Notes under the pieces: model-generated
Databases searched by the model: none
The model's input: only the letters and a program-made list of their open reading frames with translations
Told to the model about the DNA's origin: nothing
NCBI GenBank assembly: GCA_041741055.1
Contig: JBGSKU010000278.1
Coordinates: forward strand, 1 to 62,379
Length of the DNA: 62,379 nucleotides
Source of the DNA: Hyphomonas sp.
GTDB taxonomy: Bacteria > Pseudomonadota > Alphaproteobacteria > Caulobacterales > Hyphomonadaceae
Reading direction: 5' to 3'
Translations under genes and position numbers: made by a program
Shown here: positions 1-62,379 of the stretch, piece by piece
Position numbering within the stretch: the first letter of the stretch is position 1
How the letters are laid out: the number at the start of each line of letters is the position of its first letter

Positions 1-1
1 C

Positions 2-2953
2 GCGCCGCTGCCGGCCAGTGCGCAGAGCTACACCACAGGCGCGTTGAACGGCACGCTGCGGAATGAAACAGGCTCGGCCATTGCCGGCGTCGAGGTGTCT
101 GTGACCTCACTCAGCCAGGGTTTCACCAGAACGTCGCACACCGATGCCGGCGGCGTCTTCCGCGTGGGCGCATTGCCCGCAGGCGAGTACCGGGTGACGT
201 TCAGCCTGCCCGAAGGCGGTACGCTTGAGGAGATCGTCAAGGTTCAGGTTGGCGCAGATACGTCCTATGGCTTTACCGCTGAGACCATCCGCAAGTTGGA
301 CCAGGTCGTCGTAACAGGAACGGCATCGAAGGAATTGACGTTTGCGCAAACGACATCCGGGGTCACCGTGGATGTGCGCGAAGCGCTCCGTACGCAGCCG
401 ATTGGCCGCTCGATCGAAGCCGTCACATTGCTCGCGCCGACTTCGGTGCAAGGCGATTCGAACTTCAACATCGCTGCGCCGACGCGCAACACCAACGTGA
501 CAATTGGCGGAGCGTCGCCGGCCGAGAACGCGTTCTACATCAACGGTCTGAACATTACGAACTTCGATACCTACCTGGGCAGTGCGACCGTTCCGTTCGA
601 CTTCTTCCAGTCGGTTGAGGTCAAGACGGGCGGCTACCCCGCCGAGTATGGGCGCGCAACAGGCGGTGTGATCAACGCGGTCACCCGTTCGGGAACGAAC
701 GAGTGGGAGTTCGGCGTCAGCGGCGACTGGACACCGGACGAACTGCGCGACACGTCGCCCAACACCTATCGCGCCTTCAACGAGCTCAATGAGCGTGACG
801 CGAGCTCGATGACGTTCACGGCCGGTGGCCCGATCGTCAAAGACCGGCTTTTCATATTCGGTCTCTACGAAGCACAAGACACGCGGTCGCTCAGCCCGTC
901 AATTTCGCTGGGCTCGGCTGTGCTCGATGAGTCGGACGATCCCTTCTATGGTTTGAAACTGGATGGCTACGTTACAGACTCGCAGCATCTCGAATTCACC
1001 TACTTTGACTCCTCGCGCGAAGTCAGCCGGACAAGCCTGGCCTTCGATCCGGATACCGGAGTTATCGGGCAGCCTTTCGGTGGCTCCACCTTGCGGGGCG
1101 GCGGCGAAAGCTGGGTCGGCCGGTATACCGGCCAGTTCACGGACTGGATGACCCTGTCGGCCGCTTACGGTGTGAGCAAGGACCGAAACCACCAGCAAGC
1201 CCTCGATTCGGATACGCCCTTTGTCGTTGAGACCCGGTTCGGAACCGTTGAACGGGTTGGCCCTCAGACCACGGTCAGCGATGATATTGGTGACACGGAG
1301 CGCGCATTCTATCGCTTTGACGCGGACTTCTCGTTCGACCTGCTGGGCAGCCACCAGCTTCGCTTTGGCCTGGACAACGAACAAACGACGCTCGAGCACG
1401 TATCGGCGCGGACGGGCAAATCCGATTATCGTCTGTTCCGGGTGACAACCGCCGGCTCTGCCGACACCTACGGCGTTCCGATCGGTTCTGATCTGGCGCG
1501 GGTTACCACCATCCGTCTCGGCGGAAGGGTTGAGGGTGAAAACGAGGCTTTTTACGTCCAGGATTCATGGGACATCACGGATCGTCTGAACGTCCAATTG
1601 GGTCTGCGCAATGACCGGTTCAAACTCGACAACCTGATCGGCGAGAATGTTCTGGACCTCAAGGATAACTGGGGCCCTCGCGTTGGCTTCAACTATGACG
1701 TGGATGGATCCGGTGAAACACGCGTCTACGGCAGCTATGGCCGCTATTTCATTCCGCCGGCATCCAACCTGAGTTTCAGGGGGGCGGACCTCTTCGTCCG
1801 GGAATACTTCGACCTGGTCTCGTTCGATCCCTCGACCGGAGCCATCGTGCTTGGAGATGAACGTACGAACCTCAACTCCAACATTGTTGACGATCTGGGT
1901 GCGAGTGCATGCCCCAATGGTGCGATCGGACCAGCGGGCACCGTCGCGTGTCTTGTGTTCGGAAACGGTTCCCAGGAGCCGCCAATCTCCAAGACCTCTC
2001 GTGATCTGTCTGCGACGTATGAGGACGAATTCGTCCTCGGCGTGGACCGCATCCTCAATGACGACTGGTCGGTCGGCGCCCGCTTCTCCTGGCGTACGCT
2101 GGGCGATGTGTCAGAAGACGTCGCCATCGACTACGCGATCCTGAAATATTGTGATCGCAATGGCATCGCCGGCTGCGGCGACATCTGGTTCGGGGATTAT
2201 CAGTACACCGTGCTCAACCCGGGGCAGGCCATCGACGTGTACACGCGTGATCCGCTGCCGGGCCAGACGACACGTCAACTCATTCACCTGACGGCGGCCG
2301 ATCTCGCCATTCCGGAAGCTGAGCGCGATTATGTCGGTCTGGAGCTGACGGCGTCGCGTGCCTTCGACGGCGTCTGGTCGCTTGACGGTTCCTATGTCTG
2401 GTCGTCGTCCATCGGCAACTATGAAGGTACCGTTCTGTCCGACACCGGCCAGACCGATGCGGGGTCGACGATCCTGTATGACCACCCCGGTCTGACGGAC
2501 AACCAGTACGGCTATCTTCCGAACCACCGCCGTCACCAGTTCAAGGTTCGCGGGTCCTATCAGGTCCTCGACTCCCTTATGGTGGGCGCCAACCTGACCG
2601 TGATCTCGCCCAAGCAGTATGGATGTCTCGGGGTGCACCCGACGGACGGAGCCTCCGCCGCCTATGGCGCCGACTCGCGCTTCTGTCAGGGCGAGCCCGT
2701 GCGGCGCGGAACGGCCTTCGAGACCGACTGGCTCACGAACCTCGATCTGGCCGTACGCTACGACGTGCCCCTCAAGGTTCCCGGGAAGCTGACCCTTCGG
2801 GCTGACATTTTCAACGTGCTCGGCCTGGAGAATGTCCTGACGTCCAACGAGGCAGGCGACCTGCCGACGGGCGGTGTCGATCCGAACTATCGCCAGCCGC
2901 TGACCTACCAGTCTCCCCGCGCCGTCCGGCTTGGGTTCGACTGGAACTTCTGA
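2..2953 (+). CDS. TonB-dependent receptor, Oar-like with N-terminal carboxypeptidase-regulatory-like domain (5' end outside window)
   Basis: Frame is open from position 2 (APLPASA|QSY, signal-peptidase-like site). Plug motif VEVKTGGYPAEYGRATGGVINAVT, barrel strands (FYVQDSW, ADIFNV), C-terminal Phe (FDWNF). Confidence 0.92.
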   Translation, partial: APLPASAQSYTTGALNGTLRNETGSAIAGVEVSVTSLSQGFTRTSHTDAGGVFRVGALPAGEYRVTFSLPEGGTLEEIVKVQVGADTSYGFTAETIRKLDQVVVTGTASKELTFAQTTSGVTVDVREALRTQPIGRSIEAVTLLAPTSVQGDSNFNIAAPTRNTNVTIGGASPAENAFYINGLNITNFDTYLGSATVPFDFFQSVEVKTGGYPAEYGRATGGVINAVTRSGTNEWEFGVSGDWTPDELRDTSPNTYRAFNELNERDASSMTFTAGGPIVKDRLFIFGLYEAQDTRSLSPSISLGSAVLDESDDPFYGLKLDGYVTDSQHLEFTYFDSSREVSRTSLAFDPDTGVIGQPFGGSTLRGGGESWVGRYTGQFTDWMTLSAAYGVSKDRNHQQALDSDTPFVVETRFGTVERVGPQTTVSDDIGDTERAFYRFDADFSFDLLGSHQLRFGLDNEQTTLEHVSARTGKSDYRLFRVTTAGSADTYGVPIGSDLARVTTIRLGGRVEGENEAFYVQDSWDITDRLNVQLGLRNDRFKLDNLIGENVLDLKDNWGPRVGFNYDVDGSGETRVYGSYGRYFIPPASNLSFRGADLFVREYFDLVSFDPSTGAIVLGDERTNLNSNIVDDLGASACPNGAIGPAGTVACLVFGNGSQEPPISKTSRDLSATYEDEFVLGVDRILNDDWSVGARFSWRTLGDVSEDVAIDYAILKYCDRNGIAGCGDIWFGDYQYTVLNPGQAIDVYTRDPLPGQTTRQLIHLTAADLAIPEAERDYVGLELTASRAFDGVWSLDGSYVWSSSIGNYEGTVLSDTGQTDAGSTILYDHPGLTDNQYGYLPNHRRHQFKVRGSYQVLDSLMVGANLTVISPKQYGCLGVHPTDGASAAYGADSRFCQGEPVRRGTAFETDWLTNLDLAVRYDVPLKVPGKLTLRADIFNVLGLENVLTSNEAGDLPTGGVDPNYRQPLTYQSPRAVRLGFDWNF

Positions 2954-2966
2954 CGACCTGAAAACC

Positions 2967-2997
2967 GGGGATGCCGGACCCTCCGGCATCCCCTTTT
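2967..2997 (+). terminator. Rho-independent terminator after the TBDR
   Basis: 12-bp perfect stem GGGGATGCCGGA-ccc-TCCGGCATCCCC followed by TTTT, starting 13 nt after the stop codon. Confidence 0.85.
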
Positions 2998-3021
2998 CCT
3001 ATGCTTCGAAGGGGATCGTCG

Positions 3022-3975
3022 ATGTACCTCATGGATTGCATTGCGCAGGCGCCGCGCCGTGTCGAGCTTCGCGACGGCCTCACCGGGCGCAACCTGCACC
3101 TGCCCGGCGCGGGGGCGTGCCGGGACGATCTCGTGAAGATGCCCGTCCGGTATGTCATGGACGATGCGATCACGGCGCTTTGTGCCGACATGGTCCGCAA
3201 TCGCCAGGATTTCCTGTCCGAAGCGCTCGATATCTTCCGCGCACCCTTTCCGGAATTCTGGGTCGAGTGGAATGAAACCGTCCGGGCGCGTCTGCTCGCC
3301 GATCAGCCCTTGGCCAGCCAGGCGCCGGCCTGTTCCCGGGCCGGTATTCTGGTCAGGATGGACCCGTCTGAACGATCAGGAACCCTTCGCGTATTCTGGT
3401 CCAGGGACGGCCAGTCATGCGACATCAACCCGGCCATCCTCAAATTCGACCTGGATGCAGTCCGATCCTGTCAATCCGGTTGGGCCCTGAAGGCGCCCAG
3501 CAATGCGCTGCAGGGCATCTTTGACACCGTGTCGGTCCGCCTCGATCCGGAATGGGACGCCTACTATCGCCAGCGCGCCAGCTCGCCCACGCATCTCAGG
3601 GATTTGCTCGCCCAGGCCGTCGGCCCGGCTGCGCTCGATTTCCCGTTCATGTTGGCGTTTGTTTTCCTCCTGATGGCTCAGGTGCGCGAGATTCCGCGCA
3701 CTGACCTGTCAGCGCTCAATCGCCGCCGGGTCCAGAGTGGCAAGCCGGCGCTTCTGGAGCATGTAGCGCTGACCCACACGATGTTTGAGGCCGCAGCTGA
3801 AAGTGGACCCGGAACGAGCGTATTTGATCGTGCTGGGCCCCGCCTGCATCTGGTCCGGGGACACCTCGTCCGGCGGGGTGACAAGATTTTCTGGCGCAGT
3901 TCCCACTTCCGCGGCCGGGTTTGCGGACCGCCGCTGCAGAAGACGATCCGGCTCGTCCTGCCGAACGCGGCTTGA
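3022..3975 (+). CDS. Hypothetical protein with basic C-terminal PRLHLVRGH...W...HFRG motif
   Basis: ATG at 3022 is preceded by GAAGGGGA. The upstream ATG at 2971 lies inside the terminator stem. 317 aa, no family recognised with confidence. Confidence 0.75.
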   Translation: MYLMDCIAQAPRRVELRDGLTGRNLHLPGAGACRDDLVKMPVRYVMDDAITALCADMVRNRQDFLSEALDIFRAPFPEFWVEWNETVRARLLADQPLASQAPACSRAGILVRMDPSERSGTLRVFWSRDGQSCDINPAILKFDLDAVRSCQSGWALKAPSNALQGIFDTVSVRLDPEWDAYYRQRASSPTHLRDLLAQAVGPAALDFPFMLAFVFLLMAQVREIPRTDLSALNRRRVQSGKPALLEHVALTHTMFEAAAESGPGTSVFDRAGPRLHLVRGHLVRRGDKIFWRSSHFRGRVCGPPLQKTIRLVLPNAA

Positions 3976-4004
3976 GCCCATCCTGCTCGCCTTCCTGCCC
4001 CCGT

Positions 4005-4086
4005 TGATCCGCTTCTGGACCCGGGGTGGACCGGGTTGACCCACCCTTGGACCCCGCTGAACCGGGTATGACCTAGGGTTTGACCC
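4005..4086. repeat. Helically phased array of 8 TGRNCC-like hexamers
   Basis: TGATCC 4005, TGGACC 4016, TGGACC 4027, TGACCC 4037, TGGACC 4048, TGAACC 4058, TGACCT 4069, TGACCC 4081. Spacings are 11, 11, 10, 11, 10, 11, 12. Confidence 0.7.
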
Positions 4087-5977
4087 AGATCGGCGACGTC
4101 CAGGCACGCTCTTGAAGCGTCGCCGGCAGGGCGGGGTTGGGCGGTGTACCTGCCCGGGCCGCGTCCCAGGTGCTCCACCGGCAGGTCGGATTTTCAAGCA
4201 CCCGGACATAATACGCAGCCTGCCGGGCCGGCATCCAATCGGGATCGCGCCAATGTGCTTTGAGGTCATTGGCGCCCGTGCCTGGTTGCGTCTTGCAGGT
4301 CGAGATATCGACGCTGGCGCCATTATCCGGGCAGCGATGTGTCACAGGATCGGGCGCTGAACCGCCTGAACAGGCCACATCGTACACCGCTTCGCGGGCT
4401 TCGCCGGCTTCTTCCCAGACCTTGATGATCTGCAGTCGCTGCAACGGGGCCGAGAGCGGATCGCGCATCGCCCAGGCGATGAAGTCCGGCGAGCCGGCCC
4501 CTTCCGCGCGCACAAGGTCTCCGCCGATCGGAACACCGCCCGCATAGGCTTTCTCCAGCAGGTCAGGCGCCTCGAGCACGTCCGGATCATAGTCGCCGGC
4601 GAACAGGCGGACACTGATCCGGGGACCGCTGGTGCCGAACGTTTCGCGGCGGCGCATCGCGTCGAACAGGGAATCCCGGGTGTTGGACTCTGCCCAAACG
4701 CCGGCAAGCCCGCTGGCACTGTATTTGGGAGCAGAGAGAAGGCGGCGGGACTCAGCGGCAGGCACATCCGCCCAGCTTGCATAGCCTTCCGGCAGCACCG
4801 ACTGGCGCGCAACGGGGCTGGCCCCGTCCTGCGGGAACTTGCCCCAATAGACTTCCTCGGAGAAGTTTCCGGCGGCCACGTGGGTGTCGCTCGATCCGAT
4901 GACGCCGAAGGCGTAGGGATTGTATCCGATCTCTTCTTCCAGCGAGATGCCGCGCGACAAGGCGCGGCGCACATAGTCGCCCTCGTTCACGGTGGCGAGC
5001 ATCGTGCTGCCGATGAATTGGTCGTAGAGTTCGAAGTTCGCCCACTCGTCATTGGGGGAGTAGTCGGGGTGCGTTTCCGACGTGCCTTTGATCTGCGAGA
5101 TTTCGACGAGCGGCTCGTTGGCGAGACGCGTGCGCGCCCAGCGTTCATCAACCGGCTGGCCGGCATAGGTTTCCAGGGCGAACATGCCGCCGTTGGACGC
5201 ATTGGAATTGTGTGGAATGGCCAGCACGTCACGCCCGTCATCCCGTTGTCCCTGCATCCAGGCCCAGAGGTCTTCCGGATTGGTCGATTGCAGGGTGGAG
5301 TAAATCTGGTCCGGCGCACCGCCCTTGAAGATGACGTTGCGGTGCAGGTTGCCCGCCGCGCCGGCATCGGCGCTGATCACCTTCATGGCAGTGAATTCAT
5401 AGGCGGCGAAGGTTGTGAACTTTCCGGGCTCATTGAACCGTTCGGCCGCATCGACCGTCTTCGCCCAGACCGTGTTCATGACGCCCTGATCGTTGATCTC
5501 CTCGATGGGCTGGCCAGTCACGAAGGAAATCCCGATCTGCTGGAAAACCTGCGCGGCATCCTGCGCATTCTCGCCGAATGCGATCTTCGCCGTCTCGGTC
5601 TGCGAAAGGGCCGTCCCTTCCGTATTCATCGCCGGAACGATGCCCAGGTATTCGCCGTGATCGGTCACGGCGAGGAAATCCAGCGGTGGGCCCTGCAACT
5701 GGATGTCATAGCCCGCGTCGGCGTGGATCTTTTCGCCCTTGGCGTAGCGGTAAGCGTCGTCAGGTGTGGCGCGGACCCCGAACACATAGGCATCGAACGA
5801 GTTGGATGTGTGCACGTGGAGATCGCCGAAATAGGCGTTGCGAGTCGCGCTGTAGGGAACACCGGGCGCAGCGGGGGTAGATGCCGCGTCTTCCGCAATC
5901 CCGGATGCCGGAACATCCGGCGCCGCGCAGGCTGCCAGAAGGGCCGCAAGCGACAAATATACCGCTCTGATTTTCAT
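4073..5977 (-). CDS. DUF3604 family lipoprotein (PHP-like metallo-hydrolase), copy 1
   Basis: Lipobox LLAAC; motifs YFGDLHVHT, TDHGEY, NLHRNV, IPHNSN, SSDTH, VRVLENPTCRWS, QERAWTSPIW; RBS GGGGAG. Confidence 0.88.
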   Translation of the reverse strand: MKIRAVYLSLAALLAACAAPDVPASGIAEDAASTPAAPGVPYSATRNAYFGDLHVHTSNSFDAYVFGVRATPDDAYRYAKGEKIHADAGYDIQLQGPPLDFLAVTDHGEYLGIVPAMNTEGTALSQTETAKIAFGENAQDAAQVFQQIGISFVTGQPIEEINDQGVMNTVWAKTVDAAERFNEPGKFTTFAAYEFTAMKVISADAGAAGNLHRNVIFKGGAPDQIYSTLQSTNPEDLWAWMQGQRDDGRDVLAIPHNSNASNGGMFALETYAGQPVDERWARTRLANEPLVEISQIKGTSETHPDYSPNDEWANFELYDQFIGSTMLATVNEGDYVRRALSRGISLEEEIGYNPYAFGVIGSSDTHVAAGNFSEEVYWGKFPQDGASPVARQSVLPEGYASWADVPAAESRRLLSAPKYSASGLAGVWAESNTRDSLFDAMRRRETFGTSGPRISVRLFAGDYDPDVLEAPDLLEKAYAGGVPIGGDLVRAEGAGSPDFIAWAMRDPLSAPLQRLQIIKVWEEAGEAREAVYDVACSGGSAPDPVTHRCPDNGASVDISTCKTQPGTGANDLKAHWRDPDWMPARQAAYYVRVLENPTCRWSTWDAARAGTPPNPALPATLQERAWTSPIWVKP

Positions 5978-6120
5978 GGTATTTCTCTCCCCGTCCGTTT
6001 TTTCTTTGGTGCAGTTTATCCCAATCGCGTTCCACGCAAAGCTTTTCGTTGTCGGGACGTACCGTCTGGCGCTACCCTAGGCCCAATCAAAAAACAGACT
6101 GAGTCCGGGGAGGATGAATC

Positions 6121-8025
6121 ATGAAACAAACACTCGCGCTGTTGATCGCGCTGGGGCTGGTGGGCTGTGTGGCCCCGAAGGCCGACGAGCCGTCCCTGGA
6201 CGCGGCGGCGACTTCAGAAGAGCCCATCGCGGAGGCCCACACGCCCGGATACAATCCTGACCGCAACGCCTATTTCGGCGACATGCACATTCACACCCGC
6301 AACAGTTTCGATGCCTACATTTTCAATGTGCGACGGACGCCTGACGACGCCTATCGCTTCGCCAAGGGTGAAACGATCCGGCATCCGTCCGAGTTCGATA
6401 TGACGATTGCCGGCGGGCCGCTCGATTTCTACACCGTGACAGACCATGCCGAGTACCTCGGTATCCTGCCAGCCATGGACACGCCGGGCACGGCACTTTC
6501 GGAATTGCCCCGAGCGAAAGACATGTTTTCGAGCGATCCGCAAAAGATCGTCGCCGCCTTTCAAGGCGTCGGCACGTCGGTGCGGACCGGTGAACGCATC
6601 GAGGACATGTTCGACGAGTCGTTGATCAATTCCGTTTGGGCCGACACCGTCGATGCGGCCAACCGGCACAATGATCCCGGCAAATTCACCACCTTTGCGG
6701 CGTTCGAATTTACGTCCGTCGGCACGGTTGCAGACGATGGAACGTTCGGCGGGGCGAACCTGCACCGCAACGTCTTCTTCCGCGGCGAAGCACCGGTCCG
6801 GGTCTTCTCGACGCTGGATTCGACCAATCCGGAAGACCTTTGGGACTGGATGGATGGCCTGCGGCAAGCGGGGATCGAGTCGATCGCGATCCCGCACAAT
6901 TCAAACGTGTCGGGTGGGCAGATGTTCCGGCTGGAAACGTTCGACGGTGCGCCGCTCTCGGCCGAATATGCCGCGCAACGGATGCGCAACGAGCCGCTTG
7001 TCGAAGTGACCCAGGTCAAGGGCACATCGGAGACCCACCCGGATCTGTCTCCCAATGACGAGTGGGCGAATTTCGAGATCTATGACCGTCTGCTGGGCGT
7101 CTATACAGTGTCGAAGACCAATGGCAGCTATGTGCGCCAGGCCTATCAGCGCGGGCTCGCCCTGGCCGAAGAGAAGGGCTTCAACCCCTTCCGCTTCGGC
7201 CTTGTGGCGGCTTCGGATTCGCACGTCGTCGGCGGCGCGTATTCCGAGAGCGACTACTGGTCGAAAGTGGGCATCGTCGACGGTACGCCTGTCGCGCGCG
7301 GGTCCATTCCGGCCGATGGCGCAAAGGACTGGTCGAACCAGCCTGACACCCTGCAGGTCAACAACGCCCGGGAATGGTTCTCGCGTTGGAGTGCGGCCGG
7401 CCTCACAGGCGTCTGGGCGGAGGAAAACACCCGGGATTCCATCTTCGACGCCTTCCGCCGCAAGGAGACCTTCGGCACGACCGGCCCGCGGATGAAAGTC
7501 CGCTTCTTTGCCGCCGAGAGCTTTGGCGACGATATCCTGAACGCTCAGGATCTTGTGTCGCGGGCTTACAAGGCGGGCGTGCCGATGGGCAGCGATCTTG
7601 TAGGTTCATCCGATGCGTCGCCTGAATTCCTGGTCTGGGCGCAGCGCGATCCGAACGCCGCGCCCCTGCAACGCGTTCAGATCGTGAAGGTAACCAGCAC
7701 GAGCGAAGCCGTCTTTGATGTTGCCTGCGCTCAGGGCGAGCCGGATGCAACGACACACCGCTGCGCGGAAAATGGCGCGACGGTTGATCTGGCAACCTGC
7801 ACGCCAAGCGGGGACGGGGCGGCCGATCTGCGGGCCGTGTGGCGCGATCCGGCGTTCAAGGCTTCCGAGAACGCGGCCTACTATGTCCGCGTGCTGGAGA
7901 ATCCGACCTGCCGCTGGTCGACCTGGGAAGCGAACCGGAACGGAACGCCGCCAAGACCGGATGTTCCGGCCACCATTCAGGAACGCGCCTATACGTCGCC
8001 CATCTGGTACATTGCGGCAAACTGA
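6121..8025 (+). CDS. DUF3604 family lipoprotein (PHP-like metallo-hydrolase), copy 2
   Basis: Lipobox LVGC; motifs YFGDMHIHT, TDHAEY, NLHRNV, IPHNSN, ASDSH, QERAYTSPIW; RBS GGGGAGG. Confidence 0.88.
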   Translation: MKQTLALLIALGLVGCVAPKADEPSLDAAATSEEPIAEAHTPGYNPDRNAYFGDMHIHTRNSFDAYIFNVRRTPDDAYRFAKGETIRHPSEFDMTIAGGPLDFYTVTDHAEYLGILPAMDTPGTALSELPRAKDMFSSDPQKIVAAFQGVGTSVRTGERIEDMFDESLINSVWADTVDAANRHNDPGKFTTFAAFEFTSVGTVADDGTFGGANLHRNVFFRGEAPVRVFSTLDSTNPEDLWDWMDGLRQAGIESIAIPHNSNVSGGQMFRLETFDGAPLSAEYAAQRMRNEPLVEVTQVKGTSETHPDLSPNDEWANFEIYDRLLGVYTVSKTNGSYVRQAYQRGLALAEEKGFNPFRFGLVAASDSHVVGGAYSESDYWSKVGIVDGTPVARGSIPADGAKDWSNQPDTLQVNNAREWFSRWSAAGLTGVWAEENTRDSIFDAFRRKETFGTTGPRMKVRFFAAESFGDDILNAQDLVSRAYKAGVPMGSDLVGSSDASPEFLVWAQRDPNAAPLQRVQIVKVTSTSEAVFDVACAQGEPDATTHRCAENGATVDLATCTPSGDGAADLRAVWRDPAFKASENAAYYVRVLENPTCRWSTWEANRNGTPPRPDVPATIQERAYTSPIWYIAAN

Positions 8026-8028
8026 TCC

Positions 8029-8853
8029 GTGTTCCAGAAACTTGTCCGGGACCCGCTGGTCCACTTTGTTGTGGTGGCGCTGCTGATCTTTGGCATCAGC
8101 CAGGCCTTGAATGGCTTTGGCGCGCGTGAGGATACGATCCGGCTGAGCCGTGCGGACATCGAGCGTCTGGCCGCGCTCTATGCGACGGAAACCGGCACAC
8201 CTCCGGGGCCGGATGAGTTGCGCTCGCTCGTCATCGATCAGGTGGAGACGCTGGCCCTCGCGCGCGAGGCGCGGCGGCTGGGGCTGGAAGCGGGCGATGT
8301 GGTGGTCGAACGCCGGCTGGCGCAGAAGATGCGGTTCATGGTCGACGATCTCGCCAACCCTGCCGACCCGGACGAACGGGAATTGCGGAAATGGTTCGAG
8401 GAGAACCGGGACCAGTTTGCGGTGCCGGCCTTGTACAGCTTTGACCACGTCTATTTTCGCGAGGCATCCGACCCGCGCGCGCGGGTAGCGTTGGCGGAGC
8501 TCCGGAAACAACCGGGTGCCGACTGGCTCGCAGAAGGCGATGCGTTCATGCTCCAGCGCCAGTATGGCGAGTTGCCGATACGCGAAGTCGTCCGGTTGTT
8601 CGGTGCTGATTTTGCGCAGGCGCTGACGTCCTTGCCCGCCGACGGAACCTGGCAGGGACCGGTGACGTCCGCCTTGGGCGCGCATGTTGTGCGCGTGACG
8701 CATGTTTCCCCCGCGACTGCGCCCGAGTTCGACACTGTACGGAGCGATGTGCTCGAGCGCTGGCGAAATGACGCGCGCCTCAAGGCCAACGCCAAGGCTG
8801 TGTCCGACATCGTGGCCCGCTACAATGTCGAGATCGAGGGTATTTCGCCGTGA
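8029..8853 (+). CDS. PpiC/parvulin-like (Rotamase_2) membrane-anchored protein
   Basis: GTG start 3 nt after the DUF3604 stop; N-terminal anchor RDPLVHF; motifs VVERRLAQKM and WQGPVTSALGAHVV; usual DUF3604 neighbour. Confidence 0.8.
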   Translation: MFQKLVRDPLVHFVVVALLIFGISQALNGFGAREDTIRLSRADIERLAALYATETGTPPGPDELRSLVIDQVETLALAREARRLGLEAGDVVVERRLAQKMRFMVDDLANPADPDERELRKWFEENRDQFAVPALYSFDHVYFREASDPRARVALAELRKQPGADWLAEGDAFMLQRQYGELPIREVVRLFGADFAQALTSLPADGTWQGPVTSALGAHVVRVTHVSPATAPEFDTVRSDVLERWRNDARLKANAKAVSDIVARYNVEIEGISP

Positions 8854-9848
8854 TCGCGGGCTTGCGCGTCTGGATGCTCGTGCTCGCGCTTTGCCTGATC
8901 GCGGGAAGAGCGGCGGCGCATGAGGTTCGGCCGGCCTATCTGGAGATCCGTCAGACGGCTGATCAGGTGTATGACGTCACCTGGAAGCAGCCGATCCTGG
9001 GCGAGCGTATCCTGCGGCTTGAGCCGGTCTTTCCGGGCGGCTGCGAACTCGGCGCCGAGGCGGCCGAGAATGTCGGCGCGGCCCTGGTGCGCCGGTTCAC
9101 GGTCCGCTGCGAACTTGAAGGCGGGGAGATCGGCATTGCCGGACTCGACCGTACACTGACGGATGTCTACCTGCGTATCGAGCGCCTGGACGCGCCGGGC
9201 TTCTCCGCCGTACTGCGCCCCGGATCGCCCTCTGTCGTGTTTGCGAATGCCGGTAATCCGGGTGTGTGGGCCTATCTGATGATCGGGGTCGAACACATCC
9301 TGTTCGGCTGGGACCATCTTCTGTTTGTCGCGGGGCTGGTGCTGCTTGTGCATTGGCGCCAGCTCGTCGCAACCGCGACGGCCTTCACAGTGGCCCATTC
9401 GATCACTTTGTCTCTCTCCGCGCTCGCGGGCATCAGCCTTCCGGGTGCGCCTGTTGAGATCGTGATCGCCTTGTCGATTGCCCTGATCGGGCTGGAAGCG
9501 ATCCGCCGGATGCGCGGTGAAGAGGGGCTGAGTGCGCGTTTTCCGTGGGCCATCGCGTTCGGTTTCGGATTGATCCATGGGTTTGGATTTGCGGGCGCGC
9601 TGGCCGAGATCGGATTGCCGAAGGGCACGGAGTTTGCGGCATTGTTGTTGTTCAATCTGGGCGTCGAACTTGGGCAGGTCGCCGTGATCGGAGGGTTGCT
9701 TGTGACGGGTTGGATCGTTGCCCGCCTACGACCCGGCCAGCTCGGCGTGTTGCGACACACGGGCGCTTATGCCGTCGGGATTGCGGGGGCGTACTGGGCG
9801 ATCGAACGCCTTGCCTTGCTCCTCGGCCCGGCGCTCGCGTTGGCCTGA
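8850..9848 (+). CDS. HupE/UreJ family membrane protein (putative metal transporter)
   Basis: Signal peptide then AAAHE; motifs GVEHILFGWDHLLF, TAFTVAHSITL, FGLIHGFGFA, FNLGVELGQ; GTGA overlap with the upstream stop. Confidence 0.88.
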   Translation: MIAGLRVWMLVLALCLIAGRAAAHEVRPAYLEIRQTADQVYDVTWKQPILGERILRLEPVFPGGCELGAEAAENVGAALVRRFTVRCELEGGEIGIAGLDRTLTDVYLRIERLDAPGFSAVLRPGSPSVVFANAGNPGVWAYLMIGVEHILFGWDHLLFVAGLVLLVHWRQLVATATAFTVAHSITLSLSALAGISLPGAPVEIVIALSIALIGLEAIRRMRGEEGLSARFPWAIAFGFGLIHGFGFAGALAEIGLPKGTEFAALLLFNLGVELGQVAVIGGLLVTGWIVARLRPGQLGVLRHTGAYAVGIAGAYWAIERLALLLGPALALA

Positions 9849-9885
9849 GACGGGCGCTGTTGTGCACAGCGTCCGCCCCGGGGCT

Positions 9886-9914
9886 TTCACAATGCAGGGC
9901 GCGGGGCGTAGAAT
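9886..9914 (+). promoter_or_regulatory. Putative sigma70 promoter for the 3-hydroxyacyl-CoA dehydrogenase/GMC pair
   Basis: TTCACA-N17-TAGAAT; a 6-bp inverted repeat CGCTGT-N5-ACAGCG (9855-9871) lies just upstream. Confidence 0.5.
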
Positions 9915-9977
9915 GAACCGAACACGTTTCCGGGCCGCTGACACGGAGCCAGCCGCCGCCAATCGAAGGATACCGAC

Positions 9978-11267
9978 ATGCCTGCCATCTCCATGACGCC
10001 CCAGGAAATTTCCGATTACATTGCGCAGGCGGGCCGCGATGCCTGGATCGTGCCGGATGTGCCGGCCGATACGCCGCGCCGCAAGATTGCGAAAGTGGGC
10101 GTGATCGGCGCAGGCACCATGGGCGGCGGCATTTCGATGAACTTTGCCTCGGCCGGCATCCCGGTCGTGATCCTCGAGCAGAAGCAGGAGGCGTTGGATC
10201 GCGGTCTGGGCGTCGTTCGCGGCAACTATCAGCGAAGCGCCGACAATGGCCGGTTTCCGCAGGAAGAGGTCGCCGAGCGGATGGCGCGGCTGTCCGGGAC
10301 GCTGGACATGAAGGACTTCGCCGACTGTGATCTGGTGATCGAAGCGGTGTTCGAGGACATGGGGCTGAAGAAGCAGATCTTCGCCGATCTGGATCGCATC
10401 GCGAAGCCCGGCGCCATCCTGGCAACCAACACATCGGCGCTGGACATTGACGAGATCGCCAGCGCAACCAAGCGTCCGCAGGACGTGATCGGGCTGCATT
10501 TCTTTTCGCCGGCCAACGTCATGAAGCTGCTCGAGATCGTGCGCGCCGATCATACGGCCGATGACGTGATCATGACCTGCATGGATCTGGCACGCACGAT
10601 CAACAAGCTCGCGACGCTGGTGGGCGTGTGTCCGGGCTTTGTCGGCAACCGGATTCTGTTTGCGCGCCAGGCGCAGGCGCAAAAGCTGGTCGCCAATGGG
10701 GCCATGCCCTGGGATGTCGATGCCGCACTCAACACGTTCGGTTTCCGGATGGGGCCTTATCAGATGTCGGATCTTGCAGGGCTCGATATTGGCTGGAAGA
10801 AAGGCGCGAAGACGGCAAATCCCATCCGCGATGCGCTGTGTGAGCTGGATCGCCGCGGCCAGAAGACGGGCGCCGGCTATTACGACTATGACGAGAACCG
10901 CCGCCCGATTCCGTCCCAGGTGACAGCCAGGATCATCGCTGAAATCACAGGCGTTGCCGCAGGCGCAGCGCCGGGTCCGGACGAGATCATCGCGACCTGC
11001 ATCCATCCGATGATCAACGAGGGCCTGAAAATCCTTGAAGAGAAGAAGGCCCAGCGCGCTTCGGACATCGATATCGTCTGGCTCAACGGCTATGGCTGGC
11101 CGGCGGACAAGGGCGGGCCGATGCTCTATGGAGACCTGGTGGGTGCCGAAGCTGTTCTGGCAACCATGGAACGTCTCGGTGCGGAGGATGACCGGTTTGC
11201 ACCGAGCAAGACGCTCAAGCGGCTGGCGAAGGATGGCGGCCGCTTCATCGACGTGCAACCTGGTTGA
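9978..11267 (+). CDS. 3-hydroxyacyl-CoA dehydrogenase
   Basis: GAGTMGGG NAD-binding motif, VIEAVFE, LATNTS, catalytic HFFSPAN..KLLE, GFVGNR; RBS GAAGGA. Confidence 0.92.
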   Translation: MPAISMTPQEISDYIAQAGRDAWIVPDVPADTPRRKIAKVGVIGAGTMGGGISMNFASAGIPVVILEQKQEALDRGLGVVRGNYQRSADNGRFPQEEVAERMARLSGTLDMKDFADCDLVIEAVFEDMGLKKQIFADLDRIAKPGAILATNTSALDIDEIASATKRPQDVIGLHFFSPANVMKLLEIVRADHTADDVIMTCMDLARTINKLATLVGVCPGFVGNRILFARQAQAQKLVANGAMPWDVDAALNTFGFRMGPYQMSDLAGLDIGWKKGAKTANPIRDALCELDRRGQKTGAGYYDYDENRRPIPSQVTARIIAEITGVAAGAAPGPDEIIATCIHPMINEGLKILEEKKAQRASDIDIVWLNGYGWPADKGGPMLYGDLVGAEAVLATMERLGAEDDRFAPSKTLKRLAKDGGRFIDVQPG

Positions 11268-12883
11268 TGGACCCGGCGCCAACCGCGCTTGACGGCGACT
11301 ACGACTATATTGTCGTCGGCGCCGGATCTGCTGGGTGTGTCGTCGCCAATCGCTTGTCGGCGGACCCATCCAGTCGCGTTCTGCTTCTGGAGGCGGGTGG
11401 TCATGACAACTGGATCTGGTTCCATATTCCCGTTGGCTATCTCTTTGCCATCGGAAATCCGCGTTCGGACTGGATGTTCGAGACGACGCCCCAGCCCGGG
11501 CTGAACGGGCGCGCACTTGCCTATCCGCGCGGAAAAGTGCTCGGCGGTTCGTCAGCGATCAACGCCATGATCACGATGCGCGGTCAGGCGGCAGACTATG
11601 ACGGCTGGCGCGACAGCGGACTGCCGGGATGGGGGTGGGAAGATGTCCTGCCGGTCTTCCGGGAGATCGAGGATCACTTCCTTGGGGAAAGTGACGTGCA
11701 CGGCGTGGGAGGCGAGTGGCGCGTCGAGCCGCCGCGCGTGCGCTGGGATATCCTTGACGCTGTCCGCGATGCCGCTGAGCAGATCGGTATTCCCAGAACG
11801 CAGGACTTCAACACGGGGGACAATGAAGGGTCGAGCTACTTCCATGTCAACCAGAAGGCCGGGCGGCGCTGGTCTGCCGCGCGTGGATTTCTCAAGCCCG
11901 TGCAAAATCGCGCGAACCTCCGTGTGGAGACGAATGCACTGACGGAAGCGCTGACGTTTCAGGACAAGCAGGCGACAGGTGTTGTCTTCCTGCAGCGCGG
12001 CCGGCGTTTCGTCGTGCAGGCCCGCGCGGAGGTCATCCTGTGTGCCGGCGCAATTGGCAGCCCACAAATCCTCCAGCGGTCCGGCATTGGGCCCGTGCAG
12101 GTCTTGAAGCAAGCGGGTGTGCTGCCACGGGTGGAACTGCCGGGCGTAGGCGAAAACTTGCAGGACCATCTGCAGCAGCGCGCCATCTACACGATCTCCG
12201 GCGCCGAGACGCTGAACCAGACATATCATTCAATCTGGGGCAAGGCGAAGATGGGGTTGGACTATGCGCTTCGCCGCAGGGGTCCGTTGACCATGGCGCC
12301 ATCCCAACTCGGTATGTTCACGCGCTCGGATCCGTCACAGAGCCGCGCAAATATCCAGTTTCACGTGCAGCCGCTTTCGCTCGACAAGTTCGGCGAGCCT
12401 CTTCACCGCTTTCCGGCAATCACGGTTGCTGCTTGCAACCTGCGCCCGACATCGCGGGGGACGATGAGGATTCGGTCTGCGGATCCGGATGCGGCCCCGG
12501 AGATCAATCCGAACTATCTCGATACGGATGAGGACAGGCACGTTGCCGCTGATGCGATCCGGATCACACGACGCCTGATGCAGCAGCCCGCCTTGAAGCC
12601 CTTCGCACCGGATGAACTCGTGCCGGGCGTGAAATCCGAAGACGAAGACCTGTCGCGTGCGGCCGGTGACATTGGTACAACCATTTTCCATCCGGTCGGC
12701 ACGGCCAGGATGGGGCGTGCGGATGATCCAATGGCGGTTGTCGATCGTGCGCTGGCGGTTCGAGGGGTCGACAGACTCCGGGTGATCGATGCGTCCGTCA
12801 TGCCCTGGATCACCTCCGGAAACACCAACACTCCGACAATCATGATCGCTGCCAAAGGCGCAGCGATGGTGAGAAAGCCCTGA
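11267..12883 (+). CDS. GMC family oxidoreductase (choline dehydrogenase-like)
   Basis: YDYIVVGAGSAG, RGKVLGGSSAINAM, GENLQDH, IFHPVGTARMG, SGNTNTP. Substrate cannot be determined. Confidence 0.9.
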   Translation: MDPAPTALDGDYDYIVVGAGSAGCVVANRLSADPSSRVLLLEAGGHDNWIWFHIPVGYLFAIGNPRSDWMFETTPQPGLNGRALAYPRGKVLGGSSAINAMITMRGQAADYDGWRDSGLPGWGWEDVLPVFREIEDHFLGESDVHGVGGEWRVEPPRVRWDILDAVRDAAEQIGIPRTQDFNTGDNEGSSYFHVNQKAGRRWSAARGFLKPVQNRANLRVETNALTEALTFQDKQATGVVFLQRGRRFVVQARAEVILCAGAIGSPQILQRSGIGPVQVLKQAGVLPRVELPGVGENLQDHLQQRAIYTISGAETLNQTYHSIWGKAKMGLDYALRRRGPLTMAPSQLGMFTRSDPSQSRANIQFHVQPLSLDKFGEPLHRFPAITVAACNLRPTSRGTMRIRSADPDAAPEINPNYLDTDEDRHVAADAIRITRRLMQQPALKPFAPDELVPGVKSEDEDLSRAAGDIGTTIFHPVGTARMGRADDPMAVVDRALAVRGVDRLRVIDASVMPWITSGNTNTPTIMIAAKGAAMVRKP

Positions 12884-13028
12884 CCCGTGTTCGGACTGGG
12901 CGTCGCCGTCGGCCACGAGAGGAAAATCCTGCCAAATTTTGCGAATGCCGTTGTAAGTAGGGACTCGGAACCGGTGTGGTGTTTGTGTCATGTCACGGCG
13001 CGTCGCCGGAAATTGAAGGCAATTCTTG

Positions 13029-15218
13029 ATGCAACTGGACATTCCCCTCTCGCGCGACCTTGTCCTGATCGGCGGTGGGCACACGCATGCACTGGTCCTG
13101 CGCCAGTGGGGCATGAATCCGCTGGCGGGCGCCCGTGTGACCGTCATCAATCCGGCGGTGACAGCGCCTTATACCGGCATGCTGCCAGGCTTTGTCGCCG
13201 GACATTATCAACGCGACGAACTCGACATCGATCTTGCGCGGCTGGCCCGGTTCGCCGGGGCAAGGCTCGTGCTGGACGAGGTCATCGGCATTGATCGCGC
13301 CGAACGTCTGGTTCTGCTCAAGCAGCGCCCGCCTATCCGGTATGACATTGCATCGATCAATATTGGCGTGACATCCGCGCTTTCTTCCGTTCCGGGCTTC
13401 GACGCGAACGCCGTCCCGGCAAAACCGCTCGGCCAGTTCGCGGCGGCGTGGGAACGCTTTGTAGCGGATGTGGCAGCTTCGAACCGCAAGGCGGATTGCG
13501 TGATCGTGGGCGGCGGCGTTGCGGGTGTCGAACTGGCGCTGGCCATGGCGCATCGCTTAGAGGCAATTGGCGCCGGAACTGCTTCGGTGACGGTTCTGGA
13601 GGCGCGAACAGGCCTCCTTGAAGGCAGCGCATCCGCCGCGCGAAAGCTGCTGGTGCGTTATCTTGAGCGGTCGGGAACTATTGCGATAACGGGGGTTGGA
13701 CCGGTGGAGATCCAGGCAGGATCCGTGCGGCTCAGCGACGGCCGGATCTTGCCGGCGGACTTTGTGGTCAGCGCTGCGGGCGCGAGACCTCATGCATGGG
13801 TTTCCGGCACAGGGCTTGATTTGACCGACGGGTACATCGATGTCGATGCGCATCTCCAGACGCCCCGCGATCCCCGCCTGTTTGCGGTTGGAGACTGTGC
13901 CAACCTGGTCCATGCGCCGCGTCCGAAGGCCGGCGTGTTTGCTGTACGCGAGGCTCCGGTTTTGTACGGGAACCTTCGACTTGCGCTGGCGGGAAGAGTG
14001 CCTTTGCGGAAATATCATCCGCAGGGAGACTATCTCAAGCTGATCTCGGCAGGCGGCAAAGTCGCGGTGGCTGAGAAATTCGGATGGGCGGCGCCGGGCG
14101 CTGCTTTCTGGGGCTTGAAGAACCGGATCGACAAGGACTTCATGGAGCGCCTGACTGCGTTGCCGTCGAAGATGGGGCGAGAACTCCCCGTCGAGCATGC
14201 TGCGCTGGACGGGGCTGTGCCGGCCGGTCAAATGCTTTGTGGAGGCTGTGGCTCAAAAGTGTCCCGCCTGAGCCTTGATGCAGGTCTCGCGGCGGCGCGG
14301 GGCACCGTGCGAGAGGACACGGTGCGTGGGCATGGCGATGATGCGGCGGTGCTGCGCATTGGCGAGACGCTGCAAGTGATCAGCACGGATCATCTGCGTG
14401 CGTTTACGCCGGACCCGTATGCGATGGCAAAAATAGCGGCGGTGCACGCCCTGGGGGATGTCTGGGCCATGGGCGCGCGGCCCCAGTCAGCGCTTGTGTC
14501 GCTCATCATACCGCACATGAGCGAGCGCATGCAGGCAGACACCGTCGCTGAAATCATGTCGGCGATCGGGGAGGTGCTGCGCGAGGCCGGAGCCGATCTC
14601 GTTGGCGGTCATTCGAGCATGGGTAGCGAGATGACAATCGGGCTGACCGTCACCGGCCTTGCCGGAGAACGATTGATCGGGTTGGACGGGGGCAAGCCCG
14701 GTGACAAATTGATCCTTACAAAGCCGATTGGAACGGGCGTCATCCTGGCAGCCGACATGCGTGGAATGGCCCCGGGACAGCTTGTGCAGAACGCGCTTCG
14801 CAGCATGATGCATCCAAACGCAGCGGCGTGCGAGATCCTGGCGCCGGTAGCGCATGCCATGACGGATGTAACCGGGTTTGGGTTGGCCGGACACCTGATG
14901 AACATTCTCCAGGCTTCAAAAGTGCGTGCGCAGATTGAATTGGGCCGCGTCCCGTATCTGGAGGGTGCCGAACGCTTGGCTTCGATGGGTGTGAAGTCCT
15001 CGATCTGGTCAGCAAATTTGCGGTCTGTTTCCAACATCGTTCGGCCGGATAACGCCAGAAGTGATTTGCTGTTCGATCCACAAACTGCTGGAGGGCTGCT
15101 CGCAGCGGTGCCCGCCTCGGAGAGCGAGCGGGTCGTCGCTGCGCTGGCTGCGGCCGGTGAAACCGGCTCTGTCGTTGGCCACATTGAGGCTGGCGAACTT
15201 GCGATTTCAGTCGTCTAG
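13029..15218 (+). CDS. selD: Selenide, water dikinase fused to an N-terminal FAD-dependent pyridine nucleotide-disulfide oxidoreductase domain
   Basis: N-terminal IGGGHTH, YTGMLPG, GGGVAGVE, PKAGVFAVR; C-terminal SelD motifs CGGCGSK, DDAAV, GGHS, LTKPIGTG, TDVTGFGLAGHL, DPQTAGGLL. Confidence 0.93.
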   Translation: MQLDIPLSRDLVLIGGGHTHALVLRQWGMNPLAGARVTVINPAVTAPYTGMLPGFVAGHYQRDELDIDLARLARFAGARLVLDEVIGIDRAERLVLLKQRPPIRYDIASINIGVTSALSSVPGFDANAVPAKPLGQFAAAWERFVADVAASNRKADCVIVGGGVAGVELALAMAHRLEAIGAGTASVTVLEARTGLLEGSASAARKLLVRYLERSGTIAITGVGPVEIQAGSVRLSDGRILPADFVVSAAGARPHAWVSGTGLDLTDGYIDVDAHLQTPRDPRLFAVGDCANLVHAPRPKAGVFAVREAPVLYGNLRLALAGRVPLRKYHPQGDYLKLISAGGKVAVAEKFGWAAPGAAFWGLKNRIDKDFMERLTALPSKMGRELPVEHAALDGAVPAGQMLCGGCGSKVSRLSLDAGLAAARGTVREDTVRGHGDDAAVLRIGETLQVISTDHLRAFTPDPYAMAKIAAVHALGDVWAMGARPQSALVSLIIPHMSERMQADTVAEIMSAIGEVLREAGADLVGGHSSMGSEMTIGLTVTGLAGERLIGLDGGKPGDKLILTKPIGTGVILAADMRGMAPGQLVQNALRSMMHPNAAACEILAPVAHAMTDVTGFGLAGHLMNILQASKVRAQIELGRVPYLEGAERLASMGVKSSIWSANLRSVSNIVRPDNARSDLLFDPQTAGGLLAAVPASESERVVAALAAAGETGSVVGHIEAGELAISVV

Positions 15219-16294
15219 TTGTGCGCCGGGAGGTCGTCCAGAATACTGGAAACCCTTAGTGCAACGGCGTCGAGGCCGGCATCGCTGAATTCATTCACGG
15301 TGATCACGCTCAGCTTAGCCTGCGTTTCGCGGGCGCGCTGGCGGGCGTAGGTGGGATCGTAGTGAAATGCCATCAGCTCTTTCGCGAGCGTTGACATGTC
15401 TCCTTCCGCCGCCAATGCCTTCCATGCCTTGATGCGCGTGGCGGGCTGATAGGGGGCGAGCTTGTTCAAGGTTGCGTCGAGCCGGACGGGGTCGTTCGTG
15501 ATATCGGCGTAGGCCTCCGCCAGGTATTTGGCGCGGGCGTCGAGGCTTGCCTGCAACCGGATCCGGGGGGCCGCACGCATCTTCGCCCAAAGCGCTTTCG
15601 GCAGATTCAGCGCGCCGATTTTGCTCGACTCGGCTTCGACGATAATCGGCCGTTCAGGCGTGAACCCGGCCAGCCGCATGGCAATCTCGGAGTCGAACGA
15701 CTTCTGCGGCGGCTGCGGCATGGCAGAGGCGCCAAACAGGGACCCGCGGTGCCGGGCGAGGCCTTCAAGATCAAGAACCTGAACGCCAAGACGGGCAAGC
15801 CGCTGAAGGATTTCGGTTTTGGCTGTGCCCGTATTGCCGTCCAGAACGACAAAGGGACCTGACCACTCGGGCGCATCCGGTTCAGGCTCATAGAGCGTGT
15901 GCACAACCGCGCGCCGATAGCTTTTGTATCCGCCGGCAAGCGTTTCCGCGCGCCATCCGATTTGTCCGAGGATGGTCGCGAGGGAGCCGGACCGCATGCC
16001 TCCGCGCCAGCAATAGACCAGCGGCCGATAATTGCCGGGTTTGTCGACAAAGTGCGTTTCGATATGGGCAGCCGCATTGCGGGCCACGAGCGCAGCGCCG
16101 ATTTTCCGCGCGAGGAACGGGCTTTCCTGCTTGTAGATCGTGCCCACCCTGGCGCGCTCGCCGTCGTCCAGTACCGGCAGGTTGATGGCGCCAGGCAAGT
16201 GATCTTCCGCAAACTCGCCGGGCGATCGTACGTCGATGATCTCGTCGAAGCCGCTGCTCACGAGTTGGGAAAGATGCGTCAGGGTGAAGACCAT
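15215..16294 (-). CDS. mnmH: tRNA 2-selenouridine(34) synthase
   Basis: Rhodanese domain IDVRSPGEFAEDHLPGAINLP and YCWRGGMRS; P-loop GNTGTAKT; DLEGLARHRGSLFG; EAESSKIG; adjacent to selD. Confidence 0.93.
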   Translation of the reverse strand: MVFTLTHLSQLVSSGFDEIIDVRSPGEFAEDHLPGAINLPVLDDGERARVGTIYKQESPFLARKIGAALVARNAAAHIETHFVDKPGNYRPLVYCWRGGMRSGSLATILGQIGWRAETLAGGYKSYRRAVVHTLYEPEPDAPEWSGPFVVLDGNTGTAKTEILQRLARLGVQVLDLEGLARHRGSLFGASAMPQPPQKSFDSEIAMRLAGFTPERPIIVEAESSKIGALNLPKALWAKMRAAPRIRLQASLDARAKYLAEAYADITNDPVRLDATLNKLAPYQPATRIKAWKALAAEGDMSTLAKELMAFHYDPTYARQRARETQAKLSVITVNEFSDAGLDAVALRVSSILDDLPAHN

Positions 16295-16385
16295 AGGGTT
16301 TCCTAATCGGTCCTCAAATCTGCGCAAGTGCTTCCCTGACGGCCGCTGGTGGCAGTCCAGACCGGCCGCCGAGGAGGCGGCCTGG

Positions 16386-17783
16386 CTATTCGCCGTCCCA
16401 ACTCCCGAGAGCGCGGAACAGCGCAATCCCGTTGCGGCCTTGATCGAGCCGTGCAGCTATCAGTTGCTGGCGGCTCGAATAGTTCTCGCGTTGCGCGTCC
16501 AGCACCGAAAGGTAGCCATCCACGCCTGAGCTGAACCGTTCCTTCGAGAGCGACAAGGAGACATCAGTATCTTCGACCAGCTGGGAGAGCGCTTCAAGGC
16601 GGGCACCGATCGTGCTGGACACCGCGAGCGCGTCGGCCGTCTCGCGAAACGCAGACTGGATGGTGGATTCGTACTGTGCCAGCGCCGCATCGCGGGCAGC
16701 GTTTGCTGCCTCAAGATTCCCCCTCCGTCCGCCGCCGTCGAAAATCGGCACGCTGATGTTCGGTCCAAAGCTCCAGCCACCAATCCCGTCACCGCCAACA
16801 AGGTCTGTCAGGTCACTGCTGACGTACCCTGTGCTTCCGGTCAACGAAATCGCGGGGAAGAATGCGGCACGCGCTGCGCCGATGCGTGCGTTTGCCGCCA
16901 TCAGATCATGTTCCGCCGCCATCACATCGGGGCGCGACAACAAAATGTCCGAAGAAACACTGTTACCCAGCGCCGCCGAAACCGGTGAGGGTGATAGCCG
17001 CGCAGACTCGGCCAGGCCTTCGGGTAGATCCGTTCCGACCAACAGCCGCAAAAGGTTCAGGTCCTGGCGAACCAGCGCAACATACTGCGCCGCCTGGGCC
17101 CGTGCGGTTTGGACAGACGCGGATGCGCGCCGCACGTCGAGCTCGTTGGCGGCGCCCGCATCCAGCAGTGCGCGGGTCAGTTCGAGGCTCTCGCTCTGGC
17201 TGCTGACCGTGCTTTCTGCCAGCGTCAGCAACTCCTTGTCGGCAGCCAGTTGAAGCCAGGCCTCGCTGATTGTGGCGACGAGCGCCAGTTTGGCGGCGCG
17301 CTCGCCTTCCGAACTGGAGAGGTAGCTCTGCAATGCTGCTGCGTTGTTGCTGGCAATGCGCCCGAAGAAGTCCAGCTCCCAGGCTGTCGCACCTATGGAA
17401 GCAGAGGTGCTGTCACTGAACGATTGATTGCCGGAGTTTGCGCTTTCGAATGTGTCGGCTTCGCGGCTGGATAGAGATGCGTCCACGGAGGGAAGCAGGT
17501 CGCCGCGCGCGGCCACGAGCCGCGCCTTTGCCGCGCGGACGTTTGCGGCGGTCGCCTGCAAGTCCCGGTTTTCGGCAAGCGCGAGCACAATCAGATTGCG
17601 CAGCGGTTCCGAAACGACCAGATCGTTCCAGCGAAGCGGGGTGACGGCTCCGCTTGAAGAGGCCGAGACCGGCAGAGTGTCCGGGACGGGGGCAGGTGGG
17701 CGCTGATAGTCCGGCGCAAGACTGAGGCAACCGGACAATGCAAGCAGACCGGGAAGGACTGCAATGGCTTGATGGGACTTCAT
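16386..17783 (-). CDS. NodT/OprM-type outer membrane efflux lipoprotein
   Basis: Lipobox LSGC; ALAENRDL, WELDFFG, RPDVMAAE, ARAAFFPAISLTG, FRALG. Confidence 0.92.
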   Translation of the reverse strand: MKSHQAIAVLPGLLALSGCLSLAPDYQRPPAPVPDTLPVSASSSGAVTPLRWNDLVVSEPLRNLIVLALAENRDLQATAANVRAAKARLVAARGDLLPSVDASLSSREADTFESANSGNQSFSDSTSASIGATAWELDFFGRIASNNAAALQSYLSSSEGERAAKLALVATISEAWLQLAADKELLTLAESTVSSQSESLELTRALLDAGAANELDVRRASASVQTARAQAAQYVALVRQDLNLLRLLVGTDLPEGLAESARLSPSPVSAALGNSVSSDILLSRPDVMAAEHDLMAANARIGAARAAFFPAISLTGSTGYVSSDLTDLVGGDGIGGWSFGPNISVPIFDGGGRRGNLEAANAARDAALAQYESTIQSAFRETADALAVSSTIGARLEALSQLVEDTDVSLSLSKERFSSGVDGYLSVLDAQRENYSSRQQLIAARLDQGRNGIALFRALGSWDGE

Positions 17784-20700
17784 GGGTGGGCCTCATCGGC
17801 TGACAGGGAAGTTGTTGTGCGTTTGCCGGTCAGCGTCCGCACGACGACATAAAAAGCGGGTGAGAACAGCAGACTGAATATCATGGCTGTGAGCACGCCG
17901 CCAAGAACGACGGTACCGATGGCAATGCGGCCTCCGGCACCGGCGCCCGAGCTCAGCGCCAGCGGAATAACACCGAAGCCGAACGCGAGAGACGTCATAA
18001 GCACTGGACGGATGCGCATGCGGACGGCCTGCATGGTTGCGCTGATCAGATCCTTGCCCTGGTCTTCAAGCAGCTTGGCAAATTCAACGATCAGGATCGC
18101 GTTCTTCGACGCCAGTCCAACTGTTGTGAGCAAACCGACCTGGAAGAAGATGTCGTTCGCGAGCCCTCGGCCGTGGGCTGCGAGCACGGCTCCCAAGATG
18201 CCGAGCGGCGCAACGAGCAGGACCGCAACCGGAATGGTCCAGCTTTCATACAGTGCTGCAAGACACAGGAACACGAACAGGATCGAGATTGTGTAGAGAA
18301 GCGGCGCGAGATTTCCCGAGCTGCGTTCCTGCCGGCTCAGCCCACTCCATTCATACGAAATGCCAGCGGGCAACTGGGAAACCATCTTTTCCATCTCAAG
18401 CATTGCAACGCCGGAACTCTGCCCGGGGGCTGCATTGCCCTGGATGTTCAACGCGGGCACGCCGTTGAAGCGCTGCAGCTGCGGCGAGCCATAGTCCCAC
18501 TGAGTTGTTGTGATCTCCGCGATCGGTGTCATATCGCCAGACGCATTGCGAACACGCCACTTGCTGATATCGTCCGGTTGCATCCGGCTGTCGGCTTCGC
18601 CCTGGACATAGACGCGTTTGATCCGTCCACGGTCGATAAAGTCGTTGACGTATGAGCCGCCGAAGGCAACCGAAAGCAGGCTGGTTGCGTCTGAGGTCGA
18701 GACGCCCAGAGCTTGAGCTTTCTGGTAGTCGAGGTTGATCTGAAATTCGGGGCCATCTTCCAGCCCGTTCGGGCGCACGCCAGTCAGATTCGGATTCTGA
18801 GACGCCATTCCGAGCAACTGATTGCGAGCTGCGACAAATTCTTCGTGTGACAGACCGCCCTCATTCTTGATGAACAAGTCGAAGCCATTCGCGTTGCCGA
18901 GTTCGCGAATCGGCGGTGGGGCGATTGCGAAAATGCGGGCATCCGGATTTTGTCCCAGCGCGCCGAAGGCCCGTCCAACGATGGCCTGGACCGAGTTGGC
19001 GGGGCCGTTCCGCTCAGACCAGTCCTTCAGTGACGCAAAGGCAATGCCATTGTTCTGGCCTTGCCCCGCAAAACTGAATCCAGCGACCGAGAAGATTCCG
19101 TTGACGTTGTCAGACTCGTTCGTCTGGTAATAATTGACCACATCTTCCATCACCTTGGCGGTGCGCTCGAGGCTGGCATTCTCCGGCAACTGAGCAATCG
19201 TGAAATAGTTGCCCTGGTCTTCGTCCGGAAGGAACGATCCGGGCAGGCGGCCAAAACCGGCGACAACCAAAGCCACGATTGCAGCAGCGATGCCCATCAT
19301 GATCCATTTCCGCCGCAGCATCCTTGCAACGGTGGCTTCGTACCCGGCGATAAGTTGATCAAAGCCGCGATTGAACGCGCGGGCTGGAGCGCCGAGCAGG
19401 CCCTTTCCGTCGCCATGGCGCGGCTTCAGCAATGTGGCGCAAAGTGCTGGCGACAGAACAATCGCGATCAGTACGGACAAGGCCATGGCCGAGACGATTG
19501 TCACGGAAAACTGACGATAGATCACACCGGCCGAGCCCGGGAAAAACGCCATGGGGATGAACACCGCAGAAAGTACGACAGCGATGCCGATAAGTGCGCC
19601 TGTGATCTGGCTCATCGACTTGATGGTCGCCTCGCGCGCGGACAGGCCTTCTTCTTCCATCACCCGCTCGACGTTCTCGACCACGACAATTGCATCGTCC
19701 ACAAGCAGGCCGATCGCGAGCACCATGGCGAACATCGTGAGCGTATTGATCGACATGCCGAGGACCAGCAGTACAGCAAATGTACCGAGCAGGACGACCG
19801 GCACAGCGATCATTGGAATGAACGCCGCCCGAAGACTTTGGAGGAAGATGAAGATCACAATGAACACGAGGATGATGGCCTCGAACAGCGTATGCTGAAC
19901 CGATTCAATCGAGGTCTTGATGAACGGCGTCGTGTCGACCGGGAATGCGTATTCCATGTCTTCCGGGAATTGCTGCGAGATCTTCTCTACGGCAGCCTTG
20001 ACCCGCTCTGCTGTGTCCAGGGCGTTGGCGCCCGTGGCGAGGGACACCGCGAACCCAGACGCTTGCATTCCGTTGAAGCGTGAAGCGAACGCGTAGTTCT
20101 CCGCGCCCATCTCGACGCGGCCGACATCGGACACCTTGATTGAGCCGCCATCCGGGGTCGTGCTGATCAGGAGGTCGCGAAAATCACTCGGCTTCGTAAG
20201 GAGCGATTGCAGCGTGATCGTGACGTTGATCTCCTGCCCTTCGACCGAGGGCGAACCACCGAGCGCGCCCGAAGTGACTTGGGCATTCTGCGCCCGAATA
20301 GCGGTGATCACGTCGCTCGGCATGAGACCGAACTGAATCAACTTGTCCGGATCCAGCCAGATACGCATTGCATATTGCGAGCCGAAGGTTGTGACGCTGC
20401 CGACGCCGTCCAGGCGGCTGACGGTGTCGTAAATATTCGTCCGTACGTAGTCTCCGAGATCCGTTTGATCAAAGGTCCCGTTCGGCGAATATAGGGCTGT
20501 GATAAGCAGAAACCCGCTGCTGGCCTTGCTTACGGTCACACCCTGCCGCTGCACGTCCTCGGGGAGAAAGGGTGTGGCGAGCGAGAGCTTATTCTGGACC
20601 TGAACCTGCGCGATGTCCGGGTCGGTCCCGGGAGCAAACGTCAAGGTGATGCTGGATGATCCGTTCGAGCTTGAGGTTGCGCTGACATAGTCGAGGCCAT

Positions 20701-20917
20701 CGAGGCCGGTCATCTGGCACTCAATCACTTGTGTGACTGTGTCTTCTACGGCTTTCGCCGATGCGCCTGGATAGCTTGCGGCAATCGAGATGGTGGTGGG
20801 GGCGACGTCCGGATACTGGGCAACGGGCAGGTTGCGCAGAGCCAGGGTGCCACCAAGCATGATGAGGATTGCAATCACCCAAGCAAAGACGGGGCGATCT
20901 ATGAAGAAGCGGGCCAT
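17780..20917 (-). CDS. HAE1 RND efflux permease (AcrB/MexB-like)
   Basis: MARFFIDRPVFAWVIAI, GLLVDDAIVVVENVER, KNAILIVEFA, RIRPVLMTS; 1045 aa. Confidence 0.95.
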   Translation of the reverse strand: MARFFIDRPVFAWVIAILIMLGGTLALRNLPVAQYPDVAPTTISIAASYPGASAKAVEDTVTQVIECQMTGLDGLDYVSATSSSNGSSSITLTFAPGTDPDIAQVQVQNKLSLATPFLPEDVQRQGVTVSKASSGFLLITALYSPNGTFDQTDLGDYVRTNIYDTVSRLDGVGSVTTFGSQYAMRIWLDPDKLIQFGLMPSDVITAIRAQNAQVTSGALGGSPSVEGQEINVTITLQSLLTKPSDFRDLLISTTPDGGSIKVSDVGRVEMGAENYAFASRFNGMQASGFAVSLATGANALDTAERVKAAVEKISQQFPEDMEYAFPVDTTPFIKTSIESVQHTLFEAIILVFIVIFIFLQSLRAAFIPMIAVPVVLLGTFAVLLVLGMSINTLTMFAMVLAIGLLVDDAIVVVENVERVMEEEGLSAREATIKSMSQITGALIGIAVVLSAVFIPMAFFPGSAGVIYRQFSVTIVSAMALSVLIAIVLSPALCATLLKPRHGDGKGLLGAPARAFNRGFDQLIAGYEATVARMLRRKWIMMGIAAAIVALVVAGFGRLPGSFLPDEDQGNYFTIAQLPENASLERTAKVMEDVVNYYQTNESDNVNGIFSVAGFSFAGQGQNNGIAFASLKDWSERNGPANSVQAIVGRAFGALGQNPDARIFAIAPPPIRELGNANGFDLFIKNEGGLSHEEFVAARNQLLGMASQNPNLTGVRPNGLEDGPEFQINLDYQKAQALGVSTSDATSLLSVAFGGSYVNDFIDRGRIKRVYVQGEADSRMQPDDISKWRVRNASGDMTPIAEITTTQWDYGSPQLQRFNGVPALNIQGNAAPGQSSGVAMLEMEKMVSQLPAGISYEWSGLSRQERSSGNLAPLLYTISILFVFLCLAALYESWTIPVAVLLVAPLGILGAVLAAHGRGLANDIFFQVGLLTTVGLASKNAILIVEFAKLLEDQGKDLISATMQAVRMRIRPVLMTSLAFGFGVIPLALSSGAGAGGRIAIGTVVLGGVLTAMIFSLLFSPAFYVVVRTLTGKRTTTSLSADEAHP

Positions 20918-20935
20918 ATGGTTTGTTCCTGGTGC

Positions 20936-22120
20936 CTACTGGAGTTCGGCTTTGCTGTCGGCTTTCGCCAGCGTGTTCTCGGCGCTTTGGATTTCCGGGG
21001 CGATCTGCACGGGCATGCCGGCGCGGATCGACTGAAGGTTCGAAACGATGATCTTGTCGCCGGGTTCAAATCCCTCCCGGACGATCCAGGAGTTTTCAGA
21101 CTGGCCGGCAATCGTGACGATGCGTTGTGCGACCGTACCGTCTGCGGCCACGACCATTACGGTTGCGTCGCCTTTCGGGGTCCGTCCGACGAGCGCCTGT
21201 GGCACTTCGACGACATTTTCAAACCTGCCGGCTTCAAGGCTGGCCCGAAGGAACATACCGGGCAAGAGAACACCGTCCGGATTGGGTACTGCGACCCGCA
21301 CAGCGACAGTGCCTGCGGATTCATCGACGATCGCCTCGCTGAACTCCATCTGGCCCGTATACTTGTAGGTCGTGCCGTTCTCGAACTTGATCGTCACCGG
21401 AATTGCACCGTCGGTGGTTGCAATTTGCCCGTTGGCGACCTGCTCGCGAATGTTCATGATCCGGACGGCCGATGCCGTCAGATCGACATTGATCGGATCC
21501 AGCTGGACCACGGAAGCCAGCGGTGTTGCCTGGTTTGCGGTCACCAGCGCGCCCTGGGTGACGTCGGAGCGACCTATATGGCCCGCAATGGGAGACACGA
21601 TGCGGGTCCGTGCGAGATCAATTTCGGCGCGGTTCAGCTCCGCCCTTTGCAGCGCAATGTCTGCTTCGGCCTGCTTGGCAGTCGCGCTCGCCTGCTCGTA
21701 CTCCTGTTGGCTGACCGCCTTGATCGCGGCGAGGCGCTCATAGCGTTTCGCGGTTTCGCGTGCGGAACCGGCCGCAGCCTCCGCGCGATTAAGGGTCGCT
21801 TTAGCGCTCTGGACTGCGGATGCATATTCAGCCGGGTCGATCTGGTACAGCGCCTGGCCTTTTTTGACCACTTCGCCCTCGGTGAACAGCCGCGCTTGTA
21901 TGATTCCGCTGACTTGCGGGCGGATTTCAGCCTCCGCCATTGCCCGCGCGCGGCCCGACAGTTCGATCGTGTTGGGCGCTGAACCGAACTCGATATCAAT
22001 CGTCTGGACCATCGGGGCCGCCGGGGCCTGAGCTGACTGGGGGGCATTGCCAGGGCCGCAGGCTGCGAGCGCGGTGACGAGAATCGATGCGCCAGCCCAT
22101 TGGAATCGTTGCGAAAGCAT
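20936..22120 (-). CDS. RND periplasmic adaptor (AcrA-like lipoprotein)
   Basis: Lipobox LAAC; EIRPQVSGII, LYQIDP, SPIAGHIG, NPDGVLLPGMF. Confidence 0.93.
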   Translation of the reverse strand: MLSQRFQWAGASILVTALAACGPGNAPQSAQAPAAPMVQTIDIEFGSAPNTIELSGRARAMAEAEIRPQVSGIIQARLFTEGEVVKKGQALYQIDPAEYASAVQSAKATLNRAEAAAGSARETAKRYERLAAIKAVSQQEYEQASATAKQAEADIALQRAELNRAEIDLARTRIVSPIAGHIGRSDVTQGALVTANQATPLASVVQLDPINVDLTASAVRIMNIREQVANGQIATTDGAIPVTIKFENGTTYKYTGQMEFSEAIVDESAGTVAVRVAVPNPDGVLLPGMFLRASLEAGRFENVVEVPQALVGRTPKGDATVMVVAADGTVAQRIVTIAGQSENSWIVREGFEPGDKIIVSNLQSIRAGMPVQIAPEIQSAENTLAKADSKAELQ

Positions 22121-22164
22121 GTGTTTTCCTTGACAAAGGCCGTATACAGGCCCTATTTCAAAAC

Positions 22165-22206
22165 TAGAATGAGCGCTCTATCTATTGGTGCGCTGCAATA
22201 TGTCAA
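22165..22206 (-). promoter_or_regulatory. Putative TetR operator overlapping the -10 of the efflux operon promoter
   Basis: Imperfect palindrome TAGAATGAGC|GCTCTATCTA (22165-22184, 8/10 pairs). The minus strand reads TTGACA (22206-22201)-N16-TAGATA. Confidence 0.55.
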
Positions 22207-22223
22207 GGGGAGACGAAGGAAAA

Positions 22224-22838
22224 ATGGACCAGGCACGCGAGGGGGCGTCCGCAAAGCTATCGGCGAAGAGGGCCGACCGCAGGGAACAGATTCTGAATGC
22301 GGCGGAGCGATGCTTTGCCGAAAGCGGCTTTCATGGCGCCAGTATCGGCAGCATTGCGAAAGCCTGTGGAATGAGTGTCGGCCACCTCTACCACTACGTC
22401 GAGAACAAGGAGGCGCTCATCGAAGAGGTGATCCGGCGCGAATTGGGCCGGCATATGCAGAGGCTTGAAGAGCTCGAATTCGCCAAACCGGGTGACATCG
22501 TCAACGAATTGATCGCCAAAGTTGCTGAAACCATCCTCTTGGAAACCGACATTTTTCGGACTGTTCTGAATTTCGAAACGCTGGCCGAGGCGCAACGAAA
22601 CCCCAAGGTCGCTGTCGTCCTTCAAGAGTTTGACGGGCGCATGCGCCGCAAGTTTATCGACATCCTGAAGCGCTCGGGCGTCGATAATCCCGAGCACAAG
22701 ACGGAACTTATCTTCACGATTTTCAGCGGCTTGCCGACGCGTGCATTGCGTCACCCGCAGCAGGAGCGCGCGATCATTACCGACACGATCATTCCAGTTG
22801 TGAGGCAGATTCTGACAAACGAGCAGGGCGGTTGCTGA
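22224..22838 (+). CDS. TetR/AcrR family regulator, divergent from the RND operon
   Basis: HTH: REQILNAAERCFAESGFHGASIGSIAKACGMSVGHLYHYVENKEAL. Start codon uncertain. Confidence 0.9.
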   Translation: MDQAREGASAKLSAKRADRREQILNAAERCFAESGFHGASIGSIAKACGMSVGHLYHYVENKEALIEEVIRRELGRHMQRLEELEFAKPGDIVNELIAKVAETILLETDIFRTVLNFETLAEAQRNPKVAVVLQEFDGRMRRKFIDILKRSGVDNPEHKTELIFTIFSGLPTRALRHPQQERAIITDTIIPVVRQILTNEQGGC

Positions 22839-22874
22839 CCTGAGGCGCCCTGGCGGTGACCGGTGCGGACAAGC

Positions 22875-23396
22875 TCAATCCGGACTTCCTGCTGGCAGAT
22901 CCGTAAGGGCGCCTACGTCGAGCACCGGGGATGCATCGATCGAAACTGCGCCGAGCAAGTCGACCAGCCGGGTCAGTGCGGCGTTTATATAAGCCTGTTC
23001 CCATTCGGGCAGATTCTCGAATTTGGCACCGAAATCGACCTGAAGCAGGTCTGGCGCGGCCGTCAGGGTCCGGCGTCCTTCCGGCGTGATCTGGACGCGG
23101 ACGGTCCGCCGATCGGTTTCGCCACGTGCGCGCTGCACGAGGCCGCGTTCCTGCAGCCGATCCAGCAGAATCGAGATTGTTGCCTGCTTAAGGCCCGCCC
23201 GGCGCGCCAGTTCGCCCGGCTGCGCGCTTTCGGCGCCAGCGAGTTCCTTGAGCACCATCAGCTGTGACGGCGTCAGATGGGTGTCGCGCGCGAGCGCCCG
23301 GGACTGCGCATCGACCGCTTTCACGATCCGGCGCAGCGAGATCAGGGCTTGATCTGCCGGGCTGGAGGCCGATTCGGAGGCGGGCGGCGTGTTCAT
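22875..23396 (-). CDS. ectR: MarR family regulator of ectoine genes
   Basis: LRRIVKAVD, LTPSQL, LLDRLQERGLVQR, DRR, ASPVL tail; divergent from ectA. Confidence 0.85.
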   Translation of the reverse strand: MNTPPASESASSPADQALISLRRIVKAVDAQSRALARDTHLTPSQLMVLKELAGAESAQPGELARRAGLKQATISILLDRLQERGLVQRARGETDRRTVRVQITPEGRRTLTAAPDLLQVDFGAKFENLPEWEQAYINAALTRLVDLLGAVSIDASPVLDVGALTDLPAGSPD

Positions 23397-23541
23397 CCCG
23401 CCGTTCTAGCGGATATCATTTTACGAACAAATAATTAGATATGCGAATTATACTCGTGCTTTCAGGGCAGTCCGTCTTGTAGAAGAAAGCTGATTTCCGG
23501 CGAATTTCAGCGCCAGGGTTGACCCCGGCGGCCAAATAATA

Positions 23542-23556
23542 TTTTGACCATCAAAA
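23542..23556. promoter_or_regulatory. Putative EctR operator
   Basis: Perfect inverted repeat TTTTGA-CCA-TCAAAA in an AT-rich stretch about 20 nt upstream of the ectA start. Confidence 0.5.
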
Positions 23557-23577
23557 CAAGAAACCAAGGGAGCCATC

Positions 23578-24147
23578 ATGCCACATGAGGCCACCGCCAA
23601 CTCAGGGACGTCGATCACCACTGATCGAAGTCCGGCGACGGAAATTGCAGACTTTCAGATTTCTTCGCCCACTGCCGAAGACGCCGCAGAAATCCATGCG
23701 CTCATTGCGACTTGTCCGCCGCTCGACCAGAATTCACTTTATGCGAACCTGATCCAGTGCACGCACTTTGCCCCGCATTGTGCTGTTGCACGATCGAATG
23801 GGCGTGTTGTTGGCTGGATCTCGGGGCACCGGCCCCCCCAGCACCAGAATACCTATTTCCTTTGGCAGGTGGCCGTTCATCCGGACATGCGCGGAAAAGG
23901 GCTCGCGCGCCGCATGCTTGCATCGATCCTTTCCCGCCCGGAGCAGTCCGCAGTTTCACGTATCGAGACGTCGATCACGCGCTCCAATGAAGCATCCTGG
24001 GCGCTTTTCCGTAGCCTTTCTGGCTGGCTGAAAGCGCCTATGCGCTCTGCGCCATGGTTTGACCGTGAGCGCCACCTCGCAGGCCAGCATGCAAGCGAAC
24101 ACCTCGTCACGATCGGGCCGATCACGGCGCCGTCGTCAGCCGGTTGA
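23578..24147 (+). CDS. ectA: Diaminobutyrate acetyltransferase
   Basis: CPPLDQNSLY, FLWQVAV, RGKGL, IETSITRSNEASWALF, HASE; RBS AGGGAG. Confidence 0.93.
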   Translation: MPHEATANSGTSITTDRSPATEIADFQISSPTAEDAAEIHALIATCPPLDQNSLYANLIQCTHFAPHCAVARSNGRVVGWISGHRPPQHQNTYFLWQVAVHPDMRGKGLARRMLASILSRPEQSAVSRIETSITRSNEASWALFRSLSGWLKAPMRSAPWFDRERHLAGQHASEHLVTIGPITAPSSAG

Positions 24148-24197
24148 TCCACGTCCGGGACCTGAGCAGTCAAAAAAAGCAAAAAAGGGAGCCTTCG

Positions 24198-25493
24198 ATG
24201 GCCTACGACCAAGTTTCCACCTCAGCAAATATCTTCGAACGACGTGAATCCCGAGTGCGCAGCTATTGCCGCGCGTTTCCTGCGGTTTTCCGTTCGGCAG
24301 AGGGATCGCACCTGACCACCGAAAACGGGCGGCGCTACATCGACTTCCTGTCCGGGTGTTCCACCCTCAATTACGGCCACAACCATCCAGCCCTGAAACA
24401 GGCGCTGATCGAATACATCACCGGCAACGGCGTCGCGCACGGCCTCGACATGCACACGCGCGCCAAGGCTCGGTTCCTGGAAACGTTCGAGCAGATCATC
24501 CTCAAGCCTCGCGGGCTTGATCACCGGGCCATGTTCACTGGTCCCACAGGCGCAAACGCCGTTGAGGCAGCCATCAAACTTGCAAGAAAGATCACGGGCC
24601 GGACGAACATCGTCGCCTTCTCGAACGGTTTCCATGGCATGACGCTTGGCGCACTGGCGCTGACAGGGAATGCCGGCAAGCGCGGCGGAGCGGGCGTGGC
24701 GCTCAGCGGCGTCACGCATGAGCCCTATGACGGATATTTCGGCGACGACACTGATACCGCAGACCAGCTTGACCAGCGCTTGTCGGATCCGTCTTCGGGC
24801 ATCGACAAGCCGGCGGCCTTCATCCTCGAAACGGTGCAGGGCGAAGGTGGTCTGAACGTCGCATCCAAAGCCTGGCTCCAGCGCATCGAGCAGATCGCGC
24901 GCAAGCATGGCGCGCTGTTGATTGTCGACGACATCCAGGCGGGTATCGGCCGGACGGGCGGGTTCTTCAGTTTTGAGCGAGCCGGTATCCGGCCGGACAT
25001 CATCACGCTGGCAAAATCCTTGTCGGGCATGGGCTTGCCGTTTGCCCTGACGTTGATCCGACCCGAGTTCGATCAATGGAAACCGGGCGAGCACAACGGA
25101 ACCTTTCGCGGCAACAATCATGCTTTCGTGACGGCGACCCGCGCACTTGAACTGTTCTGGTCGGATGACGCCTTCGAGACAGAGACCGCGCGCAAGGCCT
25201 CGCGGCTCAGGAAGGTTCTGAAGCAACTTACAGATACAAGCCCGCTGGTCCAGCGCGTCAAAGGCAAGGGCATGATGTCCGGCATCGAAATGCAGAGCGG
25301 CGAAGTTGCTGCTGAGGTCTGCACAGAGTGTTTCCGCAACGGCCTCATCATCGAAACCAGCGGCAGCCATGACGAGGTCGTCAAGGTGCTGGCACCGCTT
25401 ACGATCCAAGACGAAATCCTGGATGCAGGTTTGAAAATCCTCACTGAAGCTGTGCGTGCGGTCACCGCGCGTCGCCTGAAATCCGCAGCCTGA
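24198..25493 (+). CDS. ectB: Diaminobutyrate-2-oxoglutarate transaminase
   Basis: FERRESRVRSYCRAFP, LNYGHN, GPTGANAVEAA, ETVQGEGG, DDIQAG, LAKSLSG, PGEHNGTFRGNN; RBS AGGGAG. Confidence 0.95.
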   Translation: MAYDQVSTSANIFERRESRVRSYCRAFPAVFRSAEGSHLTTENGRRYIDFLSGCSTLNYGHNHPALKQALIEYITGNGVAHGLDMHTRAKARFLETFEQIILKPRGLDHRAMFTGPTGANAVEAAIKLARKITGRTNIVAFSNGFHGMTLGALALTGNAGKRGGAGVALSGVTHEPYDGYFGDDTDTADQLDQRLSDPSSGIDKPAAFILETVQGEGGLNVASKAWLQRIEQIARKHGALLIVDDIQAGIGRTGGFFSFERAGIRPDIITLAKSLSGMGLPFALTLIRPEFDQWKPGEHNGTFRGNNHAFVTATRALELFWSDDAFETETARKASRLRKVLKQLTDTSPLVQRVKGKGMMSGIEMQSGEVAAEVCTECFRNGLIIETSGSHDEVVKVLAPLTIQDEILDAGLKILTEAVRAVTARRLKSAA

Positions 25494-25505
25494 AGGAGCC
25501 GAAAA

Positions 25506-25913
25506 TTGATTGTCAGAGATCTTGCAAAAGAAATGCTCACCGAACGCCGCGTTGACAGCGACGGGTGGTCTTCCGTCCGTCTGCTGCTGAAAAATGACGG
25601 TATGGGGTTCTCGTTTCACATCACCACGATCGATGCAGGCGCGGAGCTGAAAATGCACTACCGAAACCATCTGGAGAGCGTCTTCTGTATGGAAGGCACA
25701 GGCTCGATCGAGGACCTTGGTACGGGTGAGCGCCATCAAATTCGTCCAGGGGTGATGTATGCCCTCAACAAAAATGACCTGCATATCCTGCGGGCCGACG
25801 CAGGCGGTCCGATGCTGATGGCCTGCGTCTTCAATCCTCCCGTCACCGGTAAGGAAGTACACGGCGCAGATGGCGCTTATCCCGCCGACACTGAAATGCC
25901 GGTACCGGTATGA
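25506..25913 (+). CDS. ectC: Ectoine synthase
   Basis: TTG start with GAAGGAG RBS; [42 protein letters not shown]. Confidence 0.95.
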
Positions 25914-25924
25914 GGGAGGCGCGC

Positions 25925-26869
25925 ATGATGACTGACGTTATTGAAGACCTGTACCCCTCCCGGCAAAAGCCGAAAGCCGAATGGCTGGATCGCCGTGATC
26001 CCGTTGTGCGCGGTCTGCCAGGGGCGACGCCGCCGATCGACCTGGCAATGATTGAGGCGTTTGCAAAGGACGGGTTTGTGGTTCTGGAGGATGTCTTCAC
26101 GCCGCTGGAGGTGAAAGCGCTGCTGGAAGAATCAGAAGCCCTTCGCCGCCGGAAGGACCTCTTGCCCGAAAGCCGGATCTCCGAGCCCGGAATGGGCGGC
26201 GCTGACGCGGTCCGCTCGGTATTCGCGCCACATCGTCAGTCTGCTGTCTTTGGGCGTCTGGCTGCCGATGAGAGATTGTCGGGGCTCGCAAAGTTCATTC
26301 TCGGAGACGAGGTTTACATCCACCAGTCACGGATCAACTACAAGCCGGCCTTCCGTGGGAAGGACTTCTATTGGCACTCGGATTTCGAAACCTGGCACAC
26401 AGAGGACGGCATGCCGCGCATGCGTGCGTTGTCGATGTCGGTCATGTTGAACGATAACCATCCACAAGCTGGTCCCACCATGTTCATTCCGGGTAGTCAC
26501 ATGAAATATGTGACCTGCATTGGCGAAACGCCGGACGAGCATTATCGCCAGTCGCTGAAAAAGCAGGATTATGGTATTCCGGATCCGGCCAGTCTTTCGA
26601 AACTTGCCGCCTCAGGCGGTATTGCAGCCCCCGCGCCGAAGGCGGGCTCGGTGGTCATCTTCGACTGCAACACGATGCATGGCTCGAACAGCAACATCAC
26701 GCCGTTTGAGCGGACCAATGCTTTCTTGGTGTTCAATGCATGGAGCAATCGACTTCAGGCGCCGTTTGCAGGCACGCGTGCGCGTCCTGAATTCATTGCC
26801 CACCGCGATGTGAGCGGCCCGCTGAAACTGCTGGAGACGATGCCTCCGCTGTCGCTGGGAGGGCGATAA
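25925..26869 (+). CDS. ectD: Ectoine hydroxylase
   Basis: DLYPSR; EctD signature FYWHSDFETWHTEDGMP; FDCNTMHGS; RBS GGGAGG. Confidence 0.95.
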   Translation: MMTDVIEDLYPSRQKPKAEWLDRRDPVVRGLPGATPPIDLAMIEAFAKDGFVVLEDVFTPLEVKALLEESEALRRRKDLLPESRISEPGMGGADAVRSVFAPHRQSAVFGRLAADERLSGLAKFILGDEVYIHQSRINYKPAFRGKDFYWHSDFETWHTEDGMPRMRALSMSVMLNDNHPQAGPTMFIPGSHMKYVTCIGETPDEHYRQSLKKQDYGIPDPASLSKLAASGGIAAPAPKAGSVVIFDCNTMHGSNSNITPFERTNAFLVFNAWSNRLQAPFAGTRARPEFIAHRDVSGPLKLLETMPPLSLGGR

Positions 26870-26870
26870 C

Positions 26871-28319
26871 ATGAAGCGCACCGTCGAAAAGATCGGCGGC
26901 ACGTCGATTTCCAACACGAAGGCTATATTGGACAACGTGTTGATCGGCGGCCGAACGGGCGAAGATCTCTACAATCGCATCTTTGTAGTCTCCGCGTATT
27001 CGGGAATGACGGACCGCTTGCTGGAGCACAAGAAATCGGGCGAACCCGGCGTGTTCGGTTTGTTTGCCGGTGCAGGCAACAAATGGGCATGGACGGAAGC
27101 GCTTTCTGCAGTTGCGGTTGCGATGCAGGAAAAAAACGCGGAGATATTCGGCGGCACGGGCGAGCAGGCAACGGCAGACAATTTCGTCCGTGAGCGGATT
27201 GAGGATGTGAGAAACTGCCTCATCGATCTGCATCGTCTGTGCTCCTACGGACAGTTCCGGATGGATGAAAATCTGGCAACTGTGAAAGAAGTCCTGTCTT
27301 CTCTGGGCGAAGCACACTCGGCCTTCAACACCGCGTTGTTGTTGCAGGCGACGGGCGTCAATGCGCGCAGCGTGGATTTGACCGGTTGGCGCGATGAGCG
27401 GGCGCTCTCGCTGCAGGATCGTTTCGCCGATGCATTGAGCGGATTGGATCTGTCGCAGGAGATCCCGATTGTTACGGGATATGCAAGTTGCCCTGGCGGT
27501 CTCGTTAGCCAGTTCGGGAGAGGTTATACGGAAGTGACTTTTGCCCGTCTGGCGGCATGGGCCGAAGCCGACGAAGCGATTATTCACAAGGAATTCCATC
27601 TTTCGAGCGCCGACCCGCGCATCGTGGGTGGCGACAAGGTGCGCAAGATCGGCTCCACCAACTTCGATGTGGCAGATCAGCTGTCAAACATGGGCATGGA
27701 GGCCGTTCATCCGAAGGCCGCCAAGATCCTCCGCCAGGCGGGCATTTCGTTGCGTGTCAAGAATACATTTGATCCGGCTGATGCAGGAACGATGATCCAG
27801 GCGGACTATGCACCTGAAAAGCCGCGCGCAGACATCATCACGGGCTTGAGGGGCGTTTTCGCGCTTGAGGTTTTTGACCAGGATATGGTGGGCGAAAAAG
27901 GATACGACGCAGCTGTGCTGGAGGCGCTGGCGCGTCATTCGATCCGCATCGTATCGAAGTGTTCGAACGCCAATACGATCACGCACTATGTGGAAGGCTC
28001 CCGAAAAGCGCTGAAGCGCGCAACGGCTCATATCGAGCAAGCCTTGCCGGGCGCTTCGGTTTCGATCAGCCGGGTCGCCATCGTGTCGGTGATCGGGGCG
28101 GACATTGACGTGCCGGGCATCACCGCAATCGCATTGTCTGCGCTTCATGCGGCGGGCGTGCCGATCACCGGGCTTCACCAGGTGTCACGCAAGACCGACA
28201 TACAGGTGGTTATCGACGAGCCGGACTTCGACAAGGCGATCTGTGCGTTGCACGCAGCGTTGGTGGAAAGCGATGGTTCATCTGCCGAACGTGAAGAGCG
28301 ATTGCGCCCGGCTGCATGA
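26871..28319 (+). CDS. ask: Ectoine-associated aspartate kinase (ask_ect)
   Basis: VEKIGGTS, FVVSAYSGMTD.LLEHKK, RGYTEVTF, IHKEFHLSSADP, VADQLSNMGMEAVHP. Confidence 0.93.
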   Translation: MKRTVEKIGGTSISNTKAILDNVLIGGRTGEDLYNRIFVVSAYSGMTDRLLEHKKSGEPGVFGLFAGAGNKWAWTEALSAVAVAMQEKNAEIFGGTGEQATADNFVRERIEDVRNCLIDLHRLCSYGQFRMDENLATVKEVLSSLGEAHSAFNTALLLQATGVNARSVDLTGWRDERALSLQDRFADALSGLDLSQEIPIVTGYASCPGGLVSQFGRGYTEVTFARLAAWAEADEAIIHKEFHLSSADPRIVGGDKVRKIGSTNFDVADQLSNMGMEAVHPKAAKILRQAGISLRVKNTFDPADAGTMIQADYAPEKPRADIITGLRGVFALEVFDQDMVGEKGYDAAVLEALARHSIRIVSKCSNANTITHYVEGSRKALKRATAHIEQALPGASVSISRVAIVSVIGADIDVPGITAIALSALHAAGVPITGLHQVSRKTDIQVVIDEPDFDKAICALHAALVESDGSSAEREERLRPAA

Positions 28320-29656
28320 TGCGGTGGAGCCGACTGCCGATGCCGGTCCGCTTCGGGCGCGGCGACTTCGCGTCGTATCGCAACATCCTCGCCCTGGTCG
28401 CGGCACTCACGCTGCTCCAGGGCGCAATGGCTTCTTTGGCTGTCGTCATGTCTTTGAACCTTCTGGCCAGCGGAGTCGCGACGGCCGGCATCGGCTTGGT
28501 TGCGTCAGCCTATTCGGCTGGATTTCTGGGCGGAACCCTGGTCGCGCCCCTCGAGATCGGGCGTATCGGTCATATCCGTGCTTTCACGTTGCTTGCGGGC
28601 ATCTGCGCACTGGTGGCTTTGGTTCTCCCATTGGCCGGCGGCGCCATCATTGGATGGGCGGTGCTGTTGGCTGTCGCGGGGGCCGGATCGGCCGGCATGT
28701 TGACCGCCGGTGAGAGCTGGATCGCGAATGCGGCGCCGCCCGATAAGCGCGGCGCGATCCTTGGTTTCTATCACATGGTTTCGAAGACGGGTGCGATCGC
28801 CGCGCCCTTTCTTGTGGCTGCCTCCCTATCAGGGCTCGGCGCATTCATGATCGTCGCCGCTTTGTTCGTTGCCGCCCTGTTGCCTATCGCGGCCACCAAC
28901 CGCAGCCAGCCAGAGCTCGTCGCCGCGCAACCGTTTGGCCCCCGGCGCCTGATGGCACTTGCGCCGGCATCCGTGTTTGCAGCTTTCAGTGCTGGCGCCG
29001 TCAACAATTCTGTCGCTCAGCTTTATCCTGTGTTCGCCGCGGGCGTCCGGCCGGACGATCCTGCCGGATTCGCCGCGCTGATGAATGGGGCGATCCTGCT
29101 CGGAGCCATGATCGGTCTATGGCCGATCGGTTTGCTCTCAGACCGGTTTGACCGGCGCGTGATCATTGCCAGCGCAGCGGGTATTGGTGCAGTGGCCGCT
29201 GCAGGAATAGCTCTGTCTACGGCGTTTTCAGCGCCCAGCTTCACGCTCTTGCTGGCCGCCGTCTTCGGGGCGGGGTCTCTGAGCTACTATGCGGTCGCAG
29301 TTGCGAACGCCGCCGATCGTGCGCGAACGGAAGATATCACATCGATGATGGCGGGCATCCTCGTCATCTGGGGGCTCGGCTCTGTCACCGGTCCGGTCGT
29401 TGCCGGCGTGATGATGCAATTGGTGCCGGGCGGCGGCGGTCTATTCGTCTTTGCTGCCATGGCGCTCACATGCCTCGCGCTGCTCTCGCTGTCTCGAATG
29501 GCGATCACGCCGCCAGTGCCACCCGCCGCACGCGCGCCCTTCAGCGTCTCGCCGGCGACAAGTCTCGCCATTGCTGAATTCGATCCACGCGGCGCCGACC
29601 AGCCCGATCTCTTTTCAGCGCCGGCTTCGCACGGCCAGCAGGAGCCTGCCTCATGA
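28316..29656 (+). CDS. MFS transporter coupled to the ect operon
   Basis: About 12 hydrophobic segments; GRIGHIRAF, ESWIAN, WPIGLLSDRFDRR; ATGA overlaps with ask and with the next gene. Confidence 0.88.
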   Translation: MMRWSRLPMPVRFGRGDFASYRNILALVAALTLLQGAMASLAVVMSLNLLASGVATAGIGLVASAYSAGFLGGTLVAPLEIGRIGHIRAFTLLAGICALVALVLPLAGGAIIGWAVLLAVAGAGSAGMLTAGESWIANAAPPDKRGAILGFYHMVSKTGAIAAPFLVAASLSGLGAFMIVAALFVAALLPIAATNRSQPELVAAQPFGPRRLMALAPASVFAAFSAGAVNNSVAQLYPVFAAGVRPDDPAGFAALMNGAILLGAMIGLWPIGLLSDRFDRRVIIASAAGIGAVAAAGIALSTAFSAPSFTLLLAAVFGAGSLSYYAVAVANAADRARTEDITSMMAGILVIWGLGSVTGPVVAGVMMQLVPGGGGLFVFAAMALTCLALLSLSRMAITPPVPPAARAPFSVSPATSLAIAEFDPRGADQPDLFSAPASHGQQEPAS

Positions 29657-31089
29657 TCGTCGCTGTCAGTTTCGTTCTCATCCTTGCGTTCTTCATGGCG
29701 GTCGGTCTCGCGTCGGGACGGAAGGCGACGGGCGCGCGCAAAGACTATTACCTCGCAAGTAGCAATGTCAGGCCTTGGCTGGCTGGGCTCTCCGCGGTGG
29801 CGACTAACAACTCCGGTTACATGTTCATTGGGGTGATCGGATTCACCTACCAAACCGGCTTGGCGTCGATCTGGCTCATGTTCGGCTGGATTCTGGGCGA
29901 CTTCCTCGGCTCCACGTTCATTCACAAACGGCTGCGACACGCGACTGCTGAGACTGGAGAGGCATCCTTTGCGTCAGTCATCGCTCGTTGGCATGGCGAG
30001 ACATTCGGTGTCTGGCGGCGGATTGCAGCAGCCGTGATGCTGATTTTCCTGATTGCCTATGCAGGGGCCCAGGTATCGGCTGGCGGAAAGGCGCTTGAGG
30101 GCGTCCTTGGCATTGATCCTCGCATCGGCGCGATTTCGGTCGCGGCCATGGTGCTAGTTTACTCCATAGTCGGTGGGATCCGTGCCTCCATCTGGACGGA
30201 TGGCGCCCAGTCCATTGCGATGCTGGCAGCCATGACCATCCTGTTCGTTGCGGGTTTGAATGGGCTGGGCGGTATCAACGGCACGCTGGCCGCCTGGCGT
30301 GAGGTCCCCGGCTTCCTCGATCTTTTTCCAGACGATCTGTTGCTGCCCGGCTTTGCCGGTGTCCGATTGTTCGTGCTGGGATGGTTGTTTGCCGGGTTCT
30401 CCGTAGTCGGCCAACCGCACGTGATGGTCCGGTTCATGGCACTCGACTCCGAAGGGAACATGGGCAGGGCACGAGCGTGGTACTACGGCTACTTCACTGT
30501 CTTCTACGCGCTGGCAACCGGCGTCGGTATGCTCTCGCGTATCTATCTCCCGGATCTGGCAAACCTCGACCCCGAACTCGCCCTGCCGCAAATGGCAGTT
30601 GAACTGCTTCCGCCCGTCCTTGTAGGCCTCATCCTCGCTGGCATCTTTGCGGCGACAATGTCGACGGCAGATTCGCTCGTCCTATCCTGTTCCGCTGCTT
30701 TCACGCATGATCTTGCGCCGCAACGTCTCGAAACGCCGGTCATGATGAAGCTTGCAACGTCGGTGTCGGTCACCATCGCTCTTTTGCTCGCGCTTTCCGA
30801 AAGCCGAAGCGTGTTCAGCTTGGTTATTCTGGCATGGTCAACGCTCGCGGCCGCTTTTGGGCCCTTGCTGGCGCTCTATGCATTGCGCCGGCGGGTTAGC
30901 GAACTCGCAGCCATTGGTATGTTGGCTGGAGGTGTCTTCATCGCACTCTTCTGGCGCTTCGGGCTCGGTTGGCACAATCAGATCTATGAGGGTTTACCGG
31001 CGATCAGCCTCGCCTTCGCATTTGGCTGGTTCGTTTCGAAACGTATCGACACATCGACAGGAACCGTTGGCGTCAACCAAATACGTTGA
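29653..31089 (+). CDS. Sodium:solute symporter (PutP/OpuE-like), probable compatible-solute importer
   Basis: DYYLAS, GLSAVATNNSG, GGIRASIWTD, GQPHVMVRFMA, FAATMSTADS. Resembles the ect-linked SSS importer called EctI, recalled from the literature. Confidence 0.88.
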   Translation: MIVAVSFVLILAFFMAVGLASGRKATGARKDYYLASSNVRPWLAGLSAVATNNSGYMFIGVIGFTYQTGLASIWLMFGWILGDFLGSTFIHKRLRHATAETGEASFASVIARWHGETFGVWRRIAAAVMLIFLIAYAGAQVSAGGKALEGVLGIDPRIGAISVAAMVLVYSIVGGIRASIWTDGAQSIAMLAAMTILFVAGLNGLGGINGTLAAWREVPGFLDLFPDDLLLPGFAGVRLFVLGWLFAGFSVVGQPHVMVRFMALDSEGNMGRARAWYYGYFTVFYALATGVGMLSRIYLPDLANLDPELALPQMAVELLPPVLVGLILAGIFAATMSTADSLVLSCSAAFTHDLAPQRLETPVMMKLATSVSVTIALLLALSESRSVFSLVILAWSTLAAAFGPLLALYALRRRVSELAAIGMLAGGVFIALFWRFGLGWHNQIYEGLPAISLAFAFGWFVSKRIDTSTGTVGVNQIR

Positions 31090-31282
31090 ATGGTCGACGT
31101 TCCGGCATAGCAAAAACCGGCTTGTACGGCACGAGCGTAGTCGGCCGGCCGACATGACGACGATTGAACGGCGCGTTCTGTTTACCTCGCCCGATGAAAG
31201 CTGTTGGCTTGGCCGACTGCCAAGGCCGCTATCCCGGGTGTAAAAAGCGGATTAGGTTTGTCCGAAAACAAGGGTGGACGAA

Positions 31283-32113
31283 ATGCGCTTTTCGATCATA
31301 GCTGCTTGTGTTTCATGCATTTTTTCAGTTTTTTTGCCTTGGCCGGGCGCGCTCCGGGCTGAAGCCACACCGGGCGATCAGAAAGCACAGGCCTTCGTTC
31401 GCGGGTTTGTGCGCTTCCTCGCCTATCATGAGGCAGGGCATATGCTGATGGGCCAGATTGCCGACATGAACCGGGATCCGGATTGGACGAATTCGGACCG
31501 GGAGGACTACGCTGACCGGTTCGCTATGATCCTGCTGGCGCCCGACGCAGGCGACCCCGACGGTATCGACGAAATCATCAGCGCGGCCGCAGGCTGGCTG
31601 CAGGTCGACAGCAGCATCATCCGCAATGAACCACATGCGCCTGCGCCTGTCCGGGCTCAGGAGATCCTTTGCCTGTTGTACGGAAGCGATCCGGAAAGCT
31701 TCGCCGAATTTGCAGAACTTGCGCCGTCAGACAGGGATTGCGCTGCGGACTATCAAGCCATCGAAGCGGACATTGATGAAGTCTTCAGGGACTATTCCGG
31801 CGAAACCGGACAAGAAATCAGAGTGGTGTATGGCCCGCCAGATGGCGGCATGCAGGCGGCGCGCGACTTCCTGGCCGAAAGCGGTGTTATGGAAGATCTG
31901 AAGTCTGACATCGAGTTAGACTTCTATCTAACGCATCCGACGACGATTCAGGCGGTGAGCTGCCGGGGTAAGGCGAAACCCGATACTTTCTATACGGATC
32001 GTGTGCGCGGTTCGACGCCGGATCAGGACCATTTCGTGATCAGCTTGTGCTACGAAATGATCGACGAGCGCTTGAAATACGGCATGCGCGGCTTCGAAGA
32101 CTCCGAGGAGTGA
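31283..32113 (+). CDS. Secreted HExxH metallopeptidase, DUF4344-like
   Basis: Signal peptide; YHEAGHML, REDYADRFA, H..A..R..EILCLLYGSDP, ISLCYEM. Confidence 0.75.
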   Translation: MRFSIIAACVSCIFSVFLPWPGALRAEATPGDQKAQAFVRGFVRFLAYHEAGHMLMGQIADMNRDPDWTNSDREDYADRFAMILLAPDAGDPDGIDEIISAAAGWLQVDSSIIRNEPHAPAPVRAQEILCLLYGSDPESFAEFAELAPSDRDCAADYQAIEADIDEVFRDYSGETGQEIRVVYGPPDGGMQAARDFLAESGVMEDLKSDIELDFYLTHPTTIQAVSCRGKAKPDTFYTDRVRGSTPDQDHFVISLCYEMIDERLKYGMRGFEDSEE

Positions 32114-32207
32114 GGTCGCTGCGGCGTAACCGATGAAAATATGGATGTTCGCCACTGAAGGTCTGCGATACTGTGGCCGACAGGGGTGTTCAACGAAAGG
32201 GACGCAA

Positions 32208-32567
32208 ATGAAAAATCTCAACAAGACTATCGCCTCGGCTTCTCTGCTGTTGGCAGTCTTCGGGACAATCGGAATTTCCGCTGCGCTGGCGCAGGGCGAC
32301 GAGGCGACGGCCGAGGAAGTCATCGAAGCCACTGACGAGACTGAAGACGTTGAAGCTTGCGTAGACGACATGGATTGCGCGACGGACGAGGCGGTCGAAG
32401 CTGTCGAAGCCGATGCGGTCGTCGAAGAGGAAGCGCCTGGTGCGGATGCGCCTGCGGCGCCTGAGGCTGCGCCGGCCGCCGGTGGCGAAGTTGTCGTTGT
32501 CCCTGGTTCAACGGAAGAGAGCCAACCGGGCGGCTCCACCCGGCCTGGCACGACACCGGACACCTGA
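32208..32567 (+). CDS. Small secreted, highly acidic low-complexity protein
   Basis: RBS AAAGGGA; signal peptide ending AALA|QG; mature part rich in E, D, A, V and P with one Cys pair. Confidence 0.7.
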   Translation: MKNLNKTIASASLLLAVFGTIGISAALAQGDEATAEEVIEATDETEDVEACVDDMDCATDEAVEAVEADAVVEEEAPGADAPAAPEAAPAAGGEVVVVPGSTEESQPGGSTRPGTTPDT

Positions 32568-32641
32568 TCGCATTTCGGCTGATGCGGTTTGACCCGCTGC
32601 AAAGGGCTAACTCAGCGGGCTTGGGAGTCTCGGGTCCCTGG

Positions 32642-32668
32642 GCCTGAAGTTCACATGCAACTTCAGGC
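32642..32668. terminator. Hairpin between convergent genes (possible bidirectional terminator)
   Basis: 10-bp perfect stem GCCTGAAGTT-cacatgc-AACTTCAGGC; no clear U-tract. Confidence 0.45.
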
Positions 32669-32719
32669 ACGGAGTTTTCGTCCTTCCGATTTGGTCAGTC
32701 GTCTGATGGTCTCAGGTGG

Positions 32720-35611
32720 CTAATGCGGTTTTCCGGTTATTGCGCGTCCGGAACACACGTCGCGATTCGCGACAGGCCATTCGGACTTCAACAGCTGATC
32801 CGTCGTTATCTGAAGCGGGGTGAAGTAGCGGCTCCGGGCGCCCAATAGATGTGTGCAGGCATCGGCAGTAAGTGTCTCCCAAGATTCGGTCAGACGCGCG
32901 ATGTCCCAGATCCGGACCTTGCCGTCGTCGCTCGCCAGAACGACCTGCCGGCCATCAGCAGAGAATGTTGCGCTGCGCACATTGCTTCCGAAGCTCGACA
33001 GGGTCCGCAAAAGGCGCCCGTTGTTGGCATCCCAGATGTTGGCTGTTTCGTCGAGATTGGCCGTCGCAATTCGTGTTCCATCCGGCGAAAACTGGACGCC
33101 GGAAACCCGTCCTCTGAAGCCGCCGAGCGAGAGCAGAACTTCGCCGGTCCGCGCGTCCCAAACTCGAGCCGTGCCGTCATCGCTGCCAGTCACAATGCGG
33201 GTGCCGTCGGGCGAATAGGCTGCCGCTCCGAGTCCGCCGAGATGCCCTTCGAGAGCAGAATTGATCTGGCTGCCGGTTACGGAGTCGAAAATCCGAGCGG
33301 TTCGGTCCTGGCCCGCGGTCACAACGTGCGTGCCGTCCGGCGAAAATTCGGCGCCGCGTACCTGATCGGAGTTGCCCTCAAGGTTTGCCAATAGCGCCCC
33401 GGTTTCAGCATCCCAGACCTTCGCGGTCTTGTCCTTGCTGGCGGTCACGATGCGGTCGCCCTGCCGCGAATAAGACGCGCTGTTCACCGCTGCAGCATGA
33501 CCATTGAGCTCAGCGATCACTTTGTCTTGCCGCCAATCCCAGATCTTGCTGGTGCCGTCTTCGCCGGCCGTGGCAACACGGCTCGCATCTGGAGAGAATG
33601 CGACGCCCGAGACGCCGCCTTTGTGCTTGGCAAGCGTGGCAACGCGTTGTTGGGTCGCTTTTTCCCACACCGATACGGTTCCATCTTGCACCGCGGTGAC
33701 AAGATAGGCGCCATCGCGCGACATCTCCGCGAAAGCAACCTGGTCGCCGCCGGCCTCGATTGTCGTGAGAAGTCTTCCGCGACGATCCCAGATCTTCGCC
33801 GAATAGTCCCCGCTAGCTGTTATGATCTTGTCGCCATCCGGAGAAAACGAGCCGGCACGGAGACGATCTTCGTGTCCGCGCAATGTGCGCTCCAGCGCGC
33901 CCGTCCGGGTATTCCAGAGCCTTGCGGTGGTGTCGTCGCTGATGGTTAGCAGCCAGCTTCCATCGGGCGAAAACCTGGCGTCCCGAACAGCTTGCGCATG
34001 GCCTTCAAGCCGGAACTTTTCCCTGCCGGTGATGCCGTCCCAAAGCCGCGCGCTGCCATCGCCGCTCGCCGTCGCGATCGTTTGCCCGTCAGGCGAAAAG
34101 TTCGCCGTCAGTACGCTGTCGAGGTGCCCCGTCAGCGGCGGCACCAATGGTCGTCCGGCTTTTGTGCTCCAGAGCCGGGCAGTCTGGTCGAAACTGGCTG
34201 TCACGATCCTTTCGCCGCTCGGCGAGAAACTGGCGCCGTAAATGGCACCATCGTGACCTTTCAATGTGTGAACGATCGTTCCGCTTGCTGTGTTCCAAAT
34301 CCGAGCCATTCCGTCGTCATGTGCCGTGAGGATCAAATCACCATCCGGCGAAAACGCAGCGGTCCAGACCGGGCCGGCATGTGCGCTTAATTCATGAATT
34401 TCTTCACCGGTCGCGGCTTGCCAGATTCGGGCGGTGCCATCGCGCGCGGCGGTCAGGACAAGGGTCCCATCGGGTGAAAACTGGATTGTCTGAAGCCCGT
34501 CGGTGTGTTTCTCGAACCGTTCAAGCGGCTCAAATGTGACCAGGTCCCAGATGATCGCGGTATGGTCCCTGCTTGCGGTTGCAAGGCGGGTCCCGTCGGC
34601 CGAAAAGGCAACAGCGCTCACGCGTGCGGAATGTGCATCCAGCGTATGGATCAACTCGCCCGACGCAGTGTTCCAGATTTTTGCCGTGCCGTCTTCGCTT
34701 GCCGTGACAGCGGTCAATCCGTCCGGCGAAAAGGCTGCAGCATATACCGGACCTTCGTGCATCAATGGCGCAAGCGTCTCGCCTGCCTCGAACATCGCGG
34801 CGCCCAGAGCGGCGTGATAGTCATTTTCGTGCTTTTCCGACAATTGCATGCCCGCCAAGGCGTAACGAGCTGATCCGAGTGTGTCTTCGTTTTCAAGACT
34901 CTGCCAGGCGCGTTCGGCAAAGAAAGCGGCGAGGTTGTCATGGGCCGTGCGGGCATTCTGGCGCGCTTGCAGTCCCATGAAAACCGCGGTCGCTGTCAGC
35001 ACGGCGAACACGGCGCTGAGTGTTGTCAGTCCAAGGAGCAATCGGCGCTGTCTCGCTTCCTCACGCCGGCGGTCGCGCTGCCATAGATCGTCAAAGTCTA
35101 CGTCGAGTAGTCCGGCTGCAAGCCGCGCGATCGCGCGGTCCTTACCATCCTTTCGAATGTCCAACCCCAGGGGTTCGATGGGCAGGTCGAGTTCGTCGTC
35201 CGGATTTTGTCGCCGCCTTAAAGCGGCCGGGAAGCATTCTGATTCCGGATCGCCGGAGTTCGGAACTCCGTCGATGATGAAAGCAAACACCTTGCCATCC
35301 CGGCCGCGGCGCCGGAACCGTTCAATCTCGGAAGCCACCCACTGAGACTGCGCAGAGCGCGGCGAGCAGATCACAATCATGCTCTCGGATTCGTCGATTG
35401 ATCGTTCGACGATTTCCGCGATGTTGGCCGCCGCAGCCATCTCTTCGTCGTCACGGAAGAAGCGGCCCAGCCGCTGGCCTTCAGCGAGGTCCCCTGACGT
35501 TTCGGCCGGAACGCGGTAACCCTCCAGCCAGCCATGCAGGCGTTTCCCCCAGATCTTGTCCTGTTGGGAATAGCTGATGAATGCGCGATAGGTTTTCGCC
35601 GTGTCGGTCAT
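32720..35611 (-). CDS. TIR domain - single TM helix - WD40 repeat protein
   Basis: TIR motifs YRAFISYSQQD, FFRDDEE, IVICSPRSAQSQWVASEI; TM LLLGLTTLSAVFAVLTATAVFMGL; 15 WD40 repeats (GH...FSPDG...TAS.D.TA.IW). Confidence 0.9.
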   Translation of the reverse strand: MTDTAKTYRAFISYSQQDKIWGKRLHGWLEGYRVPAETSGDLAEGQRLGRFFRDDEEMAAAANIAEIVERSIDESESMIVICSPRSAQSQWVASEIERFRRRGRDGKVFAFIIDGVPNSGDPESECFPAALRRRQNPDDELDLPIEPLGLDIRKDGKDRAIARLAAGLLDVDFDDLWQRDRRREEARQRRLLLGLTTLSAVFAVLTATAVFMGLQARQNARTAHDNLAAFFAERAWQSLENEDTLGSARYALAGMQLSEKHENDYHAALGAAMFEAGETLAPLMHEGPVYAAAFSPDGLTAVTASEDGTAKIWNTASGELIHTLDAHSARVSAVAFSADGTRLATASRDHTAIIWDLVTFEPLERFEKHTDGLQTIQFSPDGTLVLTAARDGTARIWQAATGEEIHELSAHAGPVWTAAFSPDGDLILTAHDDGMARIWNTASGTIVHTLKGHDGAIYGASFSPSGERIVTASFDQTARLWSTKAGRPLVPPLTGHLDSVLTANFSPDGQTIATASGDGSARLWDGITGREKFRLEGHAQAVRDARFSPDGSWLLTISDDTTARLWNTRTGALERTLRGHEDRLRAGSFSPDGDKIITASGDYSAKIWDRRGRLLTTIEAGGDQVAFAEMSRDGAYLVTAVQDGTVSVWEKATQQRVATLAKHKGGVSGVAFSPDASRVATAGEDGTSKIWDWRQDKVIAELNGHAAAVNSASYSRQGDRIVTASKDKTAKVWDAETGALLANLEGNSDQVRGAEFSPDGTHVVTAGQDRTARIFDSVTGSQINSALEGHLGGLGAAAYSPDGTRIVTGSDDGTARVWDARTGEVLLSLGGFRGRVSGVQFSPDGTRIATANLDETANIWDANNGRLLRTLSSFGSNVRSATFSADGRQVVLASDDGKVRIWDIARLTESWETLTADACTHLLGARSRYFTPLQITTDQLLKSEWPVANRDVCSGRAITGKPH

Positions 35612-35843
35612 GCCGCTGCACCTTACGCCCCTTCGTCCCAGCGTCAGGACATTAGGCTTGCAATCTCCAAAGTCAAAGGCGGGGGGCAAGTGCCTCGCCG
35701 GTTGTCCGCCGTGAGGAAGAACGAACTCCAGTCGGACAATTGCACTTTGGCTTCGCAGACGGTAACCGGGCGATTCGGGGCCGGAACAGTCAAGCGCTGG
35801 CGACCGGTCGACGAAACTCAAGCAACCTGTGATGTGATTTACA

Positions 35844-37979
35844 ATGCGTTTGCCCGTTCCACTGCTTTCGGTCGCTTTGCTGGCGGTCGCTGTCCCGTTC
35901 GCAGGATCGGAGCTGGCGCACGCTCAGGACGTTTCCGATGGTGCGGGCGAAGCGCGCTACGGTACCGTGATCGTGAATGCACGGCGGCGGGATGAGCCGA
36001 TAAACACCGTGCCGGAAACCCTTACGGTCTTTCAGCGCGACGATATCGAGCGCATGGGCATTACCAGCCTGAGGGACGTTGCCGATCTGACGCCCAACTT
36101 CACGCTGCTCGACAATTACAGGCCAGGACTGGAGCGCTTCCAGATCCGTGGTCTGATCACGCCTCAGGTGGGCGAGCCGCCTTTGGCGGTCCTTGTTGAC
36201 GGGATTACGGCGCCCGACGCGGAATTCATCAACCAGAACCTGTTCGACATCGCGCGGATCGAGGTGCTTCGCGGGCCTCAGGGGGCGATCTATGGACGCA
36301 GCGCCGTAGGCGGCGCGATCAATATCGTCACGGAAGCGCCGGCAGATACATTTCAGGCCAGCCTTCGCGGCACGCTTGCGAATGGTTCGACCCACGAAGT
36401 GTCGGCCACCGTGTCAGGCCCACTTGCTTCAGAAAAGGCCCGCTTCCGGCTCGGGGGCTACTACAACGAGAGTGACGGCTTTGTCGAAAATGCCTTCCTG
36501 GATGAGCCGGCCGACGCGTCACGTCAGCACGGTGTTGTCGGTCAGGTGAATTTCGACCTGGCCGCTGCAACGCGCCTGATGGCGCGTGCACAATATAGTC
36601 ACTCAGAAGATGGTATCGGATACTACAACGCGGTCGGCACGACGCGTGAATCCATTGAGAGCTTCGCGTTGCCCGTTTCGCAAAACGTGCTTGGCGACAG
36701 CGAGCGCCAGATCTTCCAGTTCAGCACCAAACTCGAACATGACTTCGAGGATGCAACCCTGTCTTTGGCAGGCGGATACTCCAAAGCGGATAACAATGGG
36801 ATCGCCGATGGCGATCTAATCGCCGCTCCAAGCGACGGCGTGACGTTCTTCCCGAACTGGCAGCAGGCCATCGATGCCTATGAGGCATGGACCATTGAAG
36901 CGCGGTTGACCTCACGTGGGGAAGGCAGGTTCAACTGGTCTCTTGGTAGCTTCTTTCAGGACAAGAGCCGCGTCAGCTCGTTCAGTGTGTATGACGACCC
37001 GACCGGAACGGACCGTCTTACCAGGTCAGACCTTTCGCCCGCCTTGCTGCTGTTTGCAATCCAGGACGACGGCGGCAGCCGCGCCTGGGCCGTCTCCGCA
37101 GAAGCGAGCTACGCAATCACGGATAGGCTGACGTTGAGCCTGGCCGGCCGGTTTGACGAGGACCACCGCCGGTCAGTCGATCCCCGCGATGTCGAAACGA
37201 CAGGCGCGAAAGCGGCTTTCCGCGAGTTCCAGCCGAAAGTATCGGTATCCTATCAGGCTGCCGACGACGTGCTTGTGTACGGAGGGTATTCGCGCGGATT
37301 CCGCAGCGGCGGCTTCAATGAATACAGCCCGGTTGTTTCGCGGCTTTTCAAGGCCGAAATTACGGACAGCTACGAACTGGGTGTGAAAGCTTCGGTTCTC
37401 GATGGACATCTGATGTTTGATGCGGCCGTTTTCCGGAACGAGCAGGACGACGCGCAGTTGACGCGGTTCAATCCTGACAGCTTCACATTGGAAAATGTCG
37501 GGATTGATCGCGTGCGGTCGCAAGGCGCCGAGCTGGAACTCAGCTTTCACCCGACTGATACGCTAGCTGTTAGGCTGGCGGCAGGAATCGTCGATTCCGA
37601 AATCCAGGCGTTCGCGCAGGATCCAACTCTTGTTGGCAAGAAAATGCCCTACGTTGCGGACTATAATACCGCCTTGTCATTCGAGTATGAAAAGCCGCTG
37701 AAAGGTGATCTGTTCCTGCTGGGCAACATCGCCTTCCGGACGGTCGGGCCTCGAAGCTTTGCGCTGGATTTTCCTGAACTGCGCTCTGCGCCGCATCAGT
37801 TTGTCGATCTCCGGCTGGGACTGCGTGGTTCTGATTGGAGCATTGTGGCCTTTGCCGACAACTTGTTTGATGAACGTCAGCCTGAGGACATTTTCGGGAT
37901 GTTCAATGGCGCCGTGGAGCTTGCCCGACAGCCCAACAAGCCGCGCCGCTACGGCGTCGAACTTCGCCGCGACTTCTAG
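35844..37979 (+). CDS. TonB-dependent receptor
   Basis: Signal peptide AHA|Q; TonB box TVIVNARRR; plug RIEVLRGPQGAIYGRSAVGGAINIVT; YSRGFRSGGFN; terminal Phe. Confidence 0.92.
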   Translation: MRLPVPLLSVALLAVAVPFAGSELAHAQDVSDGAGEARYGTVIVNARRRDEPINTVPETLTVFQRDDIERMGITSLRDVADLTPNFTLLDNYRPGLERFQIRGLITPQVGEPPLAVLVDGITAPDAEFINQNLFDIARIEVLRGPQGAIYGRSAVGGAINIVTEAPADTFQASLRGTLANGSTHEVSATVSGPLASEKARFRLGGYYNESDGFVENAFLDEPADASRQHGVVGQVNFDLAAATRLMARAQYSHSEDGIGYYNAVGTTRESIESFALPVSQNVLGDSERQIFQFSTKLEHDFEDATLSLAGGYSKADNNGIADGDLIAAPSDGVTFFPNWQQAIDAYEAWTIEARLTSRGEGRFNWSLGSFFQDKSRVSSFSVYDDPTGTDRLTRSDLSPALLLFAIQDDGGSRAWAVSAEASYAITDRLTLSLAGRFDEDHRRSVDPRDVETTGAKAAFREFQPKVSVSYQAADDVLVYGGYSRGFRSGGFNEYSPVVSRLFKAEITDSYELGVKASVLDGHLMFDAAVFRNEQDDAQLTRFNPDSFTLENVGIDRVRSQGAELELSFHPTDTLAVRLAAGIVDSEIQAFAQDPTLVGKKMPYVADYNTALSFEYEKPLKGDLFLLGNIAFRTVGPRSFALDFPELRSAPHQFVDLRLGLRGSDWSIVAFADNLFDERQPEDIFGMFNGAVELARQPNKPRRYGVELRRDF

Positions 37980-37989
37980 GCGTCGCGGT

Positions 37990-38961
37990 TCAATAGAAGT
38001 AAGATCTGCAGACGTGAAGACGCTTCGAACTGGTGCCGGCCTTGCGATCTCCGAGATTCCATAGGGCGAAATCGATTTCCCGGGCCGTTGTGGCGACGCC
38101 TAGTTTCTCCAGCGCCTGACGCAGGAACTCGCAGGCGACGATGCTGTTGCCGCGAAGCTCCAGTTCGGCGGGGCTTCCCATGCCGAGATCCTCGCCAGCC
38201 TGGATCTGGTGGGAAAGCACGTCGCTGTAGTCAAGCACGCCTTCCGCTTCGAGGACGAAGGGCAGCATGTTGTCGGCAAATACAGTCAGTCGCTCCAGGC
38301 CTTGAACACCAAGCCCGGAGAGGCCCGGTTCTGCCGACGCGATGGCAATGTCCTGCACACATATCTGGGCGCGCTTCAGGAAATACACATCCTCGCCCTC
38401 GTACATGGCCATGTCCCGAAACATCGGCATATTACAAAGCATCGCCACCATGTCGGGCACGCGTTGGCCAGAACAGATCAACAGGTTCTCGTATCGTCCG
38501 TCGAGCAGGTCTTGTGTGAACCGGCCGAGTTCGCGAAGAGCCCGGGTGAACCAGTCGATCAACTGAACAAGTTCCAGTCGTTTCGGCTGTCCCAATAGTT
38601 CGAAGACTATGTCCGGCGTGATGGATTGAAGCATTTGCGAAGACGGAGCGCCGTTTCGGTGAAACCAATCGCGCAGCGCGCTCGCGACCGCATAGTAGCC
38701 ATGTTCGCCTTTGTAAGGCGCGAGGTGTTCAAAGAACCCGGATCCGAAGTTCAGTGCATCAAGCACAAGGAAATAGCCGATCGTTGACTCGGGTTCGCCA
38801 ATGAAATGGTGTGACGTGTGGCGCATTTCCCGAGGCAGGGCAGCGGCAAGTTCACCTGCGAATTCCGAAAGCCGCGATCGGTTGATCTGAACGAGGCGCG
38901 ACTTTTCCGTCACCCGGAAACAACTGGGAAGCGCCCGGCCCAACAGGTCGATATCGCTCAT
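37990..38961 (-). CDS. Queuosine salvage N-glycosylase/hydrolase (DUF2419, Qng1-like)
   Basis: LDALNFGSG, FLKRAQI, LTVFADNMLP, ELELRG, EIDFALW, HVCRSYFY; starts 4 nt after the tgt stop. Confidence 0.85.
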   Translation of the reverse strand: MSDIDLLGRALPSCFRVTEKSRLVQINRSRLSEFAGELAAALPREMRHTSHHFIGEPESTIGYFLVLDALNFGSGFFEHLAPYKGEHGYYAVASALRDWFHRNGAPSSQMLQSITPDIVFELLGQPKRLELVQLIDWFTRALRELGRFTQDLLDGRYENLLICSGQRVPDMVAMLCNMPMFRDMAMYEGEDVYFLKRAQICVQDIAIASAEPGLSGLGVQGLERLTVFADNMLPFVLEAEGVLDYSDVLSHQIQAGEDLGMGSPAELELRGNSIVACEFLRQALEKLGVATTAREIDFALWNLGDRKAGTSSKRLHVCRSYFY

Positions 38962-38965
38962 CGCG

Positions 38966-40240
38966 CTATCCGCCCAGCCATATCCGCCTTGCAGGCTCAA
39001 GAGAGCCGGCCGCAAGACCTGTTCTCACGTCAGCCATCACCCGGTTCATCGTGGCTATATTGTGCGTAGTCAGAAGGATCTGCGCGAGCGTTTCGCGCGC
39101 CTTGAGCAAGTGATGCAGGTAGCTGCGGCTGACCGTTCGGCAGGCTTCGCAAGGACAATCCGGATCGATCGGTGTCACGTCATGCCGGAAGGTCGCGTTG
39201 CGAAGGTTCAGCGCAGGCTCGCGCTTGTGTACGCCGCAATCAGCTGCGATTTGCGCAGGCACGAGTGCCCAGCCGTGGCGCGCGGCGCGAGTCGGCGAGA
39301 CGCAATCGAAGGTGTCGATACCGTAGGGGACGCAGCGAAAGATGTCCTCGATACCGCCGATGCCGAGCAGGTGGACCGGCTTTTCGCAATTCAGCCCCTC
39401 TGCTGCGAATTCGACAACTTCGTACATCTGGGATTTGGAGTTGCCGAGGCTGCCGCCCACTGCATATCCAAAGAACGGCTGTGTGCGGAGGGTTTCGGCC
39501 GCGCGCTTGCGCAGGTCCGGATAGACGCCGCCTTGAGAGATTCCGTAAAGACCTTGCGCACCGGCCGATCCATGGCGCGGCGCATAGTCACCGGCCGGTT
39601 GCAGGTAGCTGACAATGGATCGCTCGGTCCACCGCTGCGTCCGTGCAAGCGAGGCCTCGGTATAGTTGCGGTCCACATGAAAGGGCGTGCACTCGTCGAA
39701 GGTCAGGATAATGTCCGCGCCGAGCTGGCGTTGCACGCCGATTGAGCTTTCCGGGGTCAGCATCACCCGGCTGCCGTCGATGTAGGAGCGGAAGGCGACC
39801 CCTTCTTCGGTGATCCGAAGCACGTCCTTTTTGGGACGCTCCGTCTTGCGCGCGCTCTTGATCTCGTCCGCAACGCCGCCATGCGCAAGCGAGAACACCT
39901 GGAAACCGCCACTGTCCGTCAGGAAGGGGCCATCCCAGCCCGAAAATTTATGCAGGCCGCCATGATCTGCAACGATCTTCGAACCCGGCTGGAGCATCAG
40001 GTGGTAGGTGTTGGACAGGATGATCTGCGTGCCGGTCGACTTCACGGACGACATGGGAACTGCTTTGACGTTCGCCTTGGTGCCGCAGAAAATGAAGGCG
40101 GGGGTTTCGACCACGCCGTGGGGTGTCTGAAGCCGCCCAAGACGTGCCTTGCCATTTGCAGGGCAGGGCGTGGCTTCAAAACGGAACCCGGGAAGTTCCG
40201 GATCTTCCCAGATCGTGGTGGGCGCCTGTTGACGGGTCAT
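38966..40240 (-). CDS. tgt: tRNA-guanine(34) transglycosylase
   Basis: NTYHL, TDSGGFQVFSL, FDEC, QGG, HLLGIG, GIDTFDCVSPTR, Zn site CPCEAC...H, SYLHHL. Confidence 0.95.
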   Translation of the reverse strand: MTRQQAPTTIWEDPELPGFRFEATPCPANGKARLGRLQTPHGVVETPAFIFCGTKANVKAVPMSSVKSTGTQIILSNTYHLMLQPGSKIVADHGGLHKFSGWDGPFLTDSGGFQVFSLAHGGVADEIKSARKTERPKKDVLRITEEGVAFRSYIDGSRVMLTPESSIGVQRQLGADIILTFDECTPFHVDRNYTEASLARTQRWTERSIVSYLQPAGDYAPRHGSAGAQGLYGISQGGVYPDLRKRAAETLRTQPFFGYAVGGSLGNSKSQMYEVVEFAAEGLNCEKPVHLLGIGGIEDIFRCVPYGIDTFDCVSPTRAARHGWALVPAQIAADCGVHKREPALNLRNATFRHDVTPIDPDCPCEACRTVSRSYLHHLLKARETLAQILLTTHNIATMNRVMADVRTGLAAGSLEPARRIWLGG

Positions 40241-41040
40241 GTGCTGGCGTCCTCAGCTGGGGCGACATAATGCGGAGAGTTCCGGAACACGCGGCGCGAG
40301 AGGTACATGAAAGGCGTATCCAGCAGCGCGATGAAAACGCGAGCAGAAAAGGTTCCGAGGATGTAGGTGTAGATCAGCGTATCCCAGGGCACGGGCGTTG
40401 CGGCGAAGATCCGCCAAGCCAGAAGCGAGAAAACCGTGTTGTCGATAAAGGCCGCAGCGATTGCGGAAACATTGTTGCGCAACCATAGGGATCCGCCGCT
40501 GGTCTTGCGCTTGAGGTAGGCGAACAGCCAGACATCGAGATGCTGGCTGATCAGGTAGGAGGTGAGGCCCGCAACCAGCAGTCCAAGCTGCGGCTGGATC
40601 ACCAGTTTGAGCGCACGCTCCGTTTCGGCGGCGAAAGCGTATTCAGGGCCTGAAGTCGCGACATCAACCGGCCGGTATCCAAGCATCAGGATCATGAAAA
40701 CGTTGAAGAGCAGCACGCAGCAAAAGCCGAGCCAGATGATCCGGCGCGCGAGCGCTGAGCCGTAATATTCCGTGACGAGATCAATCGCGAGGTAAGAGCT
40801 TGCAAACAGGATGGTGCCCAGCGCAACCGGATGGGGAAACACCGCGAACTGGACGACCTTGAGAACCTGGATATTGGCGCCGAGAATGGCCACGATCACG
40901 AAGGCAACCAGTCCGTAGATGCCGAAAAGGCGCATCAGTAGAAGCACGCCGCCATACGCGGTCAACAGCATGAACAGCGCAACCACCCCTGGCGGGGCGC
41001 GATTCATGGCCTCGACGAAGATGGTGATGATTTCGTGCAC
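40237..41040 (-). CDS. yhhQ: Queuosine precursor transporter (YhhQ/Vut_1)
   Basis: ANIQVLK, DLVTEYYG, SYLISQHLD, LWLRNNVS, IDNTVF, LDTPFMY; 4-nt overlap with the tgt start. Confidence 0.9.
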   Translation of the reverse strand: MHEIITIFVEAMNRAPPGVVALFMLLTAYGGVLLLMRLFGIYGLVAFVIVAILGANIQVLKVVQFAVFPHPVALGTILFASSYLAIDLVTEYYGSALARRIIWLGFCCVLLFNVFMILMLGYRPVDVATSGPEYAFAAETERALKLVIQPQLGLLVAGLTSYLISQHLDVWLFAYLKRKTSGGSLWLRNNVSAIAAAFIDNTVFSLLAWRIFAATPVPWDTLIYTYILGTFSARVFIALLDTPFMYLSRRVFRNSPHYVAPAEDAST

Positions 41041-41256
41041 AGTGATGGTTTTCTAGGATATTTTCGGGTCTCGGATACCATGGGCCGCGCATTGCGGCTC
41101 ATCCCAACCGGGGTTGTGGCCCATTCGCACGGTCCGGTTATGTCACGCGACAGACGGGGGAGAGCCCTCCTAGTTAAGTTTCGGGCTCATGGCAACTCGG
41201 CCGGCGCAAGGGCAAAGGCGCGCCATTGAGACCTGAAGGCGACCGCAGCGCGGCGC

Positions 41257-41586
41257 TTAGCGGCCGGGGCGACCGTAGAAGCTGCACAGCGTGTCGATCA
41301 GCAAGTGCCCGATGCCCGGCTTGCAGCGGTAGAAGATCGTCTGACCCTCGCGGCGGCTCTCGACGAGACCCGCCGCCCGCAGCTTTGCCAGGTGCTGCGA
41401 TACGGCAGACTGCGATTGGCCAGTCAGCTCGGCCAGCTGGTTGACGGGGCGCTCTTCGTCGCTCAGCGCGCAAAGGATCATCAGCCGCGTTTCACTCGCC
41501 ATCGCCTTCAGAGTGTCGGCAGCTTCCTGGGCGCGGTAGGTCACGCGCTGTAGAGCTTCCGCCTTCTTAAGCTTGGGGTGTGCCAT
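41257..41586 (-). CDS. ArsR/SmtB regulator, BigR/SqrR-like persulfide-sensor type
   Basis: LKAMASETRLMILCAL, QSAVSQHLAKLR..GLV..RREGQTIFY, second Cys in DTLCSFY; lies in an sqr cluster. Confidence 0.85.
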   Translation of the reverse strand: MAHPKLKKAEALQRVTYRAQEAADTLKAMASETRLMILCALSDEERPVNQLAELTGQSQSAVSQHLAKLRAAGLVESRREGQTIFYRCKPGIGHLLIDTLCSFYGRPGR

Positions 41587-44500
41587 GCGTGGTCCCTTCT
41601 GCAGACTGAGTCGCGTCATTCGGTGCCGGAGTAGGCGACGCGTTAGCGGGTGTCCATTCCGGGCCTCTCAAGGCGATATAGATCGCCGGAATGACCAGTA
41701 CAGTCAGCGCCGTTGACGAGGCCAGACCGAACAGCAGCGAAATCGCGAGGCCCTGGAAGATCGGATCGGACAGGATCACCGCCGCGCCGATCATAGCCGC
41801 TAAAGCGGTCAAGAGGATCGGTTTGAACCTGATCGCGCCCGCATCAAGCAGAACTTCCTTCAGCGGCGTGTGATCGTCCGTCCGGTGGCGCACGAAGTCC
41901 ACGAGAAGGATCGAGTTTCGCACGATGATTCCTGCCAATGCGATGAACCCGATCATTGATGTTGCCGTGAACGCAGCGCCAAACAGCCAGTGACCGATCA
42001 TGATGCCGATCAGTGTCAGCGGCACAGGCGTCAGGATGATCAGCGGTACACGGAAGGTGCCGAATTGCGCCACCACAAGAATGTAAATCCCGATCAAGGC
42101 AACGCCGAATGCAAGCCCCATGTCCCGGAACGTCACATAGGTCACTTCCCATTCGCCGTCCCACAACAGGGTCGTGTGGGTTTCGTCTTCGGGTTGGCCG
42201 TACATGCTGATCACGGGCTGGGTGAGCCCCTGGCTGGCCCAGTCATAGGCCTTGATGCGCGATTCGATTTCGAACATGCCGTAAATCGGCGCCTCGAACC
42301 GACCGGCCAGTTCCCCCATCACCATATCCGCGAAATGTCCATCGCGGCGGAATATGGAGAGCGAGCCTGTGTCTTCATGCGTTTCGACCAAAGCTCCCAG
42401 TTCAATCGGCACAACATCCGTTCCGGCGAGCCGGCGCGGGACGGGCGTCGCCGCAATTTGCTGTGTCCAGCTGCGTTCCGATCGTGGCAGGTAAACGCGG
42501 ATATTGAGGGGATCTCGGCCCTCGCCGCGCGGGGATACGCCTGCGGACTGTCCCTCGAAGGCCAGGGCAATCGTATCGAGAATATCCTGCTGCAGCACGC
42601 CGGCATCGGCAGCGCTAGGTTCATCGATGTCAAAGGCCAGCCTCGGCGCGGCCTCGCCCAGAGAGTTATCGACGTCAACGATGAAGTCGGTTTCATTGAA
42701 CATCTGTTCGATGACGGTTGCAGTCTTCCGGCGCGCTTCGGGAGACGGGCCGTAGATTTCTGCCATCAGCGTAGAGATCACAGGCGGACCGGGCGGAACT
42801 TCCACCACCTTCACGCGAGCGCCTTCCGGCAGAGGAACGGCAGTCAGCCGGGCCCGAATATCGAGCGCGATCTCATGGCTTGCGCGCTTGCGTTCCGATT
42901 TTTCCGAGAGATTGACCTGCAGGTCGCCGAGCTCAGGGCTCGAACGCAGGAAGTAGTGACGCACCAGGCCATTGAAGTTGAACGGCGCAGCCGTGCCGGC
43001 ATAGGCCTGCAGGGTGATCACTTCCTCTACGGGGCGGATCGCATCTGCCAGCGCGAACAGGGCCCGTTCGGTGTCTTCAAGCGCTGCGCCTTCCGGAAGA
43101 TCGACAATCACCTGCACTTCGGACTTGTTGTCGAAGGGCAGCAGCTTCACCGGCACAGCGCGCGTGACGAACAGCAGCAGCGACAACAGCGTGGCGACCC
43201 CGACCGCAATCAGGAAAGTCCAGGCATTGCGTTTCGATTCCACGACGGGTGCTGCCACCCGGCGGTAAAAGTCGCTGAGGCGTGTTTCGCCACTGTGCGC
43301 GTTGATGTGCGCCGTCGCGCCGGCGCCGCTGACGATCTTCATCATCAGCCAGGGTGCAATTCCGACCGCAACGAAGAAGGAGAACACCATGGCCGCTGAT
43401 GCGTTCGCCGGAATGGGGGCCATATACGGTCCCATAAGTCCGGACACGAACATCATGGGCAGCAGGGCCGCAATGACGGTCAACGTCGCAATGATGGTTG
43501 GATTGCCGACTTCCGACACCGCCTGGATGGCAGCTTCGGTCCGGCTGCGGCCGTCATTCATCGCCCAGTGACGGGAAATGTTCTCGATGATCACGATGGC
43601 ATCATCGACGAGAATCCCGATGGCGAAGATCAACGCGAACAGGCTGACGCGGTTGATGGTGTAACCCATCATCAGTGAAGCAAACAATGTCAGCAGGATC
43701 GTCGTGGGAATGACGATCAGGGTGACCAGGGCCTCCCGCCATCCAATGCTGAATGCAATCAGGACGACGATGGAAACAGTCGCAAGTCCTAGATGGAACA
43801 GCAGCTCATTGGCCTTGTGGTTGGCCGTCGCGCCATAGTCGCGTGTTACCTCGACATCGATGCCTTCCGGGATCAAGGGACCTTTCAAGGTCTGCAAACG
43901 CTCGAGAACGGCGCTGGAGACAACCACAGCATTCGCCCCGGGCCGTTTGGCGACGGTCACGGTGACAGCAGGGCGCGCTGTGAATCCGTCGCTGGCATTG
44001 GGCTGCATCGTCCAGACGCGCATGTCGGAGTCGGCGCCGGTGACCTTCACGGTTGCAACGTCGCCCACATACACGACTCTGCCGCCAGCTCCCCGGATCT
44101 GGAGTCGTTCCAATTCGTGCACGGCGTTCACGCGGTTACCTGCCTGCACGATCAGGGATTCGCCATCCTGATGCGCGCGCCCGGAAGGCATCGCCGCAGC
44201 TGCGCCCTGGATGCTTTGCACCAGCGTTTGAAGGGAAACGCCCTGCGCCGACAAGGCCTGGATATCCGGTTCAACCCGCAATTCGAGCGGCCGGCCACCA
44301 ATCACTTCCGTGAGGCCGACGTCTTTCACCTTCGTGAGTTCATTGCGCAGTTCGTCAGCCAGCATACCCAGCGTTGTGTCGTTCCACACATCGCCTGTTG
44401 CTTCATCTGGCGACAGCGTCAGCGTGACAATCGGGACGTCGTTGATACCGCGCCCGACAACGAGCGGCATCGGGACGTCATATGGAATCGAGTCCAGGTT

Positions 44501-44857
44501 CGCCCGGATCTTTTCGTGCACCCGCAGGATCGCATTGTCCGCGTCGGTTCCGACATTGAAGCGCGCTGTGACGAGTGCGCCGTCATCGCGCGTCTGAGAG
44601 TAGACATGCTCCACATCCGGAATGGCCATCAGGATGCTCTCGAGCGGCTTGGTGACCTGCTCCACCGCATCGGGCGCTTGCAGTCCCGGGGACGACACCA
44701 TGATGTCGACCATCGGTACGGAGATCTGGGGCTCCTCCTCGCGCGGAATCGTGAGCAGTGCGATCAGGCCGACCGCCAATGCAGCAAGGAGCAACAGCGG
44801 TGTGAGCGGAGAGCGGATGGTGGAGCGCGTGATCCCGCCGGAAAGGTCGGTCTTCAC
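41567..44857 (-). CDS. RND permease (AcrB/AcrD/AcrF superfamily)
   Basis: PREEEPQISVP, GILVDDAIV, VPVKLLPFDNK, RNSILLVDF, RFKPILLT; 1096 aa. Confidence 0.9.
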   Translation of the reverse strand: MKTDLSGGITRSTIRSPLTPLLLLAALAVGLIALLTIPREEEPQISVPMVDIMVSSPGLQAPDAVEQVTKPLESILMAIPDVEHVYSQTRDDGALVTARFNVGTDADNAILRVHEKIRANLDSIPYDVPMPLVVGRGINDVPIVTLTLSPDEATGDVWNDTTLGMLADELRNELTKVKDVGLTEVIGGRPLELRVEPDIQALSAQGVSLQTLVQSIQGAAAAMPSGRAHQDGESLIVQAGNRVNAVHELERLQIRGAGGRVVYVGDVATVKVTGADSDMRVWTMQPNASDGFTARPAVTVTVAKRPGANAVVVSSAVLERLQTLKGPLIPEGIDVEVTRDYGATANHKANELLFHLGLATVSIVVLIAFSIGWREALVTLIVIPTTILLTLFASLMMGYTINRVSLFALIFAIGILVDDAIVIIENISRHWAMNDGRSRTEAAIQAVSEVGNPTIIATLTVIAALLPMMFVSGLMGPYMAPIPANASAAMVFSFFVAVGIAPWLMMKIVSGAGATAHINAHSGETRLSDFYRRVAAPVVESKRNAWTFLIAVGVATLLSLLLFVTRAVPVKLLPFDNKSEVQVIVDLPEGAALEDTERALFALADAIRPVEEVITLQAYAGTAAPFNFNGLVRHYFLRSSPELGDLQVNLSEKSERKRASHEIALDIRARLTAVPLPEGARVKVVEVPPGPPVISTLMAEIYGPSPEARRKTATVIEQMFNETDFIVDVDNSLGEAAPRLAFDIDEPSAADAGVLQQDILDTIALAFEGQSAGVSPRGEGRDPLNIRVYLPRSERSWTQQIAATPVPRRLAGTDVVPIELGALVETHEDTGSLSIFRRDGHFADMVMGELAGRFEAPIYGMFEIESRIKAYDWASQGLTQPVISMYGQPEDETHTTLLWDGEWEVTYVTFRDMGLAFGVALIGIYILVVAQFGTFRVPLIILTPVPLTLIGIMIGHWLFGAAFTATSMIGFIALAGIIVRNSILLVDFVRHRTDDHTPLKEVLLDAGAIRFKPILLTALAAMIGAAVILSDPIFQGLAISLLFGLASSTALTVLVIPAIYIALRGPEWTPANASPTPAPNDATQSAEGTTHGTPQA

Positions 44858-45888
44858 GGGCGGGGTTCCGGCTTTTCGATCTCGTCGCCGGGTCTGAGCC
44901 CCGACAGGATCTCATACTGACCCGTTGTGTCGACCAAAGGTGCAGCCAAGGCCACGGGCGCGTCGATAAAGCGCTCGCCCACCTTCACGCGGACAAAATC
45001 GACACCGAACCTCGTCGAGACATAGTCCGTGGGAATCCTGATCGCCCGGCGTTCGCCCACGGGCGCCAGAACGTCAACGCGCTCACCGAACAGCGCCGTC
45101 AGACCGCCTTCGACCTTGGCGTCCGCGATGACGGATCCTTGCTGCAATTCGGGATATATTTTGATGATGGTCGCAGTGCGCACTTCGTCTGATCGCGCCG
45201 GCAAACGAAGCGTAATCAGTCCGCCTTCCTTAATATTAGGGGCGTGGCGTTCGGGCAGGGCGAGCCGGACGACGCCGTCAACGGTGGCGAATGTGGCCAG
45301 TACATCACCGGGCGAGACAACCGATCCCCGAACGACCTTCACGTCCGTCACATGGGCGTCTGCGGGCGCCAGGATACGCCCTTCGGACTGCTGGGCAACC
45401 AACGCGCGCCGTTCCGCCTGAGCAGATGCCAGGCTGCGTTTCAGCACTTCGAAATTGGTTTTCTCTTCATCCAGCCGCGCGCGCGGATAAAACCCTTGTG
45501 CGAGCAGACCCTCGTTGCGGGCGATGTCACTTTCCATCTGTTTCACTTGGGAGTTCAGCCCCTCAACACGCGAGCTCAGCGATGACAATTGCGGTGCGAT
45601 CGTGTCGTCCGTGACAACTGCAACGACGTCGCCGGCTTTTACAATCTGCCCTTCGACGGCATTGAGCTGGGTGACGACGCCCTGCAGACGCGAGCGGGCG
45701 GTTGCCGTGTCGCCTGCTTCGATCCGCGCAATCACGGGACGGTAGTCGATAACGATCGACTCTTCCACTTTCAGGGGCTGGGCCGCCGCGGCCGCTGGAA
45801 ACGCGATCAGAAGCGCCAGCAAGAGTCCTGAACTCCGCTTGTGGCGGGCGCTGGCCTCAGGTTGCGAGAAAGGTGGTTGGGTTCTCAT
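44854..45888 (-). CDS. RND periplasmic adaptor subunit
   Basis: ATG 45888 with GGAG RBS; signal/TM segment, lipoyl halves (EGQIVKAGD, ILAPAD) flanking a coiled coil; EILSGLRPGD. Confidence 0.85.
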   Translation of the reverse strand: MRTQPPFSQPEASARHKRSSGLLLALLIAFPAAAAAQPLKVEESIVIDYRPVIARIEAGDTATARSRLQGVVTQLNAVEGQIVKAGDVVAVVTDDTIAPQLSSLSSRVEGLNSQVKQMESDIARNEGLLAQGFYPRARLDEEKTNFEVLKRSLASAQAERRALVAQQSEGRILAPADAHVTDVKVVRGSVVSPGDVLATFATVDGVVRLALPERHAPNIKEGGLITLRLPARSDEVRTATIIKIYPELQQGSVIADAKVEGGLTALFGERVDVLAPVGERRAIRIPTDYVSTRFGVDFVRVKVGERFIDAPVALAAPLVDTTGQYEILSGLRPGDEIEKPEPRP

Positions 45889-45938
45889 ATTCACTCCATC
45901 ATCCGGCGACGGCTGCATGCCCCTGCAATCGTTCGGAT

Positions 45939-45990
45939 TTGACATTTCCGACATCCGTAAGCATACGTATATTATAAAATTCTAAAATAC
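45939..45990. promoter_or_regulatory. Divergent promoter region of the sqr/RND module
   Basis: TTGACA at 45939 followed by a very AT-rich block (TATATTATAAAATTCTAAAATA) in a GC-rich genome; likely promoter and ArsR site. Confidence 0.45.
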
Positions 45991-46023
45991 CAGACCTTAT
46001 GAGGCAGCAAGGGAGAAAACGAA

Positions 46024-47298
46024 ATGGCAAAGATCGTGGTACTTGGGGCCGGTCTCGGCGGTGTGCTGGCTGCCTACGAAATCCGCAAGGCAGTGCGCCG
46101 TGAAGACGACGTCGTGGTGATCAATGAAAACAGCTTTTACCAATTCCTGCCGTCAAATCCGTGGGTGCTGGTGGGCTGGCGTGACCGCGAGGATATCGTC
46201 GTCGATCTCGAAGGACCTATGAAGAAGCGCAAGATCGGGATGATCGTTGGAAAAGCGTCGAAGGTTCAGCCCGAACAGAAAACCGTGCTGCTCTCTGACG
46301 GATCTGCAGTTTCCTATGACTACCTGGTAATCGCAACCGGCCCCGAGCTGGCCTTCGACGAGATTGAGGGATTGGGCCCCAACGGTCATACACAGTCCGT
46401 GTGCCATATCGATCATGCGACCCAGGCCAACATCAGGTTTGAAGAGTTCTGCAAGGATCCCGGTCCGATCATTGTCGGAGCGGTCCAGGGCGCGTCGTGC
46501 TACGGCCCGGCCTACGAAACACTGATGATTATCGAAACCGAGCTGCGCAAGCGCAAGATTCGCGACCAGGTTCCGATGACCTATGTGACCTCGGAGCCCT
46601 ATATCGGACATCTGGGTCTTGATGGGGTCGGCGACACCAAAAGCCTGCTCGAAAGCGAAATGCGTGAGCGCCACATCAAGTGGATCACCAACGCGCGCGT
46701 GCTGAAAGCCGAGGCCGGAAAGATGACCGTCGAAGAGGTCAACGAGGACGGCAGCGTGAAACAGGTTCACGAGCTGCCGATGAAATTCTCGATGATGCTG
46801 CCGGCCTTCCGCGGCGTCGGCGCTGTGTACGGCGTCGAAGGTCTGACCAATCCGCGCGGGTTCATTCTGGTCGACAAGCATCAACGCAATCCGAAGTATC
46901 CTGAAATATTCGGGATCGGAGTTTGCATCGCCATTCCGCCAGTCGGCAAAACGCCAGTGCCAGTTGGCGTGCCAAAGACCGGCTTCATGATCGAGTCGAT
47001 GGTGACGGCGACAGCTGGCAATCTCGGACAGATTCTGCGCGGCGAAGCGCCAACTCATGAGGCGACATGGAACGCCATATGCCTGGCAGACTTTGGTGAC
47101 AAAGGCGTCGCCTTCGTGGCGCAGCCCCAGATTCCGCCGCGCAATGTGAATTGGTCCGGTTCGGGCGGCTGGGTCCACACGGCCAAGATCGGTTTTGAGC
47201 GATACTTCCTCGGCAAAGTGAAGTCCGGGAAATCCGAGACGTTTTACGAGAACGCCGTGCTCGGCCTGATCAAGACCCACAAGATAAAGGCAAGTTGA
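46024..47298 (+). CDS. sqr: Sulfide:quinone oxidoreductase (SqrA/type I-like)
   Basis: VLGAGLGG, PSNPW, three conserved Cys (SVCH, GASCYGPAYE, NAICLADFG), VPKTGFMIE, IPPRN. Confidence 0.9.
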   Translation: MAKIVVLGAGLGGVLAAYEIRKAVRREDDVVVINENSFYQFLPSNPWVLVGWRDREDIVVDLEGPMKKRKIGMIVGKASKVQPEQKTVLLSDGSAVSYDYLVIATGPELAFDEIEGLGPNGHTQSVCHIDHATQANIRFEEFCKDPGPIIVGAVQGASCYGPAYETLMIIETELRKRKIRDQVPMTYVTSEPYIGHLGLDGVGDTKSLLESEMRERHIKWITNARVLKAEAGKMTVEEVNEDGSVKQVHELPMKFSMMLPAFRGVGAVYGVEGLTNPRGFILVDKHQRNPKYPEIFGIGVCIAIPPVGKTPVPVGVPKTGFMIESMVTATAGNLGQILRGEAPTHEATWNAICLADFGDKGVAFVAQPQIPPRNVNWSGSGGWVHTAKIGFERYFLGKVKSGKSETFYENAVLGLIKTHKIKAS

Positions 47299-47317
47299 AC
47301 CCGAAAGGCTTCTGGAT

Positions 47318-47776
47318 ATGTCTGCCAACGAACAAATGATTTATTGCGTCGCATGCGGCGCGACCAACCGGGTGGGTGCGGGCAAGTCACTGACTGCAGC
47401 CAAATGCGGCCGGTGCAGCAAGCCGCTGGCCACGCCGGAACCTGTTGACGTGAACTCGGAACAGTTCGCGGGTCTACAGGCGAAGGATACAGGCGCGTAT
47501 GTGCTGGACGTCTGGGCGCCGTGGTGCGGCCCCTGCCGGATGATGGCGCCTCACTTCGAAGCGGCCGCAGCCAGGTTCAGCGCCGATGTTCGCTTCTTTA
47601 AACTGAATACGGACGCCAACCAGGCTGCCGCCGGCCTTCTCCAGATCCGGGGCGTGCCCACGCTCATTGCGCGCAAGGGCGGGCGTGTCGTCGCGCACGA
47701 GGCTGGCGCGAAAACCGGCGTGGCCCTCGACAACTGGATCCAGACTTCGCTCAAAGTAACGTCCAAAGCCGATTGA
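47318..47776 (+). CDS. trxC: Thioredoxin 2 with N-terminal Zn finger
   Basis: CVACGATNR...CGRC plus WAPWCGPC active site. Confidence 0.88.
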   Translation: MSANEQMIYCVACGATNRVGAGKSLTAAKCGRCSKPLATPEPVDVNSEQFAGLQAKDTGAYVLDVWAPWCGPCRMMAPHFEAAAARFSADVRFFKLNTDANQAAAGLLQIRGVPTLIARKGGRVVAHEAGAKTGVALDNWIQTSLKVTSKAD

Positions 47777-47795
47777 ATCTCCAGGAGCTTCCAAA

Positions 47796-47999
47796 ATGAA
47801 CCTTGATCGTGCCGTCCTTGCCTTCGCGGGCTTCGTTGTTCTCGTCAGCCTCTCGCTTGGCTATTTTGTGTCCCCTTACTGGTTCCTGCTGACCGCTTTC
47901 GCCGGCGCGAACATGCTGCAGGCGGCCTTCACGGGATTTTGCCCTGCGGCGATGATCTTCAAGCTCTTGGGTGTGAAATCAGGCAACGCGTTCCGCTGA
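47796..47999 (+). CDS. DUF2892 (YgaP-like) small membrane protein
   Basis: Two TM segments, ANMLQAAFTGFCP; RBS AGGAG. Confidence 0.85.
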   Translation: MNLDRAVLAFAGFVVLVSLSLGYFVSPYWFLLTAFAGANMLQAAFTGFCPAAMIFKLLGVKSGNAFR

Positions 48000-48004
48000 T
48001 TTGA

Positions 48005-51000
48005 TCACGAAGGCGTCTTGGCGCCGAAGCGCAAATCGAGCGTATGCGGAAAGTGGTGGTTCAGTTCGAACGGCGCTGCGGTAACCTTGCCCGGTGTGTG
48101 ACCCATCGCAGCAAACCGCGCCATCCGCCGTCCTTCGGCTTCGTTCTCGTTCACCGGATAGGTCTCGAAGCTACGACCGCCGGGGTGTGCTACATGATAG
48201 GTGAAGCCACCGACTGACTTTTCATTGAGCAGGTCGATCACATCTACAACGAGAGGCGCCTGAGGTTTCAGGCGCGGATGCAGGCTTGAGGGCTGTGACC
48301 AGGCCTTGAACCGGATGCCGGACACGAACTTGCCTTCGTCGCGCGTCGGCGTCAGCGGCAGAGCGCGCCCATTGCAGGTGATCTGATGCCGTCCGGGCAC
48401 CAGTCCCGTCACGGTCAGCTCCATCCGTTCGACGGTCGCATCGACCGATCGGCTGACGCCGCCGCCTGAGGGTTCTTCTCCCATCACCGGCCAAGGTTCG
48501 AGCGCGTTGCGAAGCACAAGTGTGGTCTCGCCGATCTGTGCCTGCCCGCATTCCGGGAAGCGGAATGCAAAGAAGGGTTCGAACCAGGCGGGTGCCAGAT
48601 CGAACCCGGCATGACGCAGGCTGTCGAGCACGGCGTGCAGGTCTTCCCGCACGAAATGCGGCAGCATGAACTTGTCGTGCAATTGCGTGCCCCAGCGCAC
48701 CAGTTGTCCCTTGTAGGGCGTCTTCCAGAACCAGGCGATGCAGGCGCGCAGAAGCAGGCTCTGCACAAGGCTCATCTGCGGATGCGGCGGCATCTCGAAG
48801 CCGCGCATTTCGAGCAGGCCCAGCCGGCCGCGTTCGCTGTCCGGGCTGTAGAGCTTGTCGATGCAGAATTCGGCGCGGTGCGTGTTGCCCGTCAGGTCGA
48901 CGAGAAGGTTGCGAAACAGCCGGTCGACCACCCAGGCTGGCGTGTCGCCGGTTTCTGGCACCTGCTGGAACGCAATCTCGAGTTCATAAAGGGAATCGTG
49001 GCGCGCTTCGTCGATGCGTGGCGCCTGGCTTGTCGGTCCGATATAGGTGCCAGCGAACAGGTAGGACAATGAAGGGTGGTTCTGCCAGAACGTGATCATT
49101 GAGCGCAGCAGGTTGGGGCGCCGCAGGAACGGGCTGTCCTCAGGCTGCATGGCGCCAAGCACGATATGATTGCCGCCGCCCGTACCTGTGCGCCGCCCAT
49201 CCAGCATGAACTTCTCGGCCGATAGCCGCGCCTGTCTCGCTTCATCATAGACTGTATGGGCAATGGTCTTCAGATCCTCCCAGTCTTCGGCCGGCTGAAC
49301 GTTGACTTCGATCACGCCCGGATCCGGCGTCACGCTGAGGTTCACGATGCGGGGATCGCGTGCGGGTGTATAGCCTTCAAGGACAACCGGAATGCCGGTC
49401 TGGCGCGCGACGGTTTCGATGGCCTGGATCAGCATCAGGAAATGTTCTGTCCAGGCGACAGGCGGCAGGAACAGATGCAAGGCTCCGCCGCGAACTTCAG
49501 CGCAGATCGCGCTGCGGATCAGGCCATTGGGGTCATCCCGGAAACGCGCATCGTCCATCGCGCCAGCGGCCTTGATCGACTTCTTCAGCGCAGCGGCGCT
49601 TGGCAACTTTGACTGCATGCTCAGCACACTGCGTTCCGGAACAAGCTCGTCCTTGGCTTCGTCGGGAGAGGGCAGGCTGCTCAAGGGCAGCCGCAGGCCG
49701 ATGGGCGAGTCGCCGGTAAGCAGGATGAGATGTCCGCTCTTGAAAGCCCAGGCGTTGCTGATCCATCGCTGCCGGGGGTGGGAGAAATGCAGCGGAAGGA
49801 CATAGCCGACCGGCGCGTTCAGGTTCTTGTCCATCAGCGACTGCAAACGCTCGCGTTCCGTGCGCTCAAAGACGTCAGCTTCGAGAATATCGCCCGCGAT
49901 GGGGAGCCGGCGTTCTTTCCACAGATAATAGGGCGTGTCCTCCCGGGCTGGTAGCACATAGGATTCCGGGATTCCCAAAGCCATGCTCAGCGTACTGAGG
50001 AAAGTTCTTGCCGTGTCGAGTGTGTGCCCCAGATCTGCATCCGGGTCGGCCAGCAAGGCGGGATCACTCCACATCGCCACCCCGTCCGCACGCCAGAAGC
50101 AGGGCATCGCCCAGCGTGGAAGGATTTCGCCGGGATACCACTTGCCCTGCGTGAACATGTGTAGCGCGCCCGTCGCAAACCGGCGGCTCAACCGATAAAG
50201 CAAGTCCTTGGCCAAAGCTTTCTTTTCGCCGCCGAGCGCGCCGTAGTGCCAGGCATTGTCTTCCCGGTCGTCGATCGACACGAAGGTCGGCTCGCCGCCC
50301 ATGGTCAGGCGCACATCGGATTTGGTGAGCACGGCATCAACCTGCTTTCCCAGCGCATCGATTTCTGCCCACTGCGCCTCGGAATAAGGCTTGGTCACCC
50401 GGGGCGCCTCGAAGATGCGCCGCACGGACATCTCGTGATGCAGCACCGCTTCCACGCCGCCTTCCAGCGTGCCCGAAATCGGCGCGGCGCTGGAGGGATT
50501 GGGTGTGCAGCAAAGCGGTATATGTCCTTCGCCGGCGAACAGGCCCGAGGTCGGATCGAGGCCCACCCAGCCAGCGCCCGGCAAATAGACTTCCGTCCAG
50601 GCATGCAGTTCGGTGAAATCGATCTCCGTTCCCGACGGCCCATCAAGCGACTTCACATCCTGCGCCAGCTGGATGAGGTAGCCCGACGCAAACCGCGTCG
50701 CCAGCCCCAGATGACGCAGCGCCTGGCAGAGGAACCACGCCATGTCCCGGCAGGACCCGGTGCCCAGCGAAAGCGTCTCTTCGCAGGACTGGATGCCCGG
50801 TTCCAGCCGCACGGTGTAGCCCAGAGTCTGGTTGAGTTTCTGGTTCACCGCGACGAGGAAATTGATGATTCCGGTGGGCGTCCGGTCCAGGCTCTCCAGC
50901 CAATCCATCAGCCCGCCGCCGCGCTCCTTGACCTCCAGATACGGTGCCAGTTCTTCGCGCAGCCCTGCTTCGTAGGTAAACGGAAACGTCTCCGCATAGG

Positions 51001-51289
51001 GTTCCAGAAAGAAGTCGAATGGATTGAAAACCCTGATCTCGGTAACAAGGTCAACCTCGACCCGGAATTGTTTGACGTTTTCCGGAAAGACAACACGGGC
51101 GAGGAAATTGCCGAACGGGTCTTGCTGCCAGTTTATGAACTGGTTTTTCGGTAGAACCTGCAGGCTGTAGGATTGGATTGCGTTTCGCACATGTGGGGCG
51201 GGGCGAAGGCGGATTGTCTGTGTTCCCAGCGACGCGGGCCGATTGTACGTGTATGAGGTTACATGGTTGAGCGCGACGGTTATGCTCAT
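48005..51289 (-). CDS. Transglutaminase fused to DUF2126 putative amidoligase
   Basis: N-terminal HVTSYTY...IRLRPAPH, WQQDPFGN; triad GSCRD / LHAWTEVY / GLDPTSG; DUF2126 motifs LTMGGEPTFVS, TPDPGVIEVN, TGGGNH, GNTHRAEFCIDKL, EMRGFEMPPH. Confidence 0.9.
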   Translation of the reverse strand: MSITVALNHVTSYTYNRPASLGTQTIRLRPAPHVRNAIQSYSLQVLPKNQFINWQQDPFGNFLARVVFPENVKQFRVEVDLVTEIRVFNPFDFFLEPYAETFPFTYEAGLREELAPYLEVKERGGGLMDWLESLDRTPTGIINFLVAVNQKLNQTLGYTVRLEPGIQSCEETLSLGTGSCRDMAWFLCQALRHLGLATRFASGYLIQLAQDVKSLDGPSGTEIDFTELHAWTEVYLPGAGWVGLDPTSGLFAGEGHIPLCCTPNPSSAAPISGTLEGGVEAVLHHEMSVRRIFEAPRVTKPYSEAQWAEIDALGKQVDAVLTKSDVRLTMGGEPTFVSIDDREDNAWHYGALGGEKKALAKDLLYRLSRRFATGALHMFTQGKWYPGEILPRWAMPCFWRADGVAMWSDPALLADPDADLGHTLDTARTFLSTLSMALGIPESYVLPAREDTPYYLWKERRLPIAGDILEADVFERTERERLQSLMDKNLNAPVGYVLPLHFSHPRQRWISNAWAFKSGHLILLTGDSPIGLRLPLSSLPSPDEAKDELVPERSVLSMQSKLPSAAALKKSIKAAGAMDDARFRDDPNGLIRSAICAEVRGGALHLFLPPVAWTEHFLMLIQAIETVARQTGIPVVLEGYTPARDPRIVNLSVTPDPGVIEVNVQPAEDWEDLKTIAHTVYDEARQARLSAEKFMLDGRRTGTGGGNHIVLGAMQPEDSPFLRRPNLLRSMITFWQNHPSLSYLFAGTYIGPTSQAPRIDEARHDSLYELEIAFQQVPETGDTPAWVVDRLFRNLLVDLTGNTHRAEFCIDKLYSPDSERGRLGLLEMRGFEMPPHPQMSLVQSLLLRACIAWFWKTPYKGQLVRWGTQLHDKFMLPHFVREDLHAVLDSLRHAGFDLAPAWFEPFFAFRFPECGQAQIGETTLVLRNALEPWPVMGEEPSGGGVSRSVDATVERMELTVTGLVPGRHQITCNGRALPLTPTRDEGKFVSGIRFKAWSQPSSLHPRLKPQAPLVVDVIDLLNEKSVGGFTYHVAHPGGRSFETYPVNENEAEGRRMARFAAMGHTPGKVTAAPFELNHHFPHTLDLRFGAKTPS

Positions 51290-51407
51290 ACGGAGTGTTC
51301 CTTGTGGCGCGGATCGTGGAGCGCGGGGGCTGCGAGGGACCGGGCCGGGTAACAGTAAGCCAATATTCGTCCGCCGAACGGTGAGTTGAGAAGCAGGAAG
51401 AGTCCAA

Positions 51408-53285
51408 GTGTTCCAGATACCTACACTGAACAGCGATATCCTGCTGATCAACTTCGACTCACCGAGTTCGCCCTCCATCAACATCAATCTGGCTAAAAAT
51501 CTGTCAGGCAGCCATACGCATGGCTGGGGACTTGGCTGGTATCCGGGAAACCAGTCGTCCGCGATGGTGATCAAGGATCCGGCAGCGCGCGGGACACAGG
51601 TATTCACCGACAGTCTGACGGACTGGTCGAACTTCCGGTCAAACGTCTTCTTCTGCAAGGTCCGCGGCGCGGATCAGGGCTACAATCAGGCCGAAACGCA
51701 GCCCTTTACCCGCAGCTTCGCCGGTTCCGACTGGCTGTTCATGCACAATGGCGACCTGGACAAACAGGCGCTCACGCAGATCTTCGAAGGCGACGTCCGC
51801 CTGCTTGAGCCGGTCGGCAGCACCGATTCGGAACTCGCCTTCTGCAACTTGCTCGCCCACATGCAGGCCCACGGCGCCCGCAAGCTGGCTCAGGTTGATC
51901 CCAATGAAATCCTGTCCTGGTTCCAGCGTTTCGACCAGCTCGGCAGCTCGGACATGTACCTCAGCGACGGGCAAACCGTCTGCTGCTTCCATGGATCCCG
52001 CTCACCCAAGAATCTTTACTATTCGCGTCTCCGGCCACCCAATAACCTTCACGTCCTCGATTCAGAGGCGATCCGGGTTGCTGTCGACGACCCGCGCGAC
52101 GCCTTCCGCACAGCGCTGGTCGTCACCTCCACCCGGTTCGACACGGGCGACTGGATCGAGATGCAGCCGGGCCAGCTGATCCTCGCCAATCGCGGTGTGG
52201 TCACCTGGAACAGCAATGCAGGAGGTGCCGTCTGGGCCGTTCCACCGGACACGGTCATTCGTCCCGCAGGCGGCACTGCCGGCTCGCTGATGCATCAAAC
52301 GCAAGCGGCCCAGGGTCAGGCGCAAGCGGTGGCGATCGCTCCGGTGATTCAGGAATTTGTTACCAGTACGCGCGCCATTACGCACACGGTCGAAGGGCGC
52401 AGCCTGTCCTACCGCCTTTTCGACGTCGCCCACACCACGCACTACCAGTATTCAGAGCCGGTCGAGCGCAGCACGCATCTTTTTCGTCTGATCCCGACGG
52501 ACGACCTGATCCAGGAAGTTGTGCATTCGAAGCTGACCCTGTCCTCGGCCGCTGAAGAAATTCAGTATGAAGACGTGTTCGGCAACCAATCGGTCCATTG
52601 CGAGATCACAACGCCGTACCAGGACCTGTCGGTCACGGCGACCAGCCGGGTGAAGATCTACCAGTCCCCGCCGGACGATCACGGCATTGCGCTGCGCCAG
52701 ACGTCGATCCCGCTGATCTGGATGCCATGGCAGCGCCAGATGATGCTGCCTTACCTTCTGCCCCCGGAACTTCCGGAGAGCCAGCTGAGAGAGCTGACCA
52801 ACTACGCGATGAGCTTCGTCGAGCGGAACGATTATCATCTGCTCCGCACGGTGAACGACATCAATCTGAGCATCTACAAGGACTTCCAGTACGTGCCGGG
52901 CAGCACCCAGATCAGCACGACGCCGTTCGAGGTCTACACCAACCGGCGCGGCGTCTGTCAGGATTTTGCCAACCTGTTCATCTGCCTTACGCGGTTGCTC
53001 AGCCTGCCCGCGCGCTACCGGATGGGCTACATCTACACGGGCGCCAACTACACCAACAAGATCCAGTCGGATGCGTCGCACGCCTGGGCGGAAGTCTATC
53101 TGCCCTATGTCGGCTGGCGCGGTTTCGACCCCACAAATGGTTGCGCCGCCAATCAGGATCACATCCGCGTCGCCTGCGGGCGCAACTATGTGGATGCCAC
53201 GCCGACATCAGGCACCATCTATAAGGGTGGCGGCATCGAAAGCCTGCGCGTCGAAGTGCGCATGGATGAAGTTCAGGGGCCGTAG
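51408..53285 (+). CDS. Class II glutamine amidotransferase-like (Ntn) domain fused to transglutaminase
   Basis: HGWGLGWY, ETQPF, FMHNGDL, GSTDSELAF; then HTTHYQY, EDVFGN and triad GVCQDF / SHAWAEVY / GFDPTN, GRNYVD. Confidence 0.85.
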   Translation: MFQIPTLNSDILLINFDSPSSPSININLAKNLSGSHTHGWGLGWYPGNQSSAMVIKDPAARGTQVFTDSLTDWSNFRSNVFFCKVRGADQGYNQAETQPFTRSFAGSDWLFMHNGDLDKQALTQIFEGDVRLLEPVGSTDSELAFCNLLAHMQAHGARKLAQVDPNEILSWFQRFDQLGSSDMYLSDGQTVCCFHGSRSPKNLYYSRLRPPNNLHVLDSEAIRVAVDDPRDAFRTALVVTSTRFDTGDWIEMQPGQLILANRGVVTWNSNAGGAVWAVPPDTVIRPAGGTAGSLMHQTQAAQGQAQAVAIAPVIQEFVTSTRAITHTVEGRSLSYRLFDVAHTTHYQYSEPVERSTHLFRLIPTDDLIQEVVHSKLTLSSAAEEIQYEDVFGNQSVHCEITTPYQDLSVTATSRVKIYQSPPDDHGIALRQTSIPLIWMPWQRQMMLPYLLPPELPESQLRELTNYAMSFVERNDYHLLRTVNDINLSIYKDFQYVPGSTQISTTPFEVYTNRRGVCQDFANLFICLTRLLSLPARYRMGYIYTGANYTNKIQSDASHAWAEVYLPYVGWRGFDPTNGCAANQDHIRVACGRNYVDATPTSGTIYKGGGIESLRVEVRMDEVQGP

Positions 53286-53307
53286 ATTTCTCTACGGCCG
53301 TCTTGGC

Positions 53308-55005
53308 TTAAGCGGACTCGACCGTCGGGCTCAGACGGTCTCGCAGCTCGCGCTTGAGGAATTTGCCGCTGGCATTGCGAGGCAAGGCCTCGTCGAGGAA
53401 CCAGATGTAGCGGGGCACCTTGTGCTTCGCCATGATTACCGCGCAATGCGCGCGCAGCTCGGTATCGTTCACGCGCTCACCCGGCTTCAATACCACCGCC
53501 GCGCCGACTTCTTCGCCGAGGCGTTCATCGGCCACGCCGAACACGCAGCATTCCGCAACCGCGGCGTGCCGATAAATTGTCGCTTCGACCTCGGCGCAGT
53601 AAACGTTCTCGCCGCCGCGCAGCACCATGTCCTTCTTGCGGTCAACGATGAAGATGAAGCCGTTTTCGTCGATCCGGGCCACGTCGCCAGTATGCAGCCA
53701 GCCGTCGGTGATCGACGCTGCCGTCGCTTCCGGCCGGTTGATGTATCCCTTGATGACGGATGAGCCTTTGACCCAAAGCTCGCCCACCTGGCCGGGCGGA
53801 ACGGTGTTGCCATCGTCATCGACGCACTTGGCTTCGAAGTTCGGCATGTAGGGGCCGGCGGTGTCCGGTTTGTCCACAAAGAAGTCGCCGGAGACCGACG
53901 TGATGATCCCGCAGGTTTCGGTCATGCCATAACCGGTGCTCGGCCGGGCTGTGGCAACCTGGGCTTCGATCTTGAGCACAAGATCCGGCGGCACTTGCGC
54001 GCCGCCGCCAGCCAACGCCGTCAGGCTCGAGGTATCGGTCTTGGCAAAGTCGGGATGGTTGATCAGTTCGCGCGCCATCACGGGCACGCCGCTCATGCCC
54101 GTGACCCGTTCGCGCTCGATCATCCGGAGCGCTTCGCCGGCATCCCAGCGATACATCAGCACCAGCATGCCGCCTGCGGCCGTCGCTGCGTAGGCCCCGC
54201 AATTGTTGGCCGTCACGTGGAACAGGGGCGTGGTGATCAAGGTCACAGGAATCGGAGGTGTCGCGGGCGGAACCAATCCGGTGGCACGCTCCATGGCGAG
54301 CGCCGTCGAGGCGCCTGCAAACATCATGTTCATCAGGTTTGCCACACAACCGCGGTGCGTCAGCTGCGCCCCCTTGGGGAAGCCGGTCGTTCCCGACGTG
54401 TAGAAGATGCAGGCATCGGAGTCCGGATCGACCTTCACATCCGGCATGTCGCCGCCATGAGCGATGACATCGCTCCAGGGCGTGACGTCCGGGCTGGCAT
54501 CCGGGATTCGCACGCCCACCAGCTTCAGCTTTCCGGCCAGATCCGGGCATTCGCGAAACCGTTCGAGGCGCTCGGCATCAAGGAACATCACCTTGGGCGC
54601 CGAGTCGTTCAGCGCATATGTCATTTCCTCGGGAGTCCACCAGGCGTTCATGCCGACCACGGCCACACCTATCGACACGCAGGCCCAGTAGATCAGCATC
54701 CATTCGGGATAATTGCGCATGGCGATGGCCACGCGCTCACCCGGCTTCACGCTCTGGCTCACAAGCCAGGCCGCAACGGCGTTGGCCTGCTTGTGGGAGT
54801 CGGCGTAGGTGAGCCGTTCGTCGCCATAGACGAGGTACGGGCGCTCGGCGAACTGGAGTGTCGAAAGCCAGAACTCCCGGATACTCGGCGGGGCGTTCTT
54901 GTAGTTCAGGAGGCGGTGGCCCAGCACGTCGGCGACTTCGATTTCGAATGCGCCGCCCGGTCCGGTCAGTTCTTCGCGGGCTTTCATGAGCTCGGCGTAA
55001 TGCAT
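53308..55005 (-). CDS. Long-chain fatty acid-CoA ligase / AMP-binding enzyme
   Basis: YTSGTTGFPKG, PLFHV, GYGMTET, WLHTGD, DRKKDM, PRNASGK. Confidence 0.92.
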   Translation of the reverse strand: MHYAELMKAREELTGPGGAFEIEVADVLGHRLLNYKNAPPSIREFWLSTLQFAERPYLVYGDERLTYADSHKQANAVAAWLVSQSVKPGERVAIAMRNYPEWMLIYWACVSIGVAVVGMNAWWTPEEMTYALNDSAPKVMFLDAERLERFRECPDLAGKLKLVGVRIPDASPDVTPWSDVIAHGGDMPDVKVDPDSDACIFYTSGTTGFPKGAQLTHRGCVANLMNMMFAGASTALAMERATGLVPPATPPIPVTLITTPLFHVTANNCGAYAATAAGGMLVLMYRWDAGEALRMIERERVTGMSGVPVMARELINHPDFAKTDTSSLTALAGGGAQVPPDLVLKIEAQVATARPSTGYGMTETCGIITSVSGDFFVDKPDTAGPYMPNFEAKCVDDDGNTVPPGQVGELWVKGSSVIKGYINRPEATAASITDGWLHTGDVARIDENGFIFIVDRKKDMVLRGGENVYCAEVEATIYRHAAVAECCVFGVADERLGEEVGAAVVLKPGERVNDTELRAHCAVIMAKHKVPRYIWFLDEALPRNASGKFLKRELRDRLSPTVESA

Positions 55006-55136
55006 CTCTCTCCCCAATTCCTTTTAGCTGATTTTGGCAAGATCATGCACAGAACGCGGGGGAAAGGAACACATGGCGCAAGGGCAGGCACTGCATCCGG
55101 CGATGCAGTGGGGCGAATCTTTCAATAGCCTGACAT

Positions 55137-56762
55137 TTACCTCAGCTTGGGCTTCGGCATCAGGAAAACAGCCGAAAACACAAGAACGAACCAGATCATG
55201 ATCACGTAGAAACAATCACGGAAGGCCAGCTCGGTAGCCTCAGCGGCCACACGTTGGCTTATGTTCTGGAACGCGCTCGTGAACGCGGTCAGCTGAGGCA
55301 TTCCGGTGGTCTCCAGCGCCTGCGCCTGCAGCGCGTGCTGGAACAGGAACTCCGAATTCGCTTCGTTCATTTCCGAAACCAGGTGCTCGCCATGAAACAG
55401 CATACGCCGTTGCAGCAGGACCGCGAGAAGGTTCACGCCGAATGCGCCGCCCGCCTGCATCAGGAACGAGACCCCTCCCGTCGCCGAGGCCAGCAGGTGC
55501 TGAGGCACGGCGCGGACGGCCGTGGTGTTCGCCGGCGACATGCTGAAACTGATGCCGACCCGGCTAAGAACGATCCAGCTGACCAGCACCCAATAGGGGG
55601 TCAGCGCCGTGATGCCTGAGAGCAGGAACGAAGAGGCGGCAAAGCTGAACGTGCCGAATCCAAGCAGCCAGCGCGGGTCGATCTGGTCGGTCAGCCGGCC
55701 GGCAATCGGAAAACCGACCACCATGGCGAGGCCCGCCGGGATCATCATCACCCCGGCCGCCGTGGGAGAGTATCCCTGCACAAGCTGCACGAACAGAGGG
55801 ATGAGATAGGTCGACCCATAGATCGCAGTGCCGGTCGCCACGATCACGATGCTGAACGCCCAGAACTGCCTGTACTTGAAGATCGCGGGATTGAGCGCGG
55901 GGAAGGGATGGCGCCGCTCCCAGAAGAAGAACACAACGCCTGCCACCACGGAGACGGCGATCCGGATCAGTGTCTTGTCCGAGTCCCATCCGTCCCGGTT
56001 GGCATTCGCGAAGGCAGACAGCAAGCCCACCAATGCCACTGCCAGCAGGATCAAACCTTGCCAGTCGAGGGGCTGTTTCCTGGCGCCGTCCCGGTCGCCG
56101 GACGGCATCAGGAATGGAGCCACCATCAGTGCGAGTATGGCGAGCGGCAGTGTGGCCACGAAAACAAGCCGCCAGCTGGCGACGTCGACTGCGATCCCAC
56201 CTAGCGCCGGCCCAAAGGCAGGTGCCAGCACCACGCCGATGGAGAACAGTCCCATGGCTGTGCCGCGCTGGCGGTCCGGAAAGGTCTTGAAGATCAGGAA
56301 CATTGACATCGGTTGCAGCAGGCCTGCCGATACGCCCTGCATGGCACGCGACAGGATGAGCAGCTCAAGCGTATTGCTGACCGCGCCCAACAGCGAGCCC
56401 ACAATGAACGACGCCATGCCGAACACATAGGTTGCGCGGGGGCCATAGGTCGTCATGGCCCAGGCATTGGCCAGCATGGCCAGCGTCGAGGAGGCGAGGA
56501 ACGCGGTCGACATCCATTGCGCCTGATCCTGGCCCAGGCCGAATGCCCCGATGATGGCGGGCAGGGCCACATTCACGGTCGTTGCCGCCAACAGGGTCGA
56601 CATGGACCCCATCAGCATCGTCAACAGGAGGAACCAGCGATAACTTGCCCCGAACTGTGCGAAGCGCTCGCGGATCGCGGCGCCGGCATCTTCAGGAATC
56701 TCGACGGCTACCCGTGCAGGTGGCGAGCCGGCAGGGAGCGACATGCCTGCCGCGCTGGTCAA
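55137..56762 (-). CDS. DHA2 (EmrB/QacA) MFS efflux permease
   Basis: TTVNVALP, SRAMQG, APAFGPALGG, QGYSP; 14-TM pattern; overlaps the adaptor stop. Confidence 0.9.
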   Translation of the reverse strand: MTSAAGMSLPAGSPPARVAVEIPEDAGAAIRERFAQFGASYRWFLLLTMLMGSMSTLLAATTVNVALPAIIGAFGLGQDQAQWMSTAFLASSTLAMLANAWAMTTYGPRATYVFGMASFIVGSLLGAVSNTLELLILSRAMQGVSAGLLQPMSMFLIFKTFPDRQRGTAMGLFSIGVVLAPAFGPALGGIAVDVASWRLVFVATLPLAILALMVAPFLMPSGDRDGARKQPLDWQGLILLAVALVGLLSAFANANRDGWDSDKTLIRIAVSVVAGVVFFFWERRHPFPALNPAIFKYRQFWAFSIVIVATGTAIYGSTYLIPLFVQLVQGYSPTAAGVMMIPAGLAMVVGFPIAGRLTDQIDPRWLLGFGTFSFAASSFLLSGITALTPYWVLVSWIVLSRVGISFSMSPANTTAVRAVPQHLLASATGGVSFLMQAGGAFGVNLLAVLLQRRMLFHGEHLVSEMNEANSEFLFQHALQAQALETTGMPQLTAFTSAFQNISQRVAAEATELAFRDCFYVIMIWFVLVFSAVFLMPKPKLR

Positions 56763-57922
56763 GTTTTCGCCGGCGGGCGCTCGGACTTGCGGATCCGTAC
56801 ACGCACCATCGTGCCAGCCCTCAGGTGGACGTCCGTCGAGTCGAGATCGATCCGGACCTTGATCCGCTGGGTGATCTTCGTGAACACGCCATTGGCGTTG
56901 GGGTTCGGCATCATTGCCGCTTCCGACAAAGTGGTCTCCCGAATGCCCGTCACATGCCCTTTCAGGGTGTTTCCCGGATTGCTGTCCGCCATCACAAGTA
57001 CGCTCGCACCCGGATGGATGTTGCGGATATCGGTTTCCTTGATGTTGGCCGTAACCCAGACGTTCGCCGGATCGTGCATCAGCGCCATCCGGAAGCCCCG
57101 CAAAGAGTGCTCACCGGGATCATAGAAGAGCTCGTCGATAACGCCGCTGACGGGCGCGCGGATCGTATGTTGTTCCACCACCACTTTCTGCGCCTCGACA
57201 CGCGCTTCCGCCTGTTCCAGTTCGGCCTGCAGCACGGTGAGGTCAAAATCGATCAGCCGCACCTCTTCGCCAGTGATGCTCGCCGTGCGTTGCTCGGCGG
57301 CGGCGGTTTCGCGCTCGGCCTGTGCCCTCAAGAGGGCCTGCTGCGCCGTCTCCAGCGCATTCTTTGCCTGATCGTAGGTGCTCTTCGGAATCCGGCCTTG
57401 ATCCAGCAGGTTCTTGGTGCGGTCGTGTTCCTGCTGCGCTGTTTCGAGATTTGACCGGGCGGCTTCGACCGACGCTGATGCCGAGCGCGTTCCTGCCTGC
57501 CGGGCGGCAACCTGGCTGCCGGCCTTGGATGCGGAAAGACCTGCGCGAGCCTCTTCGCGGGCGATTTCGGCGCGTAGCCGCGCGGCCTCCGCCTCGTACT
57601 CCGCCAGCGTGAATTCAGCTTCGCGGTCGTCGATCGTATAGAGCACGTCGCCTGCAGCGACGCGGTCGCCTTCGCTGACCGCCACGCGTGTGATCCGGCC
57701 GGATATATCGGTGGAGACAGCGATCATTTCAGAGGCGACGCGCGCATCTGCGGTTGTCACATAGGCGGCGCGGTCCATCACGAAATGCGTTGCCATCAGC
57801 ACGAACAGCAACACCGCCCCGGCGGCCAGCCAACGCCGGGACTGCTGCGACTGAAACAGGCGCCGGGCCCGCTGCGGAAGCGTCAGTGGGCGGTCATCAA
57901 GCAGTTGCGTATCGCCGTCCAT
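56759..57922 (-). CDS. EmrA/HlyD family membrane fusion protein
   Basis: TM anchor, VTTADARV, IRAPVSG, WVTANIKET, NANGVFTKITQRI. Confidence 0.9.
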   Translation of the reverse strand: MDGDTQLLDDRPLTLPQRARRLFQSQQSRRWLAAGAVLLFVLMATHFVMDRAAYVTTADARVASEMIAVSTDISGRITRVAVSEGDRVAAGDVLYTIDDREAEFTLAEYEAEAARLRAEIAREEARAGLSASKAGSQVAARQAGTRSASASVEAARSNLETAQQEHDRTKNLLDQGRIPKSTYDQAKNALETAQQALLRAQAERETAAAEQRTASITGEEVRLIDFDLTVLQAELEQAEARVEAQKVVVEQHTIRAPVSGVIDELFYDPGEHSLRGFRMALMHDPANVWVTANIKETDIRNIHPGASVLVMADSNPGNTLKGHVTGIRETTLSEAAMMPNPNANGVFTKITQRIKVRIDLDSTDVHLRAGTMVRVRIRKSERPPAKT

Positions 57923-58084
57923 TGGTTACGTCCGGCAAAGGGGTTGCCGGCCTTTTCCTCCCTTCGGTCAGTTTCCGGACCCCGGGTTCCCGGTGATTCC
58001 ACTGCCGTGAATTTCGATTGATCGGTATATAACGCAAAGGCAAGCAAGCCCTATTTCGTGACGGCAGAGCGCAACCTCCAGTCG

Positions 58085-59209
58085 CTAGGGGCACCCGATG
58101 GCCTTGGCGATGATGTTGCGGTGGACTTCGCTGGTTCCGGAGTAGATCGTTGCAGCCCGGGTTGCGAAGTACTTCGCCAGTGCAAAGTCGCTGTTTGGTG
58201 CCAGTTCGATGCCGATTTCCGTGATCGCCTGATGCAGTTCGGTGGCGAGCAACTTCAGAATAGAAGTCGCGGGCGCCTCGCCGATGCCGATGCGCCCGGC
58301 GCCGGCGTGGACTTCCAACGCTTCGAACATGTCGATCCGCTGGGCAAGTTCGGCAAGGCGTGCCCGCAAGGCGGGGTCGCCGTATCCAGACTCCCTGTAG
58401 CCACGCTCGGCCGCGCGCAGGGCCCGGCGCAACATGCCGGTGGTCGTGTTGTTCGACCGCGCGATCGCCATGAGCCGCTTGGCGGTTTTCCAGCCCGCGC
58501 CAATATCTCCCACGCGGTCAGCGACCGGTGTGCGGACCCGGTCGAAGAACACTTCGTTGGTTTCGTGGTCACCGTCGATGAACCGGATCGGGTTCACGGT
58601 GATGCCGGGGCGGTCCATCTCGACCAGCAGGAAGACGAGCCCGTCGCCGCCTGTACTGCCTGCATCACAGCGGGCGAGCAGGAACATGTGCGTTGCGTAC
58701 TGGGCGAAGCTTGTCCAGATCTTGCTGCCGCTGAGAATGAAGTCTTCGCCGTCACGTTCGGCGCGCAGGGACAGGGCGGAAAGGTCCGATCCGGCTTGCG
58801 GCTCGGAAAAGCCATGGCACCACTCGTGCTGTCCGTTCAGGATGGCGGGCAGGTACCGCGCCTTCTGTTCAGGCGTTCCCTCCGCAATGATCAGTGGGCC
58901 GATGGTGCGGATGCCGGACGATTGCAGCAATGGCGCATCGCGCATCGCGCACGCATTCTCGAAATAGAGCCGCTGCTCCGTGCTCCAGCCCGCACCGCCA
59001 TGTTCGACCGGCCAGGATGGGGCATACCAGCCTTGCGCATGCAGTTTCTCACGCCAGGCTGCGCAGGCCCAAGGGGCGGACTTCAAGCCGGTAGTCGCAC
59101 GGCCCGCTGCCCGCAATTCATCGGTCAAGGCTGTGTCGAGAAAGGTATCGACCGCGTGCCGGAACGCCACATCGGCCTCGCTGTTTGTGATTCCGAAGCT
59201 TCCGTCCAC
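58085..59209 (-). CDS. Acyl-CoA dehydrogenase family protein
   Basis: WCHGFSEPQAGSDL, GSKIWTS, NEVFFD, TIYSGTSEVHRNIIA; GTG start with GGAGAG RBS. Confidence 0.92.
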   Translation of the reverse strand: MDGSFGITNSEADVAFRHAVDTFLDTALTDELRAAGRATTGLKSAPWACAAWREKLHAQGWYAPSWPVEHGGAGWSTEQRLYFENACAMRDAPLLQSSGIRTIGPLIIAEGTPEQKARYLPAILNGQHEWCHGFSEPQAGSDLSALSLRAERDGEDFILSGSKIWTSFAQYATHMFLLARCDAGSTGGDGLVFLLVEMDRPGITVNPIRFIDGDHETNEVFFDRVRTPVADRVGDIGAGWKTAKRLMAIARSNNTTTGMLRRALRAAERGYRESGYGDPALRARLAELAQRIDMFEALEVHAGAGRIGIGEAPATSILKLLATELHQAITEIGIELAPNSDFALAKYFATRAATIYSGTSEVHRNIIAKAIGCP

Positions 59210-59382
59210 GGCGACTCTCCCATGTCACAGCATCGGGCTGAGTACCGCCCGGCGCAGGAAACCGGGCAATCAGGGAAAGTACGTGGTTGCCCCCCGGTCC
59301 ACTCGTCGACCTCTGGGCCTGTAGAGGCCTCCGAATTCTTGTGCCATACCTTGCCGGGACAAAAAACTCGGGAGTGAACACC

Positions 59383-60807
59383 ATGGCTGACCAGACCTAT
59401 ACAATGACCATCAACGGCAAGGCCGTTGCCGGAACGGAAACCTTCGGCGTCGAGAACCCAGCGACGGGACAGGTCTTTGCGCAGGCCCCTGATTGTTCCA
59501 AGGCCGAACTCGATGCTGCCGTTGCATCAGCCCGCGCGGCATTCCCGGCCTGGAAAGCCACCCCGATCGCAAAGCGCCGTGAACTGCTCAACGCCATGGC
59601 CGGCGTCATTATGCAGAACATCCCCGAACTGTCGCGCCTGCTGACGCGCGAGCAGGGAAAGCCCCATCCGGACGCCGAAGGCGATGTCGGCGGCGGCGCC
59701 TTCTGGCTGATGGAATCTTCCAAGCATGAGATCCCCGAACACGTCTCCGAAGACTCAGCCGAGCGCCACGCCATCACGCGCTACGGACCAATCGGCGTCG
59801 TGGCGGCCATCGTTCCATGGAACTTCCCGATCATCCTCGCCGCCTTCAAGCTCGGCCCGGCGCTGCTCGCTGGCAACACGGTCGTGCTGAAGCCCGCGCC
59901 GACCACACCGCTCACCCCGCTGCGGATCGGCGAGCTGCTGCGCGGCGTCCTGCCGGACGGCGTACTGAACGTCATCTCGGGATCCGACCGGCTCGGTCCC
60001 TGGCTGACCGCCCATCCGGGCATCGACAAGGTCAGCTTCACCGGCTCCACACAGACCGGAAAGAAGGTCATGGAAAGCGCGGCCGGTTCGCTGAAGCGCG
60101 TCACGCTCGAACTCGGCGGCAATGATCCGGCCATCGTGATGCCGGATGTGGACGTGAAAAAGGTGGCCGAAGATCTCTTCTGGGCCGCTTTCCGCAACAC
60201 CGGCCAGATCTGCATCGCCACCAAGCGCATGTACATCCACAAGGACGTGTACGAACCTTTGAAGGCCGCCATCGTCGAGTATGCGAAAACCGTGAAGATC
60301 GGCGACGGCGCGGAGCAGGGCACCCAGATCGGACCGATCCAGAACTCCGCGCAGTACCGGCGCGTCCTCGAACTGATCCAGGACGCCAAGGATAATGGCT
60401 ACAAGTTCCTGATTGGCGGAGACGAGGCCAAGGTGCCGGGCTACTTCGTGCCGATCACGATCCTCGACAACCCGCCGGAAAATGCCCGCATCGTGCAGGA
60501 AGAGCAGTTCGGCCCGGTCCTGCCGCTCCTGAAGTTCGACAATCTCGATGAGGTCGTCGGGCGCGCCAATGACAGTGAATACGGTCTCGGCGCCTCGATC
60601 TGGACCAGCGACATCGAGCGGGCGCAGGATATCGCGACCCGCCTGCAGGCCGGCACAGTCTGGATCAACGAGAGCCAGCACCTCAGCCCGCACGCGGCCT
60701 TCGGCGGCTTCAAGCAGTCTGGTATCGGCGTTGAAGGGGGCCCCGACGGCGTCCTCGAATTCTGCCAGGCACAGACCGTGTTCACGCGGAAACCCGCGAC
60801 CGCCTGA
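59383..60807 (+). CDS. Aldehyde dehydrogenase
   Basis: PWNFP, FTGST, LELGGND, GQICIA (catalytic Cys), EEQFGP, FGGFKQSG; RBS GGAG. Confidence 0.94.
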   Translation: MADQTYTMTINGKAVAGTETFGVENPATGQVFAQAPDCSKAELDAAVASARAAFPAWKATPIAKRRELLNAMAGVIMQNIPELSRLLTREQGKPHPDAEGDVGGGAFWLMESSKHEIPEHVSEDSAERHAITRYGPIGVVAAIVPWNFPIILAAFKLGPALLAGNTVVLKPAPTTPLTPLRIGELLRGVLPDGVLNVISGSDRLGPWLTAHPGIDKVSFTGSTQTGKKVMESAAGSLKRVTLELGGNDPAIVMPDVDVKKVAEDLFWAAFRNTGQICIATKRMYIHKDVYEPLKAAIVEYAKTVKIGDGAEQGTQIGPIQNSAQYRRVLELIQDAKDNGYKFLIGGDEAKVPGYFVPITILDNPPENARIVQEEQFGPVLPLLKFDNLDEVVGRANDSEYGLGASIWTSDIERAQDIATRLQAGTVWINESQHLSPHAAFGGFKQSGIGVEGGPDGVLEFCQAQTVFTRKPATA

Positions 60808-60904
60808 GCCTTGACGTAGCGGACGGGCCACCCGGCGTCACATCTTGTGCGCCCGGGCGGTCATGTCACTCTGAAGGTCCCAACGGTTCTGCAGAGGCCA
60901 AGCC

Positions 60905-61690
60905 ATGACCGACCTCGTTCTCTACGAACACCCGCTGTCGCCCTATGCGCAGAAAGTGAAAATCGCCCTGCGCGAAAAGGGTGTGCCTTTTGAGGCGCGC
61001 TTGCCCGAAGGCATTGGCACAGGCGTCACCGGCTCTGGTTTCGCCAAGGCCAATCCGCGCGGCGAAGTGCCCGCACTTGTGCATGGCGACACGTCCATCT
61101 TCGACAGCACGATCATTCTCGAATATATCGAGGAGGTCTGGCCATCGCCGCCCATGCTGCCGTCCACGCCGGCCGGGAAAGCCCGCGTCCGGATGATCGA
61201 AGACATCATGGACACCCAGTTCGAGGCGATCACCTGGGGGCTCGGCGAACTCAACTTCTTCAAGCGTGCTGAAGGTGACCTGAAGGCACAGATTGAATCC
61301 TGCGCCCGGACCCAGGCGGCCGCCTTCTTTGCCATGCTCGAAGCCCGGCTCGGCAAGGCGGACTGGTTCAATGGGGCGGATTTCGGTTGGGGCGACCTGA
61401 GTGTCGTGCCGTTCCTGAATGGAGCTGCGGGATTTGGCATTGCGCCTGAAGCAGGCAGCGCGCTTTCGGTCTGGGCCGCCCGCACCAACGCGCGGGAGAG
61501 TGTCTCACAAACCCGCGCTGAGTCTGAGGCTTCCATCTCCGGCATGGCGCAGGTCGATCAGGCGGTGAAGGCGGGCCTGTTCAAACGTCAGTACCGGGAC
61601 CACCGTCTTGAGTGGATGATGAAATCCGGTGGGGCAAACATTGTGCAAAAAGGACTGGCGGAAGGCACAATCCGCTTCACAGGCCCCTGA
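60905..61690 (+). CDS. Glutathione S-transferase family protein
   Basis: HPLSPYAQKV, NPRGEVPAL, DSTIILEYIEE, FGWGDL. Confidence 0.9.
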   Translation: MTDLVLYEHPLSPYAQKVKIALREKGVPFEARLPEGIGTGVTGSGFAKANPRGEVPALVHGDTSIFDSTIILEYIEEVWPSPPMLPSTPAGKARVRMIEDIMDTQFEAITWGLGELNFFKRAEGDLKAQIESCARTQAAAFFAMLEARLGKADWFNGADFGWGDLSVVPFLNGAAGFGIAPEAGSALSVWAARTNARESVSQTRAESEASISGMAQVDQAVKAGLFKRQYRDHRLEWMMKSGGANIVQKGLAEGTIRFTGP

Positions 61691-62379
61691 CCGGTGGCTG
61701 CGGTGGTTCGCTGAGAAGCCTGCCCGGTGAGGTTTCGAACAGATCGATGAGGAACTCGCTGGTCGCCCGGACTCGAGCAAGAGTGTGCACGTCTTCATGG
61801 ATCGCCAGCCACAGCGCCCGCTCGATCCGGACGGCATCCGGCAGAACCTGCACAAGCTCCGGATCAGCTGCGGCCATGAAATGAGGCAGCACCGCAATCC
61901 CGGCGCCAGCCCGTGTCATCTGCCATTGCGCGACAATCGAGGGACTGCAGAAGCGCAGTGACAGTCCCGGCATGATCTCTTCATGATAGCGCAGCTGAGA
62001 GGAATAGATCAGGTCGTCGACATACCCGATCAGCGAATGACCAGCCAGATCGGTAACATCCGTGATCGCCCCGTGCGCTTTCAGGTATTTCGGCGCGGCG
62101 TAGAGGTGCAGCGAATAGTCGGACAGCTTGCGCACCTTCAGCCGTCCTGCCTTCGGGCGCGTCAGCAGGATGGACATGTCGGCCTCGCGCTTGGGTACGC
62201 TGACGAAGCCGGACAGGGCGATCAGGTCGAGACCCAGACGGGGATGACGGGTCGCGAAGTCGGCGATGGCCGGCGCGATCAGCTGGTTACCCAGACCTTC
62301 GGGCACGCCGATGCGGACCCGCCCCGTCGCCTGCGGTCCACCCGGCTCGGACACAGCCGCAACCTCGGCGGCGGCATGC
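61677..62379 (-). CDS. LysR family regulator (HTH outside window)
   Basis: Substrate-binding domain: GRVRIGVPEG, READMSI, LYAAPKYL, GAGIAVLP, WLAIHED. Confidence 0.85.
   Translation of the reverse strand, partial: HAAAEVAAVSEPGGPQATGRVRIGVPEGLGNQLIAPAIADFATRHPRLGLDLIALSGFVSVPKREADMSILLTRPKAGRLKVRKLSDYSLHLYAAPKYLKAHGAITDVTDLAGHSLIGYVDDLIYSSQLRYHEEIMPGLSLRFCSPSIVAQWQMTRAGAGIAVLPHFMAAADPELVQVLPDAVRIERALWLAIHEDVHTLARVRATSEFLIDLFETSPGRLLSEPPQPPVRGL

Follow-up and report, generated by a model that had tools for sequence, protein, structure and literature searches.

A mobile-looking queuosine-salvage cassette in Hyphomonadaceae with a candidate TonB-dependent queuosine importer

A four-gene, mobile-looking cassette for queuosine (Q) salvage lies within the 62,379-nucleotide stretch of Hyphomonas sp. 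DNA analyzed here (the window; GCA_041741055.1, contig JBGSKU010000278.1). It combines a TonB-dependent receptor with the salvage enzyme Qng1 (DUF2419), a TGT, and the transporter YhhQ. The best reading, and a probable one from sequence analysis, is that Q or queuine would be taken up with TonB power, imported by YhhQ, hydrolyzed by Qng1, and inserted by TGT. We also lean, with less assurance, toward a broader proposal: that the receptor would be the first TonB-energized outer-membrane importer specific for Q, re-tuned from a receptor of DUF917/hydantoinase catabolic clusters; that the mobile cassette would turn free-living alphaproteobacteria from Q producers into scavengers; and that its Qng1 would represent a nucleoside-preferring subfamily.

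The cassette extends over 35828..41202. On the plus strand is the receptor gene (35844..37979; 711 aa, PF07715 and PF00593), a predicted Q/queuine importer; on the minus strand are yhhQ/QPTR (40237..41040; 267 aa) for an inner-membrane queuosine-precursor transporter, tgt (38966..40240; 424 aa, PF01702 and TIGR00430) for predicted queuine insertion, and qng1 (37990..38961; 323 aa) for a predicted Q-nucleoside hydrolase. The tight yhhQ-tgt-qng1 operon described in the first-pass annotation stands, with a 4-nt overlap of yhhQ and tgt (ATGA) and a 4-nt gap from tgt to qng1 in the open reading frames and sequence, as does its convergent placement of receptor and qng1, whose stop codons the sequence places 10 nt apart. 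The qng1 start is an ATG giving 323 aa; an alternative TTG at 39015 falls within tgt. In two further sequencing runs the entire locus lies on a single contig, which excludes an assembly chimera.

The same four genes in the same convergent layout recur in four other Hyphomonadaceae genomes, with receptors 93% (G032), 75% (G028), 75% (G939), and 51% (G877) identical to the window copy. Flanks are unrelated in G939 and G877: the cassette is the sole window DNA common to the 19.5-kb G939 locus (blastn 73.9% over 5394 nt), and the match to G877 is limited to the four proteins. In a sphingomonad-like contig (L021), all four genes lie on one strand. The cassette is present at no fewer than three genomic sites, with a rearrangement, and carriers come from groundwater, soil, and biofilm sequencing runs. 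Convergent orientation had initially been considered a weakness of the receptor link; that objection loses force given its retention in G877 at 51% identity and the one-strand version in L021. The same annotation had allowed that receptor homologs might never co-occur with Q genes, but in the neighborhoods of these homologs linkage to qng1, tgt, and yhhQ recurs down to about 50% identity. Among 61 relatives, receptor (at least 75% identity) and Qng1 occur in the same three genomes; of 146 family genomes four have the receptor, and these are also the four with Qng1 in a set of 251. A receptor without qng1 was never found in the genomes searched.

Beyond this family the picture is sparser. In sphingomonads the receptor is one gene from qng1 in L021, and elsewhere roughly 10 and roughly 19 accession numbers away; all three Q genes accompany just 1 of 80 metagenome receptor loci, most of these loci being distant or incomplete. 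Qng1 was found in 1 of 301 sphingomonad family genomes, where it is of another type, and in none of the genomes of three sphingomonad genera (0/3, 0/21, and 0/141). Elsewhere in the Alphaproteobacteria, Qng1 occurs in 10 of 400 genomes (25-33% identity where matched) and never lay beside a cassette-type receptor in 11 regions inspected. A phylum scan for the receptor returned 7 distant matches in 400, none within the Q-linked clade, and Qng1 was not found in plasmids or viral contigs.

Gene content of the carriers is consistent with dependence on salvage. The first-pass annotation had seen no Q synthesis genes in the window and proposed a genome-wide search; queA, queF, and queG were not found anywhere in the source genome (69% complete), where the QueC profile gives one weak 42-residue match only and the cassette tgt is the one tgt found. 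Near-complete carriers likewise lack the genes tested, which comprised QueA, QueF, QueG, and in part QueC. QueA is present in 51 of 53 Hyphomonas genomes that are at least 90% complete and is absent only from the cassette carriers G032 and G939; QueF and QueG are each absent from 4/4 carriers tested, no second tgt was found in those tested, and QueC was not found in G032. In G032, G939, and G028, the gene that usually neighbors the native tgt no longer has it alongside. These patterns suggest that Q-auxotrophic carriers arise patchily inside a genus otherwise positive for de novo synthesis.

The cassette TGT is predicted to insert queuine. It scores 403 bits on TIGR00430 (cut-off 307) and has all the motifs of bacterial TGTs acting at G34 (TDSGG, FDEC, DxFDCV, and CxCxxC). 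Its pocket loop, GGSLG, is one residue shorter than the preQ1-type GGLAVG; GGSLG is found in 6/6 cassette TGTs and GGLAVG in the two non-cassette TGTs compared. Two features count against the prediction: GGSLG is no literal match to the published queuine-type GG[LS][AS]G, and Cys158 is retained. GGSLG is identical to the Anaplasma site, which the available text of PMC11570991 names for an Anaplasma TGT model fitted to queuine.

Qng1 is a predicted hydrolase of Q nucleoside. It passes the cut-off for PF10343 Q_salvage with 153 bits, has no visible signal peptide, and in alignment keeps the HhH-motif Asp/Lys and the base-binding residues. Against the solved enzymes of Sphaerobacter thermophilus and human (QNG1; PDB 7u07, 7uk3; PMC9881137, available text), it matches at E 1e-34 over residues 10-323 and keeps D69, N72, K199, I203, D207, D231, D298, W302, H53, Y93, and the C-terminal Y323. 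The phosphate contacts R80, Y232, K233, and Q306 described in that text are E, N, M, and D in the window protein, and F75 is S; among near homologs, N is found at 232 in 56/56 and M at 233 in 53/56. The 5'-phosphate pocket of Qng1s preferring Q-5'MP is thus predicted to be absent here, and a nearby basic residue could substitute. Since catalytic residues are kept and phosphate-pocket residues substituted, the nucleoside Q is the likely substrate, and Q-5'MP, included in the original proposal, an unlikely one. The result points to a large Qng1 subfamily that may act on another substrate than the solved enzymes do.

YhhQ exceeds the cut-offs for PF02592 and TIGR00697 (queuosine precursor transporter). 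The region upstream of its gene (41041..41200, minus strand) is conserved and may hold a promoter and/or a cis-regulatory RNA: leader identity is 65-81%, versus 49-50% at four-fold sites of yhhQ, and this conservation was seen only in four Hyphomonas carriers. Rfam gave no match anywhere in the window, none for the leader at E up to 10, and none to a preQ1 or other known riboswitch. Folding of the leader is no better than that of shuffles (z -0.82, -0.05, and 0.96), and a hand-drawn structure with 91.7% of cells paired was set aside when 117 of 500 shuffles equaled it. A sequence-only model recovered only its four input sequences from 24 sources scanned, the leader pattern had no match in viral contigs and one chance-level match in plasmids, and the promoter/terminator scan stayed at chance level. 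No motif common to the receptor and yhhQ upstream regions was evident.

Domain profiles, a structure model (pLDDT 85; 22 long barrel strands), and fold search all give the receptor an N-terminal plug and a 22-strand beta-barrel; a reading of its ends by eye only notes a hydrophobic, signal-peptide-like N-terminus ending in AHA, a TonB-box-like TVIVNA, and a terminal Phe. Q-linked receptors form one clade (FastTree 0.99; IQ-TREE SH-aLRT 100, from a quick search on 39 rows), nested in the trees within a family of DUF917/hydantoinase/NCS1 loci. When clade receptors were paired with Qng1 or YhhQ by identical size of the longest contig, 14 of 34 clade members had such a homolog on a size-matched contig, versus 0/49 outside the clade; for contigs of at least 7 kb, 14 of 20 were matched and 6 of 20 unmatched, and two contigs with Qng1 and YhhQ (of lengths 48,429 and 27,123) had no matching receptor among the matches listed. 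Distances for receptor and Qng1 correlate (rho 0.875, 15 pairs). A single recruitment from a family serving DUF917/hydantoinase/NCS1 systems likely gave rise to the receptor, which was then re-tuned and long retained.

Such ancestry leaves room for a less eventful history, in which the receptor still imports the ancestral DUF917/hydantoinase/NCS1-family substrate and joined the Q operon once by chance. Porins have a size limit of about 600 Da. Q and queuine, at m/z 410 and 278 (PMC9881137, available text), are small enough to enter that way. Outside the clade, 24 of 25 loci include DUF917 and/or hydantoinase genes, the whole family shares many unchanging positions in plug and barrel, and the receptor sits on a separate strand with variable spacing in sphingomonads. 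Because a single origin makes carriers non-independent, co-inheritance is not fully separable from function. This history is nonetheless unlikely: linkage has survived divergence, relocation, and rearrangement, the receptor does not turn up without qng1 in the genomes searched, none of the ancestral partners (DUF917, hydantoinase, and NCS1) was seen in the 69%-complete source genome, and dozens of substitutions are specific to the Q-linked clade. Among them are changes to acidic residues: A97E in the plug, where the E97-bearing stretch is of low confidence in the structure model, and L344D in a barrel strand.

Ancestral-type clusters encode a nucleobase permease of the NCS1 family along with ring-hydrolase-like genes, so the receptor family may bind an N-heterocycle class. 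The receptor could then have a broad range, importing modified nucleosides or purine-like products of tRNA breakdown, with Q one among several and nutrition the main role. That is improbable as well, since no catabolic genes accompany the cassette and the common DNA is exactly four genes. A metal or siderophore receptor delivering zinc or iron (TGT is a zinc enzyme) deserves very little credence: the nearest solved folds are the siderophore receptors FyuA and FoxA (14-19% identity) and database labels read "iron complex receptor," but fold search and Atlas returned a generic receptor fold only, family contexts are organic-substrate clusters, and among the best 25 of 29 families the receptor fell below every named-substrate NCBIfam cut-off (best 168 bits vs 223.5), including those of siderophore, B12, and PQQ models.

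Under the preferred reading of TonB-powered salvage, the receptor likely imports Q nucleoside, or else queuine, through the outer membrane: linkage, co-occurrence, and phylogeny suggest that, with TonB, it would draw either compound into the periplasm. YhhQ, whose family function is known, would presumably move the same compounds over the inner membrane. Cytoplasmic Qng1, with its predicted nucleoside preference, would split Q into queuine and ribose, and the GGSLG-type TGT would exchange G34 for queuine in tRNA-Asp/Asn/His/Tyr. Direct insertion of queuine by this TGT would make QueA and QueG unnecessary.

Parallels exist in known systems. Direct queuine salvage in Chlamydia trachomatis (PMC11570991, available text) likewise joins QPTR/YhhQ to a sole tgt with a shortened glycine-rich pocket, without queA or queG; by contrast, the cassette's hosts are free-living, Qng1 and a TonB-dependent receptor are added, and its distribution is patchy in a de novo-positive genus. 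The Q-precursor transporters described in the available text of PMC11130926 (QPTR, QueT/QrtT, UPS, HlyIII, and MFS) follow the same logic, clustering with tgt or qng1 in salvage-dependent genomes, but none there is TonB-dependent, and "TonB" and "outer membrane" are absent from the available main text. The first-pass remark that no TonB-dependent Q importer has been characterized agrees with the searchable literature, in which none was found (the 51-family Table S2 of PMC11130926 lies outside that scope); nor was any literature found joining TonB-dependent transport, nucleoside, and hydantoinase. PqqU (PDB 9c4o) and BtuB (1nqg) share the plug-barrel fold (TM 0.68-0.74) and the theme of scarce-cofactor scavenging, but differ in identity (16%), unreached model cut-offs, and predicted ligand.

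The characterized bacterial Q-precursor transporters that we found act at the cytoplasmic membrane, and how Gram-negative Q auxotrophs bring nanomolar Q across the outer membrane is not addressed in the literature consulted; the receptor is a candidate for this step. A sister receptor (L020) is as close to the window receptor (54% identity) as some Q-linked ones yet lies in a DUF917 cluster, which counts against the importer reading; L020-type receptors offer a natural negative control. The link to the cassette would give an initial clue to the ligands of a receptor family that lacks annotation. Q auxotrophy through cassette gain may arise in free-living groundwater and soil bacteria and not only in host-dependent ones, which would imply that Q moves through the environment as a micronutrient that repays active uptake.

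The cassette at 35844..41040 (a TonB-dependent receptor, qng1, tgt and yhhQ) is intact and forms a conserved unit; in the ORF list and the sequence, its coordinates, overlaps and gaps are exactly those of the first-pass annotation, with qng1 starting at an ATG at 38961. Pfam and NCBIfam assign the products to YhhQ/QPTR, TGT, Q_salvage (Qng1) and plug-plus-barrel TonB-dependent receptors, the receptor exceeding the cut-off of no substrate-specific NCBIfam model among the matches listed. It is fairly probable that the four act jointly: the receptor would take up queuosine (Q) or queuine by TonB-driven transport, YhhQ would import it, Qng1 would hydrolyse Q and TGT would insert the base. Contigs from two other sequencing runs span the locus. 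Elsewhere in the window lies an ectoine operon (23578-28319, +; acetyltransferase, aminotransferase, ectoine synthase, hydroxylase, aspartokinase). Divergent to the receptor, 32720-35821 (-) encodes a WD40-repeat protein (14 repeats) with a putatively TIR-like N-terminus; the gene is found in the carriers G032 and G028 and absent at the G939 and G877 loci. Adjoining the cassette, 41257-47776 carries genes for an ArsR regulator, for an AcrB-family pump accompanied by what looks like a fusion protein, and for a flavin oxidoreductase alongside a thioredoxin-like gene.

The linkage of the receptor to qng1/tgt/yhhQ recurs, convergent in four other Hyphomonadaceae (G032, G028, G939, G877) and on one strand in L021, a sphingomonad-like contig. 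Among 61 relatives, three genomes have a receptor of at least 75% identity, and Qng1 is confined to those three; family-wide, Qng1 (4/251 genomes) and receptor (4/146) have the same four carriers. G032 and G028 have the flanks of the present locus; those of G939 and of G877, a second genus, differ, and only the four cassette genes, in the same convergent layout, are shared with them across 19.5 kb (receptor/Qng1/TGT/YhhQ identities 76/66/90/82% and 51/47/68/56%, respectively). L013 and L014, identical in DNA to two of these loci, were left out of counts. L021, the one of 80 metagenome loci with yhhQ-tgt-qng1, continues with an AIPR gene and a receptor 55% identical; its close kin L027 and L028 both end short upstream. 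Two further records show only loose linkage, with receptor and qng1 separated by about 10 and about 19 genes to judge from the accession numbers. The AIPR gene (L021:3507-5252) has lower GC and, with the genes intervening elsewhere, suggests an insertion hotspot between qng1 and receptor. Additionally, yhhQ adjoins a distant Qng1 in L126 (genome G753), and L092 has, ~3.5 kb from a yhhQ-like gene, a TonB receptor that is distant (32%) and does not belong to this receptor family.

Cassette presence coincides with missing de novo synthesis genes; because the carriers are kin, this is a pattern and not a statistical test. The present genome (nearest named relatives Hyphomonas; 69% complete) has one tgt, GUN anticodons in tRNA-Asn, -Asp and -His among 20 tRNAs found, and no match to QueA, QueF or QueG. 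The carriers tested likewise lack QueF and QueG, with the cassette tgt their sole tgt, whereas control genomes do have QueF and QueG. Of 53 Hyphomonas genomes with a completeness of 90% or better, 51 have QueA and two, G032 and G939, do not; the neighbour of native tgt (as in G443) is kept in G032, G939 and G028 with no tgt beside it.

In the cassette TGT the catalytic and zinc motifs are intact, and GGSLG takes the place of the GGLAVG of Z. mobilis. PMC11570991 connects the use of queuine with an opened pocket and presents a model in which GGSLG accommodates queuine; the cassette GGSLG does not literally match the pattern stated there, and the Bartonella case in that paper is a caution that gene content by itself can mislead. 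Aligned with S. thermophilus Qng1, the cassette Qng1 retains catalytic and base-binding residues, and all four 5'-phosphate contacts named in PMC9881137 are substituted. Y232/K233 are replaced also in 84 more distant homologs, which makes this a large bacterial subfamily (NFGSG ... FADN; P0121-P0240, P0261-P0281), and these two residues of the solved enzymes are absent in 140/140 aligned sequences. No signal peptide is visible in the cassette Qng1, which requires the nucleoside to pass through the outer as well as the inner membrane. Genomes G592 (L121) and G1080 (L141) carry another type of Qng1 alongside retained QueA and a GGLAVG-type TGT, where it may serve recycling or catabolism; the small-genome alphaproteobacteria G539, G693 and G804 have two Qng1-family matches apiece (L108, L109, L111, L118-L120).

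The yhhQ leader (41041-41200, -) is 65-81% identical among four Hyphomonas, vs 49-50% at synonymous sites, and contains a candidate GNRA-capped hairpin; it has no Rfam match, covaries no more than controls and was not seen in G877 or L021.

All Q-linked receptors form one clade (FastTree 0.99, 129 rows; SH-aLRT 100, 39 rows, quick IQ-TREE search) nested in a DUF917/hydantoinase-associated family, its sister group including L020 (54% identical, DUF917 context). Neighbours were annotated at 31 loci, including 28 of 80 metagenome loci (every one with at least ~35% identity and a single other). Beyond the Q-linked group the family has 25 of these loci; 24 carry genes for DUF917 (S-Me-THD), hydantoinase/oxoprolinase or both, frequently with an NCS1 permease and Lrp regulator, and Q genes lie at none of the 25. 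A putative uptake-and-catabolism cluster recurs (L020, L022-L026, L030, L031, L033, L036-L049, L101): TonB receptor, Lrp, NCS1 permease, hydantoinase/oxoprolinase and DUF917, or hydantoinase A/B, MFS and cyclophilin. DUF917 has few mentions in the searchable literature.

Given this ancestry, the receptor could be hitch-hiking, still on its ancestral substrate, which we consider unlikely: DUF917, hydantoinase and NCS1 homologs were not found in the 69% complete genome. Pairwise receptor and Qng1 distances of matched partners correlate (rho 0.875, 15 pairs; 0.81 for nine length-inferred pairs, reached by 34/5000 permutations). For proteins without visible context, partners were matched by longest contigs of identical length among receptor, Qng1 and YhhQ homologs; 14/34 receptors inside the clade had a Qng1/YhhQ match vs 0/49 outside, a comparison biased towards the clade, within which members were mainly looked up. 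A broad modified-nucleoside importer is also improbable, and a metal receptor very improbable. Among the substitutions peculiar to the clade are acidic residues at positions 97, in the plug, and 344, in a strand. For Q uptake, residues 97 and 344 might serve to hold Q by its side-chain amine, the plug stretch being modelled at low confidence; 344 is probably lumen-facing because it is in register with the invariant polar E352 and R354.

No TonB-dependent Q importer was found in the openly accessible literature searched; the main text of PMC11130926 includes no TonB receptor among candidate Q transporters, and PMC6593275 gives QueT/QrtT/YhhQ only for Q. The inner three genes form a known pathway type, direct queuine salvage; what is probably new is the transporter specificity of the receptor.
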